A stretch of DNA of 64,000 nucleotides from Isurus oxyrinchus (Eukaryota): assembly GCA_026770705.1 (NCBI GenBank), contig JANJGN010000039.1, positions 10,292,001 through 10,356,000 of the forward strand, in the 5' to 3' direction. Positions 1 to 64,000 of the stretch are shown piece by piece. The stretch's first letter is position 1; every line of letters starts with the position of its first letter. The notes beneath the pieces were generated by a model. The model saw only the letters and a list, made by a program, of their open reading frames with translations. It searched no databases and was not told the origin of the DNA. A program made the translations under genes and the position numbers.

Positions 1-3000
1 CACCGGGCCCAATCAGTATCCCCAGCTCTACACTCTTTCCCTGGACCTGTTGTGCATACCCATCTCCAATCTATACCTGGCTCCACTCTGTTCAAGGCCC
101 CAAACTGTCGATGGCCCCACTACTCTCTAAACCCGGCACCACATTCCATCCCCGGCCCCACTCTCTATCCCATGACACACTCACTTTCCCTGCCCCAATT
201 CTTTCCCTGGCTCCACTCTCTATCACCAGACTGAATCTCAATCCATGGCTCCACTCCCTATCCCCGGCCCTAAACTTATAGACAGCCCCAATCTCTATTC
301 ACGGCCATGCACTCTCTACGGTCCCGGTCTCTATGCCTGGACCCACACTCTATCCCCGGCCCCACATTCTTCCCCAGCCTCTCTGTCTACACCCGGTCCC
401 ACATTCTATACCCAGCCCAGCTTTCTATGCCCGGCTGCAATCTCAAACCCCTACCTCAATCTCTAACCCCAAGGCACCCACTCTTTATACCCAGATCAAT
501 TCAGTACACCCGGACCCAATATCTATCATAGGCTCCAAACTCTGTCCCCGGACCTAATCTCTATACCCGGCCCCACTTTCTATCCAGGGCCACACACTAT
601 ACCCAGCCCCATTCTATTCCTGACTGCAATCATTAGCCCCAGCCCTACAATCTAACACTGTCCCCACCCTCTATACCCGGCCCTACTCTCTTTCCACAGC
701 CCCACTCTCTAACCCCTGCCACTCTCTCTATCCCCAGAACCATGCACTACCTCCCAACAGCTTTTCTATACCTGGCCCCACTCTCTTACCCTCCGACTCA
801 GCTCTCTATCTTCGGTCATACAACCCATAACAGACACCACGCTCTATACCCAGCTCCACTCTTTAACTCCCCAACACCTGTCTCCATACTCGACTCCACT
901 CATTCTATTCGCCCCACTCTCTATCACAGAACACACTCACTATCCCAAGATCGACTTTCAATAACCGGCCCCACTCACTGTCCACAACCCCGATCTCTAC
1001 CTCTTGCCGCACTCTCTATCCCCTGCACCACTCACTACACCTGGCATCATTCTCAATACCTGTCCCCACTCTCTATCCACTGGGCACCGCTCTCTGTTCC
1101 TTGCCTTAGATTCCATACCCAGCACCACTCTCTAACGCCTCGGACCACTCTCTATACCAGTCTCCACTCACTTTACTCGATCCACTCTCTATCCCCGACC
1201 CACTCTCTAACCCTAGCTCCACTCTTGAACCATGAACCCACTCTCTAACCACCCAGCACAGCTTGCTATTCCCACACCAACACTCTATCCCTGGCCGCAC
1301 AGTCTATCCCCACCCCTAATCTTTATAGCCATCCACAGCCTTTATCCATGGCCCCACTCTCTATCCTTGGCTCCGCTCTCTTTCCCCGGCCACACTCATT
1401 CGAGGGACCTGCTCCCTATCCCCATTCTAACTCGCTATCCCCAGCTGCAATCTCCATCCCTGGCTCAACATTTTACCCCCTTCCTCACTCTCTATACCAG
1501 GCCCCACTCTCTATACCCAGCCTATCTCTCCATCCCGGGAACCACACTCTAACCCTGGACCATCTATCTGAGCCCCGGCACTGCTCTGTATTGCCCGCTC
1601 CACTGTCTTTACCGAGCTCCACTGACTAACGCTCTGGCCCTACTCTCTATACCCGACCCCAAACTCTATCAGCGCCCCCACTTTCTGTCACCAGCTCCAT
1701 TCTCTTTCCCCAGCCGTTCGAAGGCTCCGCTCTCTATCCCCAGCTCCACTCCCCATCCCCATCCCTACACTCTATATCCGACCCCACTCTCTATACCCGC
1801 ATCTCCGTCTCTCCCTGTCTCCACTCTCTTTCTCCGGCCCCACTCAACCCCTGGCCTCACGCTCAATGCCCGGATCCAATCTTTATATTCGGCCCAGCTC
1901 TCTATCCTCAGCTCCACTATGTAGCCCCACACTAAATTTCTAAACCGCCCGCCCCACTCTCTCTTCAGCCTTACACTTATACTCAGCACCACGCTCTGTA
2001 CACAGTCCAACTCTCAACCAATGCCCCACTCTCTAAAGCCGGTCCCTCTATCTAACCCCATCCATACACTCTAGCCACAGCCCCACACTCTCGACAGGCC
2101 GGCTCTCTATCCCTGGCCATGCTCTCCACCCACAACCCTACACTCTATACGCAGCCACACGCTCTGTACGTGCCCTAACTCTCTATCCTTGCTCCACTCT
2201 ATTAACCTGGAACCACTCTCTAACACCACTTTATATAACTGTTTCCACTCACTATGCTCTGCCCCACTCTCTATATCCAGCTCCAATCTCTATTCCTGCA
2301 TCCACTTTCTATCCCTCCATTTGCTCTCTATACCTGGCCCCACTCTCTATCATCGCTCCACACTCTATTCCCAGCCCCACTCTCTATACCCTTAACTACT
2401 CTCTATTACCACCCCCAGTTCCTATCCCAGTCCCACTCTTCACCCCCGGCTCCAACCTCTAAAATTGGCACCACTCTCTAACCTGGCACTATTATCTATA
2501 AGCGGCCGGAATTTCTATCACTGGCTCCACACTCTATCCCCAGATCCACTCTCTATTCCTGGACCAACCCTCTCGATGGCCCCACATTCTATCCAAGGCT
2601 CCACTCTCTATCCCCGGCACTACACACTATATGCAGACCCACAGTCTATCCATGGACCTACTCTCATTGACCGTCCCCAGTCTCCATCCCAGGCCCCACT
2701 CTCTATCCCCGCCACCACTCCCAATTCCAGGTACCACACTCTAACTCTAGACCTACTCTCTAACCACAGCCCCACTATCAATCACTGGCCGCAATCCCTA
2801 TCCCCTGCTGCACACTGTACCCCAGACCTACTCTCTAGAGCCGACCCCAAATTCTATCCCCAGACACACTCTCTATCCCCGGCCAACTCTCTATCCCCAG
2901 CCGCACTCACTCGACATCCATGTTCTCTTTCACCGGGCCTGCATTCTACCCCGGTTCTACTCTCTATGTGCAGCACCAATCTCTATCCCCAGCCCCACTG

Positions 3001-4450
3001 TCTTTCCACAGCATCACACTCTACCACGGTCCTCACGCTTGATATCCAGCCCTGCTTTCTGTTAGCAGTCCAGCTCTCCATCCCGGGTACCACTCACTAG
3101 CCCCAGCCCCAATCTCTATACCCGGCTCCACTCACTATACCCGGTCCAATTCTCTATCTATGGCTCGACTCTCGATCCCTGGTCTCATTCTCTATACCCG
3201 GTCCCACTCTCTATCCCCGGGCCAACTCTCTATACCCGGCTCCACACTCTACCCTGGCCATGCTGTCTATCCCCGGACCCACTCTCTTTCCCAGAATCCA
3301 ATGTCCATTCCCAGCCCCATCCTCTATACCTGGCCCCACTCTCTATCCCTGGCACCACTCTCTATCCCTGTCCCCACTCTCTATCCCCGGCCTCATTCTC
3401 TATACCAAGCCCCGCCCTCTTGAAGGACACAATCTCAACTCCGCGGCAAGCTCTATAAACCCCCACCCTGCTTGCTCACCACTAACACCACAAACTCTCT
3501 CCCCAGAACTGATTTCAATCGACGGTTCATGCTGTCTAACCCTGACCCTCATCTACTAGCTGGCCCCAGATTCCCTGCCCCTGGCATTGCTCTCCAGCTC
3601 CTTGTTCCACTCTCTCCACCTATCTCCGATCTCTTACCCTGGCCTCGCTCTACTACACTTAGTCCGATGCTGTCTAATCCCGGGTTTGCTGCTTATCATC
3701 CCAGACCTGCTCTCTTCTCGCTGGCCTGTTCTGTCTACCCAGCCCTGTTCTTGGGCCCCCGGTGCCCTGCTAACGCGGGTCCAGGGTCCCGCTCTCGCGC
3801 ATTTGGGGACCCGATGTCATGTCCCGTGATCTCCAATCACACGCCACTGTGTCCGTTCTGTATCCCGCTGGCTCCACTCTCCACCTCAGCCCCACTGCCT
3901 CTTCCCATTCATGCTCCATCTCCCCAGATCTGCACTGTCCACCCAAACCTGCCCTCAAACCCCTGGCCCCAAATTCTACTGCTTGTCATGCTAACTAACC
4001 TCAAGCTCTGCTCTCTAGCCATGGCCACAGTATATCCTCCTTAATCCGCTCTCTACACCTCAGCCACCATCTTACTATACCCATGTACCACACTCGAGAC
4101 CATTCTTTCTAGACTTTCTGTCTAGCTCCCTGGCCATTCTCTCCCTCACCCCAGCTCCACACTCTCCTCCACTGTCACTGCGCACTCTGATAGCGTGGTT
4201 CTCTCTCCCAGCAACCCCGATTTCTCTAGTCCCACGGCTCTGCATTCTCTTCCCTCAGTTGACTGCTCGCTCCATCCAGTGCCCTGCCCCACTCTAGCTC
4301 CACCCTCCCTCCTTCCCTCCCGGGCCTCATTCTCTACCCCTGGCCCCGATCTCTCCCCCTCGGCCCACGCTTTCCAGCCCCAGGGCATAAATCAGTAGCC
4401 CCAGCCCTGATCACTGCCCCGAGGTCCGCCCTGTCTGGCCTGGCCCCACT
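1..4450. repeat. Degenerate 19-bp C-rich minisatellite (consensus ~CTATCCCCGGCCCCACTCT)
   Basis: Unit recurs at 19-bp spacing (e.g. 3362, 3381, 3400). ORFs show a 19-aa periodic SIPGPTLYPRPHSLSPAPL pattern in all three frames. Confidence 0.9.
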
Positions 4451-4629
4451 CTGCCCCCTACCTGGGCCTCACCATCATTAGCCTGGGACAGCATGCTCTA
4501 CTCCCTGCCACAAATTATAATGCCTGACACCGCCAGTACCAACCCCCACTCCCACCCCCTCCCCCCGAGCGTCTCTATTGCTCTGGTGCCATTCAAGCGT
4601 TCACCATCCCTGCCCTTCTAGCAGTCTCA

Positions 4630-5150
4630 ATTGCAAGCGACAAATTACTTGACACGCTATTGGTACTAAAGGCAGACAAGTCGACATTACCTGATGGCCT
4701 GCATCCAATTGTTTTATTTGCAGAGGCTGCAGAGATAGTGGAGGCTTTGGCCTAAATATTCCAGGACTCACTGGATTCTGGGATTTTACCAGTGGATTTG
4801 AAAACTGCTAATTTCACACCTCTGTTCAAGAAGGAAGGGAGACAAATAGCAGGAAACTGTAGGTCACTCAGCCGGACAAATGTCCTCGGGAAGATACTAG
4901 AGTCCATTATTTAGAAGAAATAGTAGGACGTTTAGAAACGCTTGAGTTCTAGGAAACACAATCAACATGGTTTTGTGAAAGGGAAACCATGTTTGACAAA
5001 TTTGCCAGACTTTTTTGAGGATATAACCAGCAGAGCTGATAAAGGGGATCCGGTTTATGTGTACTTGGATGTCCAGAAGGCATTCGATGAGGTGCCACAT
5101 AAAAAGTTATTGCACAAGATAGGAGCTCACAGTATTTGGATAATGTATTA
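4630..5150 (+). mobile_element. CR1-type LINE reverse transcriptase fragment (degenerate)
   Basis: Translation QHGFVKGKPCLTNL..FFEDIT...DKGDPV.VYLD.QKAFD.VPH.KLLHK is a typical CR1 ORF2 RT motif. Stops and frameshifts lie upstream. Confidence 0.9.
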
Positions 5151-5845
5151 GCTCTCTCCTCCTGCCCGACTCTGTCAACCCTTGGGCCCTGCTATTTATA
5201 CTCCAGGCCCTGCTCTCTCCCCCGTCGGCCCATCTCTCTAAACCCCTCTATCCCCTGACATCACTCTGCCCCCTTCTGCCACACGTGCCTGCGCTGTACC
5301 CCCTCCCCTGCTCCAGCCGCACCTCCCTCTCTTCTACTCCTAGTGCCGGACCATACCTTAAAATCTCATATTTCCTCTATTTATCCCTCGTCTAATGAAA
5401 GACTTGTTTCACCATGCATTTGCTTCTGATATTCTCACTGCTGAACAAATGCATGGAAGAGCCAGTCTATGAATCGATGAGCAGCTCCACCGCATTGATT
5501 AAATCTGAGACATTTGAATCAATGATACCTTTCAGTGAATATTTGCAGCGTTTCTTTTCAGTTGAGTTGATGCTGAGGCTATTGTTACCTTCTGTCAACT
5601 GAGTATGAATGGGTAATCTAGAAGATGGAATACTGTCTGTGAGCAGTGAGTGAGATGGAGAGGTTGAGCTGGGAGACAGATGGAGACCTGGTTCAGAGAA
5701 GTAGGAATGATTCCAGGATGAATTTGCTAACTTTTCAAGCGGCGGAGAGTGAAAATGAAGTTATTGCTGCATTGCGTTTACAATTGATTCGCTGTATAAC
5801 TTCAACTATGTTTTATATTAACATGAATCATATTTTGTCTCACAG

Positions 5846-5990
5846 TCGCAGATTCAGCACTCATTGACCCCTGTGCAAATCACACCATCTTGGACCAGGC
5901 CTGGAGGAGCATCTATTGTAAATGGACTGAGTGCACTGGCCATTGGATGTGTGATAACAAACTTCAGGAAGGATGGTACCAATTTAAAAG
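5846..5990 (+). CDS. D8C-domain exon A (ADSALIDPCANHTILDQAWRSIYCKWTECTGHWMCDNKLQEGWYQFK)
   Basis: Acceptor tattttgtctcacag, donor AG|gtaatg. The DPC..HT.LD..WRS...CD..L..GWY.F motif matches the UMOD/GP2/OIT3 D8C N-terminus. Confidence 0.88.
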
Positions 5991-8900
5991 GTAATGTGCA
6001 GTGATGCATTCTGATAAACTGGGCAAAACTATGAAAGTGAGTGCAATAGCAGCAAATAGAGACAGGCACAGATCATCAGTAATGTTACTGGGAAAGAGTA
6101 AAAAGCAAATAAATTTGACTTTTGTAGATAGCGATTTGGTACACCTGAGCGGATTGCTCGGACATTTCCGACTCAAGAACATTGCTGTAGGTCTGGAGTC
6201 ACGTGTAGGCCAGTCCAGGTAAGCACGGCAGATTTCTTTCCCAAAGGTGAACCAGATGAATTGTTCCGGCAATGCTTGATGGCTTCACGGTCGCACAGTT
6301 ACTATGACTAACTTTATATTCCAGTTGGATTCTTTGCATTTAATTTGACAGCTGCCGTGGTTGGACTTGAGCATGTGTCCCGAGTACATGAGCATGCCTC
6401 AATGGCTCTTTCGTTTAGTGATAATATCACTGTGCCGCAACTACCCCATAAGTGGACAGTAGCATTCGCACCACACAAACGCCAGGCAATTACTATCATG
6501 AAAAAGACAGAATCTATACTTCTTCCCTTGTCACCCAAAGGCTTTACTATCGTTCAGTTGACCCACTATAAGCTAACTGATTAACTGCCCAGTAAGTATC
6601 CTCCATACTGCACAACCACGGCAGCTCAATGAAGTATAACAGAAGGAGACTTGGATTAATTGGACAGATCCTTCAAACAGCTTATTTGGGACATGATAGA
6701 ACTAGTGGCCTCATTCTGAGCTGTGCATTCCTTAAACCTATGATTCTCTAATTGATGTTTCAGTTCTGGTGGATTGAAGATTCCAGACACCCTCATCCCA
6801 TTCGGTTACTGTTCCACAAGTTCTTCAGGCTGGTTAAATGGTTTGTTCTGACTTTATAATATCAGATTTACATTCACTGTCCTACGCTGTTCACATTGGA
6901 TACATCCTTCAATATTTATAAACGTAATTTCAGGTTCACATCCCACCGTGGGAGAGGGGGAAGTAACCAGGACAGTTTGTTTTACCTCGGGTGAAAATGG
7001 CTGCCTCTGGACCCGAGAGATAAAGATTAAAAACTGCAGCAGTGACTTCGTTTATGAGCTGAAGCCGGTGCCAAGCTGTAATGCTGCTTATTGCACAGGT
7101 ACATTGCTGTTTATAAATGACCCAGGAGGGTGACTCTGGATGTGCGAGGTCACTCACATAAATAATAATGTTCCGCCTGCTCCTCATTGCTGCAAGTACC
7201 ACAAGGAATAATGACCTGAAAAATAAACTAAACTTTTCACCAAAACTATAGGGAACCGACTCAGACTCTATTGCCATTGCGGTCTACAAACAGCCCATCG
7301 TTTGATCACGTGATAGGTTTTCGAATGTGAGGGGGGTGTTATGGGGAAGGAGGGAAGAGGCAGATTGGTTTATAGAGGGAATAACAATGCTTAGATCCCA
7401 GGCAGCTGAACACACACTTGTCAGTGTTCTGGATCCGGAATTGGAAGAGCAGAGAGTAGTTTGATGGTTGTGGGCCTCGTACGAATATTATTGCGGCTGT
7501 GGTGGTGAACTGTGGACCAGGTTCTTGGAGGTACATGACCATCAAGAGTTTGCGCACCACATAAGAGCCTGAATTTTCTTGACTCAGAACCGTGTGACTT
7601 TGGTTGCAAATCGGGAAATGTGTGAGAGTCCTGTGGAATTTCCGAAGCACACACATGCACCGAATTTGCCCGTGAGGATTAATGTTATGATGGTCTTCTA
7701 CCCGTTGCTGGGAATCGAAGCAAATCTCTCTGATAAAATGCCCCAGAATATTCCATCACCGGCAGGCGGGCGGCCTCCCTCCCAGTAGATACCTCAGAAA
7801 GATTCACTGGGGAAGCCCTGGAAGTCAGCACGTGAAGGCTGCATGGAAATTGCACAGGAAGTTTGAAATTATGCTGGACAAATACGCAGCACCAGGAACT
7901 ATCCGATTATGCGATTTAAGTAGAGGAATTTCGATCGTTTTGACTCTCGTAGTTGAAAAATGAATAGGAAAGATGCTCAGTTCGCTTACCGCTAGGCTGA
8001 CCCTGGATGCGCTATGATAACCTACTGACCTCTGGATCACCTCCCCAATCCCCAACTGCTCTCTCCCGATCACCTTCCCAGGCTCTGACTACCCTCCAAG
8101 CCTGACCTCCAACAAAACCCTTGATTACGGTCCAAGCCCCCTGAAACTGATTACTCTCACACATACTCCAGTAATCCAGAGTTACCTTACCTCCGTGGCT
8201 ATATCATCTCACCGTGACCTCCCAACACGCATGGCTAACCTCCACATCTCTTGACTACAGTCCCCCAAGCCGCATGCCAATCACCCCGATCTTCAGAATA
8301 ACCCACGCTCCCACCCAAGAACTTGTCTTGAGAACAACTGACCACTGCGCCCCTCACAGGACACCGGTACTGCCCATCAAAGCCCCATTCCCATGCAAAC
8401 CTCCACATTGAGCTGAGACACCTGCAATCCCAACCCACCCTATTCAAACAACCCACCCCACATCACAACTTAATCAATAACCTTCACCCAGGCTCCATAA
8501 AGTGGATGGGGCTTAAAAACATGACTGCCTCACGGCAGCGAGTTCTGCAAAATTTGGCCCTCTGTTCACTAGCTCTAACATGCAGCCCTGCACTGCAGGT
8601 TCCCCAGGTGGTGCGGCCATGCACATTTTTCGTCGGGCTGAGGGGGATGTAGTGACTGAGGGAGGGTGAGATGTAGTGACTAATGAGAGTGGGATGTCGT
8701 TATTGAGGGGAGTAGGATGTCGTGATTGAAGGGATTGAGATGCAGTGCCTGAGCGGAGCAGGATGTAGTGACTGCGGGGAGAGGGATGCAATTACTCAGG
8801 GGAGTTGGCTGCATTCGCTGACGTAAGTGGGATGCATTGGCTGCAGGGACTGGGATGCATTGGCTGAGAGGAGTGGTAATTTGAGTATAGCCATGAGTGA

Positions 8901-11900
8901 CAGGGAATAAGTAATGAATAGAATCATGTTCTTAACATAATAAACAAGTACATGCTCTCTTGAGGTGTGCTGCAGTCTGCAATCTCCCATGTCTCCTTAC
9001 TTCATTTCAGATCCAGGTACAATACCAACTCTGAAACCTGAGGAACAGTCAACTCGTGAATACGATGTCACGGCATCATCGAGCCCAACAGAATCGGAAA
9101 TATCAGGTATTAGTCTGGCTGGAAAAGTCTACAGAAAATCCTCACATGTTTGATCTCTGAAACCTCACACTGAACGAACTGGAAGGTATTGACTGAGGGA
9201 TGCGGGATGCAGTGACTGAAGTGGGTCTGATGCAGTGACCATGGAGAGTGGGATGCAGTGAATAGGGGGCGTGGGATGCAGTGACTGGGGGGAGTTGGAT
9301 GTAGTGACTGAGGGGAGCGGGATGCCGTTAAGGAGAGGACCAGGACGCTGTGAATGAGGGGAGTGGGATGCAATGACTAATCGAGTGGGATGCCTTGAAT
9401 GAGGGGACGTGGATGCAGTGGCTGATTGAGCGGGATGGACTTGTTAAGGGGAGTGTGATGCAAGTAGTGAGAGGAGTGGTTGGCAATCAATGAGGGGACT
9501 TGGATTAATGGCTGATGGTGTGGGATGGATTTGTTTCCTTGAGTGTGATGCAGGGAGTAGGATGCAGTGACCGACGGGTTTGGAATGTATTTACTGACCT
9601 GAGTGGATTGCCGTGCTTAGGCTGTGGCCATTGTGTTGTATTTTCTGAGCGGAGTGGGATTATTGAACACAAGGGGTGGGATGTAGAGAGTTGTGTAATG
9701 GAATTCTGTGAATCTTGGTGGTCATGTTCATGAATGGATGCAGTGTGGTGCTGTCGCTGAGACGGCAGTTTCTTCCTTAGATTGGCATCGGTGTTTTACT
9801 GAACACTAACATGCACTCTTCAGGTTTACGGTCACTCATGTGCTCACTTCTGTTAATTATCTGAGGAGACTGGGATGCAGTGATTGAGGGGAGTGCGATG
9901 CAATGACTGAAGGGATTGTGATGAAGTGATGGAGCAGAGTGTGATGCAGTGATGGAGGAGAGTGGGATGCAGTGACGGAGGGGAGTGAGATGCAGTGACT
10001 GAGGGGAGGGTGATGCAGTAACTGAGGGGAGTGTGATGCATTGGCTGTAGTCAGAAGGAGGCAGTGACTGAGGGGAGATGGAAGCTGCTACTGAGGAGTG
10101 TAGGAGGCACTGACTGAGGGGAGTTTCATGAAGTTACTAAGGGGAGGGGGATGTATTGACTGAGGAGGGGGGAAGGAGGAAATGACTGAGGGGTGTGGGA
10201 TGCACTGACTGAGGGGAGGGAATGCAGCGACAGAGGGAGAGGAATGCACTGGTTGCGGAGAGTGGGATGTAGTGACTTAGGGGAGTGGGCTGCAATGACT
10301 GGGGGGTGTGGAATGCAGTGACTGAGTGGATTTGAAAGCTGGGACTGTGTGGAGTGGAATGCAGCGACTGAAGGAAGTAAGATGCAGGGACTGAGGGGTG
10401 TGGGTTGCAGTGACTGAGGAGAGTAAGATGCAGTGGCTGAGGGAAGCATGATGTGCTGACTGAGGGGAGTGGGTTGCAGTGACTTAGACGAGTTGGATGT
10501 AATGACTGAGGAAGTAAGATGCAAGGACTGAGGGTGCGGGATGCAGTGACTGATGGGAGTTGGATGCTATGACTGACTGGACTGGTATGTAGTGACTGAG
10601 GGAAGTAAGATGCAGGGACTGCGGAGTGCGGGATGCAATGATTGAGGGGCGGTGGGGCAGAATGCATTACTGTTGGGAGAGGGATGCAGCGACTGTGGGA
10701 AGTGGTATGCAGTGATGAGTGGATTGGCAGCTTTTTACTGAGAGGAATGAATATCAGTGGATTAGTTTATTGGGCTGCATTGATTGAGGCCAGTGTGCTG
10801 CATTGTCTGAGGGCAGTAGGATTATTGAAAGTGGGGAGAGATGTAGAGACTGACTTGCTGGAATTCTGGGACTGTTGGTATCTGTATCTATGAGTCAGGG
10901 CAGTGTGGCACTGTCGCCGAGCCGACTGGTTCACACTTAGATTGGCATCTGTGACTTATTGAACATTAGTATGAATTTTTAAAGTTTTCTGTCACTCAAG
11001 CGCTGACCTCTGTTTATATTGAAAGCAGTGGGATGCAGTGACATAGGGAAGAGTGACGCAGTGACGGTGGGGAGAGGGATGTATCGATGGAGGGGTGTGG
11101 TATGTAGTGACGGAGGGGGCTGGGATGCAGTGGCTGCGGGGAGCGGGGTGAACTGTCTGAGGAGAATGGTTTCAGTCACTGGGCGTCAGACTGACATTGG
11201 CGTGATTCAGACAGAGGAAAAAATAATGTGCATCACTTTCTTAACATTCCTACCAAGTAAAGCCTCTCTTGAGGTGATCTGCATTCTGCAGTCTCCCATG
11301 TCACCTTATCTCATTGCAGTCCAAGGGATAACACAAACTCTGAAATCTGAGGAACAGTCGACTCGTGAATACATTTTCACTGCAACATCCAGCCCAACAG
11401 CATCTGAACCAGCAGCTATCAGTGTGGAGGGTATATTCTACAGAAAATCTGCACATATTTGATCCCTGAAATCTCACAATGAAGTAACTGGAATGTAGGG
11501 CCTGAGAGCAGCGGGATGGAGTGTCTGAAGGCTGTCTGATGCATTGGCCGTTGGGAGTTGAATACCGTGACTGAGGGGACAGGGGTGCAGTGAGTAGATT
11601 ATGAGGGATGCAGTGACTGAGGGGAGAGTGATGCAGTGTCTGAGGGAATGGGGATGCAGTGAATGATGGGAGAATAATGTAATGACTGAGAATAATGGGA
11701 CATAGTGAATGAGAACAGTGGGATGTCATGCCTGAGGGGACTAGGATTTTGTGAATGAGGGGAGTGGTATGCCGTGAATAAGGGGAGTAGGATGTCGTGA
11801 CCGAGCGGAATGGAATGTCCTGACTGAGGGTAGGCAGACCTAGTGACTGATGGGAGTAGAATATAGCCGCTTAAGTGAATGGGATGTCGTCATTGAGGGG

Positions 11901-14814
11901 AGTGGGATGTCCTGATTGCAGGGAGTGGGAAGACGTGTTTGAGGGGAGAGTAATATGGTGATTGAGGGAAGTAGAATATCGTGACTGAGGTGAGTGGGAT
12001 CTCCTGATCGAGGGACGTGGAATGTCATGACTGAGGGGAGTGGGATGTTGTGACGGAGGTGCATGGGAGGTAGTGACTGAAGGGGCTGGGATGCAGTGAC
12101 TGAGCAGAGTGACTTAGTGACTTATGGGAGTAAGATTAGTGATGGAGTGGTGTGGGATGTAGGGACTGAGGGGAGTGGGATGCATTGACTGAGCGATGTG
12201 GGATGCAGTAACTGACGGGCATGGGAGGTAGTGAGTGAGGGGAGTTTGGATGCAGCTACTGATATGATTGGGATGTAGTGACTGAGGGCAGTGGGATGTA
12301 GTGACTGAGGGCAGTGGGATGTGGTGACTGAGGGGAGTGTGATGTCATGATTGAGGGGATTGAGATGCAATGCCTGAGGGGAGCAGGAAGCAGTGACTGC
12401 GAGGAGTGGGATGCAGTGACTGTTGAGAGTGGTTTTTAGTAATCGGGGTATAGCCTGGAGTGACAGAGTAGAATTAATGAAATGAATCATGTTCCAAACA
12501 TTATTAACAAGTAAATGCTCTCTTGAAGTGATGTGCACTTTGCAATCTCCCGTGTCTCCTTACTTCATTGCAGTTCCAGGGACAACAGCAAATCTGAGGA
12601 ATTTTCGATTAGAGAATCCACTGTCCCTGCATCATCTAGCCCAACAGGAACTGAAATAACAGGTGTCAGTCTGGAGTGGATATGCTCCAGAATATCTTCG
12701 CACATATACTTTCCGAAATCTTCTTATATAGGGAGGTGGGTTGGAATGTTTGAGGGGAGTGGGAAGTTGTGACTGTGGAAATTGGGAGATTTCTATTGAA
12801 TGAAGTGAGCTACAGTGGATGACGGGAAGGGGTGCATTGACTGAGGCCAGATTGTTGTTTTGTCTGAGGGGAGTGGTATTATTGAGCATGGGAAATGGTA
12901 TGTAGAGACTGATGGGCTGGAATTATTTGACTCTGGGTGGACATATTTATGACTCGGGGCAGTTAGGTGCTATCACTCAGCCGAATGTTTCAGACTTAGA
13001 TTGGCAGCTGCGTTTTACTGGACAGTAAAATGTACTGTTCAGGTTCTCTATCACTCCTGCACTGACGTCTGTTTATATTCATTTACTACATATCCAGATT
13101 CTTCCACAATTCAGAAACCTGAAGATCCAACAACTGGAAAATCCACTGGTAAACCACCTTCTAAATGTACCGCGCTTTTGACCTCGGGTATCTGTCTTGA
13201 GGGATTAAATCAATAATATTCTTTACCCAAAAAATCCTCCTGAAATTTTCACTCCCCGAGAGGCATGCATTCGCAATAATGCAAGCATTCTCTGACGAAA
13301 AATTGTCATTCCCCATCTCCAGTCTTCCTCTGAATTATCCCTTCAGGAGAGGGAGGACCGTCAGGTCTTATGATCGATTTGTAAGTATCTGTGGAAGTTA
13401 TACGTGCACTCCATGTGTTCCCCACTAACGATTGGCACAGGGTCAGCACATTATAACAGGAGAGTTGGATACTGACACTGTGCTGGAACTGAGGGAGTAC
13501 GATTTACACCACAGGAACAGGCCACTCTGACCAATTGGTCCACTCTGGGGGTCATTCTGCACACGACCATTCTGCATCCTCCAAATACCAGCCCTATTCA
13601 TCTGTTTCATTATCACTCATGTGTGTATATACCTCTTCTTGAAATGTCACTGACGTCAACCAATCTGGGAGCAAGTTCTAAGTTATCACCAGATTTCAGA
13701 TCCACAGTAAAGACATTTTTAAAAAAATATACTTATTGTAATTGACTATTTTAGATTTTATTTTCATCTGAAGTGCTCTTTCTCTCTCTTTGACTATCCA
13801 GTGCTTTAATCTCTGACTTTGTCTCTCTCTGCATCTATCAATCTCTCGTTTTCTCTATGTCGTTCCTTTCTACACTTCTCTGCGTCTCTCTCCCATTATC
13901 GCCAACTCTACTGGTCAATCTGAAAATGTCCCATTTCCTTGGCAACTAGGATTAATGAGTTGTAGTGGCTGATGGAAGCTCCATTCATGGCCCAAATGTA
14001 TTCTGATGTAGTTACTGAGGTAACATGAATGCAGTAACTGAGGGGATTGGGATGTAGTGATTGAGGATAGTGGGATGTCGGGACTGAGGATAGCGGGATG
14101 AAGTGACTGAGGCGAGTGAGATGCTTTGACTGAAGAGAGTGAGATGTAGTAACTGAATGGAGTGGAATGCAGTGACTGAGGACAGTGGGATGTATTGACT
14201 GAGGGGTGTGGGACGTAGTGACTGAAGGTAGGAGGATGCTGAGTCTGTGAAGATTCGCAATGAGTCAGTTTGGGACGTCGAATGTATTTGACTTTGTAGC
14301 CTCTACTTAGTTCACACTCTGTCTTGACACACGGAAGATTCGACAGATTGACACATGTGTTATAAAAACAGCTGCGTGACGTTCTCTGGACAGTTCTGCC
14401 GAATAAGGTTGAGCTGTTTAAGGGGATCCCCAAGTTCTCCCTTTTCTATCACCGTTTATTCCATATCGAGGGACATTGTTTCTCAGGTTCCTTAGTTGTG
14501 AATGTACCAGAGAATCCATTGAGAGACTATCCTCTATCTCAGCCTTGTCTCCAGCATCAGGTATCTGCTCTGTGGCGTTCTATCTAAGCTGATCCTTCAT
14601 TCATTTGGAGTCAACAATGACTCAGACCAAGAGATTTACCCTATATCTTGCTGAAGGTGTGGGATGCACTAACTGAAGTCTGGGTGATTTTGAGCAGAGT
14701 CACACGGGTGAACTGATCAACTTTTAGCGCAATAATAACATGTTTATTTATATTTATATATTTTATATATATATATATATATACAATATAAATATACACA
14801 CAAACACCAATATA

Positions 14815-14857
<43 letters not shown>

Positions 14858-17800
14858 CATATTATGATTTGTAAGGATACCACAAGGTACAAAGCTATCC
14901 CAAGCTCTTATTTTCACCGTATGTTCACAGTCCATGTAAAATTATGACACCCTGTGATCATTTTAACTACATCCTGGCATCCAGTGACAGATGCCACCTC
15001 AACTAAATGCTATGGATCTCTCATCAACTCCTCCCAGACACCTTTCACACCACACTTCCACATCAAACCACACTCTGTCTTTCATATGAAGAATTCCATT
15101 CTCCACTATCCAAGAGCTCACCTTGGAATCTTCTCACAAACTGACACTTTCTCTCAGTCGCCTTCCACAATGTTTCACCTGCGGATTCCAAGCTATCTTT
15201 CTGATGCTATTCTCCCCTGAGCCGCCACATGCATCCAAGCTGTCTTCCATGTGCTCTCTCTCTCATCGAATCAGCTATAACTGCAGTAACTTCACATGTC
15301 CTAGCAAAGAGTTAGACATTGAGACACCTTTTCAGTCATTCTTGCCTCATGCCAGCTCTTCTGGCTTTAAAACTGATTTCTGCTGCTTTTGTTTCTTTAA
15401 TTCTGAATTTGGAGACTTTCGCTCTGCCCCTCACCCTTCACTTCATTAATAGGACCCATTTTCGGTTTGTGCCCTTCCTTCACCCAGAAGTTCTGCTTGA
15501 CAATTCCTTTGGTTCCACTGCCCTGGATGTTGGGGTCTTCATATTAGCCTTGGATTGTTTACCTGTTCCCTTTGCACCAGTTTCTCTGGCAGCTACTTTC
15601 ATCCAATTTTAGCTTGGGACTAACTATCTTCCCCATTTATGTGACTTCAGCTTGGCAAATGGCTCCCAAAGAATCTAATGCAGTTTTGCTTCTGTTTTTG
15701 CCTGCGGGAGTGACCTTCGTCTATGGGCGACTGTTGCGAGACAATAGCACTGTTTTTGCCTGCTCTTGTGCTTGCTTAGCTTCGTAAGTCATAAGCCTTC
15801 ACTAGGAATGCGAGCGCCATTTTAAAGTAAAACTAAAACTCAACTTGAGCTTTCCTGATACTCAAATACAGAAAAACAAATGAAACTTAAACTTTAAAAC
15901 TGATATCAACTCCTAACACATAGAAATACCACTATAATCTACCTAAACTATCTCTATTTGCTAAAATGGGTGACGGTCACTGAAGCTTCATGTTAAATGG
16001 TTAAAATTTCCTGGTCTCCACACTCCTCCTTCTCTCATTGCCCTCCTCCTTTATTTCAGATCCTGGGACTTCCCCAACTCAGCAACCCGAGGAAGAATCG
16101 ACAAGTGAATTAGTTCGTATTTCAGCCTCTATTTCAGCGAAGACTTCAAGCACAGGTATCTGCATGGGTGGGGTTGATTCTAAACTGATCCTTCACTTTT
16201 TTGACTCGAGGAGGATGCAATCGAGGAGTATATTCTATATCTAACAGAAGGAATATGATGTTCTCTGAGTGGGATATGGTTTTCAATTTTTCATTAAAGT
16301 AGGATATGGTGACTGTGGGAGTTGGTTGTATCCTCTGAGCAGAGTGGGGTGTGGTGACAGAGGGGATGGGGATTTTGTGACTGAGCGGAGGGAGATGTAG
16401 TGACTGATCGCAGGTCGATCCAGTGACTGAGAGGATTGGTATGTAGTGACTGATTCGAATGGGACATAATGACTGAGGGGATTGGGACACAATGACTGAG
16501 TGGAGTGGGATCAAATTACTGAGGCAGCTGGGATGCAGTAACTGAGGGGAGTGGGATCAGCTGATTGAGTGGAATGGGAACGAGTGACTTGGGATATAGT
16601 GACTAATCGGATTGGGATGGAGTCACTGAGGGGAATGGGATTTAGTGACTGAGGGGTGAAGGATATAGTGTGTGAGGGGAGTGGGATGTTATAACTGAGA
16701 GGAGTGGGATGTTGTAACTGAGGGGTGTGGGATGTTTTAACTGAGGGGAGTGGGATGTTGTGACTGAGGCGAGTGGGATGTTGTGACTGAGCAGGGTGGG
16801 ATGTTTTCACTGAGATGAGTGGGATGTAATGAATGAGGTGAGTGGGTTGTACTGCCTGAGGAAAGTTTGATGTAATGAATGAGGTAGTGACTGAGGCGAG
16901 TGGGGTTTTGTGACTGAGTGGATTGGGTTGTTGTCACTGAACAGTGTGGGATGTAGTGAGTTAGAGGACTGGGATGTATTGTGTGAAGGGAGTGGATGTA
17001 GTGAGTAATGGGAGTGGGATGCAATGACTGAGGGGTATGGGATGTAGCGGCTGAGTCAGTGGGATGTAGTGATTGAGCGGTGGAATCCTAATTTGGAATT
17101 TTCCCATCTTTATATCATCGCCGCTTGCAATCGGCTCTCTCTTTAAACGTGCTTTATGCAGCTTTTGACTCTTTAAATCTGAGGCATGTTGCATGTCTCT
17201 CTTCCTCTCACTCTTACCTTCGTTAAGATGACCAGCTTGAGACTTTCTCCTGCTCCAAACCCGTATATTTTGTGCTATTTTCTTCAGTTTGGGGCTGGTT
17301 ATCTGATGCCTTTGGTCCAATCTCTCTGGTAGATACCTTCAACCAATTTTAGCTTGGGACTAGCTATCTGTCCCTATTCATTTCGCAACATTCTTGAAAG
17401 CCAGCAGAGCTCCAACAGCTTCCCACACAAGCTGCTGTCTTTATTCCTTCGTGTGTGCCTGTGAGAGATAGGTGCCTGCCTGGAACTCTGTTGCAGGGCA
17501 ATAGCACTATGTTATACTAATCTTGTGTTTGCTTAATTAATAATTTGTAAACGGTCATTAGAAATGCCAGTATCGTTTTAAACTGAAACCAAAATTCATG
17601 TTGAACTCTCTTATCACAAAAGTACAGAAATGCTAAGCAAGCCTAAACCTCAATATATTTGCTGTGTGACATTTACTGAAGCTTCATGTCAAAGAGTTGA
17701 AATCTTCCTTTTTCCCCCTCTCACTCCTCCTTCCCTCCTCTCCCTCCTCCTTTATAGCAGATCCAGGGACCTTCCTAACTCCAGAACCAAGGGAACAATC

Positions 17801-17959
17801 GACGACAGAATCCATTAATATTTCTCCCTCTATATCATCAAAGTCTTCAAACTCAGGTATCTGCACAGTGGTGTTGTTTCACTTAATTTGTTTATCATAT
17901 CACGCTTCTTCCTAAGTGGATTATTTGTTCCCAGAATGAGCTCACTCACAGGGCTCCAT

Positions 17960-18011
<52 letters not shown>

Positions 18012-20749
18012 GCAATTAATGGGCCAGATCATGTAAATGTGAAGGCAGGAATCATTCTCAATCGAATACATTATTCAATCTCTTACAAACTGGACTGAAA
18101 GATTGCCAGAGAAAAAATATATGTAATATTCCATTAAACTAGACTGCATTGACTGAGGGAGTGATGTTTAATATCTTAGCAGATTGGAGTGTGGTGACTG
18201 AGGGGAGTAGTATTTAGTGTTTAAAGGGAGTGAGCTGTAGTGACTGAGGGCAGTGTGATTTCTTGACTTAGCGGAGTGAGATGTATTGAATTAGTGGAGT
18301 GAGATGTAGTGAGTTAGAGGAGTGGCATGCAATGACAGACAGGATTAGTTATGTAGTGAAGGAGAGGAGTGGGATGCAGTGACTGAGGGGAGCGTGATGC
18401 AATGCTTCCGGGGGTGGGATGCACTCAGTGGAGGCTGTGGGTTGGAATTACTGGTAGGCGGGATGCAATGACTGAGGGGAGTGAGATGGAATGAGTGAGG
18501 AGAGAGGAAAACAATCCGTGAGGCGAGTGGGAATTAGTCAGTGAGTGGATTAAGATTTAGTGACTGAAGGGAGAGGGTTGTCATGACTGAGTTGAGTTGG
18601 TTAGAGCAAATGAGGAGAGAAGGCTGTAATGAGTGGAGGGAGAGGGATATAGTTGAGTAGGTTCAGTGGGGCGCAGTGACTGAGGGGTCTGGAAGTTTTT
18701 GACTGCGGTACAATCAGGAGTGACAGAGCAAACTAACATTTGTGTGTTCCAAATTATATAATTATGAATTGAAACGTTTTCTAAACTTTGCTACCAGTTG
18801 CATGATCTCTTGAGCTGATACGCACCCTCCATCTCTCTTGTCTCTTTTCCTCATTTCAGATCCAGGGAAAACACCAACTCCAGAATCTGAGGTACAGTCG
18901 ACTCGAAAATCCTCTCTCTCTGAATCATCCAGCCCAAAAGGATGTGAAATATCAGGTATCAGTCTGGATAGGAGATTCTACTTAAAATCTTCACACAATG
19001 TGATCGCTGCAAACTGATACTGAAGAGTCTGGGGTCTGCTAACTGAGGGGAGTAGGATGCTGTGACAAAGTGAAACGGCATGTAATCAGCGGGGGCAGTG
19101 GGATTTATTGACTGAGGGAAGTGGGATGTAGTCAATTTGAGTAATTGGATGCGTTGACTGAGGGTGAAGTACATAGTGGCTGATGTGTTTGGGACATGGG
19201 CTGAGCGGCGTTGGATGCAGTGACTTTAGGGAACTGGATGCAGTGACTGAGAGGAGTGGGGCGCAACGAGTGAGGTGAGTGGAACATAGTGACTGAGGGG
19301 TGTTGGATGTAGTCAGGGGGTGGAGTGGGATGCAGTAAATAAGGGAGTTGGACGCAGTGAGTGAACACATTGGGATTTAGTGATTGAGGGTATTTTGTAT
19401 AATTAGCCTAATCAAGCCCCTTTTCTCTCTTCCTCCATTTTCCAGTCACTTCTCTTCACTCTCACACTTGTTTCAGTTTCTCATCGCTCACTTCAGTTGT
19501 CTGTCGCTTGTTCTCTCACTCCTGTTGGGTGCTCCATGCTGAAGGTTTTGTTTTGCTGGTTTCTCTCAGAATTTGGAGAGTTTGGGCCCGGCAAATTTCT
19601 TTCTCTGTTGAAATGTAGATGATTCTGCAGCTGAGGATTTCTGAGAATCCTTTGGTGAGTAATGGTCCTGAATTATTCGCTGTGGTGAAGCAGTGGTATC
19701 AGGTTAAATAGGAAGTGAGGATGTCCAGAATAAAAGATCAGAAGTAATATGAGCAGAACTAAACTATTCGACCTGTGGAGCCTGTTCCACCATTCAATAC
19801 GATCATGGCTTATCTTGGGATTTACCTGAACTTTCCTGCCCGCTCCCCATATCCATTGATTTCTTGAGACACCAAAACATTGTCAATGTCAGGATTATAA
19901 ATATTTTTAGAAAGCTATTCCTTCCATCGATTAATGATTTTGAATCGCTGTCAAACCCCTGTCTTTCCGGAATATCCCTTTAGGGAAGGAAATCTGCCGT
20001 CATTCCCAGCTCTGAATGCTATGTGACTCCAGTTCCTGAGCAATGTGCCGGACTCCTAACTGTCCTCTGAAATGGCCCAGGTAGCCATTCAGTTGTAATA
20101 GGCCGCTACAGAGAAGAGACAGCACAGGAACTGTGGCAGTTCAAGAAGGCGCCTGCCCAACACCTTCTCAAGGCTTGTTATGGGTGGATAGTAAATGCGG
20201 GTCTTGCCTGCGATGCAGACACATAACAAATTAAAACAAAACAAAATAGTGTATTCGCTTTGTGTGAAATCACTCGAGACACGGTCTGCAGCTTTGTAAA
20301 CATTTCCTGAGCTTCTATCTCAGTCTCTGTATCACTTGTGTCTTCATCTCTCTGCCTCTCCCTCTCTGTCCCTTTCTTATTCTCACTGACAAGACGTAAA
20401 CATGGGATGAAAATGATATAAGAAGAGATAACAAGGGGCTGACATTGAAGAGTAAGTATACCAAATGATAATACGGAAAGCAGAGAGTTGAGATAAGATG
20501 GAGTGAGATGAAGAGATATATGGGGAGGGAAAACGGAGAGGGGATGATAAGGTGGATTAGAGGAAGCTGATCTTAAACGGAAGGGATTTTTCTAAACACA
20601 CAATCTGTCCTTTGTGAAATTCAGGGTAAGTCTAACCTGCTGATGTTGTGACTATTCTGTTAGATCCTGATTTCAAGATGCTTCGCGTGAAGGTCACCTC
20701 AGTACGAGGGCTCAATGAAGAGAGAGCGAGGGACATCATTATGGATCGG
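5846..20749 (+). CDS. Multi-exon uromodulin/GP2-like D8C-domain protein with repeated mucin-like stalk exons (first exon and 3' end unresolved; functional status uncertain)
   Basis: Exons 5846-5990, 6764-6840 and 6934-7098 have AG/GT sites and compatible phases and join into a D8C domain. They are followed by paralogous 96-bp phase-1/1 exons and a candidate exon at 20664-20749. Confidence 0.75.
6150..6440 (-). mobile_element. Elasmobranch SINE (SacSINE1-like) in intron
   Basis: Reverse complement matches the SINE core seen at 19960-20230, 43510-43750 and 60645-61002 (..ggaaatctgcc..ttacctgg..ggcctaca.gtgactccagacc.acagcaatgt..). The family name is from recall. Confidence 0.65.
6764..6840 (+). 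CDS. D8C-domain exon B (SSGGLKIPDTLIPFGYCSTSSSGWLNG)
   Basis: Acceptor atgtttcag, donor G|gtttgt. Phase 2 to 1, continuous with exons A and C. GG.KIP....C......WLNG motif. Confidence 0.85.
6934..7098 (+). CDS. D8C-domain exon C (SHPTVGEGEVTRTVCFTSGENGCLWTREIKIKNCSSDFVYELKPVPSCNAAYCT)
   Basis: Acceptor aatttcag, donor AG|gtacat. The HP...EG.V.R.VC......CLW...I.IKNC..FVY.L.P...C..AYCT motif is diagnostic of D8C. Confidence 0.92.
9011..9106 (+). CDS. Stalk repeat exon 1, 96 bp, intact (DPGTIPTLKPEEQSTREYDVTASSSPTESEIS)
   Basis: ttcatttcag acceptor, CAG|gtatta donor, phase 1/1, open frame. Confidence 0.78.
11320..11415 (+). pseudogene. Stalk repeat exon 2, 96 bp, donor mutated GT>CT (VQGITQTLKSEEQSTREYIFTATSSPTASEPA)
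   Basis: Clear paralog of 9011-9106 including flanking intron. Acceptor tcattgcag is intact, but the exon ends CAG|ctatca. Confidence 0.7.
12574..12662 (+). pseudogene. Stalk repeat exon 3, 89 bp (net 7-bp deletion, frameshifting)
   Basis: Paralog with AG/GT sites, but length 89 is not a multiple of 3. The 3' part reads SEEFSIRESTVPASSSPTGTEIT in a shifted frame. Confidence 0.68.
13092..13187 (+). CDS. Stalk repeat exon 4. Ancestral acceptor is CAT; an in-frame alternative acceptor at 13097/13098 gives 90 bp (DSSTIQKPEDPTTGKSTGKPPSKCTALLTS)
   Basis: 96-bp spacing to donor GG|gtatct. A downstream CAG 6 nt into the exon keeps the frame. Confidence 0.55.
14465..14560 (+). pseudogene. Stalk repeat exon 5, divergent, acceptor CAT (DRGTLFLRFLSCECTRESIERLSSISALSPAS)
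   Basis: 96-bp open frame ending CAG|gtatctgc like its paralogs. The acceptor position reads CAT. Confidence 0.5.
14748..14865. repeat. (TA)n-rich microsatellite
   Basis: Runs of tatatata seen directly. Confidence 0.9.
16060..16155 (+). CDS. Stalk repeat exon 6, 96 bp, intact (DPGTSPTQQPEEESTSELVRISASISAKTSST)
   Basis: Polypyrimidine tract plus ttatttcag, donor CAG|gtatct, phase 1/1. Confidence 0.78.
17761..17856 (+). CDS. Stalk repeat exon 7, 96 bp, intact (DPGTFLTPEPREQSTTESINISPSISSKSSNS)
   Basis: Long polypyrimidine tract plus tagcag, donor CAG|gtatct, phase 1/1. Confidence 0.78.
17962..18008. repeat. (TA)n microsatellite
   Basis: Perfect AT dinucleotide run. Confidence 0.95.
18860..18955 (+). 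CDS. Stalk repeat exon 8, 96 bp, intact (DPGKTPTPESEVQSTRKSSLSESSSPKGCEIS)
   Basis: tcatttcag acceptor, CAG|gtatca donor, phase 1/1. Confidence 0.78.
19619..19654 (+). other. Candidate 36-bp phase-1/1 micro-exon with in-frame TGA (DDSAAEDF*ESF)
   Basis: ttctctgttgaaatgtag acceptor and strong G|gtgagt donor. TGA at 19642-19644. Confidence 0.4.
19735..19900 (-). mobile_element. CR1 LINE 3'-end fragment
   Basis: gagcaga...attcg.cc..t.gagcctg.tcc.ccattcaata.gatcatggct.atc, similar to the CR1 3' end at 47805-48370. Confidence 0.6.
19960..20230 (+). mobile_element. Elasmobranch SINE (SacSINE1-like)
   Basis: cctttagggaaggaaatctgccgtc...gtgactccag...caatgtg...ctctgaaatggcc..., shared with the other copies in the window. 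Confidence 0.65.
20664..20749 (+). CDS. Candidate C-terminal exon of the D8C gene (DPDFKMLRVKVTSVRGLNEERARDIIMDR)
   Basis: tattctgttag acceptor, CGG|gtgaga donor. Starts in phase 1 with DP like the stalk exons, and the frame is open. Confidence 0.5.
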
Positions 20750-20934
20750 GTGAGAGACTGCACTGCATTCAGGACAGACATGACAAAAAAACAGATCCTC
20801 CCTTTAAAACTCTGCATTCCCTGATCGGGAGCACCCTCCTCAGATAACAGTTCCAATTTCCACTCTGGTTATTCTACCGTCTAGTGATCAGAAACTAAAC
20901 TGGACTCGCCAAGAAATACTATAGCTACAAGAGT

Positions 20935-21330
20935 AGTTCAGAGGCTGGGAATCGTGCAGCGAGCAACATGCCTCCTGACCACCCCAAAGCCTGTCCACCA
21001 TGTACAAGGCATATGTCAGGAGTTTGAGGGAATTCTCCCCATTTGCCTAGGTGAGTGCAGCTCCCACAACACTCAATAAGCTTGACACCGTTCAGGACAA
21101 AGCAGCCCCTTTTGATGGCCCCCCAAACCCGCCAGCCACAATCATTCACTCCCTCCACGACTGACACACAGTAGCTGTGTACGTACAATCTACATGATGC
21201 ACTGCATGAATTCACCGAGGGTCTTTAGAAAGCATCTTCCAAACCCACGGCCGCTACCATCTGGAAGGACAAGGGCAGTAGACACACGGGAACACAGCCA
21301 CCTGGAAGCATACATCCCACGAATGAATTT
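20935..21330 (+). mobile_element. Non-LTR retrotransposon (L2/CR1 superfamily) RT C-terminal fragment
   Basis: Homologous to 53190-53360 (KA.VRS.MEYSPL.WMS.AP.TLK.LDT.QD.AA.LI motif). Degenerate. Confidence 0.75.
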
Positions 21331-24008
21331 TTAAAAATGAGCTATTTTTCATGATCAATCCACTTCTCTCAGATTCAGTCATCTTGCCCAATCCCTCCCT
21401 TGATTGCGTCACTCACCCATCATTTCTTCTGTTTGCGGCAGCTCCAGAAGGATCAATGTCTAATTGGGTTGAAGCGTGAGGACATTCAGTGCTCAGGTGT
21501 GGACCATCCAGAACCGTGAAAGAGATGGAGAGTGTCACCGAGCCGCCGTGATCCCAGCTCCTTGTGCATTTCAAACTCGCTCGATGACTACTCTGCTTTA
21601 CCTTCAGCGTCTTTAATGCAATGAATCTGTCAGCAAAGTGATCATCCATAACTAGGTATGTGTGATTCTGATGCGGCTATTGCTTCAGCTCCACACTGCA
21701 AGAGTGGGGGAGTTCTTCAAGCCTAGTTAAATATAGAATGCGGCCCCTCTTTTAGATCAGTGACCTCTGGCCAGCCTGAAGCCAGATTGGCCCACCAGTT
21801 CCGGCCCGTTTCAGGATGGAAGTGATCTCCTGTTTAATGAAGGTTTTCGATTAAAGATCTCCAAAGGTGTAAAAGCCCTAAAGTTTCATGGAACTGTCAA
21901 CACTGAGAATGGGCGCATGAACCACAGGTAGATGCTTGTTACAGGACAGCCACTGGGAAGATATGCTCTATTTAATCAATGTTTCTGTAGAATGGGGGAA
22001 TAATTTGGTGCTGGGCTTTGCAGAACCAAAAATAGGCTCACAAGTCAAGATTATATTGAATGTAAGGATAATTTCGTTTGGCAATAGCTGGGTTAGTTCT
22101 GCTGTATAAATTTGTGATGATGTTGGTGTGACAGAAAGAAAATGTTAGGGTATCAGCTGAATTAAGAAAAGTGACTGATAAGAGGTGGATTCTTTACACG
22201 GAATTATATTCTTGAGGAAGTGAAAAGTAAGAATTATTTTTTTTTACATTTTTCACTGACGACCATCAATAGAAATGCTGTGAAATGACTCATTGACCCT
22301 ACAGGGTAATCCAAACAAACTGCACAGGTCAGCAAAGTGGGCTTCAATTGATGGGTAATCAGACAAGGAGATATCTCAGCTCGAAAGGCATCAATAAAGT
22401 GGCAGATTGCAAACAGTGTTCCAATTACAAGGGTTTGAATGGCTGAACACTGAGTTTACAACTAGAACATGCTTACATCACTGATAACACCACTCTGATG
22501 TGAAATCTGTTTGATTTTAAACTTTGTGTGTAATTGCTGTTGCTTGAGTTGTGTGCACAATAAATTTCTGAACGCTTAACCTGAACCTTTTAGGAAGCTC
22601 TTTCATCTTTTACTGGAATGGTTGGATCACCTGACACCTTTCTTCTCTCCCTTTCTATTTGAGGGCTGCTCACTGAGTGGAGAGCGTCAGTGTCAGGAAG
22701 GCATGGGAGTGTGAGGGATGATTTGTTTCCACATTCCCAGCTCCCAGAGTCAAAGCCTCTTCTAAAATCCTTTCACTGTCTTGTGATTAAAGTGTTACAA
22801 CCCAACCTCTGCTGGACGCCCCCCTGCCTCTACAGGCCCTGCTCTTAGCCGGTCCTAGAGAAGTTCAGTTGCTGCATGGCTGCCTCTGGAAACATATCAA
22901 TGAAGTGTGAATATTGAACAATGTTGAAAGGCATTGAAGTTTGCAGAGGGATGGAAAGTTCACTCGGGTGGTGCATTTGTTAGTTGACCACCTGACCCTT
23001 TGCACGAACTTTCTCCTCATTCTCCATTGGAGATATTGGCTGGAGATGGTAGCTGGGTATTATTTCAGACAGCAAGGTGCACATTTGTTTCAGTTATCAG
23101 GCTCTAATCCAGTACAGAATGGAATTAGATAAACGTTGCTGTACTCTGTAATTCCTGTGCAACACATTGGCAATGTTTGAACCGACACATTGGATCTTGT
23201 TAAACGTTTTCATTAAATATGTCTTCAAGATAATTTTCTCATTTTCTCTCAGAGTATTCGTCAATAGAAAATATATTGAAAACACAAACAGACAATGGGA
23301 CAAACATTATTGTTAACTTTACTTTTATAAGAACACTCCAGTGTTGAACATGGTATCACATCCCATCCCACAATATCCCTGGTTTACTCAATCTTCCCCA
23401 TGGAACCTGCAGTAGAATCAGCCTCACCCAATCTACCTGGCATGGCTTTCCCTATTACTGTTCCTAATTTGCCTCCAGGCTGACAGTGGCATTTTACCAA
23501 CTTCTCCGCATCTAGGCCCCAATATAAGGGCTATAGAGTGAGACAGCTGACTCTAGGATTGAGATTCGGCCGTGGCCCCTCCAGTGGCCATGGAAACAGA
23601 TATGAGCTTGACACTTTCCCCAGCGAGAGAGCGTCCTCCCCACTTTTTTTTAACAGAGTCATAGAATCCGCTCGCCCCTCTGCCAACGAAGCCAGAGGGA
23701 ATGTCCCCCTCTACCTCCACAGTGACAGGCCCTACCACTACTGACACTAGAGTGACAGGCTCCATTCCTCCTCTTTTACCATAGCAAAAGCACCAGCCTC
23801 ACATTCCCCGTGATAGCAGCAGCACCCCCCCCCCTCTCTAACCATAGTCAAAGGCTCCAGCACCCGCTTTGTGACCAGTGCATTAGGCAACAGCCTGGGA
23901 ACCGGACCAATCCCCATTCTCTAACAACAGAGGCAGCTCACATCCCTGCTGGAGGAAAGAAATCAAATGGTAAAGTAATGGAAACTCTCAGTGATTTATT
24001 TCTTCAAA

Positions 24009-25538
24009 TCATCGAAATCTTCGAAAAATTGGAGTACAGGGATAATTCAGCAGATTCTTCAAATGCTCCCTGAACTCTGCCTGGGCCTTGGCGTAAATGC
24101 AAGTGTTTGTGCAGCAACTCAGGAGCTGCAGCATGAAGCCCAATTCCCGCACATAGTCATCCATCCATAGGGAACGGGGCATCATATCAAACATCCTCCT
24201 CCACATACAATGCACCATTAACATCGCCCACAACAGGATGAAATTGGCCGAGATAGCAAACAGCAAAATCATGCATTTCCTCCGACTTCCCATCTCTGGG
24301 TCTCTCCACACTTCTGTGAGCCCGGACTCTCCTGCAGGCTCTGCTCTTTACTAAAATGTGTCTGACTGTGAGAACGTTGAGCATCAGAATGAGGACAAAT
24401 GGGACACGGGGTGTAAGAATGTGATGGAGGAATTCTATAGCTACCCAGGCCTTAGAGAGCTGAACCTCTAATGTCACAATACAAAACCAGGGTCGGTTCA
24501 TCAGCAAACACCAGTCTGATAACATAAAATACCAGAAAACATTCTTTAAAAATCTCAGCACAGTCATGGTTCCCAGGACTCCAGCCGCCATTTTCTCGCT
24601 GCAATATTTACTTTTCAGCTTCTGGCAACAAATGGCCACAAACCGATCAAAGGTGAAAGAGACGATGTCCCAGACAGAACAGCCAATGGCTGCATAAAGG
24701 AGGATGGCATGGATATTAAAAACACGCATGGCCCACAGGAAATTAAAATATTCCCAATAAACTATCGGAATGTGTCTCAATATCAGGTCGAATATAATGA
24801 CCAGTAGATCTGCTGCTGCCATGGACACAAGGTAGCGACTGACACATTTGGAGAGGCCACAATTTCTCCGAGTTACGATCACAATCGTCAATAGGTTTAC
24901 TGCAAAGAACAGAGAAAACAGTGGAATTATGCAAGAGGAATAATGTTTTAAAAAAATGTTTGCCTGAAGGTGCTGAAAAGTTCCATGATGTTGATGCATC
25001 ATGTGACCTATTGCAAGTGCTATAAATGGACTAATAAAGTGAAATGCCTTTTATATGTTGGAAGAGAGAATAGATGAAATATCATACTGAAATTGCGGAA
25101 TTCGATGATACTCATCACCCTGTTGTCTTTGCTTTCCCTTATTGGATGAAACTATTTGGAGAATTGAAACTCTTCTAATTTTGATGGAGGGGAGTAAGGT
25201 AGTTAAATATGGTTCATTGAATTAATAGTCATTTACAGTGAGACTGAGGCAGGGACACCAATATTAGCGAGGTTGGGATAGTAACCCGCCTGAATAACCT
25301 GGAGTGCGCAATATGTCCGACTTTCCAGTGCCATCCAATTATATGCATAAAGTTATTAAAGCACCACCAATAAATTCCTCCTCATTATTGTAACATTCCA
25401 ATCAATTGTTCTTAAATTCTGATCCATTGTTGTAACATTTCCATCTATTGTTTTCACATCCTGATCCATTGTAGGAACATTCCAACCTATTGTTCTCAGA
25501 ATTGTGATGTAGTCTCCCCTTCTCTTGGAGCAGCACAT
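24009..25538 (-). pseudogene. GPR139-like class A GPCR pseudogene, copy 1 (exon 1 ~25538-25250, exon 2 24899-24009)
   Basis: CGLSKCV..YLV.MA.ADLLVII, FTFDRFVAIC, LQLLSCCTNTCIY..FRE.LK motifs. Frameshift near 24310. Exon 1 (..ALQVIQAGYYPNLANIGVP) has in-frame TAA TAA at ~25355 and no GT donor. Confidence 0.88.
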
Positions 25539-25894
25539 CCCTGTTAGTAAGGGGTGAAGCTTGCACTCACAGTATAGAGCTAACACTTTGAGGCAACTCC
25601 CTTCCTAACAGTTTCAGGAAGGATCCATGGAGACTGAGATTAATTCCAGGCACTGAACAAACAGATACAGTTAACCATTTCAATACAATTATTCTTGTTT
25701 CGCACTCAATTAGTAGACTTATCTGTTCCAGCTGGGATAAATGACAGATTTTGAGTGACGGATTAGCGTAAAGAGGGGATGCAGAAGTGGAACATCAGGC
25801 ATGTTTTGGAGCTGTTCAATACAAAAACTGGTGTGGATATAAACAATTCATTAAATATCGCTAGGTACAACTTTTAGATTCTTAAAATAATAAT

Positions 25895-26159
25895 ATAGCA
25901 ACTCGGTCAAACGTAAACGTGGCAGTGAAACAGACTTAACAATCGAAGGCTGTATAACGCCTGAGAGCATGGATCTAAAAGATACGAAGGAACAGGATGA
26001 AATGAAGCTGTTCCCGATAAACAGTTGGAATATGCTTCAATATCAGGTCGAGTATAATGACCAACAGATCCGCCGTTGCCATAGCTACCAGGAAGTGTAT
26101 TACGCATTTGGAGAGACCACAGGTTCCACGATTAATGAGCACAGTCGTCACTGATATAA
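25895..26159 (-). pseudogene. GPR139-like GPCR pseudogene fragment, copy 2 (TM1-TM3 only)
   Basis: VISVTTVLINRGTCGLSKCVIHFLVAMATADLLVIILDLILKHIP...F*IHA...DC*VCFTATFTFDRVAI, with in-frame stops. Acceptor cttcctcgcag. Confidence 0.85.
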
Positions 26160-27502
26160 CTGCGAGGAAGAAAAATAAACAGGAAAAGGATACATCAGGC
26201 TGGCAGAAAAGTTTTGTTGATAACTTATTGCCATTTTCAAAGGTGTCACTATAACCATTGATACATTCAATTTATTTTACCTTAAATACCCAAGTTTGGA
26301 TCTGTATTATGATGTATGGCTGGACACATCAAATGATGAAATTACCATACTGCGATTATTGAACACAAATTTATTGGAGTTAGAGGAACACAGCGAACTT
26401 GGCTGCCACTGGCCAATAATTGAAGAGGGCAGGCGGGGTTAACAAAATCTGTTAACAAAATAGACGGAACCTCCACTTTGATGGATGGAGGCAATCTCCA
26501 CAAAGTTAGGTCACACCCATTAAAATCACCAGCTTGGCTGTATGTATAGTATTGTTCTGAAAAATGCACCACGTACTTTAGGAAGAATATGAAGAATGTA
26601 TGGAGGGTACAGAGGAAAGAGGCTAAAATGGCACTACGGATAAGTAATTAAAGTAATGTGGATAGGTTGGAGCATCTGGGCTATTTTCTTGAACCGTAGA
26701 ATCAGAGAAGGCTCCAGCTGAGTTCGCAACGCCATTTCACTGGAGGTTTATCATCTCTATCTTACTTTCTTACTTTTTGCCCCTCCTCATAAAGCCCAGG
26801 ATGTGGGAAGGTGAATGCACCACAGTCGCAACCCATGCTGCCACACTGACAGATTCATGTACATCCATATACAGGTCACTCAGCTCCTGCTCCCAGGCCA
26901 GAATTATGAGCAGAGAAAGTTAAGGAGATTTAATTGAGGGGTTCAACATTGTGACCAGTTCACAGGATTTGAATAAAGATGCATCTTTAATTCCTATTGT
27001 CTGAAGGTGTTATAAACGGATTGCATAGATGTAATGTGATTGGCAGAAAGAGCAAGCGTTTATTTGTAATGCACTGTCCACTAATGTCGAGCTGTCTGAT
27101 TTAATGTTGCATTGCAATTGGGAATTTGATAAACATTGAATATGTGAATGTTTGTCGAGTCTTTGTTCTGGACAGTTTATTTTTTTTATCAATGGTTCAA
27201 CATTAGATATTGCAGAAATGCAGAGCTTTAATCTGAGCGGTTGATTGTGGATTGGTTAACTAAATCCAATGGAATTGGACTCCGCTGTTTGTGTTCCTGC
27301 AATATTAATGTACTTTTGACACGTTCTTTTTGAAGTACAACTTGTGCTGGTGGGTTAGTGTATCGCAGATATTAATAAACATTGAGTAGCTGAAAGTATT
27401 TAAAAGCAACATATTTTTCCAGAGAGAAGTGATGTCATGGGCACAACAGTTTGAAGACATACTTTGGTACAGCAAGGCATTTACAAAAGTGAACGATATT
27501 AT

Positions 27503-29162
27503 GCATGGGCCCCAGCTATGCCTGTCTCTTTATGGGGTATGTGGAACATTCCTTGTTGCAGTCCTACTCCGGCCCCCTTCCACAACTTTTTCTCCAGTAC
27601 ATCGATGATTACTTCCGTGCCACTTCATGCTCTCGTCGGGACTTGGAAAAGTTTATTAATTTTGCTTCCAATCTCCACCCCTCTATCATTCTCACGTGGT
27701 CCATCTCTGACACTTCCCTTCCCTTCCTTGACCTCTCTGTCTCAATCTCTGGTGATAGACTGTGCACCAATATCCATTACAAACCCACCGACTCCCACAG
27801 CTACCTCGAATACAGCTCCTCACACCCCGCTTCCTGTAAAGACTCCATCCCATTCTCCCAGTTCCTTCGCCTTCGTCGCATCTGTTCCGATGATGCTACC
27901 TTCAAAAACGGTTCCTCTGACATGTCCTCCTTCTTCCTTAACCGAGGTTTTCCACCCACGGTTGTTGACAGGGCCCTCAACCGTGTCCGGCCCATCTCCC
28001 GCGCATCCACCCTCACGCCTTCTCCTCCCTCCCAGAAACATGATAGGGTCCCCCTTGTCCTCACTTATCACCCCACCAGCCTCCGCATTCAAAGGATCAT
28101 CCTCCACCATTTCCACCAACTCCAGCATGATGCCACCACCAAACATATCTTCCCTTCACCCCCCTTATCGGCATTCCGTAGGGATCGCTCTCTCCGGGAC
28201 ACCCTGGTCCACTCCTCCATCACCCCCTACTCCTCAGCCCCCTCCTATGGCACCACCCCATGCCCACGCAAAAGATGTAACACCTGCCCCTTCACTTCCT
28301 CTCTCCTCACCGTCCAAGGGCCCAAACACTCCTTTCAAGTGAAGCAGCATTTCACTTGCATTTCCCCCAACTTAGTCTACTGCATTAGTTGCTCCCCATG
28401 TGGTCTCCTCTACATTGGAGAGACCAAACGTAAACTGGGCGACCGCTTTGCAGAACACCTGCGGTCTGTCCGCAAGAATGACCTGAACCTCCCTGTCGCT
28501 TGCCATTTTAACACTCCACCCTGCTCTCTTGCCCACATGTCTGTCCTTGGCTTGCTGCATTGTTCCAGTGAAGCCCAACGCAAACTGAAGGAACAACACC
28601 TCATCTTCCGACTAGGCACCTTACAGCCTTCCGGACTGGATATTGAATTCAACAACTTTAGGTCGTGAGCTCCCTCCCCCATCCCCACCCCCTTTCTGTT
28701 TTCCCCCCTTTTTTTTCCCAATAAATTATATAGATTTTTCTTTTCCCACGTATTTCTATTATTTTTAAATATTTTAAAATCTTTTATGCTCCCTCCACCC
28801 CCACTAGAGCTGTACCTTGAGTGCCCTACCATCCATTCTTAATTAGCACATTCGTTTAGTTAATATCACCAACTTTAACGTTAACACCTATGTGTTCTAT
28901 TGTACCATTGTCGCTGACATCTTTTGATGATCTGCTTCTATCACTGCTTGTTTGTCCACACAACCACACCCCCCACCCCTCTCTCTCTCTATCTCTCCGC
29001 CCCCCACACACACACCTTAAACCAGCTTATATTTCAAATATTTCTTGGATTCGAAATCTAGTTCTGCCGAAGGGTCATGAGGACTCGAAACGTCAACTCT
29101 TTTCTTCTCCGCCGATGCTGCCAGACCTGCTGAGTTTTTCCAGGTAATTCTGTTTTTGTTTT
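27503..29162 (+). mobile_element. Penelope-like retroelement, 5'-truncated, with uninterrupted RT C-terminus and GIY-YIG endonuclease (ORF 27505-28668) and 3' UTR
   Basis: MGPSYACLFMG...YIDD...LPFLDLSV...YKPTDSH.YL.Y.S.HP...K.SIPFSQFLRLRRICS (PLE RT), plus NLVYCISC..CGLLYIGETKR.L.DRF.EH (GIY-YIG). Confidence 0.93.
29060..29098 (+). ncRNA. Minimal type-I hammerhead-like ribozyme motif in the Penelope 3' region
   Basis: AGTT-CTGCCGA-A-GGGTC/ATGAG/GACTC-GAAAC-GTC-AACT. Stem I AGUU/AACU, stem II GGGUC/GACUC, palindromic ACGU stem III, GUC triplet. The core is CUGCCGA instead of CUGANGA. Confidence 0.55.
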
Positions 29163-29425
29163 ACATAATTTTACTGTTGGTTATCTAAGGAAATTGTACT
29201 CTGATATGGGCTGGCTTAACGGTGTATTTTATATGGTGGACAATGGGAGCTTTAGGCAACAGTTCTGTAAATCTTTATATTCGAGAAATATGCTTACTGC
29301 TGCAGCTACTGAGCTGCTGCCCAAACACTGGCTTGTATGAAGTGACTTACACTAAGTTCAGAGAGCAGCTGAAGGCTGTGCTGAAATATTCTGTTCCTGC
29401 AATTGTAAAACTGTTTGAATGCTGA
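29163..29425 (+). pseudogene. GPR139-like GPCR 3' fragment (TM6-TM7-helix 8), inverted relative to the other copies
   Basis: IILLLVI*GNCTLIWAGLTVYFIWWTM...REICLLLQLLSCCPNTGLYEVTYTKFREQLKAVLKYS...*, homologous to the C-terminus of 57291-58204. Confidence 0.85.
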
Positions 29426-30779
29426 GCTGAACCGAATGAGTTCATAAACAGAACACACTCACTCCTCATATTCTGCCCATAGCACTCTCCACAGCAGACC
29501 CAGTGAAAGAGGTTAATAATTAGACTCTGACTAACATAGGCTGAGCATCCTCAGCCTCTGTCAGAGAAGCATTATGATCTGGAAGCACACCGGCTACCTT
29601 GTGGATTATATGTGGGACTTCAAGAGTGCCAACAGTGACACAATCAACTCTGGAGTATTGTGTCTAATTCCGAGAGCCACACTTTGGCAAAGATTTCAAA
29701 GACTTGGTAAAAAGTCAGAGATGATTTTCTGTAATGCTGCCGGAGATTGGAGGATTGTGGAAAAGTAGGTTTTGTTGTCGTTCGAGCAGTAAAGGTCAAG
29801 GAGAGATTTCAAACCCTGAAGATCTTTGATAGAGCGGTAAAGGTGAAACTGTTTCCAATATCAGAAAGCTGGTTTGTACTTTTATTCTTTGAAACCAGGT
29901 TTCCCTAGAGTTGGCATCAGTGACTCGAGGGAGAGATACAGAGGAAAAGAAAACCAATTTAACAATGGAATTCAATAATATCAGAAGGGGAGTAATGGAT
30001 CGCATAAATATAGGGAAGAACAAGGATAATTGGACACACTTGAAGTGAGAGTCCATTTAGTGGCACCAATGGAATAATGAAAATGTTCACTTTCGGGCTG
30101 CCAGCCCATGTCAATTACTGAGCACAGGGACGATGGCTAAGTTGGATATGGTTTCAGTTCCGTTACAGGCAGCGGGATGTTGTATCTACTGAAATTTATT
30201 AAAGAGTGTAACCAGGAGTTGGGGCGTGAGCAACGGGGGCGGGTGCAGGGAGTAGAGTCTGGCTGGGATGACAATTTATACCAGAGTAGTTGGGTCTGTA
30301 TTGAGATAGCTCCGGAATTGAAAACATCCCCAGATTGCGGGTATATGTAGCAGATGGGCCGAGGCACGTTTGCTGATAGGTGATATCAGGGCGGTGGTCA
30401 TTGGCAGGGTTTCGGAAAGGGGGAATATGTGGGCGGGACTCAGCTCAGGTCAATCAGCAAACTCTCAGGGATGAACCTGAGACAATGGATGGGGTCACGG
30501 GGTAGCGAAGTTGTGGGGTGCGTCTTGATGGAGTGTGTGTGGATGGAGGACAAATTTTATGATGCAGACCGATGACACTAGCTTCAATCCTCAGAAGGTT
30601 CCCCTGAGAAATAAGTAAAATGAGTAGCTATTCAGTGAAATGTGGCTTCCAGATCGAGTAGCTAGACACAGAGACGTTCAAGGGATACCAACTGAACCAA
30701 AGGGACGAAAGTGGATTTGAGAAACGACATTGCAATTGAGCATTATTTATATAATTAATAACTTGAAAGAGAGACTTAC

Positions 30780-30960
30780 GAGATACACTAAGAACAGCGA
30801 GGATGGGACAGTAAAAGTATTGAATAACCTGAAGCATTATTCTGACCCGATGTTCGAATGTGATTTCATCATAAAACGTCAACAGATAGTTAACATCCCA
30901 GGTTAACGCCCTGCCTCTTGGTGTATTATCCCCACTGACCGTTCACAGATTCTGATCCAT
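30780..30960 (-). pseudogene. Orphan GPCR exon 1 (degenerate; MDQNL...FYDEITFEHRVRIMLQVIQYFYCPILAVLSVS)
   Basis: Homologous to exon 1 of copy 1 (MDQNL.T and LQVIQ..Y.P.LA). GTAAGT donor intact, early stop. Confidence 0.75.
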
Positions 30961-32446
30961 TGATTTAACATTCCAATCTGCTGCACAATTTACCCCTTCA
31001 AAGCACTCCAATGAATTAGTTAAACATTATTTCATTCTCACAAAACAATGCTGACCCTTCTGCATTAACTTGAGATTTTCTAAGTGCGAATGGCTGTTTT
31101 CCAGTTGCTGTTGATTTTTTTTAATTGGTACCGTTGTTGTTAAATGTGTTTGCGTTTTCCAACGTTAAGATCGTCCTTGAATTTGTTTCTGTTTCAGCAG
31201 CTTAGTGTTGCTGTATTTGTTGGTGCTTTTACAGGTTGAGGCTGTGTGTGTTTTATTTTCACTGATAACGTTGTCCAAGTTGTCGCTTTTTTTCAACGTT
31301 AAGGGAATTGTTGAGGTTGTTGGTGTTTTCAATGGAGAGGGTGTTTTTGAATTTGTTGTTGTATTTCAGTGCTGAAGTTGTTGTTGAATGTTTTTCAATG
31401 TTTAGGATGTTGTGTAGTTTGTTGGTTTGTTAAGTAAAGAGGTTATGTTTGAAAATGTTTGCATTTTTAGTTAATGCCGTTTTAGCTGAACATGGTGTTT
31501 CTCGGGGTGTTGCTCAATTTGTCAGGGTTGTTCAATGCGGAAGTTGTTGAATTTTATGGTGTTTTTCAATGTTGAGATTATTCTTGGGTTTGTTGTTCAT
31601 TTTCAATGGCGAGGTTGTTTATGAATTTGCTGGGTTATTTCAATGTTGAGGTTGTCATTGAATTTGCTGATATTTTACATGTTGATGTTGTTGTTGAATT
31701 TGTGCGAGTATTTCAATGTTGAATTTGTTGTTGAATATGCAGGTGATAACCAATATTGAACTTCGTTATTAATTTGCTTGTGTTTTCGAATGTTGAGGCT
31801 GTTCTTGAATTTGTTGGTGTTTTTCAAAGCTGAGGTTGTTGTTTTTGAATATTCAATTAGCCCTAGAGCCATACAGTTACACAGCACAAAAACAGCACCC
31901 CCCACTACCCCTCTCCCCCACCCCGTCACGTCCGATTGTGTCGGTGGCTTTCAAGCATCTACCAATTTTCATCCCATTTTCCAGTACTTGGCCCAGAGTG
32001 GTGTATGCCATGGCACTTCACGTGCTCTTGAATTTATTGGAGCTTTTCAAGGCCCATGTTCTAGTTGAATGTGTTGGTGTTTTTTTGGCTCTTGATGCTG
32101 TTGAATGTGCCGGTGTTTTCAAGGCCATTGCATTTCTTGATCATTTCACAATGTTCAGTCTGTTGGCGATTTCCAATATTTATTTCGTTATTGAATTTGT
32201 TTGAGCGTTTAAATATTTAAGCTGTTGTTCCTTTGCAGTAATGTTGTTGAATATGTTGCTGCTTTTCAGTATTGTTTCTGTTGTTGATTTTGTTGGTGTT
32301 TATCAACATTAGCGGTGCTGTTTTGTTGTAGATTTTTTTCAATGCTGAGTATTTTGTATTTGTTGATATTTTTCAATGCCCTGGTTGCTGTTGAATGTGT
32401 TGCTGCTGTTCATTGACGCATTTGTTGCTAAATATGTTGGTGTTTT

Positions 32447-35400
32447 CAATGTTGAGGTTGATGTTGAACATATTGGAGTTTATCAATGTTGAGGTTGATG
32501 TTGAACATTTTGGAGTTTATCAATGTTGAGGTTGATGTTGAACATATTGGAGTTTATCAATGTTGAGGTTGATGTTGAACATATTGGAGTTTATCAATGT
32601 TGAGGTTAATGTTGAACATATTGGAGTTTATCAATGTTGAGGTTGATGTTGAACATTTTGGAGTTTATCAATGTTGAGGTTGATGTTGAACATTTTGGAG
32701 TTTATCAATGTTGAGGTTGATGTTGAACATTTTGGAGTTTATCAATGTTGAGGTTGATGTTGAACATTTTGGAGTTTATCAATGTTGAGGTTGATGTTGA
32801 ACATATTGGAGTTTATCAATGTTGAGGTTGATGTTGAACATATTGGAGTTTATCAATGTTGAGGTTGATTTTGAACATATTGGAGTTTATCAATGTTGAG
32901 GTTGATGTTGAACATATTGGAGTTTATCAATGTTGAGGTTGATGTTGAACATTTTGGAGTTTATCAATGTTGAGGTTGATGTTGAACATATTGGAGTTTA
33001 TCAATGTTGAGGTTGATGTTGAACATTTTGGAGTTTATCAATGTTGAGGTTGATGTTGAACATATTGGAGTTTATCAATGTTGAGGTTAATGTTGAACAT
33101 ATTGGAGTTTATCAATGTTGAGGTTGATGTTGAACATATTAGAGTTTGTCAATTTTGAGGTTGATGTTGAACATATTGGGGTTTATCAATGTTGAGGTTG
33201 ATGTTGAACATTTTGGAGTTTATCAATGTTGAGGTTGATGTTGAACATTTTGGAGTTTATCAATGTTGAGGTTGATGTTGAACATATTGGAGTTTATCAA
33301 TGTTGGGGTTGATGTTGAACATATTGGAGTTTATCAATGTTGAGGTTGATGTTGAACATATTAGAGTTTATCAATGTTGAGGTTGATGTTGAACATATTG
33401 GAGTTTATCAATGTTGAGGTTGATGTTGAACATTTTGGAGTTTATCAATGTTGAGGTTGATGTTGAACATTTTGGAGTTTAGCAATGTTGAGGTTGATGT
33501 TGAACATATTGGAGTTTATCAATGTTGAGGTTGATGTTGAACATATTGGAGTTTATCAATGTTGAGGTTGATGTTGAACATATTGGAGTTTATCAATGTT
33601 GAGGTTGATGTTGAACATATTGGAGTTTATCAATGTTGAGGTTGATGTTGAACATTTTGGAGTTTAGCAATGTTGAGGTTGATGTTGAACATTTTGGAGT
33701 TTAGCAATGTTGAGGTTGATGTTGAACATTTTGGAGTTTAGCAATGTTGAGGTAGATGTTGAACATTTTTGGAGTTTAGCAATGTTGAGGTTGATGTTGA
33801 ACATTTTGGAGTTTATCAATGTTGAGGTTGATGTTGAACATATTAGAGTTTATCAATGTTGTGGTGGATGTTGAACATATTGGAGTTTATCAATGTTGAG
33901 GTTGATGTTGAACATATTGGAGTTTATCAATGTTGAGGTTGATGTTGAACATTTTGGAGTTTATCAATGTTGAGGTTGATGTTGAACATATTGGAGTTTA
34001 TCAATGTTGAGGTTGATGTTGAACATTTTGGAGTTTATCAATGTTGAGGTTGATGTTGAACATATTGGAGTTTATCAATGTTGAGGTTAATGTTGAACAT
34101 ATTGGAGTTTATCAATGTTGAGGTTGATGTTGAACATATTAGAGTTTGTCAATTTTGAGGTTGATGTTGAACATATTGGGGTTTATCAATGTTGAGGTTG
34201 ATGTTGAACATTTTGGAGTTTATCAATGTTGAGGTTGATGTTGAACATTTTGGAGTTTATCAATGTTGAGGTTGATGTTGAACATATTGGAGTTTATCAA
34301 TGTTGAGGTTGATGTTGAACATATTAGAGTTTATCAATGTTGAGGTTGATGTTGAACATATTGGAGTTTATCAATGTTGAGGTTGATGTTGAACATTTTG
34401 GAGTTTAGCAATGTTGAGGTAGATGTTGAACATTTTTGGAGTTTAGCAATGTTGAGGTTGATGTTGAACATTTTGGAGTTTATCAATGTTGAGGTTGATG
34501 TTGAACATATTAGAGTTTATCAATGTTGTGGTGGATGTTGAACATATTGGAGTTTATCAATGTTGAGGTTGATGTTGAACATATTGGAGTTTATCAATGT
34601 TGAGGTTGATGTTGAACATTTTGGAGTTTATCAATGTTGAGGTTGATGTTGAACATATTGGAGTTTATCAATGTTGAGGTTGATGTTGAACATTTTGGAG
34701 TTTATCAATGTTGAGGTTGATGTTGAACATATTGGAGTTTATCAATGTTGAGGTTAATGTTGAACATATTGGAGTTTATCAATGTTGAGGTTGATGTTGA
34801 ACATATTAGAGTTTGTCAATTTTGAGGTTGATGTTGAACATATTGGGGTTTATCAATGTTGAGGTTGATGTTGAACATTTTGGAGTTTATCAATGTTGAG
34901 GTTGATGTTGAACATTTTGGAGTTTATCAATGTTGAGGTTGATGTTGAACATATTGGAGTTTATCAATGTTGGGGTTGATGTTGAACATATTGGAGTTTA
35001 TCAATGTTGAGGTTGATGTTGAACATATTAGAGTTTATCAATGTTGAGGTTGATGTTGAACATATTGGAGTTTATCAATGTTGAGGTTGATGTTGAACAT
35101 TTTGGAGTTTATCAATGTTGAGGTTGATGTTGAACATTTTGGAGTTTAGCAATGTTGAGGTTGATGTTGAACATATTGGAGTTTATCAATGTTGAGGTTG
35201 ATGTTGAACATATTGGAGTTTATCAATGTTGAGGTTGATGTTGAACATATTGGAGTTTATCAATGTTGAGGTTGATGTTGAACATATTGGAGTTTATCAA
35301 TGTTGAGGTTGATGTTGAACATTTTGGAGTTTAGCAATGTTGAGGTTGATGTTGAACATTTTGGAGTTTAGCAATGTTGAGGTTGATGTTGAACATTTTG

Positions 35401-36045
35401 GAGTTTAGCAATGTTGAGGTAGATGTTGAACATTTTTGGAGTTTAGCAATGTTGAGGTTGATGTTGAACATTTTGGAGTTTATCAATGTTGAGGTTGATG
35501 TTGAACATATTAGAGTTTATCAATGTTGTGGTGGATGTTGAACATATTGGAGTTTATCAATGTTGAGGTTGATGTTGAACATTTTGGAGTTTATCAATGT
35601 TGAGGTTGATGTTGACCATTTTGGAGTTTATCAATGTTGAAGTTGATGTTGAACATTTTGGAGTTTATCAATGTTGAGGTTGATGTTGAACATATTGGAG
35701 TTTATCAATGTTGAGGTTGATGTTGAACATATTGGAGTTTATCAATGTTGAGGTTGATGTTGAACATTTTGGAGTTTAGCAATGTTGAGGTTGATGTTGA
35801 ACATTTTGGAGTTTATCAATGTTGAGGTTGATGTTGAACATTTTGGAGTTTATCAATGTTGCGGTTGATGTTGAACATATTGGAGTTTATCAATGTTGAG
35901 GTTGATGCTGAACATATTGGAGTTTATCAATGTTGAGGTTGATGTTGTACATTTTGGAGTTTATCAATGTTGAGGCTGATGTTGAACATTTTGGAGTTTA
36001 TCAATGTTGAGGTTGATGTTGAACATTTTGGATTTTATCAATGTT
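32447..36045. repeat. Homogeneous 37-bp tandem array (~97 copies; AATGTTGAGGTTGATGTTGAACAT(A/T)TTGGAGTTTATC)
   Basis: Exact 37-bp period (e.g. 32461 to 32498), near-identical units, no spacers. Confidence 0.97.
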
Positions 36046-36544
36046 GTTGCTCTTGTTGAACTTGTTTTCTTTTCTTCAGCCAGGTTTTGCTCTATTGGTT
36101 GCTGCTTTCATATGTTGATGTTCTGTCGTATTTGCGGCGATTTCAATGGTAACATTGTGTAAGTTGCTGCGGCTTTTCAATGTTAAGAGACTTTTTTAAG
36201 TTTTTGGTGCGCTGGGTTTGCTGTTAAATCTGTTGATGATTTTCAATATTGAGGTAGTTCATGAATTTTGTTTTTTCTCAAATTTGAGGTTGTTGGTGAA
36301 TTTGTTGGTGTTGACATTGTTTGAAGTGCTGGTGTTTCTCACTAGTGAGACTGTTGTCTAATTTGTTGATTGATTTCAATGTTGAAGCCGTAGTTGGATG
36401 CGTCGGTTGTTTATTTCAAAGTTGTGCTGTTGTTGAAATTGTCGTTGTTTTTCAATGTTGAGTTTTTGTTGAAATTGTCATTTTTGAATGTTGATTTTGT
36501 GGTTCAATTTGTTGTCACCATTCAGTGTTGATGTTGTTTAAGTT

Positions 36545-37680
36545 AGAAGCATAGAACCATGGAAAGATTACAGCACAGATTTAGGCCTTTCGGCCCATCG
36601 TGTCAATTCCAGCCAGAGGGCATCCAGGTGCCCATTCTAATCCCACCTTCCTGCACCCGGCCCATAGCCCTGCAGCTTAGAGCACTTAAGGTGAAGATCC
36701 AGGCACTTCTTAAACAAATTGAGAGTTTCTGCCTCTGCCACCACCTTGGCCAGTGAATTCCAGATACCAACTACACTCTGCAGAAAAACATTATTCCTCA
36801 AGTCCGCCCCCGCACCCGACACATTCGTCCACTTATCTTTAGTCTATGTCCGCTGGTTCTAGAATTCTCCAACAAGGGAAACAATTTTATCCCTTCCCTC
36901 TATCTATTTCTCTCATAATGTTGTACACTTCATTCAAGTCACCTCTCAGCCTACTACGTTCCAAGGAAAATAACCCCAAACCTATCCAATCTTTCCTGGT
37001 AGCGACACATTTTCAATCCTGGCAGAATTCTTGTAAACCTCATCTGCACTCTCTCCAGACATATTTCGTCCTTCCTGTAAAGTGGTGACAAGAACTGCAC
37101 ACAGTACTCCAGTTCTAGCCTCACCAGTGTTTTATACAATTCCAACCTGATAGCTTTACCTTTATATTCTATACCCATGCTAATGAAAGAGAACATTCCA
37201 TATACCTTCCTTACAACCTTGTATACTTGATCTGCTGCCTTCAGTGGCCTGTGTGCTTGTATGCCAAGATCGCTCACTTCATCCATTACTGTTAGTATAT
37301 GCACTTTTTGTTGTGTAATCCATGTAACTGTTTGACCTCCTTAAATGTATGACCTCACACTTTTTTGTTTTAATGAACATGTGCCACTTCACCGCCCACT
37401 CCACCAACCGATCTATTTCGTTTTTGAGTTTAAGCTCCTCTAAACTATCCACAACTGGCCAATCTTTGTGTCATCTGCAAATTTCCCAATCGTGCGCCCT
37501 CCACCCACACCCCCCCCCCCCACCCAACCACCCCCCCCCCCCTCCACCCCTCTCCCCACCCACCCCCGGCCCCCAGGTTCACGTCCAAATCCTTAATATA
37601 TAACAGAAACAGCAAGGGTCCCAACACCGAGCTCTGTCAAACACCATTTGAGACAACTTTCCATGCGCAAGGGCATCTAT
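36545..37680 (-). mobile_element. CR1 LINE 3' fragment inserted in satellite
   Basis: LGPLLFLLYI.DLD, DLGIQ.HR.LK...QV.KVV.K.YGM.SFI..GIEYK...LELYKTLVR..LEYCVQF.SP.YRKD...LERVQ.RFTR.LPGL, and a CR1 3' tail. Confidence 0.92.
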
Positions 37681-40600
37681 TCGTCATTGTTGGTGTTTCT
37701 TTAATGTTGAGATTGTTGTTGACTTTGTCAGTGCTTTTCAATGTTGAGCTTGCTGTTGAATTTGTGACTGTTATTAAAATTTGAAGTTTTTGCTGAATTC
37801 TTCGATGATTTTCCACGTTGAGGTTATGTTGAATTTGCTGGTGTTTCTTACTGTTGAGGTTTGTAGTTGGGTTTGGTGGTGCTTCTCAATGCCTACGTTT
37901 TTTTGAGTTTGTTGGTGTTTCGAAAAATTGAAGTTGTTGAATTTGTTGGTGCTATTCAATGCTGAAGTTGTTGAATTTCGTTCATTTTCTCAATGCAAAC
38001 CTACTTGCTGAATCTGCCGGTATTTTGCAATGTTAACCTTATTGTTGAAGTTGATGCTGTTTCTACATGTCAGTTAATTAATAATATGGTGCGTTCCAAC
38101 TTTTTGTTGTTAAGTAATTATTTGTTTTTTTGCAATATTGAGGTTAAATGTGTTGATGATATTCAATGTTGAGCTTATTGTTCAACTTGTCGGTGTTCTT
38201 CAATGTTCAGATTGTTGTTGAATTTGTTGGTGATATTCAGTGCTAACTTTGTTGAATTTGTCATTGCTTCTCTCAATGTTGAGGCTGTTGATTAATTTGT
38301 TGGTGTTTGTCAGTTTTGTGTTCTGAATTTGAAAGTGTTTTTTAAAAACGTTGGTGTTTCTTTTTTGAATTAATGTTTTGAATGTTGACCCTATTGAATA
38401 TGGTGCTGTTACTTTCAATATTGAAGCTCTTGTGCAATTAATTCATTTGTTTCAATTTTGGAGGCCTTTCGAATTTGTTGGTTTCTCTTACAGTTGAAGC
38501 TGTTGTTGAATTTGTTGGTGATTTTCAATGCTGAAGTTGTTGTTGGAGTTGTTTCTGTTTCAGTGTTGAAGATGTTGTTGAATTTGTTTCTCAGCAGTGA
38601 GGTTTTGGTTGAATATGCGTGTCTTTTTCAGTTTTGAGATTGTTGTTGAATGTGTTGTGTCTTCAATGACAAGATTTTTGTTGGTTTTGTTGGTGTTTTT
38701 AAGTGTTGAGTTTGTTCTTGAAATTGTTGGTGATTTTCAACTTGTGCTTCAGATCAAATTTCTTGATGGTTATGACTCTTGGTTGTTGAATTTGTTGATA
38801 TTTTTCAATAGTTAGATTCCTGCTATGTTTCTTGATATGTTTTTAAATATTTTGTTTCCTTTTTAAAATTTGTTGCTGTTATTCAATATTGACGTTGGTG
38901 AACTTTTTGGCCATTTTACTGTGAGATTGTTGTTCAATGTCTTTGTCTTGCTTAATGTTGAGGTTGTTGTTCAATTTGTTGGCGATTTTCAATGCGGACA
39001 TTATTTTTAAGTTTGTTGATATTTTTGCATGTTTAAGTTGTTGTTAAATTTGTCTTTGTTTTTCAATATTAACCTATTTGTTGAATGTGTTGGTGTTTTG
39101 CAATGTAAAACTTATTATTGGATTTGTTGGTGTTTTTCAAGGTAGAGTCGTGAAATAATTATTTACTGTTTTGCAGCGTTGAGATTGTTAATGAATTAGT
39201 TGGTCTTTTGCAATGATGAGGTCCTTGATGAATTTGTTGGTGATTTTCAACGGCCAGGCTGTTTTCCAATTTGTTGGTGTTTATCAAGCTTGTTTCACTT
39301 GCTGGTGCTTTACAATGTTGAATATGTTAAATTTGCTCATTTTCCATTTACTGCTGCTGTTGAATTTTTTTATAACATTCTGTGTTGAAATTGTTGCTGA
39401 ATTTATTGGCGTCTTTTCATTGTTGAGCTTTTTTGTTGAATTAGTTCATGTTTTAAATGTTGATGTTGTTGAATTTGTTGCTGTGATTCTGTGTTGAACT
39501 TGGTGTTGAATTTGTTTGAGCTTTTCAATGTCTTGCTGTTGTTGAATTTGTTCATGTCATTCAATTTTGATTTTGCTGAGCTTGGTGGTCTCTGTCAATA
39601 TTATTGTTGTACAATTTGTTGATGTTTTTCAATGTTGAGCTTGTTGCTGAATTTGTTGAGTTTCAATGTTCAGGTTGTTGTTGAATTTGTTCATTCACAG
39701 AATCACACAGAAGAGGCCCTGAGGGCCAGCGAGTCTGTACCGACACGTGAGAAACAACGTGACCTACCTGCCTAATCCCATTTACCAGCACATGGCCCAT
39801 CGGCTTGCATGTTATGACGTGCCATGTACTCATCCCGGGACTTTTTAATGTTGACGGTTTTTGGAATGTTTTGATATTTCTTAATGTTGAGGTTGTTGTT
39901 GACTCTGTTTGTGATTTGTGATTTACAATGTTGAGTATATGTCGAATGTGTTGGTATTTCTTAATGTTGGGGCTGTTATTGACCTTAGTGATTTTCAATG
40001 CCGACGTTGTTTTTAATCTGTTGGTGTTTTTCAATGCTGAAGTTGTTGTTGAATTTGTTTGTGTGCTTAATGCTGAAGTTGTTGCTGAATTTGTTTGTGT
40101 GATTAATGTAATGCTGAAGTTGTTGCTGAATTTGTTTTTCAATGTCGAGGTTGCCGTTGAATATGTGGGTGTTTTCAATGTTGTGGTTGTTGTTGAATTT
40201 GTTCGTGTTTTCAGTGATAAACTGTTGGATTTTTTGGTGCTCTTCAATCTTGAGATTGTTCTTGAATTTGTTCCTCGGTTTCAGTTGCGAGTTTGTTTTT
40301 GAATGTTTTGTTGTGTTTCACTCTTGTTTGCTGAATTTGTTGATGATTTTCAATATTGAGGTTGCTGCTGAGTTTGTTGATTTTTTTCAATATTCTGGTT
40401 GTTGAATTTTCTCGTGTTTTTCAATGTTGAGGATGTTGCTGAGTTTCTTGGTGTTTTCGCTGTTCAGGTTATTATTGAATTTATTGATCTGTTTTTAATT
40501 TTCCGGTTGCTGTTGAATTTGTTGTTATGTTTTGCAGCCTATTCTTGTATTTGTTGGTGATTTTACATGCTGAGGTTTTATTGTATTTTTTCCACCATAA

Positions 40601-41050
40601 CATTTTGGAAATTGTTGCTGTTTATTCAATTAAAGAGTATATTTGAATTTGTTGGCACTTTCAAGGCTGAGGTAGTTGATAAACTTGTCCGTGATTTTCA
40701 ATGACAAGGTTTCGTTTGAATTTAGTTATGTTTTTAAGTATTGTTTGTCGAATTTGTTGTTGTTTTTCAGTGTTTTGTCTGTCCTTGAATTTTTTTTTGC
40801 TGTTTTTCAACGTTGAAGATGTTGATGAATTGGTTCGTGTTTTCCAATGTTAAGGTTATTGTTGAATTTGTTCATATTCTTTCAATGTTGAGTTTGTTAT
40901 CGTATTTTATGCAGTCTTACAATCTTGATGCAGCTCTTGAATGTGTTGGTGGTTTTCAAAATTGTGGTTCTTTATGAATTTGTCGGTGTTTTTAACGTTG
41001 AAGTTGATGTTAAAATTGTTGTTTGTCATGAATCATTGGATACAGGGCCC

Positions 41051-43450
41051 TGTAATCTCACACCCCACTGCTCCCAGGGGGCGAGAACAGTGTGAAAAAG
41101 TTTGATTGACACACCAAATTTCCCAATTCTACCTAATTGTTTAATTTAGGCTAACAGAACATGAGCACCAGGTTTTTAAACTACACAAGTAAATTACTGC
41201 GTATTGACCAGTCATACTTACCAGTGGCAAAATAAGGAAATATGAGCTGCTAACCTTTAACTCAATAACTTCAGCTTCTATGCACAAACACAGACACTTA
41301 CAAAACATACAAAACATCGACTTCAAAGCTGAGATAAAACAGTTCATTATCAGCAATCCAGATTTCGGGGTCAGAGAGGTTCATTTTGCTTGATCTCTTC
41401 CCAGATTCCTTGCAGTTCATTGGAGAGGAGTTGAGACGGTTTTCCAGCACTTTCAGTCTGTTGTTCAATGGTTGAAAATTTTTATTTAAATGTCTCTGTT
41501 GGTTATTTGACACTGTTCCTCTTGACAGGCATTATTCAGAAGGAGCAGGTTCCAGAGATTTGAAGAAGAAACAATTAGCTAGCCTTGGTGTTCATCATCG
41601 TTTTCAGAATCTGATAGTATCTCTCTAAAGCTCCCTGTGTCTGTGGGTGATAGGTTGTAGACTTTAGTTCTTTGATGCACAAATTGCTGATTATGTCCTG
41701 GGAAATTTTAGACCTCAAGTTACGACCTTGTTCAGATTGTATTTCAATTGGTAGGGCATAACGAGTGAACAGCTGAGTTAATGTTTCCACTTCCACATTA
41801 GCTGTAATTATCCTTAAGTGGACGACTCCTTGAAATCGGACTGTCACATCCATGATTGTAAGGACATAATGATGTCCTGCTTTTGTTTTGGGTAATGGTC
41901 CCACAGGATCTACTTGTACCCGATTGAGTCGTTGTTCAAAAACTGGTATGGGTGTTAAAGGAGCTGATTTGATTACATGTTGAGGTATACCTGCTACCTG
42001 ACATGTATGACACATTTTATTAAATTGCACTATGTCCTTAAGAGGTATTGGTCAGGTAAAATGCCTGTTCATTGATGCTTTGTTTCTACATATTCCATCA
42101 TTTCCTGCCATAGAGATTTCATATGCTGCTCACAATATCTCCATATGATAAGTGTGTAGTGCGAATATCTGATGAACAACTGTCCATTCTTCTTCGCAGG
42201 TCTGTGTGTGTGTCTCTGCTTCCTCATCAAAGCTCTGCTTTGATGTACTAGCAGCCTAGAATTCCATCAGCCTCAGCTTCAGTGTGAGCTGACTGCACTA
42301 ACTTGTTTAACTCTGGATCCACCATCTGAGCCTCAATTAATGAAGGCCTGCCAAAAATTCCCTTTGAATTAGCCTCATTCTTAAAGAAATTTTCAGCTAC
42401 TGTAACATCTGCTCGTGGCACTACTTTCGCTTCTGTGAAGGACTTTGTTTAGCCATTGATCTGTTCATCAAACATAATAGAAAATACCAGGAGCTTCTTC
42501 TTGTATCTGCTCTGTCTGTTTAGCCTCTCTCAGACTTTTCATAATTCACTCCTGCGAAATGGTTCCACAGGAGTAAATCAACTCCATCCACGGATAATTT
42601 CTAACCACAAGCTTCGATCCAGAAAACAATCACACTTCAATTGCATTCTGTACAATGGAATCAGGATACATTCTTACTTTCCCCGTTTAACAATACTTTA
42701 GCTTTCAATGAACTCTCTGGAGGGAAAAATAGGTCCTTTTCCAGAAAAAGTGATTGACTAACACCTGTGTCCTTTAAAATAGCTATGGGTTTGGCTGCAT
42801 CATTTGATAAAAATGTGTTATATTTCCTTTCAACAAAAACCCTTTAAATCACTGCAATACTTTATTCACTTCATCTGCATTCACAGCAGTGTTTACCTGC
42901 AGGCCCTTACATGGAAATACAACTACAATTTTACCCGTGGCACTTTCCTTTTGTGTTCCCTTTTCAGGCTGACTCTTGTGAACATCTATTAATCCTATGG
43001 GATTCCCAAGCAACATCCAGCAATCTGAACGAATGTGTCCTTTATTAAAATGGGAATAGGTGGGTCTTCGAGTTTCCATCCTCAGTAACTCCTTTCTTCA
43101 TCTGAACAGGTTAAAGATATATCAGGGGAAAAGTCCAGCTAGCTATCATTGTTCTTCCACAATATCATCTTCCACAATAGCAGGAATGGATTTTGGTCTT
43201 GTTCTTATCAGGTTAGGAGGTATTCTGGTGCACCTCCCTCAAACAATACCTTGTCAGCTGATCAGGAGCAAATTGAAAGGTTGTTGTCACTCATCTCCCT
43301 TGGTCCAGGAATCCTTTATGTCACCATCCTGTCTTTCAGGGCACACTCGACTGCAGTACTGCAACATTGTATATATCTGTAATCATATTCCACTGGACAT
43401 GCCTTTCAAACTGCAGCCATTCTCATGTTAGTCCCCAGTTCAACAGGAAA
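41051..43450 (-). mobile_element. Degenerate Ty3/Gypsy LTR retrotransposon remnant (gag zinc knuckle - protease - integrase; Gmr1-like order)
   Basis: Integrase CHTCQ..PL.PIP......DPVGPLPKTK.GH.YVLTIMD...YHPQTQGALERY.Q.LK.M (41575-42030). Protease ILKDTGVSQSL at ~42750-42790. Decayed knuckle NKGHIRSDCW at ~43015-43050. Confidence 0.85.
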
Positions 43451-43509
43451 AAATTATATATGTCCCTGAAAACTGTCCAGCAGAAATAAAATGATGCGTT
43501 GTTTCCAGA

Positions 43510-43750
43510 TAAAAATCTGGAATTGATAAGGTATGTTGATGACCATGAAAACATTGCTGGTAAATTTAAAAGCCTGCCCTTACCTGGTATGGCCTGCACG
43601 TAACTGCAGATCCACATCAATGCAATGCACTCTTAAATTCCCTCTGAAATGGCCCAGCAAGCCATTCAGTTCTCAACGGCAATTATTGGAGGTGGGCGAT
43701 AAATGCTGGCCAAGCCATTGACGCCCTCATCCCGTGAAAATATAAGAAAA
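43510..43750 (+). mobile_element. Elasmobranch SINE (SacSINE1-like), partial
   Basis: ataaaaatctggaatt...gaccatgaaa.cattg...cttacctggt.tggcct...ctctgaaatggcc.agcaagccattcagtt...ataaatgctggcc..., matching 60645-61002. Confidence 0.7.
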
Positions 43751-44809
43751 ACATGTTTCCTTGTTCATTTCCTTAGCTCCTTTCATTAAAATTTGCATGG
43801 ATGCTGCCACAATGTGCATCAATGGTCACAAGGAAATCGCATGTGATGGACGGTGTTGGATGTGTTGTCACAGACACTGACACCATTCACAGCGGATTGT
43901 GCCAGAGAGTGATGAGGAAGCTGATGTACTGGGCACACTGCGTCTCAGAAAGGTTCAGCTTGTTGACAGGCCCCGGAAAGCAGTTGGTTCTGAATGGACG
44001 TGGAGAATAAGAGGTGGCATTGTTCACTGGATGGGTATTGTCTCGGTGGGATGAGTACTGTTTGTCTTGTCCTGATATGGAGGTCAATGATGAAGCTGTA
44101 ATAGAATGTTAGCACGGTGTCCGTACAGCAGGGCTGGAGGACGGTGTAGAAAAGAGAATTGGCACGTCAAAAATACATAGATTTTAAATCATTGTGTGAT
44201 TGGGAGTTGAACATGGAGAAGGAAAGGATTGTGGTCAAGGAATTGGTGTTTTTCAAGAGCGTGTAAGGAAGTGGTGATCATTTTTGTCTACCGATTTCCC
44301 AAATTAAAAGATGGGCGTATGAACAATTGGGCATGATAGAGCTCACGTCAGCTTATTGAGTTCCCAGTGAGGAAAGGAGGTAGGGGTCACTCTGCCTGTT
44401 GGGGTTCCGGTGAAGAAGGGAGGTAGAGTTCTCTTTCTCTGAGGGAGGATGGTACGCTCACCCACAATAAATCGATATACACAGTAATCCATTGCGCCAC
44501 CCCCCGATTATGAATCCCTCCCATTACCCATTCTATTAAACTGTTGATATTAATTTTGTGTTTTACTTCCTAGAATATCACCCGGTGAGGTGAGGAGTCT
44601 GCTGCTCATTTCTTGTGTAAGTCATTTGCATTTCGGTGAAAGTCGACTGTGTTTATTAAACATTTGTCACGGAACAAAAACCCACGTCCCATAGCCCATC
44701 CCATTTGTGACGCTGATCAGAGCAGTTTAATTTTTCTGCTTGGGCCAGAAGTATAGGCAGCATTGTTACCATTGTACACGGAATGTATAATTACAAAGAG
44801 ACATTGTTC

Positions 44810-45810
44810 AGTTCAATTCTTCTTATCATGTCCACTGATAGTCTTTACGCATTTTTGCACCTTGTTGTTGAATTCGGCAAGATCTGCATCAATGCAGGGT
44901 TCCTCTAGCGATGGACATTGCAGCAGATGTTGCATAGTCTGTGGCTCAGTTCCACATTCACAAGTTGTCTGGCAGGATGTATATCCCCATTTGCTTAGTG
45001 ACACCTTTGAATGACGTACACAAGTCCTAATTCTGTTAAGGCACTTCCAGGTTGCCCAGTTGCAATTAGCTCCTGGGGGAAGGCTTGCATCCGGTAGAAT
45101 TTCCATCATTATGGGTTGATCGAGACTGGCGAACTGGTCTGTCGACAAGGCGATGCGGGCTTCAGATGGGGTTGATTGTAATGGAACAACACGGTTCATC
45201 AAGCCCTTCGTTGACTATTGGCAGCTGGATTTAGGCGTATGACCTTGTAGAGGGCGCCTGTCACCTGAAGTTTGACGGAGTTGCTCTTTCTTGCTGGCTA
45301 TCGTTCTTCTTATATCAGGGGGAGCAATACCTGCCAGAATATATATGCTGTTGGTGATTGTTGGTTTTAAACAACCAGTGAAAAGTAGGCAGATTGCATT
45401 CAGAACGGCATCCATCTTCTTAGCATGAGCAGATCTTTCCATGCAGGGCAGGCGTATTCGGCAGTGGACTAGCAAAGGGCAAGTGCACTGGTCGCAATGC
45501 TTTCAGCCTTGCTCCCTATTTTGTGTTAGTGAGCTTAATCAGGATGTTGTTTCGTGCGCTCACTTTTGCCTTTGTCTTTTCGATGTGGTTCTTGAAGTTG
45601 AGGCATCTGTCAAGGGTGACTTCTAGGCAGATAGGGTGTCCGTGTTGCTCCACACCAGGTCACTTTAAGCTAGTGCTTGGTTTCATGGTTTCTGAGGTGG
45701 AAAGCACAAACTTGCGTTATTGATGGGTTTGCACGCACGTGGTTTTCTTCAGAGTAGGATCTTAGTCCCTCCATGGCCTCAGAAAGCGTTTTCTCCACGG
45801 TGTTAAAATC
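44810..45810 (-). mobile_element. Vingi/Ingi-like non-LTR retrotransposon 3' fragment
   Basis: ERSAHAKK.D..LN..C...TGCLKPT....YILAGIAPPDIRR and W.TWKCLNR.RT....SK..L.KWGY....CECG..PQTMQHLLQCP (C-terminal CCHC), with frameshifts. The clade call is from recalled motifs. Confidence 0.72.
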
Positions 45811-45919
45811 AGTGCATTCAGTCATCAAAAACTAATCAGGCAACAGAGTTTGACAAGTTCCACTAAGGTGAGTCGTTCCATCTCAGAATCTGACTATCAC
45901 TCTTAAATTGGAATTGAAA

Positions 45920-46595
45920 CCTTGTTCGTTGTGTTGGGGGTTTGGGGTTTCAGTGATTTGTGGGGTTTAGGGATTCAGTGTTAATCGGGTTTGGGGTTCA
46001 GTTTTAGAGGCGATTTGGGGTTTCAATGTCATTCGAGTTTGAGGGATCAGTGTTAGTGGAGTTTGCAGGTTCAATGTTAGAGGGGTTTGGGTGGGTTCGG
46101 TGTTAGTGAATTTTTTGAGTTCAGTTCTAGCGGAGTTTCAGGGTTAAGTGTTCGTCCGGTTTGGGGGTTTCAATATTAGTAGAATTTGAGTGATCGGTGT
46201 TAATGGGATTTGGGTGATTTTTGTTAGTAGAGTTTTTCGGGCGGAGGGTTTGGTGTTTGTAGATTTTGGGAGTTCAGTGTTAGTGAGACTTGGGATGCAG
46301 TGTTAGTGGGACTGGGGGTTCAGTATCAATTAGTATCCAGCAGTCATTCACGGGCTGTGGGTGCCAACAATTTAATAACAAAAATTGGCATTAACCATTC
46401 GATCGATTGGGTTCAGTGTTCAGTGTTTTGGGGATTTCAGTGTTCATGGTGCTTGGGGGATCAGTTTTAATGGGGGTTGGGATTTCAGCGTTAATAGTGT
46501 TTTGGGGTTCATTGTTTCTGGGGTTCAGTATTACGGGGCTCCTTGTTTTTGTGGTTTGAGGGGTTCAGTGTTAGTGGGATTTAGGGGTTCAAAAA
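45920..46595. repeat. Degenerate ~22-bp G/T-rich minisatellite (GGGTTTGGGGTTCAGTGTTAGT)
   Basis: Recurrent ttcagtgttagtgg/ggtttggggg motif. Confidence 0.75.
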
Positions 46596-47804
46596 GCACT
46601 TGTTATGTGTAACACTTCCTTGTATTATCACAGACCCAGACACGTAACAGAACGAGGGATCTGAGGCACAATATAGTTGAGACTCCCGTCGGAGTTCATG
46701 CTTTGTCATAGTCGGATCATCAGACTCAGGTACCTGAATTGTCAACTCAAATTGAGGATAAACTTCCCCCAACACAACTCAATCACGGAGAATCGTTCAG
46801 TCTGTCATCAATGGGGAATATACAGAGTGTTGAGTCTTGCCCCTTTCCTAGCCCCCACCCCCAAGTAACCACTCCCCTCCAATCTACCTCCGTACCCAGT
46901 TCCCACTCTCACCTCTAACCCTGCCAAGGGGCTTTGAGTGGGTGTATCTGAAACCTTGTCCTCTCAGTGTTACAGCGGTCCTGGACCTCAGCAACCTGGA
47001 ATGTGACCAGATCAATACCGAAGTCCAAGACATTTACATCTCCAGGAACAAACTGGACACTCGCGAGGAAAAGAAAGCCTATTTTCAGCAGGTGACGGGA
47101 TTCATCCTGCAGGCATTGTCGGGCTGTGGGCAGCAGCCAATCAACAAGATGAGTCGGCATTATTTAACCATTTCATTGATTGATAATCTCCAGTTCGCAT
47201 TGAGTCAAGGGCAGGGATTCGATTTCCCTTCCTCACTCTCTGGGAGGGGTTTAATTGAAACGATTGGGGGGAGGGGAGTCAGTTTCCCAAATGCTGTATG
47301 GGCAGACTGTGAGCTGGTGTGGAGTGGACAGGGAGTGTTCGGGTGTTGGAGGGGTGGGACATGTTCCCCCCTCTTGTTCAGGGATGGAAGTTCGCTCGTA
47401 CTAAATGGCCATCGATGTCTCATGAGTTTCCCTTGTTAGTTGCTCAGTAACTACGATCCCAGTCAATCCGACCTCACTCCTTACCTATCCATTCCGAGGT
47501 ACATGAAATGCTGAAAAATATTCTTACCTGTAAGAAGCTGGTGCCAAAATTACAAGAGAATCCCGGCGAGGAAAGGAATAAATGACCCAGAAGATCCAGG
47601 TTGGTTGGCGAGTGGGTTGGAACCTGATTTCTGGAATGAGGGACAGGCTCCGGGAGCATGAGGGTGTGGTCTCATTGGTGGTGGAGCATGGGGTTGGGTG
47701 TTGTCTTTCGGGGTTATTATTTGATTTTGGGTTTGGGGTGTGCTTGAGCCTGAATCATCATCTGTGATAGCTTTTGGTATAACTCAAGAATTCTTATTTT
47801 GTGA

Positions 47805-48370
47805 TATAAGACCATAAGTGGTAGGAGCAGAAATAGGCCATTCGGCCCATCGAGTCAACTCCGCCATTGAATATAATTATGCCGGACCTGATAATCCTCA
47901 AATCCACTTTCCTGCCTTTCCCCATACCCCTTGATTCCCTTACTGATTTAAAATCTGCCAATCTCAGCCTTGAATATACTTCATGACCCAGCCTCTACAG
48001 CCCTCTGCAGTAAATAATTCCACAGTTTCGGAAGAATTTCCTCCTCATCCCTGTTTTAAATGTGGGCCCCATACTCTGAAATTATGCCATATGGTGCTGG
48101 AATCTCCTGCAGCCTCTCAGCATCTATCCTGCTAAGGCCCCTAAGAATCTTCTTTGTTTCCGTAAGTTCGCATATCATTCTTTTAATCTGCAATGAGTAC
48201 AGGCCCAACCTATTCTATCTCTCCTCATGAGAAAATCCCTCCATCCCCAGGATCAACCTTCTCTGGATTGTCTCCAATGCCATTTATCTTTCCTTATGTA
48301 AGGGGACAAAAACTGTTCACAATATTCTAGGCGTTGTCTAACCTGTGCCTTGTACAGTTGAGGCAATAAC
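47805..48370 (-). mobile_element. CR1 LINE 3' fragment
   Basis: ataagaccataag..taggagcagaaataggccattcggcccatcgag..., with downstream RT C-terminal sequence (aactg.tcacaatattct..g.tgtctaacc.gtgccttgtac). Confidence 0.8.
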
Positions 48371-49139
48371 AAATCTGGGGAAAAGACTGGAACTCCCACC
48401 TAACAGGACTGTGGGTGTGCTAGCACAACTTGGACAAGGCAGATCAACTCCACCTTCTCCAGGGCAATTAGGGATGGGCAATAAATGCTGACCCTTGCCA
48501 ACGATGCCTATGTCCCGAAATGAATTTAAAAGAAAAAAAAAAGACTCTCAACTTCCTCTCTCTCTCCGTGTCCCACTCGCTCAAGCTGTATCTCTGACCC
48601 ATTCATTCAGTTTATCTGTCCCATTTGTTCTCTCTCCTGCCCACTGACTGTATCTCAGCCTCGTGCTCTCTCCCTGTCCAGCTCACTGTGTGTGCCTGAG
48701 CCACATGCACCCTCGCTGTGCCCTGCTCACTCTGTATCGCCTCAGTGATAAAGCTGGCCTGACATTCACTGTGCAAGATAACGGCGATGATTGCACAGAC
48801 AGCAGCGATAGCTAGTGAACCAATTGCAAACTTCTACCCCTCATGGAAACTCGCTCCACCCTGCTCACTCTATATCACCTCAGTGACAGAGCTGGCCTGA
48901 CCTTCACTCTACAAGATAGCGGCGATAATTCACAGACAGCAGCGATAGTTACTGAACCAATTGCAAGCTTCTTCCATCTGCTCACACATAACACCTGCCA
49001 GGATGTCTCTGCAAAGACACAGTCAAAGGAAAGTTCAGCTGCAGCGAAGGAGAAGGGGAGCAGCACTGTTAGATGTGGCAGGGTTGGTATTTCATGTGTT
49101 TCATGGAAGTTATGAACACAGATCATCAGCGCTCCACAC

Positions 49140-50257
49140 CATCCCGATCAACTACTCCAAGGACCGGTACTGAACGGGGTTAGAAAGAGAGTAAATCTCA
49201 TTTTACACTGCCCCCATCAAACACTCCCAGGACATTTACAGCACGGGGTTAGATACAGAGTAAAGCCCCCTCTACACTGCCCCCATCAAACACTCCCAGG
49301 ACAGGTACAGCACGGGGTTAGATACAGAGTAAAGCCCCCTCTACACTGCCCCCATCAAACACTCCCAGGAAAGGTACAGCACGGGGTTAGATACAGAGTA
49401 AAGCTCCCTCTACACTGTTCCCATCAAACACTCCCAGGACAGGTACAGCACGGGGTTAGATACAGAGTAAAGCTCCCTCGACACTGTTCCCATCAAACAC
49501 TCCCAGGACAGGTACAGCACGGGGTTAGATACAGAGTAAAGCTCCCTCTACACTGCCCCATCAATCACTCCTGTGACAGGTACAGCACGGGGTTAGATAT
49601 AGAGTAAAGCTTTTTCCTCACCGTCGCCACTAAATATTCCCAGGACTGATACAGGATGGGGAAAGACACAGAGTAAAGCTCCCTCTACACTGACCCCAAC
49701 AAACACTCCCAGGACAGGTACAGCACGGGGTTAGATACAGAGTAAAGCTCCCTCTACTCTGTCCCCATCAAACACTCCCAGGACAGGTACAGCACGGGGT
49801 TAGATACAGAGTAAATCTCCCTCTACACTGTCCCCATCATACACTTCCAGGACAAGTACAACACGGGGTTAGATAAAGAGTAAAGCACTCTCTTCTCTGT
49901 CCCCATCAAACACTCCCAGGACATTGACAGCACGGGGTTAGAGACAGAGTAAATCTCCCTCTACACTGTCCCCATCAAACACTCCCAGGACAGGTACAGC
50001 ACGGGGTTAGATGCAGAGTAAAGCTCCCTCTACACTGTACCCATCAAACACTCCCAGGACAGGTACAGCACGGGGTTAGATACAGAGTAAAGCTCCCTCT
50101 ACACTGTCCCCATCAAACACTCCCAGGACAGGTACAGCACAGGGTTAGATACAGAGTAAAGTTCCCTGTACACTGTCCCCATCAAACACTCCCAGGACAG
50201 GTACAGCACGGGGTTAGATACAGAGTAAAGCTCCCTCTACTCTATCCCCATCAAACA
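49140..50257. repeat. 69-bp minisatellite (~16 copies; ACAGGTACAGCACGGGGTTAGATACAGAGTAAAGCTCCCTCTACACTGTCCCCATCAAACACTCCCAGG)
   Basis: 69-bp period (ggtacag at 49304 and 49373). I recall this unit as a common dispersed shark repeat. Confidence 0.95.
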
Positions 50258-50925
50258 TTGGCAAAAAAAGCTGACTTAGCCATCGAAGCCCTGATACAAA
50301 GAAGCAATGGAAATATATACTCCGGCCATTATACAATGTTGTCTATAAAATGTTCAGACCTGTTGTCAATTTCAAACCCCCCCCCCCCCCCCGCCCCCTT
50401 AACCATTCATGGTCAGTAACTGGAGGCAGCTTATGATATAGGGCAAAAAACACTGTTCCAAACAGCAGGTGAGATGTTTCCTTGCTTTGGTATTGCAGAT
50501 CCTTTCATTAATAATCTTTAATTTGCGCAAATGTTGTCACAGTCTGTATCATTGATGAATGATATTGCTTCAGCCAACCCGCACTGCCAGTGGTCGCAGG
50601 TGAATCCCATGTGATGAACGCTGCTGGATGTGTTGTTGCAGAGACTGACACGCTCACGGCAGATTGTACCGGAGAATGAGGGGGAAGCAAGTGGTGACCC
50701 CACTGCATCTCTCACAGCAACATTTATTTCAAGGCTCTGGTAAGCATTCGGCTATGAATGGACCATTATAATAAGATCAGGGATTTGTCACCTGCTGGGT
50801 GTTTGTTCACAGGGGTGTGTGCTCCTTGTCCTGTCCGCATACAGGGCTCAGTAATTGAATTGTATTCGAATATTATAAGGGTGTCTGTAGGAGGAGAGGG
50901 GCTGGAGAAGAACTATGGAAAACAT

Positions 50926-51800
50926 TCAGTTATTTAATTTCTTGCATCGACGAATGAATTGAACAATTCGTGTAAAGGGATGTTTCAGCATATTCGTCAA
51001 CTGCTTCCTAAAATTCCTTTGGGCCACAGCGTAAATCCTAGTGTTTGTGCATCAGCTCAGGAGCACGGCAATTCTCCATTATTTTTGTGAATATACGATA
51101 TCCGCAGCGATATTGAATACACCGTAAACAAATCCACAACAGGATGAAATTGGCCAAGATAACAACTAGTAAAATGATGGATTTCCTCTGACTCTCCATG
51201 TCTGGGTCTCTGGGTCCCTCCCCACTACTGTGATGCCGGAATCTCCTGCGGGCTCTGCTGCTCATTAAAATATGTCTGACGGTGAGAACATTGAGCAGCA
51301 GAATCAGGAGAAATGGGGCCGCCAGGTTTACAATGTAATAGAGGATCTCAATTGTTCCCCAGACAGGGGAATGCTGAGCCTCGACTGTTGTGTCACAAAA
51401 CCAGGGGAAACAGTATATATTTTCCTTAAAACATAGAACACCAGGTGATGTTCTTTAAACAGCTCAGCAGAGTCACAGTTCCCTGAACCGTAGCTGCTTT
51501 TTCCTCAGTGCAATATTTCATTTTCAGCCTCTGGCTACAAATAGCTACAAATCGATCAAAGGTGAACGTGACAGTGAACCAGACTGAAGAGTCCGTGGCT
51601 GCATAAATCAGGACAGCATGGATATTAGACAGAGGGATAGAGTCGACGAAAATAAACTCATCCGGGTAAACAATCGGAATGTGTTTCATTATTAGGTCAA
51701 GGATAATGACCAGTAGATCTGCCAGGGCCATGCCCACCAGGTAATGAGTGACACATTTGGAAAGACCACACTTTATGATCACAATCGTAAGTAAGTAAGT
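50926..51800 (-). pseudogene. GPR139-like GPCR pseudogene (exon 2), copy 3
   Basis: CGLSKCVTHYLVGMALADLLVIILDLI...VWFTVTFTFDRFVAIC (51426-51782), PRDPDMESQRKSIILLVVILANFILLW (51038-51265), CTNTRIYAVAQRNFRKQL. Multiple frameshifts, and the acceptor region is damaged. Confidence 0.9.
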
Positions 51801-52789
51801 GAGGAAGGGAAAATAATCGTAAAGATTAGAAATCAGGCGTAACCAGCTTTATTTTGTATCTATTGAACTGATGTAGTTTATTGCAGTGATGCACTGATAT
51901 GATTGTACTTGAAGGTACAGAGGTTAGATGACATGAGAAAATGGTGACCTTTGAACTCAGTGTTGATTCTAATACTCCCATTGGCGCCAAGTCTGACTGA
52001 AATGCTGCTTGCCATCTGAACACTCACAGTTCTAATGAAGTACCACGTCACTTCTGGCTTTTCTATGATTATATACCCAACATCATTTTTGGATTCTGCA
52101 GCTGACTAAAAAGCCGGGCACCCCTTCAGCCGCATCCCCTCCCCATTTATGCGGTCTGATGGACGGCAGCATGCAATCCGGATTTCCTGCATTATTGGCT
52201 GGCTTCTAGAGCGGTCAGCAGGGCCAGGAATTGTTTCCAATGCTGACCTTGTAACCCAGAGCCAGGTCTGGATCCTGACTGAGCCGCAATGCTTCAATGG
52301 CGAAGGCTCCCTGAACTGAGATATTGACTCTGCTTCTCTCTCAGACTTACAAACTGCAGACTTTGCACAGAAACGAATTATTTATGTAGCACTTAACATA
52401 TACCTTTAAACATGACACTGTGATTCACAGGAACAACATAACATAAGATATAATGCTGACCAAGATAAGGTGATATTAGTTAAGTTGAAAATGTCCTTGC
52501 TGAAATAGGTCTGTTTGAGGAGTGTTGGAAATCAGTAAAGCGAGCCTGAGGTAGAGGGAGCATTGTGTGGGGCTTTGGGTGAAGTGTGTGGGATGGAGGT
52601 TTGGTGTTGTGGGGGCAGTAGGGCAGATGGTGGTATGGGGCGGTGGGAGGGATGGTGGGGTAGGAGCAGGGTCAGTGGCTGGAGCGGGATGGTGGAATGG
52701 GGAGATGGTGGTCGCGGGGGGAGCGCTGGACATTTTGTAGTGATACCTATCACAGAGGGAGATGATATTGGTTATTGGGGCTAATCATC

Positions 52790-53360
52790 GTATTTCAGGG
52801 ATATCACTGTATAGGTTCCACAGGATAGCGTCCTCAGCCCTACCATCTTCAACTGTTTTACCAATGATCTTCCCTTAACTATAATATCAGAAGTGGGGGT
52901 GTTCACTGATGAATGCACAATGACCAGCATCATACGCAGCTCCTCAGACACTGAAGTAGTCAATGTCCAAATACAGCAAACCTTGGACAATATCCAGGCT
53001 TGGGCTGAAAAGTTGCAGTAAACATTCGACACCAAGTGCCAGTAAAGAACATGTCAAACGGGAGAGAATGTTCATATCTCTCCTTGACATTCAGCATAAT
53101 TGTCATTGCTGAGTCCTCCATGATCCTTGGAGCCACCATTGACCAGACACTGAACTGGACCAGGCATATAAATACTGCGGCTAATTGAGGTCAAGGAATA
53201 TTGCCGCGAATAACTGACCTCCTGATTTCCCAAGGACTATACATCATCTGCAAGGCAAGAGTCAGGAGTCTGATGGAATACTCGCCTCTTGACTGGATGA
53301 GTACAGCTCCCTCGACACTCAAGACACTCGACACCATCCAGGACAATGCAGCCCTGCTAA
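52790..53360 (+). mobile_element. Non-LTR retrotransposon (L2/CR1 superfamily) RT fragment
   Basis: VPQDSVL.PTIFNCF.NDLP....SEVG.F.D.CT and KARVRSLMEYSPL.WMS.AP.TLK.LDTIQD.AA.LI. Confidence 0.82.
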
Positions 53361-54615
53361 TACAGACCTTCAAACTAATTCAAAACCTGAAACTGATACA
53401 GACCCTGAAAATAATACAACTCCTGAAACTAACAGAGGCCCTGCATCTAATACAGATCTTGAAACTAATACAGACCCTGAAGCTAACGCAATCCATGAAA
53501 CTAAAAGGGTCCCGGATGCTATCACAGGCCCCGAAGCTAATTCATATCCTGGAACAAATACACACATTTAAGCAAATAAAATTCCTGTAACTACTTCAGG
53601 CCCTGAACTTAATACAGCCCCTGAAAATGAAATAGAACCTGAAACTTATATAAATCCTGAAACTAATGCAAATTCTGAAACGGAACAGATCATGAAGTTA
53701 AAACAGATCTTGAAACTAATACAATTCCTGAAGGTAATACAGATCTTAAAGTAATGTGGAATATGAAGCTAATACACATCCTGTTAATAATACAGGCCCT
53801 GACACTCATACAGACACGTAAACATTAACAGGTTCTGAAAGTAATGCGTATCTTAAAATAATGCAGACCCTGAAAAATAATGAAGTTCCTGAAACTTAAT
53901 CTGAAACTAATACAGATACTGAAACTAATACTGAATCTGAAACTAATACATACCCTGAAACCAATAGAAATCCTGAAACTAATACAATCTCTGAAGTTCA
54001 TACGAACCCTGAACTTAACACAGACCCTGAATCTAAATCAGACCTGAAATTAATACAGATCCTGAAACTAATACAAACTCTGAATCTTAAACAGACCTGA
54101 AATTAATGAAGTCTCTGAAACTAAAACAGACCCTTAAATTAATACAGGTCGTGGCAGTAAAGCGCACCCTGAAACTAATTCAGACCCTGAACCTACTACT
54201 GATCCCGAAACTAATACAGACCCTGAACGTAATACCAAAACTGCAACTAATACAGATCCTGACATTATACAGGACCTTAAACTATTCAATTTTATGGCGA
54301 TAAATCACACCCTCAACCTAGTACAGACAATGAAACTAATAGAGACTCTGAAATGAATAAAGACCCAGAAATTAATACGGATCCTTAAACGAATACAGAT
54401 CATGAAACAAATACAGACCCTGAAATGAATATAGACAATGAATCTAAAACCGACCTGAAACTAATTCTCACCTTGAAACAAATACAGATCCTGAAAGTAA
54501 TAGAGGTCCTGAAACTAATACAGAAACTGACAATAATGCAGACCCTGAAACTAATACGTATCTTGAAACTAGTACACATCCTCAAACCAAAACAATCGGG
54601 AAACTAATACACAGT
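53355..54615. repeat. 18-bp minisatellite (CTGAAACTAATACAGACC)
   Basis: Translates as LKLIQT repeats, directly abutting the LINE fragment. Confidence 0.9.
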
Positions 54616-55844
54616 CGGGGAAAGACTATTGGAGGGCACTTGCTGATGGAGACAGAGAGGGACAATATCGCAGCAAGTGTCAGGGAGCCATAATCTCGGA
54701 CAGACACAGGGACGTAAAAAGTGAGAGACTGACACACAAAATGTAGGAGAGACCGGCAGTTAATGGGAAAGAGAGTGACAAGTACGTAATAATAGAGAGG
54801 GATATAAATAGAGTGATAGAAAATAAAGAGGGATGTAAATAGAGTGAAGGTCTGTGACTCAGAGAGAAGCAAACAGCGATTTACAGTGAGGGTGAAAGAA
54901 TGGGAGTAAAAATGGTTTCAGAGAAAGTGTCAACAGGGAGTGAGTGAGAATGAAGGAATATTAAGAGAGAAGGTGTATGACAGATTGACAAACATGGAGT
55001 GAGAGTCAAAGAATGTGAGAGGAACAGAGATAGTGTGAGAGACAGTAACAGTCAGTGGGTCGGAGTCCGAGTGAAGCAATGTGCGAGAAAGAGATGGTTT
55101 GAGGGAGAGTGGCAAACAGGGAGTCCGAGTGAAAAAATGTGCGAGAAAGAAATAATGTGTGATAGGGAGTGACAACAGGGAGTGAGTGTAACATTGAATG
55201 ACTGCGAAAAGAGGTGGTTTGAGAGAGTCACAAACGGAGTGAGTGTGGGGTCTGAATGTTCCTGGTCCCATTAGTGCCCAAAGGAGGGGGCTACTCCTGT
55301 GAGAGTGTGCAGACAAACAGAGCGGCGGGTTACCTCTTCATCAATATAGAAATGGTTATTTGGTGATTCATGTAAAGAACAATGAGGGAGCCTCCATGTT
55401 GTGGCAGCTTCGTAGCCACCAACTACCAGGGCTGTGCAACTTTCCCGGTGGGACTGCCCGAACGCCAAAACTACCGGCACTCTTAGTAATGAGGCTACAT
55501 GGGGAGTTCCTACTATTCAGCATCTCACAGTGAGCTTCACAATGGACAATTAGGAGACGACCTCCAGGAAAGATTGTTCCCTCATCTCACTATCCCAACA
55601 TCAGTTCTCGGGGCTCTGATTGGGTCCCGAATTCATAGTTCCGAAGCACGCAGGTATATTCAGGTCACAGGGAGAAGCAGAGAGAGAGAGAGAGATAGAG
55701 AGAGATTGAACTAAAAGGAATTCAGATGAAGTGCGAGCTGTGGAGGGAAGTGAGCTCTGTCAGTGGGTCCTTTTCATTTCCCAGTCACTGTGTGAATCCT
55801 GAAAACCGGATCCCGTTATTTCACTTTGCATTCTAGTTCGATTC

Positions 55845-56232
55845 AATGTGTCTGTGTATGTGTGTGTGTGTGTGTGCAAGTGTGTGTTTGCAGAGAGTCT
55901 GTGCGTGCGTGTGTATGTGTATGCCTATCTGTGTAGTATTTGTGTATGTGCATGTGTGCCTGTGCACATGTGTGTGTGTCTGTCTATATTTGTGTATATC
56001 TGTGTATGTGTGTGTCTGCGTCTTTGTGTCTGTGCATGTGTGTACATGTGTGTGTGTGTGTGTGTGAGTATGTGTGCCTGTATGTGTGTCTGTGGATGTG
56101 TGTGTCTGCGTCTTTGTGTCTGTGCATCTGTGGGTGTGTTTGTGTGTGCCTGTGTGTTTGTGTTTGTGTTTGTGTGTGTGTGTGTGGGTGACTGTATGTG
56201 TGTTTGCGTGAGTGTGTGTCTGCGTGTGTCTG
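55845..56232. repeat. Degenerate (TG)n microsatellite
   Basis: Direct inspection. Confidence 0.92.
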
Positions 56233-57290
56233 TCAAGAGGCTCACATTTCCTCCCTCTGCTAATGTTCATCATTTCTGATCAGTGTTTTTTAACTCGCTG
56301 CTGTCTGATGTTGGTGAGTGTCTGTCGGTCTAAATGACAGAGGGATTTCAAAGACGTTGTGCTTTTACTGGCGAACATTTAGATTTGCTTTAATCACATT
56401 ACTCTTTATTGATTATCCTCAGCATTATTAAAGTACTGAAGGGTACAATTAAAGAGCCCAATAGACGGCGGTACAGGAGAAATATTTAGCACAAAGTTTC
56501 AAACGCTATTTGTATTCATCTTGTTGCTGTTCCCTTTGATGTTCAGGAGAGCGCATGTGGAGGGGTTTGGCGGTGAAACTTTGCAGTATCACCTTTTCTC
56601 CCTGTGCCAATGGGTGAGCGTGATGGGCGGAGCCGGCGGGAACCTTCGCTCCAAACCTGTCCATTGTGTCTGAAAAGGAAGCAGGACTAGGCCCTTTCCA
56701 TTGTGCCGTCATCAATGGACCAAAGTCACTCCCCCGTTCATTGTACAATCCCAGGGCCCTCCACTCTTTGTTAGGACGTCATCATGGGACTAGGTCCTGC
56801 CCACTTTTCCATTGTGCAGCCAGAGGAACCATCCCTCCAATTAAGCTGTCATCAATGCGAGCAGCCCCTTCTTAAGATGCTGCCACAGTTCCCGCCCTTT
56901 CTATTATTCAGTCGTTATGAAGAACAGTCCCGCCCCCTGTCCATTGTGCTGTCACATCACCCACCTGCGATATTATGCCGTTGTCATGGGGAGCAGATCT
57001 CACCCCCTAGGCATTGTGCAGTCACAGGTGCCCCAACTCCCGTTATGACCTCGTCATGGAAAACAGCACCAACCGCACACCCCCCGCCCCCCACCGCCCA
57101 CCTGCTCCCAGGGAGCTGTTGGATTAGGTGCCTCACCTCAATGCTGTCACCACGGGGTTCAGGCACCTTCCCCACACCCCATTGTAGTGGCGGTGCTACA
57201 CAACTCCTCCAGTCACTCTGTCGAACGGCACAGCACCTCCACCCACTGGGAATGTCAATTAAAATGAATAAATGCTGGACTTTCCCTGAA

Positions 57291-58204
57291 TCATTTATTC
57301 GCTCCTTTTTGAATGAATTCCACAATTGTTGCAAAGGGACATTTCAGCACATGCTTCAATTGCTCCCTGAATTTTGCCAGGGTCAGGGCATAAATACAGG
57401 AATTTGTGGAGCAGCTCAGGAGCTGCATCATGAAGCCTAGTTCCTGTACATAAGGATGCAGTAATATGGACTCGTAACCCAAATTATGCATCCGTATCCA
57501 TACAGAATATACCATAATTGTTGCCCACAACAGGAGGAAATTTGCCGAAATAGCAAACAGTAAAATCATGGATTTCCTTCGACTCTCCATCTCCGGATCT
57601 CTGAGCCCCTCTCCACTGCTCTGAGCCCAGAGCCTCCTGCGGGCACTGCTGCTCACTAAAATGTGTCTGATGGTGAAAACATTGAGCAGCAGAATCAGGA
57701 CAAATGGGACACAGGGAGTAAGAATGTAATGTACAAACTCGATTGTTACCCAAACCATAGAGTAGTAAACATCTTTTGTTGCAAAACAAAACCAGGGCAG
57801 GTTCGATAAGCTATACATTCTTGTGAACATGAAATACCAGAAAAGGTTCTTTAACATGCTCAGCACAGAGACTGTTCCAAGAACTACAGCTGCTGTCTTT
57901 TCGGTACAATATCTACATTTCAGAGTTCGGAAAGATATGGCTACAAATCGGTCAAAAGTGAAAGTGACAGTGAACCAGACTGAGCAATCTGTGGCTGCAT
58001 AAAGCAGCACGGCATGGATATTACAGATACGAAGGAACCACAGGAAACGAAACTGCTCCCGAAGAAGAATTGGAATATGCCTCAATACCAGGTCGAGGAT
58101 AATCACCATTAGGTCCGCTGATGCCATTGCCAACAAGTAGTGACTTACACATTTGGAGAGACCACACGTCCCCCGGGAAATGATTAGAATTGTCACTGAT
58201 AGAA
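57291..58204 (-). CDS. GPR139/GPR142-like class A GPCR, intact exon 2 (second half of TM1 to C-terminus); exon 1 not found
   Basis: Uninterrupted ~304-codon frame with hydrophobic TM segments, MASADL (TM2), TFDRFVAI (TM3), PCVPF (TM5), FLLLW (TM6), LLSCSTNSCIY..FREQL (TM7/H8). Acceptor ttcccttgctcacag at 58205-58219. Confidence 0.88.
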
Positions 58205-58509
58205 CTGTGAGCAAGGGAAATAAACAGGACAAGAATATACTAGGTTAGCAGAAAAGTTTATTTGATAACTTACTGTCATTTTCGATTGTGCCACTGTAAC
58301 AATTAATAAATTTAATTGATTTTACCTGTAATAACAAATGGTGGAGTTTTAAATTGTTGTATGTCTGGAGAGATTAAATGTTCAAGTATAATACTGATAT
58401 TGTAGAACTCAATTTTATTGGAGGTGCAGGAGCACCATTACTTTGGGTGCCTGTTTCCAATATTTGAACGTGTCAGTCGAGATTAACAAAAGCAGTTACT
58501 AGAACAGCT

Positions 58510-59240
58510 GGGTCCTTCAGCTTGATAAATGGATGCAAACGCCAGAAAGCTTCTCTAAACTATTCAAAACACTAGTTTGGCCAAACGTATTGTACTCTGC
58601 CGAATACTATGCATCTCACTTTAGAAATAATATGAATAATTTGAAGAGGGTAGAGAAGACACAGGCAAAACTCAACAAAACTGCACGCATCTCCGAGGGG
58701 CATCTTCAGGTGCATTCTCAAATAGACCTTTAAGTTATGTATCCTTAAATGGAACATATTTCACTGATATGAAACAATACATAGATCTTACTGTCTTCAG
58801 TCGACATCGATTATCCTTGAACTAATTTGGATCTAATTCTTTAAAAAAGAAACCTTGACCATCGGCTCTGAGTGAAATGATGGTAAGGAGCATCTCTACA
58901 CAAAAAAAAAACAAGGAGAAGTCATCCATTGTTTAGTACCTGATGCTTTATGACTCTTACCTTTCTAATCTGGCCTGTTAGTTTGGCCTGAGGGGAAAGA
59001 AAACTTCTTTCATAAAGCAGCTTGTTCTGCTCTGGAGTGCTCTGTCTGGAATTGTGCCGGAGGCATGTGCAACGACGCATTTAAAACTGTGTTAGATGAG
59101 TATTTGAATAGAAACAATGAGGAGGGTTATGGGGAAACAGTAGTACGATGGCACTGAGCAACAATGCTCATTCGGACAACAAGCCTGGTCACGATGGGCA
59201 GAATGGCCTCCTTCTGCAACATTGCAATTCCGTCATCCTG
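58510..59240 (+). mobile_element. Old CR1 LINE fragments (RT C-terminus ~58510-58680 and 3' end ~58990-59240)
   Basis: LFKTLV.P..LY.....ASHFR.....LKRV.K remnant and a CR1-like 3' tail (gatgggcagaatggcctccttctg). Confidence 0.6.
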
Positions 59241-60229
59241 TGATTCTGAATTTACCTTCACACGTCCAAACTTTTGACAGTGGGAGCAATTTATTGTATG
59301 CACCTCAATGTTCAGCATTAAATCCGGCGTGGGGAAGATGGGGTGCGCTTGGTAAACGTTGGGGTTGGGATGAAGGCAGTCATTTCTGAGGGAGTGCTGC
59401 ATCGTTAGAGGGTCAGCACATAGCGAACGTTGCACTGTCAGAGGGGCAGTAAAGAGGGAGCGCTGCACTCTCTGAGTGTCAGTACTGAGGAATTGTTGCA
59501 TTTTCGAACTACCAGCACTGAGTTAGCGCTGAGCTGTGAGTGATTCAGCATAGAGGGAATGCCGCATTGTTGGAGGGTAAGTGTTGGGGGACTGGTACAT
59601 TGTGCGAGTATCAGTTCTGACGGAGTGCTGCGCTGTCAGCGGGCCAGTGCTGAGTTAAAATCCCGTCTTACCACCTTTGCTCCATCTGTCTACCTGGCGT
59701 ATCACATTGGCACAGCCCCGCTGCTGGTGTATTTGGTCTAACAGCCTTCCACAATCCTGATCCTGGAATCTCACCCTCACTCACACAGTGTACCTATTTT
59801 ATTTTCCCACTTCCCTGGTGCACTTGGAACAGGTACCTCCCCCACTGTAGCTCTTATATTACCTCCCTGGCCTGCTGTTCCTGGAATACCCCCAACCTCA
59901 TGTATTATCCCTCCCCCTGCCAGAGATAGGCATCATTCATCCGTGCTCCTGCTTCTTTTGTTGATGGCCTGTTTGCTATCACAATCAGGGATTTACGGGG
60001 CCACAGATGACGCTTCCCTCCCCTCTGTTCTCCAGGCTGTATGGGTCACAGTGCAGCGATGGCAATTAACAGCTTATGGAACAGACTCTGTCCGTTTGTT
60101 CTGACACCATAACGACTGCACTCCCTGCCTCTCCGCCCTCTGCCTGCTGTCAGCCCAGCAAACATCCGCTCTGCCAATGGAAAGAAAAATAACATCGAAA
60201 TGCAATGCACATTTTTAATCAGTCAATGT

Positions 60230-61040
60230 TCAAATTCTCCGGTGGATTAAAGAATTGGAGTAAAGCGATATTCCAGCACAATATTGCTCCCTGAACTTAA
60301 CCTGGGTGACGGCATTAGTCCCAGCGTTGGTGCCGCAACTCAGGAGCTGCAGCATGAAGCCCAATTCCAACACAACATAATCCAGATCAACTTGCACATT
60401 CACCAAGAATGATATCACGCTTCACATATAAAAGAATATTAACATTGCCAACAACAGGATGAAATTGGCTTCCATAACACGCAGTACACACATGGATTTC
60501 GTTCGAATCTCCATCTCTGGGTCTCTGGGAGTCTCCCCACTGCTGTGAGCCTGGAGTTTCCTGTGGATTCTGCTGTTCACTAAAATGTGTGTGACGGTGA
60601 GGATATTGAGCAGCAGAATCAGGACAAATTGGTTCACAGAGGGTGCAAATTAACTGGGATCATGTTGTAGCGGAATTGTAGCTGGAGTAGTAACCCAGAA
60701 ACCTGGAATCATGCTCTGGGAACAGGCGTTCGTAACCCGCCCTGGGAGATGGTAGAATTTAAGTTCAATAAAAATCTGGAATGAAAAGCAGACTGATGAC
60801 CATGAAACCATTGCCACCTGTTGTAAAACCCCACCTGGTTAACTAATGCCCTGTAGAGTAGTAGATCTGCAGGGCAACATGTGCCTGCAGACCCACAGCA
60901 ATGTGGTTGGCTCTTAACTATCCTCTGAGCAAGGGAAATTCGGGAGAGGCAATAAGTGCCAGCCTAGCGAGCGACGCCCACGGTTCATGAATGAATAAAA
61001 CAAGAATGTGATGGAGGAACTCGACAGCTATCCAGTCGGG
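60230..61040 (-). pseudogene. GPR139-like GPCR pseudogene (TM5-C-terminus), copy 4, split by a SINE and truncated by a 41-bp array
   Basis: WIAVEFLHHIL (61003-61035), then SINE, then FVLILLLNILTVTHILV...PRDPEME.R.KS...ANFILL, ELGFMLQLLSCGTN. Frameshifts present. Confidence 0.88.
60645..61002 (+). mobile_element. Elasmobranch SINE (SacSINE1-like), near full length, inserted in GPCR TM5
   Basis: tRNA-like head (..agtaacccaga...gttcgtaacccgcc..), core and tail gggcaataa.tgc..gcctagc.agcgacgcccac..catgaatgaataaaa. The GPCR frame resumes on both sides. Confidence 0.8.
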
Positions 61041-61050
61041 AGATGATTTT

Positions 61051-62188
61051 GGAAAGAGTGACCTGCAGTCAGCATCGCGGTGAAACAGTCTGGAAAGAGT
61101 GACCTGCAGTCAGCATCACGGTGAAACAGTCTGGAAAGAGTGACCTGCAGTCAGCATCGCGGTGAAACAGTCTGGAAAGAGTGACCTGCAGTCAGCATCG
61201 CGGTGAAACAGTCTGGAAAGAGTGACCTGCAGTCAGCATCGCGGTGAAACAGTCTGGAAAGAGTGACCTGCAGTCAGCATCGCGCGCGGTGAAATAGTCT
61301 GGAAAGAGTAACCTGCAGTCAGCATCGCGGTGAAACAATCTGGAAAGAGTGACCTGCAGTCAGCATCGCGGTGAAACAGTCTGGAAAGAGTGACCTGCAG
61401 TCAGCATCGCGCGCGGTGAAACAGTCTGGAAAGAGTGACCTGCAGTCAGCATCACGGTGAAACAGTCTGGAAAGAGTATCCTGCAGTCAGCATCGCGGTG
61501 AAACAGTCTGGAAAGAGTGACCTGCAGTCAGCATCGCGGTGAAACAGTCTGGAAAGAGTGACCTGCAGTCAGCATCGCGCGCGGTGAAACAGTCTGGAAA
61601 GAGTGACCTGCAGTCAGCATCGCGGTGAAACAGTCTGGAAAGAGTGACCTGCAGTGAGCATCGCGGTGAAACAGTCTGGAAAGAGTGACCTGCAGTCAGC
61701 ATCGCGGTGAAACAGTCTGGAAAGAGTGACCTGCAGTCAGCATCGCGGTGAAACACTCTGGAAAGAGTGACCTGCAGTCAGCATCGCGGTGAAACAGTCT
61801 GGAAAGAGTGACCTGCAGTCAGCATCACGGTGAAACAGTCTGGAAAGAGTGACCTGCAGTCAGCATCGCGGTGAAACAGTCTGGAAAGAGTGACCTGCAG
61901 TCAGCATCGCGGTGAAACAGTCTGGAAAGAGTGACCTGCAGTCAGCATCACGGTGAAACAGTCTGGAAAGAGTGACCTGCAGTCAGCATCGCGCTGAAAC
62001 AGTCTGGAAAGAGTGACCTGCAGTCAGCATCGCGGTGAAACAGTCTGGAAAGAGTGACCTGCAGTCAGCATCACGGTGAAACAGTCTGGAAAGAGTGACC
62101 TGCAGTCAGCATCGCGGTGAAACAGTCTGGAAAGAGTGACCTGCAGTCAGCATCGCGGTGAAACAGTCTGGAAAGAGTATCCTGCAGA
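61051..62188. repeat. 41-bp tandem array (~28 copies; GGAAAGAGTGACCTGCAGTCAGCATCGCGGTGAAACAGTCT)
   Basis: 41-bp period (61051 to 61092), near-identical units, occasional +4 bp CGCG variant. Confidence 0.96.
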
Positions 62189-62199
62189 TATTCTTTAGA

Positions 62200-64000
62200 A
62201 TAAGAATACTGACATCAAAAAACAGCATGAAAGAGCGATGGAGAGATCAAAAACAGCACGAGTGCGGGGACTCTTGAAAAAGTGACGAAAGAACAAAGGT
62301 GAGAACTGATTGGTCAGTCACGGGGAAGTGTTTTACCCAGGTTAAGATATTTTATTTTATTTAAAATACATAAATAACATAAAGTTTCTTTTTTACTGTA
62401 TTTAACTTAAAGTAAAGAACGGGTGTTGTTTCAAACTAGAGGCATGACAGGGCAGCTCAGTCCCATGTTATGTGCCACCTTCAAGATGTGGGAAGTCTGA
62501 GACGCTCCTTACTTTCTGAGCAACAACGTGTGCAGGAAGTGCCGTCAACTGAAGCTACATGAACTCCGAGTTTCAGAGCTGCAGCAGCAGCTGGAGGCGC
62601 TGAAGCACATCGGCAAGGCTAAGAGTTTGATGGCTGGAACATTTGTAGGCATGGTGACCACAATGCAGACAGAGCTGGATTGGTAACCATCAGTCTGAAG
62701 TGATGTGTCAAACAGGTAGTCAGGAAATCCCGAGGGTGCATCTCGCTCGAGAGCTGTATTTCTGTGTTGGAAAACGGTGAGAGTGACGGTTCGGCTGGGG
62801 AGTGCAGCCAGGCTCATGGCACTGAGTGGCTCAGCTTCACAACGGGGAAGGAAAAAGAGGGGAAGGACAATAGGTGCAGGAGGGTCCATAATAATGCGAA
62901 CAGACAGCCGTTTATTAGGCCAGGATGGTATGTTGCCTCCCTGGTGCCAGGATCAAGGATGTCAGTGTACGGCTGAAGAGCATTCTAAAGTGGGAGGGCA
63001 AACAGACGGAGATCCTGGTATATATTTGTACCAAGGAAATCGCTGCAAAGAGGGATGAGGTCCTACAAACGGAACTTAAGGATCCAGGAAGCAGATTAAA
63101 AACAGGACCTCAAAGGTAGTGATCAGTGGACTTCTTCCAGTGCCACGCACTGGTGAGTATAGAAATAGGTGGTTAGTCCAGATGCATGCGTGGCTGGATA
63201 GATGGTGCAGGGGAGATGGCTTTATATTTCTCGCATATTTGGACGGTTTCTGGGGGAAGTGAGACCCGTAAAAGGCGGACAGATAGCACCAAAATTGCGG
63301 TGGGACCAAGATCCTTGCAGGGAAGTTTGGTGGTGTTGTTGGTGAGGGATTAATCTAACTTGGTAGGGGGATGGGAGCCTGAGAGTTTACACAGCAGGGG
63401 GAGTTGCACATTCAAACTTAGAAGAGAGAGCAGGTGAGTCTTGAAGGCATAGAACTTATAGGACAGTTAAGGCCGAAGTGAGTTTGGCAAGATTGAATTG
63501 TATTTACTTTAATACAAGAGGTTTGACAAATAAGGCAGATTTGAGGGCACAAGTTAACACATGGAAGTATGATGTCCCTGCTGCCGCAGACTCATGGTTG
63601 CGGGAGGGGCATTGTTGGCGGCTGAAAACCCCTGGGTATAGGTTCTTCAGGTGAAACAAGAAAGGAGATAAAAGAGGAGTGGGTTTCGCAATATTGGTCA
63701 AGGAATCAGTGACAGCAGTAAGGAGGAATGACATCCTAGAAGGCTGTTCAAAAGAATCCATATGGATAGAACTAAAAAAAAAGTTTAAAAATGGGCAATC
63801 ACATTACTTGGAGTGTATTACATGCCGCCAAACATTTATAGAGAATTGCAAGAGAAGATATCTAGGCAAATTTCAGAGCAGCTTAAAAATAAAAGGGTAG
63901 TAATATTGGGAGATTTAAATTTCCCCAAGTTTAATTGGTTTAGTCATAGTGTGGTAGGTTTAGAGGGAGTTCAATACTTACACGGCAACCAGGAGAGCTT
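62200..64000 (+). mobile_element. CR1 LINE 5' portion: ORF1 (zinc finger/leucine zipper + SGNH esterase-like) and start of ORF2 AP endonuclease, degenerate, runs off window
   Basis: MTGQLSPMLC....MWEV...VCRKCRQLKLHELRVSELQQQLEAL (~62443). MVCCLPGARIKDV..RL..IL..EG.Q.EI.V. LNCIYFN.RGL.NKA...WKYDV....SWL.EG and GGGFAILVKES...ESIWIEL (endonuclease). Confidence 0.88.

What the first reader, a model, noticed from the sequence alone, without database searches (positions are those of the whole stretch)
5846..20749. Hidden gene: uromodulin/GP2-type D8C 'decoy' head on a modular mucin-like stalk, with no ZP domain
Seen: three canonical AG/GT exons (5846-5990, 6764-6840, 6934-7098) splice in frame into a complete D8C/D10C domain, which the ORF track mostly misses. 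They are followed by S/T/P/E-rich exons, not by EGF/ZP exons, and no ZP-like sequence is visible before the GPCR cluster. Established: in mammals this module occurs in UMOD, GP2 and OIT3 together with ZP domains and acts as a glycan decoy for the bacterial adhesin FimH. Inference: this may be a lineage-specific secreted or surface protein that presents a decoy domain on an O-glycosylated stalk instead of a ZP filament, for example in skin, gill or gut mucus.
Basis: partly seen in the sequence, partly recalled or inferred. Interest (0 to 1): 0.82.

Follow-up and report, generated by a model that had tools for sequence, protein, structure and literature searches.

The report
ZP-less uromodulin-like shark secreted gene
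This is a real, spliced shark gene for a secreted protein that joins the bacterial-decoy head of uromodulin/GP2 to a sugar-rich linker and a small unknown tail instead of the filament-forming part; similar genes are already predicted in many sharks and rays, but no study of them turned up.

Summary
Exons 5846-5990, 6764-6840 and 6934-7098 (+) encode a GP2/UMOD-type D8C/D10C domain. Spliced contigs of coded run X1, from a relative about 3% diverged, join exon 2 to exon 3 and exon 3 to a 96-nt S/T/P/E-rich exon (9011-9106) at the predicted GT..AG sites.

Stalk exons lie at 16060, 17761 and 18860, followed by two tail exons (20664-20749, and 21442-21519 with the stop). There is no EGF, ZP, membrane anchor or beta-hairpin. 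The signal-peptide exon lies upstream of the window.

It is not a new architecture. It is 283/301 residues identical, exon by exon, to white-shark LOC121274779. RefSeq predicts that gene under several names: 'uromodulin-like', 'mucin-5AC-like' and 'uncharacterized'. The same head-linker-tail family is predicted in 17 elasmobranch genera. I found no paper on it.

The decoy function is inference. The GP2 N65-type sequon is present here, but only in 24 of 103 aligned family heads.

The scan also noted a similar gene 46.9 kb upstream in this genome (s1-897998, unchecked). Interest is moderate.

The parts
5846..5990 (+). D10C exon a. It starts in phase 1 and encodes ADSALIDPCANHT...GWYQFK, including an NHT sequon aligned with GP2 N65. 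It is the first exon of the gene inside the window.
   Evidence: An X1 contig covers exactly 5846-5990. Its loose ends match exon 2 on one side and a signal-peptide-like upstream exon on the other.
6764..6840 (+). D10C exon b (SGGLKIPDTLIPFGYCSTSSSGWLN).
   Evidence: Joint 6840|6934 in the X1 contig. 25/25 identical to P0182. Family profile positions 45-71.
6934..7098 (+). D10C exon c. It ends in phase 1 at ...AAYCT.
   Evidence: Pfam PF23283, E 7e-7. GP2/UMOD, E about 3e-7. Joint 7098|9011.
9011..9106 (+). Stalk exon 1: 96 nt, phase 1 to 1, 11 S+T and 4 P in 31 residues.
   Evidence: Spliced to exon c in X1. 31/31 identical to P0182. Both differences seen in organism A are synonymous.
11320..11421 (+). 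Stalk-exon copy with the original donor GT changed to CT. It is usable only through a weaker donor 6 nt further on. Its use is unproven.
   Evidence: Not present in the white-shark isoforms read. X1 depth is 0 in bin 11241-11440, which is weak evidence.
12574..12662 (+). Stalk-exon copy with a 7-nt deletion that shifts the frame. Probably a dead pseudo-exon (ends approximate).
   Evidence: Alignment A1. The two halves lie in different open frames.
13098..13187 (+). Diverged stalk-exon copy. The ancestral acceptor is lost and a 90-nt version is open. Its use is unproven.
   Evidence: At most 9/21 identical to any orthologue stalk.
14455..14572 (+). Degenerate stalk-exon copy with no acceptor and no open frame.
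   Evidence: nhmmer E 6e-18 in round 3. Alignment A1.
16060..16155 (+). Stalk exon 2: 96 nt, intact sites.
   Evidence: 28/31 identical to P0182. The last 9 loose letters behind 9106 in X1 fit it in register, which is weak evidence.
17761..17856 (+). Stalk exon 3: 96 nt, with an alternative acceptor at 17758 that gives 99 nt.
   Evidence: White-shark isoforms show both forms, 'ADPGK..' and 'DPGK..'. 26/31 identical to P0182.
18860..18955 (+). Stalk exon 4: 96 nt.
   Evidence: 29/31 identical to P0182.
20664..20749 (+). Tail exon 1 of the type A C-terminal module (DPDFKMLRVKVTSVRGLNEERARDIIMDR), phase 1 to 0.
   Evidence: 25/27 identical to P0182. Type A profile E 1.2e-12.
21442..21519 (+). Last coding exon (LQKDQCLIGLKREDIQCSGVDHPEP), with stop TGA at 21517-21519.
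   Evidence: 25/25 identical to P0182. Type A profile E 4.2e-13.
8640..18532 (.). Introns filled with arrays of a 23-bp minisatellite (GGGAGTGGGATGCAGTGACTGAG). Minus-strand ORFs through these arrays are artefacts.
   Evidence: arrays at 8640, 9190, 9861, 11027, 11553, 14029, 16417-17077 and 18190-18532..
46634..47585 (+). A second, type B tail. It consists of a 96-nt stalk-like pseudo-exon (46634-46729, with in-frame stops) and two open exons (46976-47091, and 47499-47585 with a stop and AATAAA). No D10C head lies between 21.5 and 46.6 kb.
   Evidence: type B profile E 1.8e-13 and 1.7e-7.

Best explanation
The stretch holds most of a real protein-coding gene on the + strand. It is the orthologue of white-shark LOC121274779.

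The product, in order:
- a signal peptide, whose exon lies upstream of the window;
- directly after it, one GP2/UMOD-type D10C domain (three exons);
- a linker built from 96-nt phase-1 cassette exons, 35-42% Ser+Thr and acidic. The orthologue's isoforms include or skip these exons;
- a conserved tail of about 55 residues, predicted as strand-helix-strand with two cysteines;
- a stop.

There is no beta-hairpin, EGF, ZP module, transmembrane segment or GPI-type tail. The product is therefore a soluble secreted glycoprotein.

Shown: the exons, the splicing in a close relative, the D10C fold, the absence of ZP, and the spread of the family.

Inferred (about 0.3): it acts in secretions as a soluble, non-polymerising relative of the GP2/UMOD anti-adhesion decoys. 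The D10C head would offer an N-glycan (the NHT sequon at the GP2 N65 position) or a binding face to microbes. The O-glycosylated linker would set reach and solubility. The Cys-bearing tail would provide pairing, or attachment to another secreted component, in place of ZP polymerisation.
For: - Exons, sites and frames.
- D10C identity: Pfam, PDB sequence matches, family profile.
- D10C fold: the AF2 model of orthologue P0180 has block means of 85-98 pLDDT over residues 61-190. It matches the GP2 decoy-module crystal structure 7p6r at E 2.8e-15, TM 0.86 on the target, rmsd 1.4 A, 126 columns, 39% identity.
- Splicing: X1 contigs join 6840|6934 and 7098|9011. Exon a carries loose ends that match exon b on one side and an upstream ..TLLLIPGFL exon on the other.
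- Orthology: 283/301 residues identical to P0182, summed exon by exon.
- Isoforms that differ in stalk exons.
- Pfam finds only D8C in 10 of 10 family proteins.
- Hydropathy: only the N-terminal peak, and a hydrophilic C-terminus.
- Purifying selection on stalk exon 1: 0 non-synonymous and 2 synonymous differences.
- The sequon aligns with GP2 N65. N65 carries oligomannose-5 and N65A abolishes FimH-lectin binding (PMC8930769, passages).
- Zebrafish omc5, a D10C+ZP protein, protects against bacteria (PMC11415648, abstract and three sections).
Against: - There is no RNA from the window's own species. X1's kind is a guess by the tool ('RNA?'). It comes from an organism 1-5% different, and its residues equal those of the RefSeq models, so the two lines of evidence may not be independent.
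- The signal-peptide exon is not in the window, so I cannot show that the gene is intact at its 5' end.
- The tissue is unknown.
- Against the decoy idea:
  - The beta-hairpin that forms the glycan groove in GP2/UMOD is missing.
  - The N65-type sequon is present in only 24 of 103 aligned heads, and the UMOD N275-type sequon in 2 of 114.
  - The canonical Cys set is altered.
- The tail has no Pfam hit. It has no structural match above noise: best Z 4.5, SEA at Z 3.2.
- The head differs from organism A at 7 non-synonymous against 3 synonymous positions. That fits either fast adaptive change or relaxed constraint.
Confidence: 0.75

Rival explanations
1. The head is not a glycan decoy. The D10C domain itself binds a host or microbial ligand, or the protein is a structural component of a secreted matrix such as mucus, egg envelope or gland secretion. 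On this view the resemblance to GP2/UMOD is only a shared fold.
For: - There is no beta-hairpin, and the decoy sequons are poorly conserved: 24 of 103 and 2 of 114.
- D10C occurs in many other settings: with CUB, Ig, WSC or ZP-N in the long proteins, and in an 'astacin-like' named coral protein.
- The most conserved sequon is KNC[ST], in 57 of 115 heads. That is not the FimH site.
Against: - The lamniform orthologues all keep DPCANHT.
- The two D10C families with tested functions are both antibacterial.
Confidence: 0.3
2. In this species the gene is a decaying or silent copy. The exons look intact only because the duplication or divergence is recent.
For: - Four of eight stalk copies are damaged.
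- The signal exon was not seen.
- There is no RNA from this species.
- The head has 7 non-synonymous against 3 synonymous differences.
Against: - All nine exons used by the orthologue are open and have canonical sites, and 283/301 residues are identical.
- The damaged copies are exactly the ones absent from the orthologue's isoforms that I read.
- Both differences in stalk exon 1 are synonymous.
Confidence: 0.07
3. The D8C exons belong to a larger UMOD/GP2-like gene whose EGF and ZP exons lie further downstream or outside the window.
For: None was found. Only the general rule that D8C usually sits with ZP in mammals favours it.
Against: - The stop at 21517-21519 is shared with the orthologues' C-terminus.
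- tblastn of 205 proteins found nothing but the head, stalk and tails. Of the 10 long proteins among them that I scanned with Pfam, 2 carry ZP-N.
- The profile search of 3,242 six-frame pieces found only these parts as well.
Confidence: 0.02
4. One head, two tails: the type B tail exons at 46976-47585 are alternative 3' exons of the same gene. On this view the minus-strand GPCR gene at 24-25 kb lies inside an intron.
For: - There is only one D10C in the 64 kb.
- The type B exons are open, with pyrimidine tracts, AG/GT sites, a stop and AATAAA.
- On a tree of 30 heads, the tail type changes at least 6 times, and starred branches force at least 4. White-shark P0042 (type B) and P0044 (type A) are sisters at 100/100.
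Against: - The stalk-like exon just upstream of the type B tail has in-frame stops.
- The type B exons are only 60-69% identical to the nearest protein, and they differ at conserved positions of the type B alignment.
- No protein among the 205 has both tails.
- P0042 and P0044 lie on different contigs.
- Gene conversion between tandem paralogues explains the tree equally well.
Confidence: 0.15

Closest known systems
Carcharodon carcharias LOC121274779 (RefSeq predictions P0180 'uromodulin-like isoform X7', P0182 'uncharacterized isoform X2', P0195 'mucin-5AC-like isoform X6', and P0197/P0198) and Cetorhinus maximus LOC144672631 (P0185)
   Same: The signal peptide, D10C head, stalk exons and tail are the same. 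283/301 residues are identical to P0182, summed exon by exon. The C-terminus ..SGVDHPEP is the same.
   Different: The species differs, at about 3% at the DNA level judging by organism A. These entries are automatic predictions with inconsistent names. None of the six identifiers I searched, which include both gene symbols, occurs in the paper library.
Human GP2 decoy module (PDB 7p6r/7p6s/7p6t) and UMOD branch (7pfp, 7q3n)
   Same: The D10C fold matches: TM 0.86, rmsd 1.4 A, 39% identity for the orthologue model. An N-glycan sequon sits at the position of GP2 N65.
   Different: - There is no beta-hairpin, EGF IV, ZP module or anchor.
- Cys C6 is replaced by Gly, and exon b holds only one Cys where GP2 has C3 and C4 (this point is from recall).
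- Two extra Cys lie in an insertion (CKWTEC).
- The UMOD N275 position is Glu.
Zebrafish omcins (omc5; PMC11415648)
   Same: They form a fish-lineage expansion of D10C genes in tandem clusters with variable copy number, and they have a tested antibacterial role.
   Different: Omcins keep EGF IV, a ZP module and a predicted GPI anchor, and they have up to five D10C domains. The paper calls the family teleost-specific.
OIT3/LZP and VWDE
   Same: Both contain D10C (legend in PMC8930769). From recall, VWDE shows that D10C can occur without a ZP module.
   Different: Their partner domains differ. Neither has a mucin-like cassette linker or this tail. The RefSeq names 'OIT3-like' and 'VWDE-like' given to family members rest on the head alone.
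SEA-type or other small alpha/beta modules next to mucin domains
   Same: The position is the same, next to an O-glycosylated region, and the predicted order is strand-helix-strand.
   Different: There is no Pfam hit. SEA scores only Z 3.2 at rank 22, below the noise level stated by the tool. The tail is also about half the size of a SEA domain (size from recall).

Membership tests
D8C/D10C domain (Pfam PF23283; GP2/UMOD/OIT3/VWDE) | Match to the family profile above the curated cut-off | tested here: met
   Exon c alone scores 29.8 bits against a cut-off of 27. Orthologues and paralogues score 36-87 bits.
D8C/D10C domain (Pfam PF23283; GP2/UMOD/OIT3/VWDE) | D10C fold as in the GP2 crystal structure | tested here: met
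   The model of orthologue P0180 (not of the window's own protein) matches 7p6r at E 2.8e-15, TM 0.86, rmsd 1.4 A.
D8C/D10C domain (Pfam PF23283; GP2/UMOD/OIT3/VWDE) | The ten canonical cysteines forming disulfides C1-C8, C2-C9, C3-C6, C4-C10 and C5-C7 (PMC8930769) | tested here: not met
   - There are ten Cys in total, but not the same ten.
- Gly aligns with C6 (C145).
- There is one Cys in exon b.
- Two extra Cys lie in an insertion of exon a.
- The loss of the C3-C6 pair is inferred. I did not read it from coordinates.
GP2/UMOD bipartite decoy module | A beta-hairpin preceding D10C that forms the glycan groove | tested here: not met
   The signal-like exon joins directly to exon a, six residues before DPC. 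P0176 starts MWTLLLIPGFLIADSALTDPC.
GP2/UMOD bipartite decoy module | N-glycosylation sequon at GP2 N65 or UMOD N275 | tested here: met
   NHT aligns with GP2 N65-Y-T. The N275 position is Glu. Across the family the counts are 24 of 103 and 2 of 114.
GP2/UMOD bipartite decoy module | A high-mannose glycan bound by FimH or other bacterial lectins | not testable with these tools
   This needs glycoproteomics and binding assays.
ZP-module proteins (UMOD, GP2, OIT3, omcins) | ZP-N/ZP-C module, with EGF IV before it | tested here: not met
   - The stop lies at 21517-21519.
- Pfam finds only D8C in 10 of 10 relatives.
- No ZP hit came from tblastn of 205 proteins, which include two shown to carry ZP-N.
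ZP-module proteins (UMOD, GP2, OIT3, omcins) | GPI anchor or transmembrane segment | tested here: not met
   The mean hydropathy of the last 15 residues of P0182 is -1.49, and the only hydrophobic peak is N-terminal. I could not run a dedicated predictor.
Mucin-like (PTS) regions | Ser/Thr/Pro-rich repeats carrying dense O-glycans | tested here: inconclusive
   The composition fits: 11-13 S+T and 3-4 P per 31 residues. O-glycosylation cannot be tested here. With only four to six units, this is a linker rather than a mucin.
SEA domain (for the tail) | Profile or fold match | tested here: not met
   There is no Pfam hit. VIA gives Z 3.2 at rank 22, and the best Z of any chain is 4.5.

The most novel reading that the evidence does not exclude
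This gene is a member of an unstudied, elasmobranch-wide family of soluble D10C proteins in which ZP polymerisation has been replaced. The replacement is a splice-tunable O-glycosylated linker plus one of two ancient, interchangeable C-terminal modules, type A or type B. The two tails would decide how the decoy head is multimerised or docked in shark and ray secretions. In this locus both tails lie downstream of a single head and may be chosen by alternative 3' exon use.
Probability: 0.2. Interest if true: 0.6.

Novelty: new variant of a known kind. Interest (0 to 1): 0.4.

Why it matters
UMOD and GP2 are the model cases of 'decoy' defence. In them a D10C head displays a glycan on a ZP filament. 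A vertebrate lineage that keeps the head, drops the filament, the EGF domain, the hairpin and the anchor, and multiplies the gene would show what the D10C head can do on its own. It would also give the field a small, soluble, naturally ZP-free form to work with.

For genome annotation, this family is currently spread over at least seven different RefSeq names (uromodulin-like, GP2-like, OIT3-like, mucin-5AC-like, VWDE-like, F26C11.3-like and uncharacterized). Those names hide that it is one family with two tail types.

The cassette exons inside a minisatellite are also a clean example of exon birth and death.

Tried and rejected
- Minus-strand ORFs of 92-176 aa through 8513-19370. I rejected them as products of the 23-bp minisatellite.
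- The signal-peptide exon. The 30-letter loose end before 5846 is not in the window at 3 mismatches or fewer. Relaxed tblastn with orthologue N-termini gave only chance hits, best E 0.022. I conclude that it lies upstream of the window.
- The continuation behind 9106. The loose-end consensus (agreement 0.58, two records) is not in the window. By blastn-short, only its last 9 letters fit stalk exon 16060 in register. This is unresolved; the consensus probably mixes two isoforms.
- The tail.
  - The Atlas feature search gave one hit at 0.78, below its own lead level.
  - The word-index search with residues 245-304 of P0180 found only 9 lamniform proteins.
  - hhalign of type A against type B gave probability 32%, so homology of the two tails is not shown.
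  - The VIA wide search gave a best Z of 4.5.
- Papers.
  - 'D8C'+'shark': 14 papers, none relevant.
  - 'uromodulin'+'shark': 40 papers, 25 listed, none relevant by title or abstract start.
  - Six gene or protein identifiers: 0 papers.
  - 'D10C', 'zona pellucida', 'lacking' and 'cartilaginous fish': 23 papers, 12 listed, none on this family.
  - One search was badly framed (4,953 hits) and says nothing.
  - Subscription journals and supplements were not covered. The supplements of PMC11415648 and PMC8930769 (alignments and gene lists) were not seen and might name shark homologues.
- The joined step. I made no spliced model of the window's exons for any search or fold. Whole-protein steps used stored public orthologues.

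Full report
WHAT IS THERE. I searched them one at a time.
- Exon 6934-7098 matches Pfam D8C_UMOD above the curated cut-off (E 7e-7, profile positions 34-88 of 88). The other two exons hit no family at E<=10.
- Against solved structures, exon 6934-7098 matches human GP2 and UMOD at E 2.3e-7 to 5.1e-7.
- Exon 5846-5990 matches GP2 at E 6.7e-4, and UMOD only weakly at 0.11.
- A profile built from family members places the three exons on consecutive parts of one domain. It finds no second head among 3,242 six-frame pieces of the window.

SPLICING.
- The look-up of sequencing runs gave one run guessed to be RNA (X1) and six runs of unknown kind. All are from a coded organism A, and the six hold about a third of the sampled words.
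- Laid on 5441-11440, X2-X4 cover introns and exons alike, at 95-99% likeness. They behave as DNA of a close relative.
- X1 has no depth in the intron bins, apart from a repeat at 6041-6240 that is deep in every run and one contig of depth 2.3.
- One 358-nt X1 contig lies on 6762-6839, 6933-7095 and 9008-9106, with GT..AG joints.
- One 204-nt X1 contig lies exactly on 5846-5990.
  - Its loose letters behind equal the start of exon 6764.
  - Its 49 loose letters before end in codons for ..TLLLIPGFL.
- So the predicted junctions 5990|6764, 6840|6934 and 7098|9011 exist in spliced form in a relative.
- Caveats: these are contigs, not reads. The run's kind is a guess. The organism is not the window's.

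THE STALK.
- An iterated nhmmer search found eight copies of the 96-nt exon and its flanks between 8985 and 18972, and a ninth at 46617-46741.
- In alignment A1, four copies (9011, 16060, 17761, 18860) keep AG, GT and an open phase-1 frame.
- The other four are damaged:
  - 11320 has lost its donor;
  - 13098 has lost its acceptor;
  - 12574 has a 7-nt deletion;
  - 14455-14572 is degenerate.
- A mechanical scan of all open phase-1/phase-1 AG..GT intervals downstream of 7098 was filtered for S/T/P/E content, a pyrimidine tract and donor +3. It returned only these places: 16 of 1,478 candidates.
- The introns are filled with a 23-bp minisatellite.

THE WHOLE GENE.
- Searching exon 6934-7098 against 1.84 billion representatives gave 1,026 hits at E<=0.001.
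- The nearest short hits are shark and ray RefSeq predictions.
- A second search with one of them, P0044, listed 49 proteins.
  - 47 of them carry names of 17 elasmobranch genera.
  - No chimaera or bony fish appears, within the length and word limits of that tool.
- tblastn of all 205 stored proteins on the window, followed by reading the best ones, showed that white-shark LOC121274779 isoforms are built exactly from the window's exons. They have the head, stalk exons 9011, 16060, 17761 (as a 96- or 99-nt form) and 18860, and a tail.
- The tail is found in the window at 20664-20749 and at 21442-21519, which includes the stop.
- Summed exon by exon, 283/301 residues are identical to P0182.
- The four damaged copies are absent from the five isoforms of that gene that I read.

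WHAT KIND OF PROTEIN.
- Pfam sees only D8C in 10 of 10 family members.
- The orthologues' only hydrophobic stretch is MWTLLLIPGFLI at the start. The C-terminus is hydrophilic.
- The stalk exons are 35-42% Ser+Thr.
- AlphaFold2 on P0180 with 117 aligned relatives gives block means of 85-98 pLDDT over residues 61-190, a disordered linker, and a tail at 60-81.
- Foldseek puts the head on the GP2 decoy-module crystal structures (E 2.8e-15, TM 0.86, rmsd 1.4 A) and on UMOD.
- A second model, P0203 with 24 relatives, gives the tail as strand-helix-strand at 71-87 pLDDT.
- The wide structural search finds nothing above noise for the tail (best Z 4.5).

COMPARISON WITH THE DECOY MODULE. The facts about GP2 and UMOD below come from passages of PMC8930769.
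- N65A abolishes binding.
- D10C has five disulfides.

In the window's protein:
- the Asn of DPCANHT aligns with GP2 N65;
- the N275 position is Glu;
- there is no room for a hairpin between the signal exon and DPC;
- Gly replaces C6;
- two extra Cys sit in an insertion.

Across 117 aligned relatives, the N65-type sequon occurs in 24 of 103 heads and the N275-type in 2 of 114. A KNC[ST] sequon occurs in 57 of 115. The decoy reading is therefore possible for this orthologue group, but it is not a family rule.

Zebrafish omcins are D10C+EGF+ZP+GPI proteins, and omc5 protects against bacteria (PMC11415648). They are the closest studied fish parallel, and they keep the ZP module.

DIVERGENCE. The differences between the window and organism A in the head are 7 non-synonymous and 3 synonymous. 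Of the non-synonymous ones, 6 are listed and classified, and 1 is inferred. In stalk exon 9011 there are 0 non-synonymous and 2 synonymous differences. The numbers are small, but the head is changing fast.

TWO TAILS.
- Among the 205 proteins, 31 carry the tail seen here (type A), 18 carry a different one (type B), and none carries both. Each type occurs in both sharks and rays.
- The window also holds type B exons at 46976-47091 and 47499-47585. They are open, with good sites, a stop and AATAAA.
- They follow a stalk-like pseudo-exon with in-frame stops (46634-46729).
- No head lies between the two tails.
- On a tree of 30 heads (20 type A, 10 type B), the tail type needs 6 changes.
  - Seven proteins without a full head, and identical duplicates, were dropped before building it.
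  - Starred branches force at least 4 changes.
  - The shuffled mean is 8.5.
  - 17-23 of 500 shuffles are as low.
- So heads group by lineage, not by tail. Either conversion between neighbouring genes or shared heads would explain this. I rate alternative 3' use at this locus at about 0.15.

VERDICT.
- The architecture is already in public protein sets as unreviewed predictions under many names, so the 'hidden, new architecture' claim fails for relatives.
- My four useful searches found no paper that describes the family.
- The scan has also noted a similar gene 46.9 kb upstream in this genome (s1-897998). I did not check it.
- The function remains inference.

Noticed in passing
window 46634-47585 (+): A second, type B C-terminal module: two open exons with a stop and AATAAA, behind a stalk-like pseudo-exon with in-frame stops. 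It is 60-69% identical to white-shark P0042. No D10C head lies upstream of it within 25 kb.
   Followed up: partly
window 57291-58232 (-), 24009-25002 (-), 51426-51782 (-), 60284-60628 (-), 29111-29395 (+): A cluster of GPCR-like ORFs. One is intact (313 aa). The one at 24-25 kb is split over two overlapping frames, and the others are fragments. They match the GPCR-like part of stored protein P0036.
   Followed up: no
window 6041-6240: An element in the first intron that is hundreds to thousands deep in all four runs. It is an interspersed repeat, probably SINE-like.
   Followed up: no
window 4756-5148 (+) and 27505-28668 (+): Retroelement-like open frames. One is a reverse-transcriptase-like fragment just upstream of the first D10C exon. 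The other is a 387-aa ORF whose end looks like a nuclease (this reading is from recall).
   Followed up: no
window 122-3403, 32437-36046, 49142-50257, 61050-62187: Large tandem arrays:
- a C-rich 19-bp array, 174 copies;
- a 37-bp satellite, 97.5 copies at 96% identity, with diverged relatives from 31.5 to 40.9 kb;
- a 69-bp array, 16 copies;
- a 41-bp array, 27.5 copies.
   Followed up: no
window 7074: The DNA runs X3 and X4 show A>G here (Ser to Gly), which is the residue of paralogue P0172. X1 and X2 do not show it. Some contigs laid here may therefore come from a paralogue.
   Followed up: partly
behind window 9106 (run X1): Two contigs continue for about 75 letters with a consensus that is not in the window (agreement 0.58). 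Only the last 9 letters fit exon 16060 in register.
   Followed up: partly
family level (proteins P0001-P0209): The tail's two cysteines are kept in sharks, but they are replaced in most ray sequences (DPDPQIEL.. forms). D10C also occurs many times per protein in corals and sea anemones.
   Followed up: no

Follow-up and report, generated by a model that had tools for sequence, protein, structure and literature searches.

Divergent symmetric stalk exons, four of eight broken, among decayed minisatellite arrays in a D10C-domain gene of Isurus oxyrinchus

DMBT1, the stalk exons of CD45 and CD44 and the pseudoexon of glycophorin B are examples from mucosal or surface glycoproteins, with head domains other than D10C, in which the spacer changes in length through splicing, duplicated exons or lost splice sites. 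That one exon can encode one mucin repeat, with the length of the whole set by splicing, is an already known principle: each PTS repeat of chicken Muc13 occupies its own exon, and control of length by splicing is proposed in the available text of its description (PMC1552070), while the Xenopus integumentary mucin FIM-C.1, built on another head domain, is described in the accessible part of its report as a glycoprotein of variable spacer length (PMC7177656). For exon duplication driven by a minisatellite, our literature search returned one entry (PMC2816608, available in part). Among D10C proteins, the glycan at N65 of GP2 binds FimH, and a beta-hairpin of GP2 (residues 41-60) shields the high-mannose glycan, according to the available portion of PMC8930769. 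The zebrafish omcins are D10C genes that have multiplied within their lineage and differ in the number of modules; one of them, omc5, protects against bacteria, and sharks go unmentioned (0 text matches) in the available text of that paper (PMC11415648). We found no published description of a shark D10C family without ZP domains in a search that covered mostly open literature. Comparable entries exist in RefSeq as elasmobranch models called uromodulin-like, GP2-like, OIT3-like or uncharacterized, the nearest of which (LOC121274779) has the same head, four stalk units and the same tail; these are database predictions, in which neither dead exons nor flanks without an exon nor the surrounding repeats are visible.

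Here, we analysed a window of 64,000 nucleotides from Isurus oxyrinchus (the whole stretch, contig JANJGN010000039.1, positions 10,292,001 to 10,356,000) that contains such a gene (Table 1). We propose that the stalk of this gene is made of cassette exons that probably arose by old tandem duplications carrying an intronic minisatellite along, and that stalk length varies by exon skipping and between paralogues; four of the exons are broken. The nearest orthologue, Carcharodon carcharias LOC121274779 (XP_041038052-59), maps exon by exon onto the head, the stalk exons e1, e6, e7 and e8 and the two tail exons, with 119/126 identical amino acids in the head, 114/124 in the stalk and 50/53 in the tail (84-100% per exon). 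The protein thus mapped has a signal peptide, known from the great white orthologue (no signal-peptide exon was found in positions 1-5845 of the window), a D10C head, a stalk rich in Ser, Thr, Pro and Glu that is predicted to be disordered (pLDDT <50, residues 147-272) and a tail of about 50 residues. ZP or EGF family matches were absent from all 10 proteins scanned (0/10), the gene stops at 21519, and a search for a membrane or GPI segment beyond residue 25 found a peak 19-residue hydropathy of 0.2-0.7 in 6/6 proteins; the protein is likely secreted. All 40 protein matches of the last head exon come from sharks or rays, with D10C the only precomputed family on each. The 3' untranslated part likely reaches ~23,200, with a poly(A)-type hexamer at 23212. 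In the basking shark, isoforms P0024 and P0050 have alternative ends that agree with a GT at about 21497, inside the final coding exon. Run X20, from a second organism (organism B, a related species ~5% diverged) and presumed to be an RNA run, yielded contigs whose ends coincide with the borders of head exon 3 (6933-7098) and with 21441, where a contig of 1805 letters starts that extends 1516 letters beyond 21700. Contigs bounded in this way by exon borders suggest that the gene, or close paralogues of it, is transcribed and spliced in organism B.

Table 1. Coordinates, within the 64,000-nucleotide window, of the D10C gene, its minisatellite, its exon-less flank copies and a decayed paralogue.
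Feature	Position	Strand	Details
D10C head exon 1	5846..5990	+	145 nt, phase 1/2; 43/47 aa as in great white P0041
D10C head exon 2	6764..6840	+	77 nt; 25/25 aa identical to great white
D10C head exon 3	6934..7098	+	165 nt, phase 1/1; PF23283 31.6 bits, cut-off 27
Decayed 23-bp G-rich minisatellite, separate arrays	8638..19388	+	203 units, mean 76% to consensus
Individual arrays, about	8638-8868, 9175-9620, 9866-10810, 11024-11161, 11484-12424, 13951-14249, 16317-17077, 18135-18707, 19025-19388	+	
e1	9011..9106	+	intact; 31/31 aa identical to great white
U1, exon-less copy of the flank preceding e4	9613..9857	+	enters minisatellite where the exon should begin
U2, exon-less flank copy	10821..11020	+	repeat's ATGCAG in register with e4's ATCCAG
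e2	11320..11415	+	donor CT; frame open
e3	12574..12662	+	89 nt; 7-nt deletion giving frameshift and stop
e4	13092..13187	+	acceptor CAT; CAG at +6 would yield 90-nt exon
e5	14465..14560	+	acceptor CAT
e6	16060..16155	+	intact
e7	17761..17856	+	intact; tandem TAGCAG acceptor (17758-17761), plus/minus Ala
e8	18860..18955	+	intact; 29/31 aa identical to great white
Tail exon 1	20664..20749	+	86 nt, phase 1/0
Tail exon 2	21442..21519	+	ends with stop codon
Decayed paralogue	44573..47585	+	broken signal-peptide exon from 44573; tail exons 46976-47091, 47499-47585

The head is a D10C (D8C) domain by profile (PF23283, 44.7 bits against a cut-off of 27) and matches the structure PDB 7p6r both in sequence (E 8e-26) and in the fold of its predicted model (E 2e-15, rmsd 2.2 A, target TM 0.83). 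It shares with the decoy modules of GP2 and uromodulin the D10C fold and has sequons equivalent to GP2 N65 (an N-H-T in head exon 1) and N122, but differs in keeping 8/10 cysteines, with the equivalents of C107-C145 replaced and an extra pair in the first loop, and in lacking the N-terminal beta-hairpin, such that the alignment begins at GP2 F60/D61, right after the orthologue's signal peptide. Unlike GP2 and uromodulin, the shark protein has no EGF domain, ZP domain or hydrophobic C-terminus and carries instead a mucin-like stalk and the 50-residue tail; zebrafish Omcin5, by the available text of its report, likewise differs in having EGF, ZP and a predicted GPI anchor (PMC11415648). GP2 and uromodulin are soluble decoys that present glycans to the adhesins of microbes, and by analogy the head might do the same, a role that we consider possible and put forward tentatively; the absent glycan-shielding hairpin, the loss of C107-C145 and the presence of the N65-type sequon in just 31/67 head modules of the family argue against it. 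The tail is family-specific: it has no Pfam family match, and a profile search returned nine proteins, of which eight are family members or fragments and the ninth is P0058. Its predicted model is of low confidence (pLDDT 64) and its best atlas match (0.78) is a lead only; a SEA-like or fish-lectin-tail identity was without support.

A sequence-only reading of the window had described eight paralogous exons of the 96-bp type, and all eight are found at their claimed starts, symmetric and in phase 1/1. Its account of their condition was likewise borne out: four (e1, e6, e7 and e8) are intact, with CAG acceptor, GT donor, 96 nt and an open frame in phase 1, while the remainder comprise one exon with a CT donor (e2), one frameshifted at 89 nt (e3) and two with CAT acceptors (e4 and e5), of which one was said to be rescuable, as it is in e4 by an in-frame CAG at +6 that e5 does not have. 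A weak in-frame GT also lies 6 nt downstream of e2. Pairwise identity among the stalk exons is 47-79% (300 shuffles: mean 26%, maximum 43%) and sets e1/e2/e3/e8 (75-79%) and e6/e7 (72%) apart as groups, with e4 and e5 distant. The live exons contain 35-42% Ser and Thr and 65% Ser, Thr, Pro and Glu; the latter figure is 55% in the open frames of e2 and e4, and the composition of e5 has decayed, with 11/31 hydrophobic residues versus 3-5 in other stalk exons. Conservation is no higher in the exons than in the flanking sequence, and pooled pN/pS is 0.73 in six live-live and 1.11 in six dead-dead pairs, which are few and non-independent. The stalk resembles that of Muc13 in having one Ser/Thr/Pro-rich repeat per symmetric exon; unlike Muc13, which in the available text has near-identical repeats and SEA and transmembrane domains (PMC1552070), the shark repeats are old, divergent and half of them pseudoexons. 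Co-duplication of the flanking intron sequence, also claimed from the sequence, was recovered among the stalk exons, and two flank copies, U1 and U2, have no exon. The in-register junction at U2 would arise by chance about 1 time in 23, and is a single event. An assembly artefact was considered and rejected, as DNA contigs of run X1 (10390-11923, 12305-14178 and 14246-14736) reproduce the broken-exon region gap-free, differ from it at 0-6 letters and cover all four broken exons; X1 is possibly the source sample, and these contigs are therefore not independent support.

Comparison of organism A (run X1) with organism B, whose contigs cover all eight exon regions, allowed two of the deaths to be ordered. 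At place 11416, in the donor of e2, G is found in all depth of both organism-B runs and in 233/537 of X1, where the contig with C alone has single-locus depth, such that the G in X1 likely comes from a paralogue. Since organism B has the G, as does a second copy of organism A, the loss of the e2 donor is recent. An X5 contig of 1943 letters over 12315-14283 has 28 gap letters and resolves to one inserted letter, so the 7-nt deletion of e3 is common to organism B and older than the CT donor. Basking shark proteins have counterparts of e1 (25/31 aa), e6 (25/31) and e8 (26/31), placing those duplications before that split, and the youngest stalk exon pairs are ~20-25% diverged.

Every stalk exon could be included or skipped in any subset, according to the sequence-only reading; this is right for the reading frame but not for use, as e1 and e8 are present in 6/6 and e2-e5 in 0/6 of the distinct predicted proteins of great white. 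Variation of stalk length by splicing, which it had also suggested, is visible in the same models, three of which retain all four live exons, two lack e6 and one lacks both e6 and e7 (e6 is missing in isoforms X3, X4 and X7, and e7 in X7), with isoforms X3 and X4 differing by one Ala through the tandem TAGCAG acceptor of e7. Predicted isoforms that differ by exactly one stalk unit occur in two genes of the epaulette shark and one of the sawshark; all of these isoforms are computed RefSeq models, and the near-identical units of the latter two species could mislead them. Contig depth in X20 was 31, 18, 46 and 73 in the bins with e1, e6, e7 and e8 and 2.7, 2.3, 0.6 and 0.25 in those with e2-e5, a weak hint in which the e7 bin takes in an AT repeat. 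The 15 best-supported of 454 joints, all from X1, were repeat-to-repeat and were rejected as stemming from copies of the repeat at other loci.

Across 36 shark and ray relatives the number of stalk units ranges from about 0 to 12, a count for which the stalk profile missed most units of P0053, P0026, P0007 and P0014 (giving 1, 0, 0 and 1), and recent bursts are lineage-specific; together these indicate birth and death of stalk units family-wide. Self-identity of the stalk protein is 73-97% in Mustelus, Heptranchias, Hemiscyllium, Chiloscyllium and Scyliorhinus and 27-43% in lamniforms. In a tree of 66 rows and only 31 columns, with 12/49 inner branches starred and many open forks, the units group by species, with independent expansions in at least five lineages; its branch lengths are not a test, as the short live branches partly reflect the orthologues included. 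Lamniform paralogues have 2-4 stalk units, and in P0046 and P0004 the head exons and e1 were duplicated together, with 1-4 heads per protein, showing that the phase 1/1 logic multiplies heads too. The window itself holds a decayed paralogue with a GAG acceptor, a second tail type like that of great white P0056 and a ninth stalk exon (46634-46729, two stops; E 0.005-0.035 with a profile of the eight) that matches a great white protein in 20/34 aa; no D10C head exons were found between 44.6 and 46.6 kb.

The gene and its decayed paralogue share the window with clustered 7TM genes of the rhodopsin family, each in a single exon, and fragments of such genes on the minus strand (24187-25050, 25899-26627, ~50915-51800, 57291-58244 and ~60250-60632), the members of which are 70-74% alike and two ORFs of which match 7tm_1. 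In the stingray model P0029, a 7TM stretch that looks similar by eye precedes the D10C modules, a hint that the two kinds of gene may be neighbours in rays as well. An open frame of 391 codons (27493-28668, plus strand), with no Pfam match at 0.001, resembles what we take to be the end of a Penelope-type retroelement. Several tandem arrays lie outside the stalk region: a C-rich array of 19-bp units (122-3403) located upstream of the D10C head, a homogeneous 37-bp satellite (32437-36046; 97 copies, 96% matches) within a wide decayed halo of its unit (31543-40889), a 69-bp array (49142-50257), a decayed 18-bp array (53357-54611) and a young 41-bp array (61050-62187; 27 copies, 95%) adjoining a 7TM gene fragment. 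The 37-bp array is young, unlike the 23-bp minisatellite of the stalk.

The introns had been described as filled with that 23-bp repeat, which does not hold for all of them (67, 79, 32, 23, 5, 46 and 50% array cover in the seven introns from e1 to e8, and 42% of 9011-18955); the e5-e6 intron is without an array. Were the minisatellite still driving unequal crossover, exon number would differ between alleles and individuals, and several observations point that way: arrays flank 6/8 exons and share variants across duplicated blocks, both between 8708-8776 and 12333-12401, in the arrays beside e1 and e3 (score 18), and between 9627-9761 and 10789-10921 at U1 and U2 (score 18-21), with overall scores of 17-21 against a null of 60 shuffles whose 95th percentile is 11-12 and maximum 14.5-18. 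Such shared diagnostic variants indicate that arrays were copied along with the exons. The homology of the e1/e2/e3 and U blocks fades inside arrays, and U1 and U2 lost their exon at a repeat junction, though breakpoints within arrays are partly expected given that 42% of the region is array, and the start of the e6/e7 block, at 15344, lies outside the repeat. To these can be added the recent donor loss in e2, the near-identical stalk repeats of other sharks, a 23-letter deletion (one unit length) somewhere in 12651-13696 of organism B, two organism-B contigs whose match begins at 10587, preceded in one of them by 107 letters that do not match, and the tract of greatest homogeneity (16736-16793), which is unbridged by the organism-B pieces listed. 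In run X10, a contig of depth 67 follows the window over 17343-17763 and then, at the start of e7, departs into 223 unlike letters, possibly as a paralogue or as an allele without e7; a contig of X5 continues across e7 as far as 17881. In the three DNA runs compared, all as short contigs, paralogues confound a count of exons between individuals. Against continuing crossover stand the units themselves, with 0 identical pairs among 203, neighbours 67% alike and a longest perfect match of 31 bp; the divergence already reached by the youngest exon pairs; the e5-e6 intron; and the largely colinear arrays of organism B, in which five array-rich pieces, hand-picked from the 16 organism-B pieces listed and overlapping between two runs, have 166 substitutions (5.6%) and 2 gap letters in 2965 letters, with 7 gap letters in each of two further pieces over 16793-17365. 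The basking shark counterparts of e1, e6 and e8 speak against it too, and we judge a still-active process to be quite improbable. Of the crossover mechanism that the sequence-only reading proposed, a past role is hinted at by the arrays copied with exons and by the U1/U2 junctions, and a present one is not upheld; the arrays are better seen as fossil, and may have provided some of the junctions while they were still young.

At the other extreme, the minisatellite could be a pure passenger and skipping mere splicing noise, with other causes for the duplications and a stalk length that is irrelevant to the protein. Summed contig depth over array bins reaches 16,000-22,000 compared with ~290 and 60 for single contigs, indicating that many further copies of the repeat exist at other places in the genome, and this abundance, the 42% array cover, the divergence of stalk exons at about the rate of their flanks and the existence of relatives that manage with 0-2 units would all be expected of a passenger. 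The in-register junction of U2, the intact state in which lamnids and basking shark have kept the e1, e6 and e8 types despite the death of other copies, and the recurrence of stalk expansion, independently, in five or more lineages would not, and we find this explanation unlikely. A narrower question is whether some of the exons counted as dead are alive at a low level, e4 through its +6 CAG (90 nt) and e2 through the +6 GT (102 nt) or through an intact donor in relatives. Their open frames at 55% Ser, Thr, Pro and Glu, the GT donor of e2 in organism B and, for e4, the 30-residue, Gly-starting units of Mustelus P0001 and P0002, which fit use of a +6 CAG (in proteins only), are in favour; the absence of e2-e5 from all six great white proteins, the X20 bin depth of 0.25-2.7 (a weak hint) and the long branch of e4 (1.81) make such use very doubtful. 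Our preferred reading is old, minisatellite-carrying duplication with subsequent loss, which we consider likely, and stalk length today likely varies by exon skipping and between gene copies and not by ongoing repeat-driven crossover.

Under this preferred reading, blocks of exon plus intron would have been duplicated in tandem by unequal exchange, and the repeat, then younger, may have supplied some of the junctions, most plausibly in the loss of the exon from U1 and U2. Tandem duplication would be tolerated because every exon is in phase 1/1. The stalk appears constrained in composition and not in sequence, with weak selection on residues, such that surplus copies can be carried and are lost through splice-site changes or deletions. 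Judging from its composition, O-glycosylation would make the stalk an extended spacer of ~32 residues per exon, and the remaining copies would, on the predicted models, be skippable in frame.

Within 10 kb, this locus shows live, skipped, donor-dead, acceptor-dead, frameshifted and deleted exons, and with two deaths orderable relative to a species split it offers a compact test case for the gain and loss of spacer exons. The elasmobranch family uncouples the head of GP2 and uromodulin from the ZP filament. A broader proposal, which at present we regard as rather doubtful, is that a large family of secreted D10C decoys without ZP exists in sharks and rays, and that its head number and stalk length were diversified by duplication of symmetric exons, their death and their regulated skipping, with intronic minisatellites, while young, seeding the rearrangements. 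If true, this would constitute a mucosal anti-adhesion repertoire independent of the filament-forming uromodulin, GP2 and omcin, of which the locus described here would be a frozen record; and if the family members are secreted decoys, they would be a so far missing component of innate defence at the mucosal surfaces of sharks.
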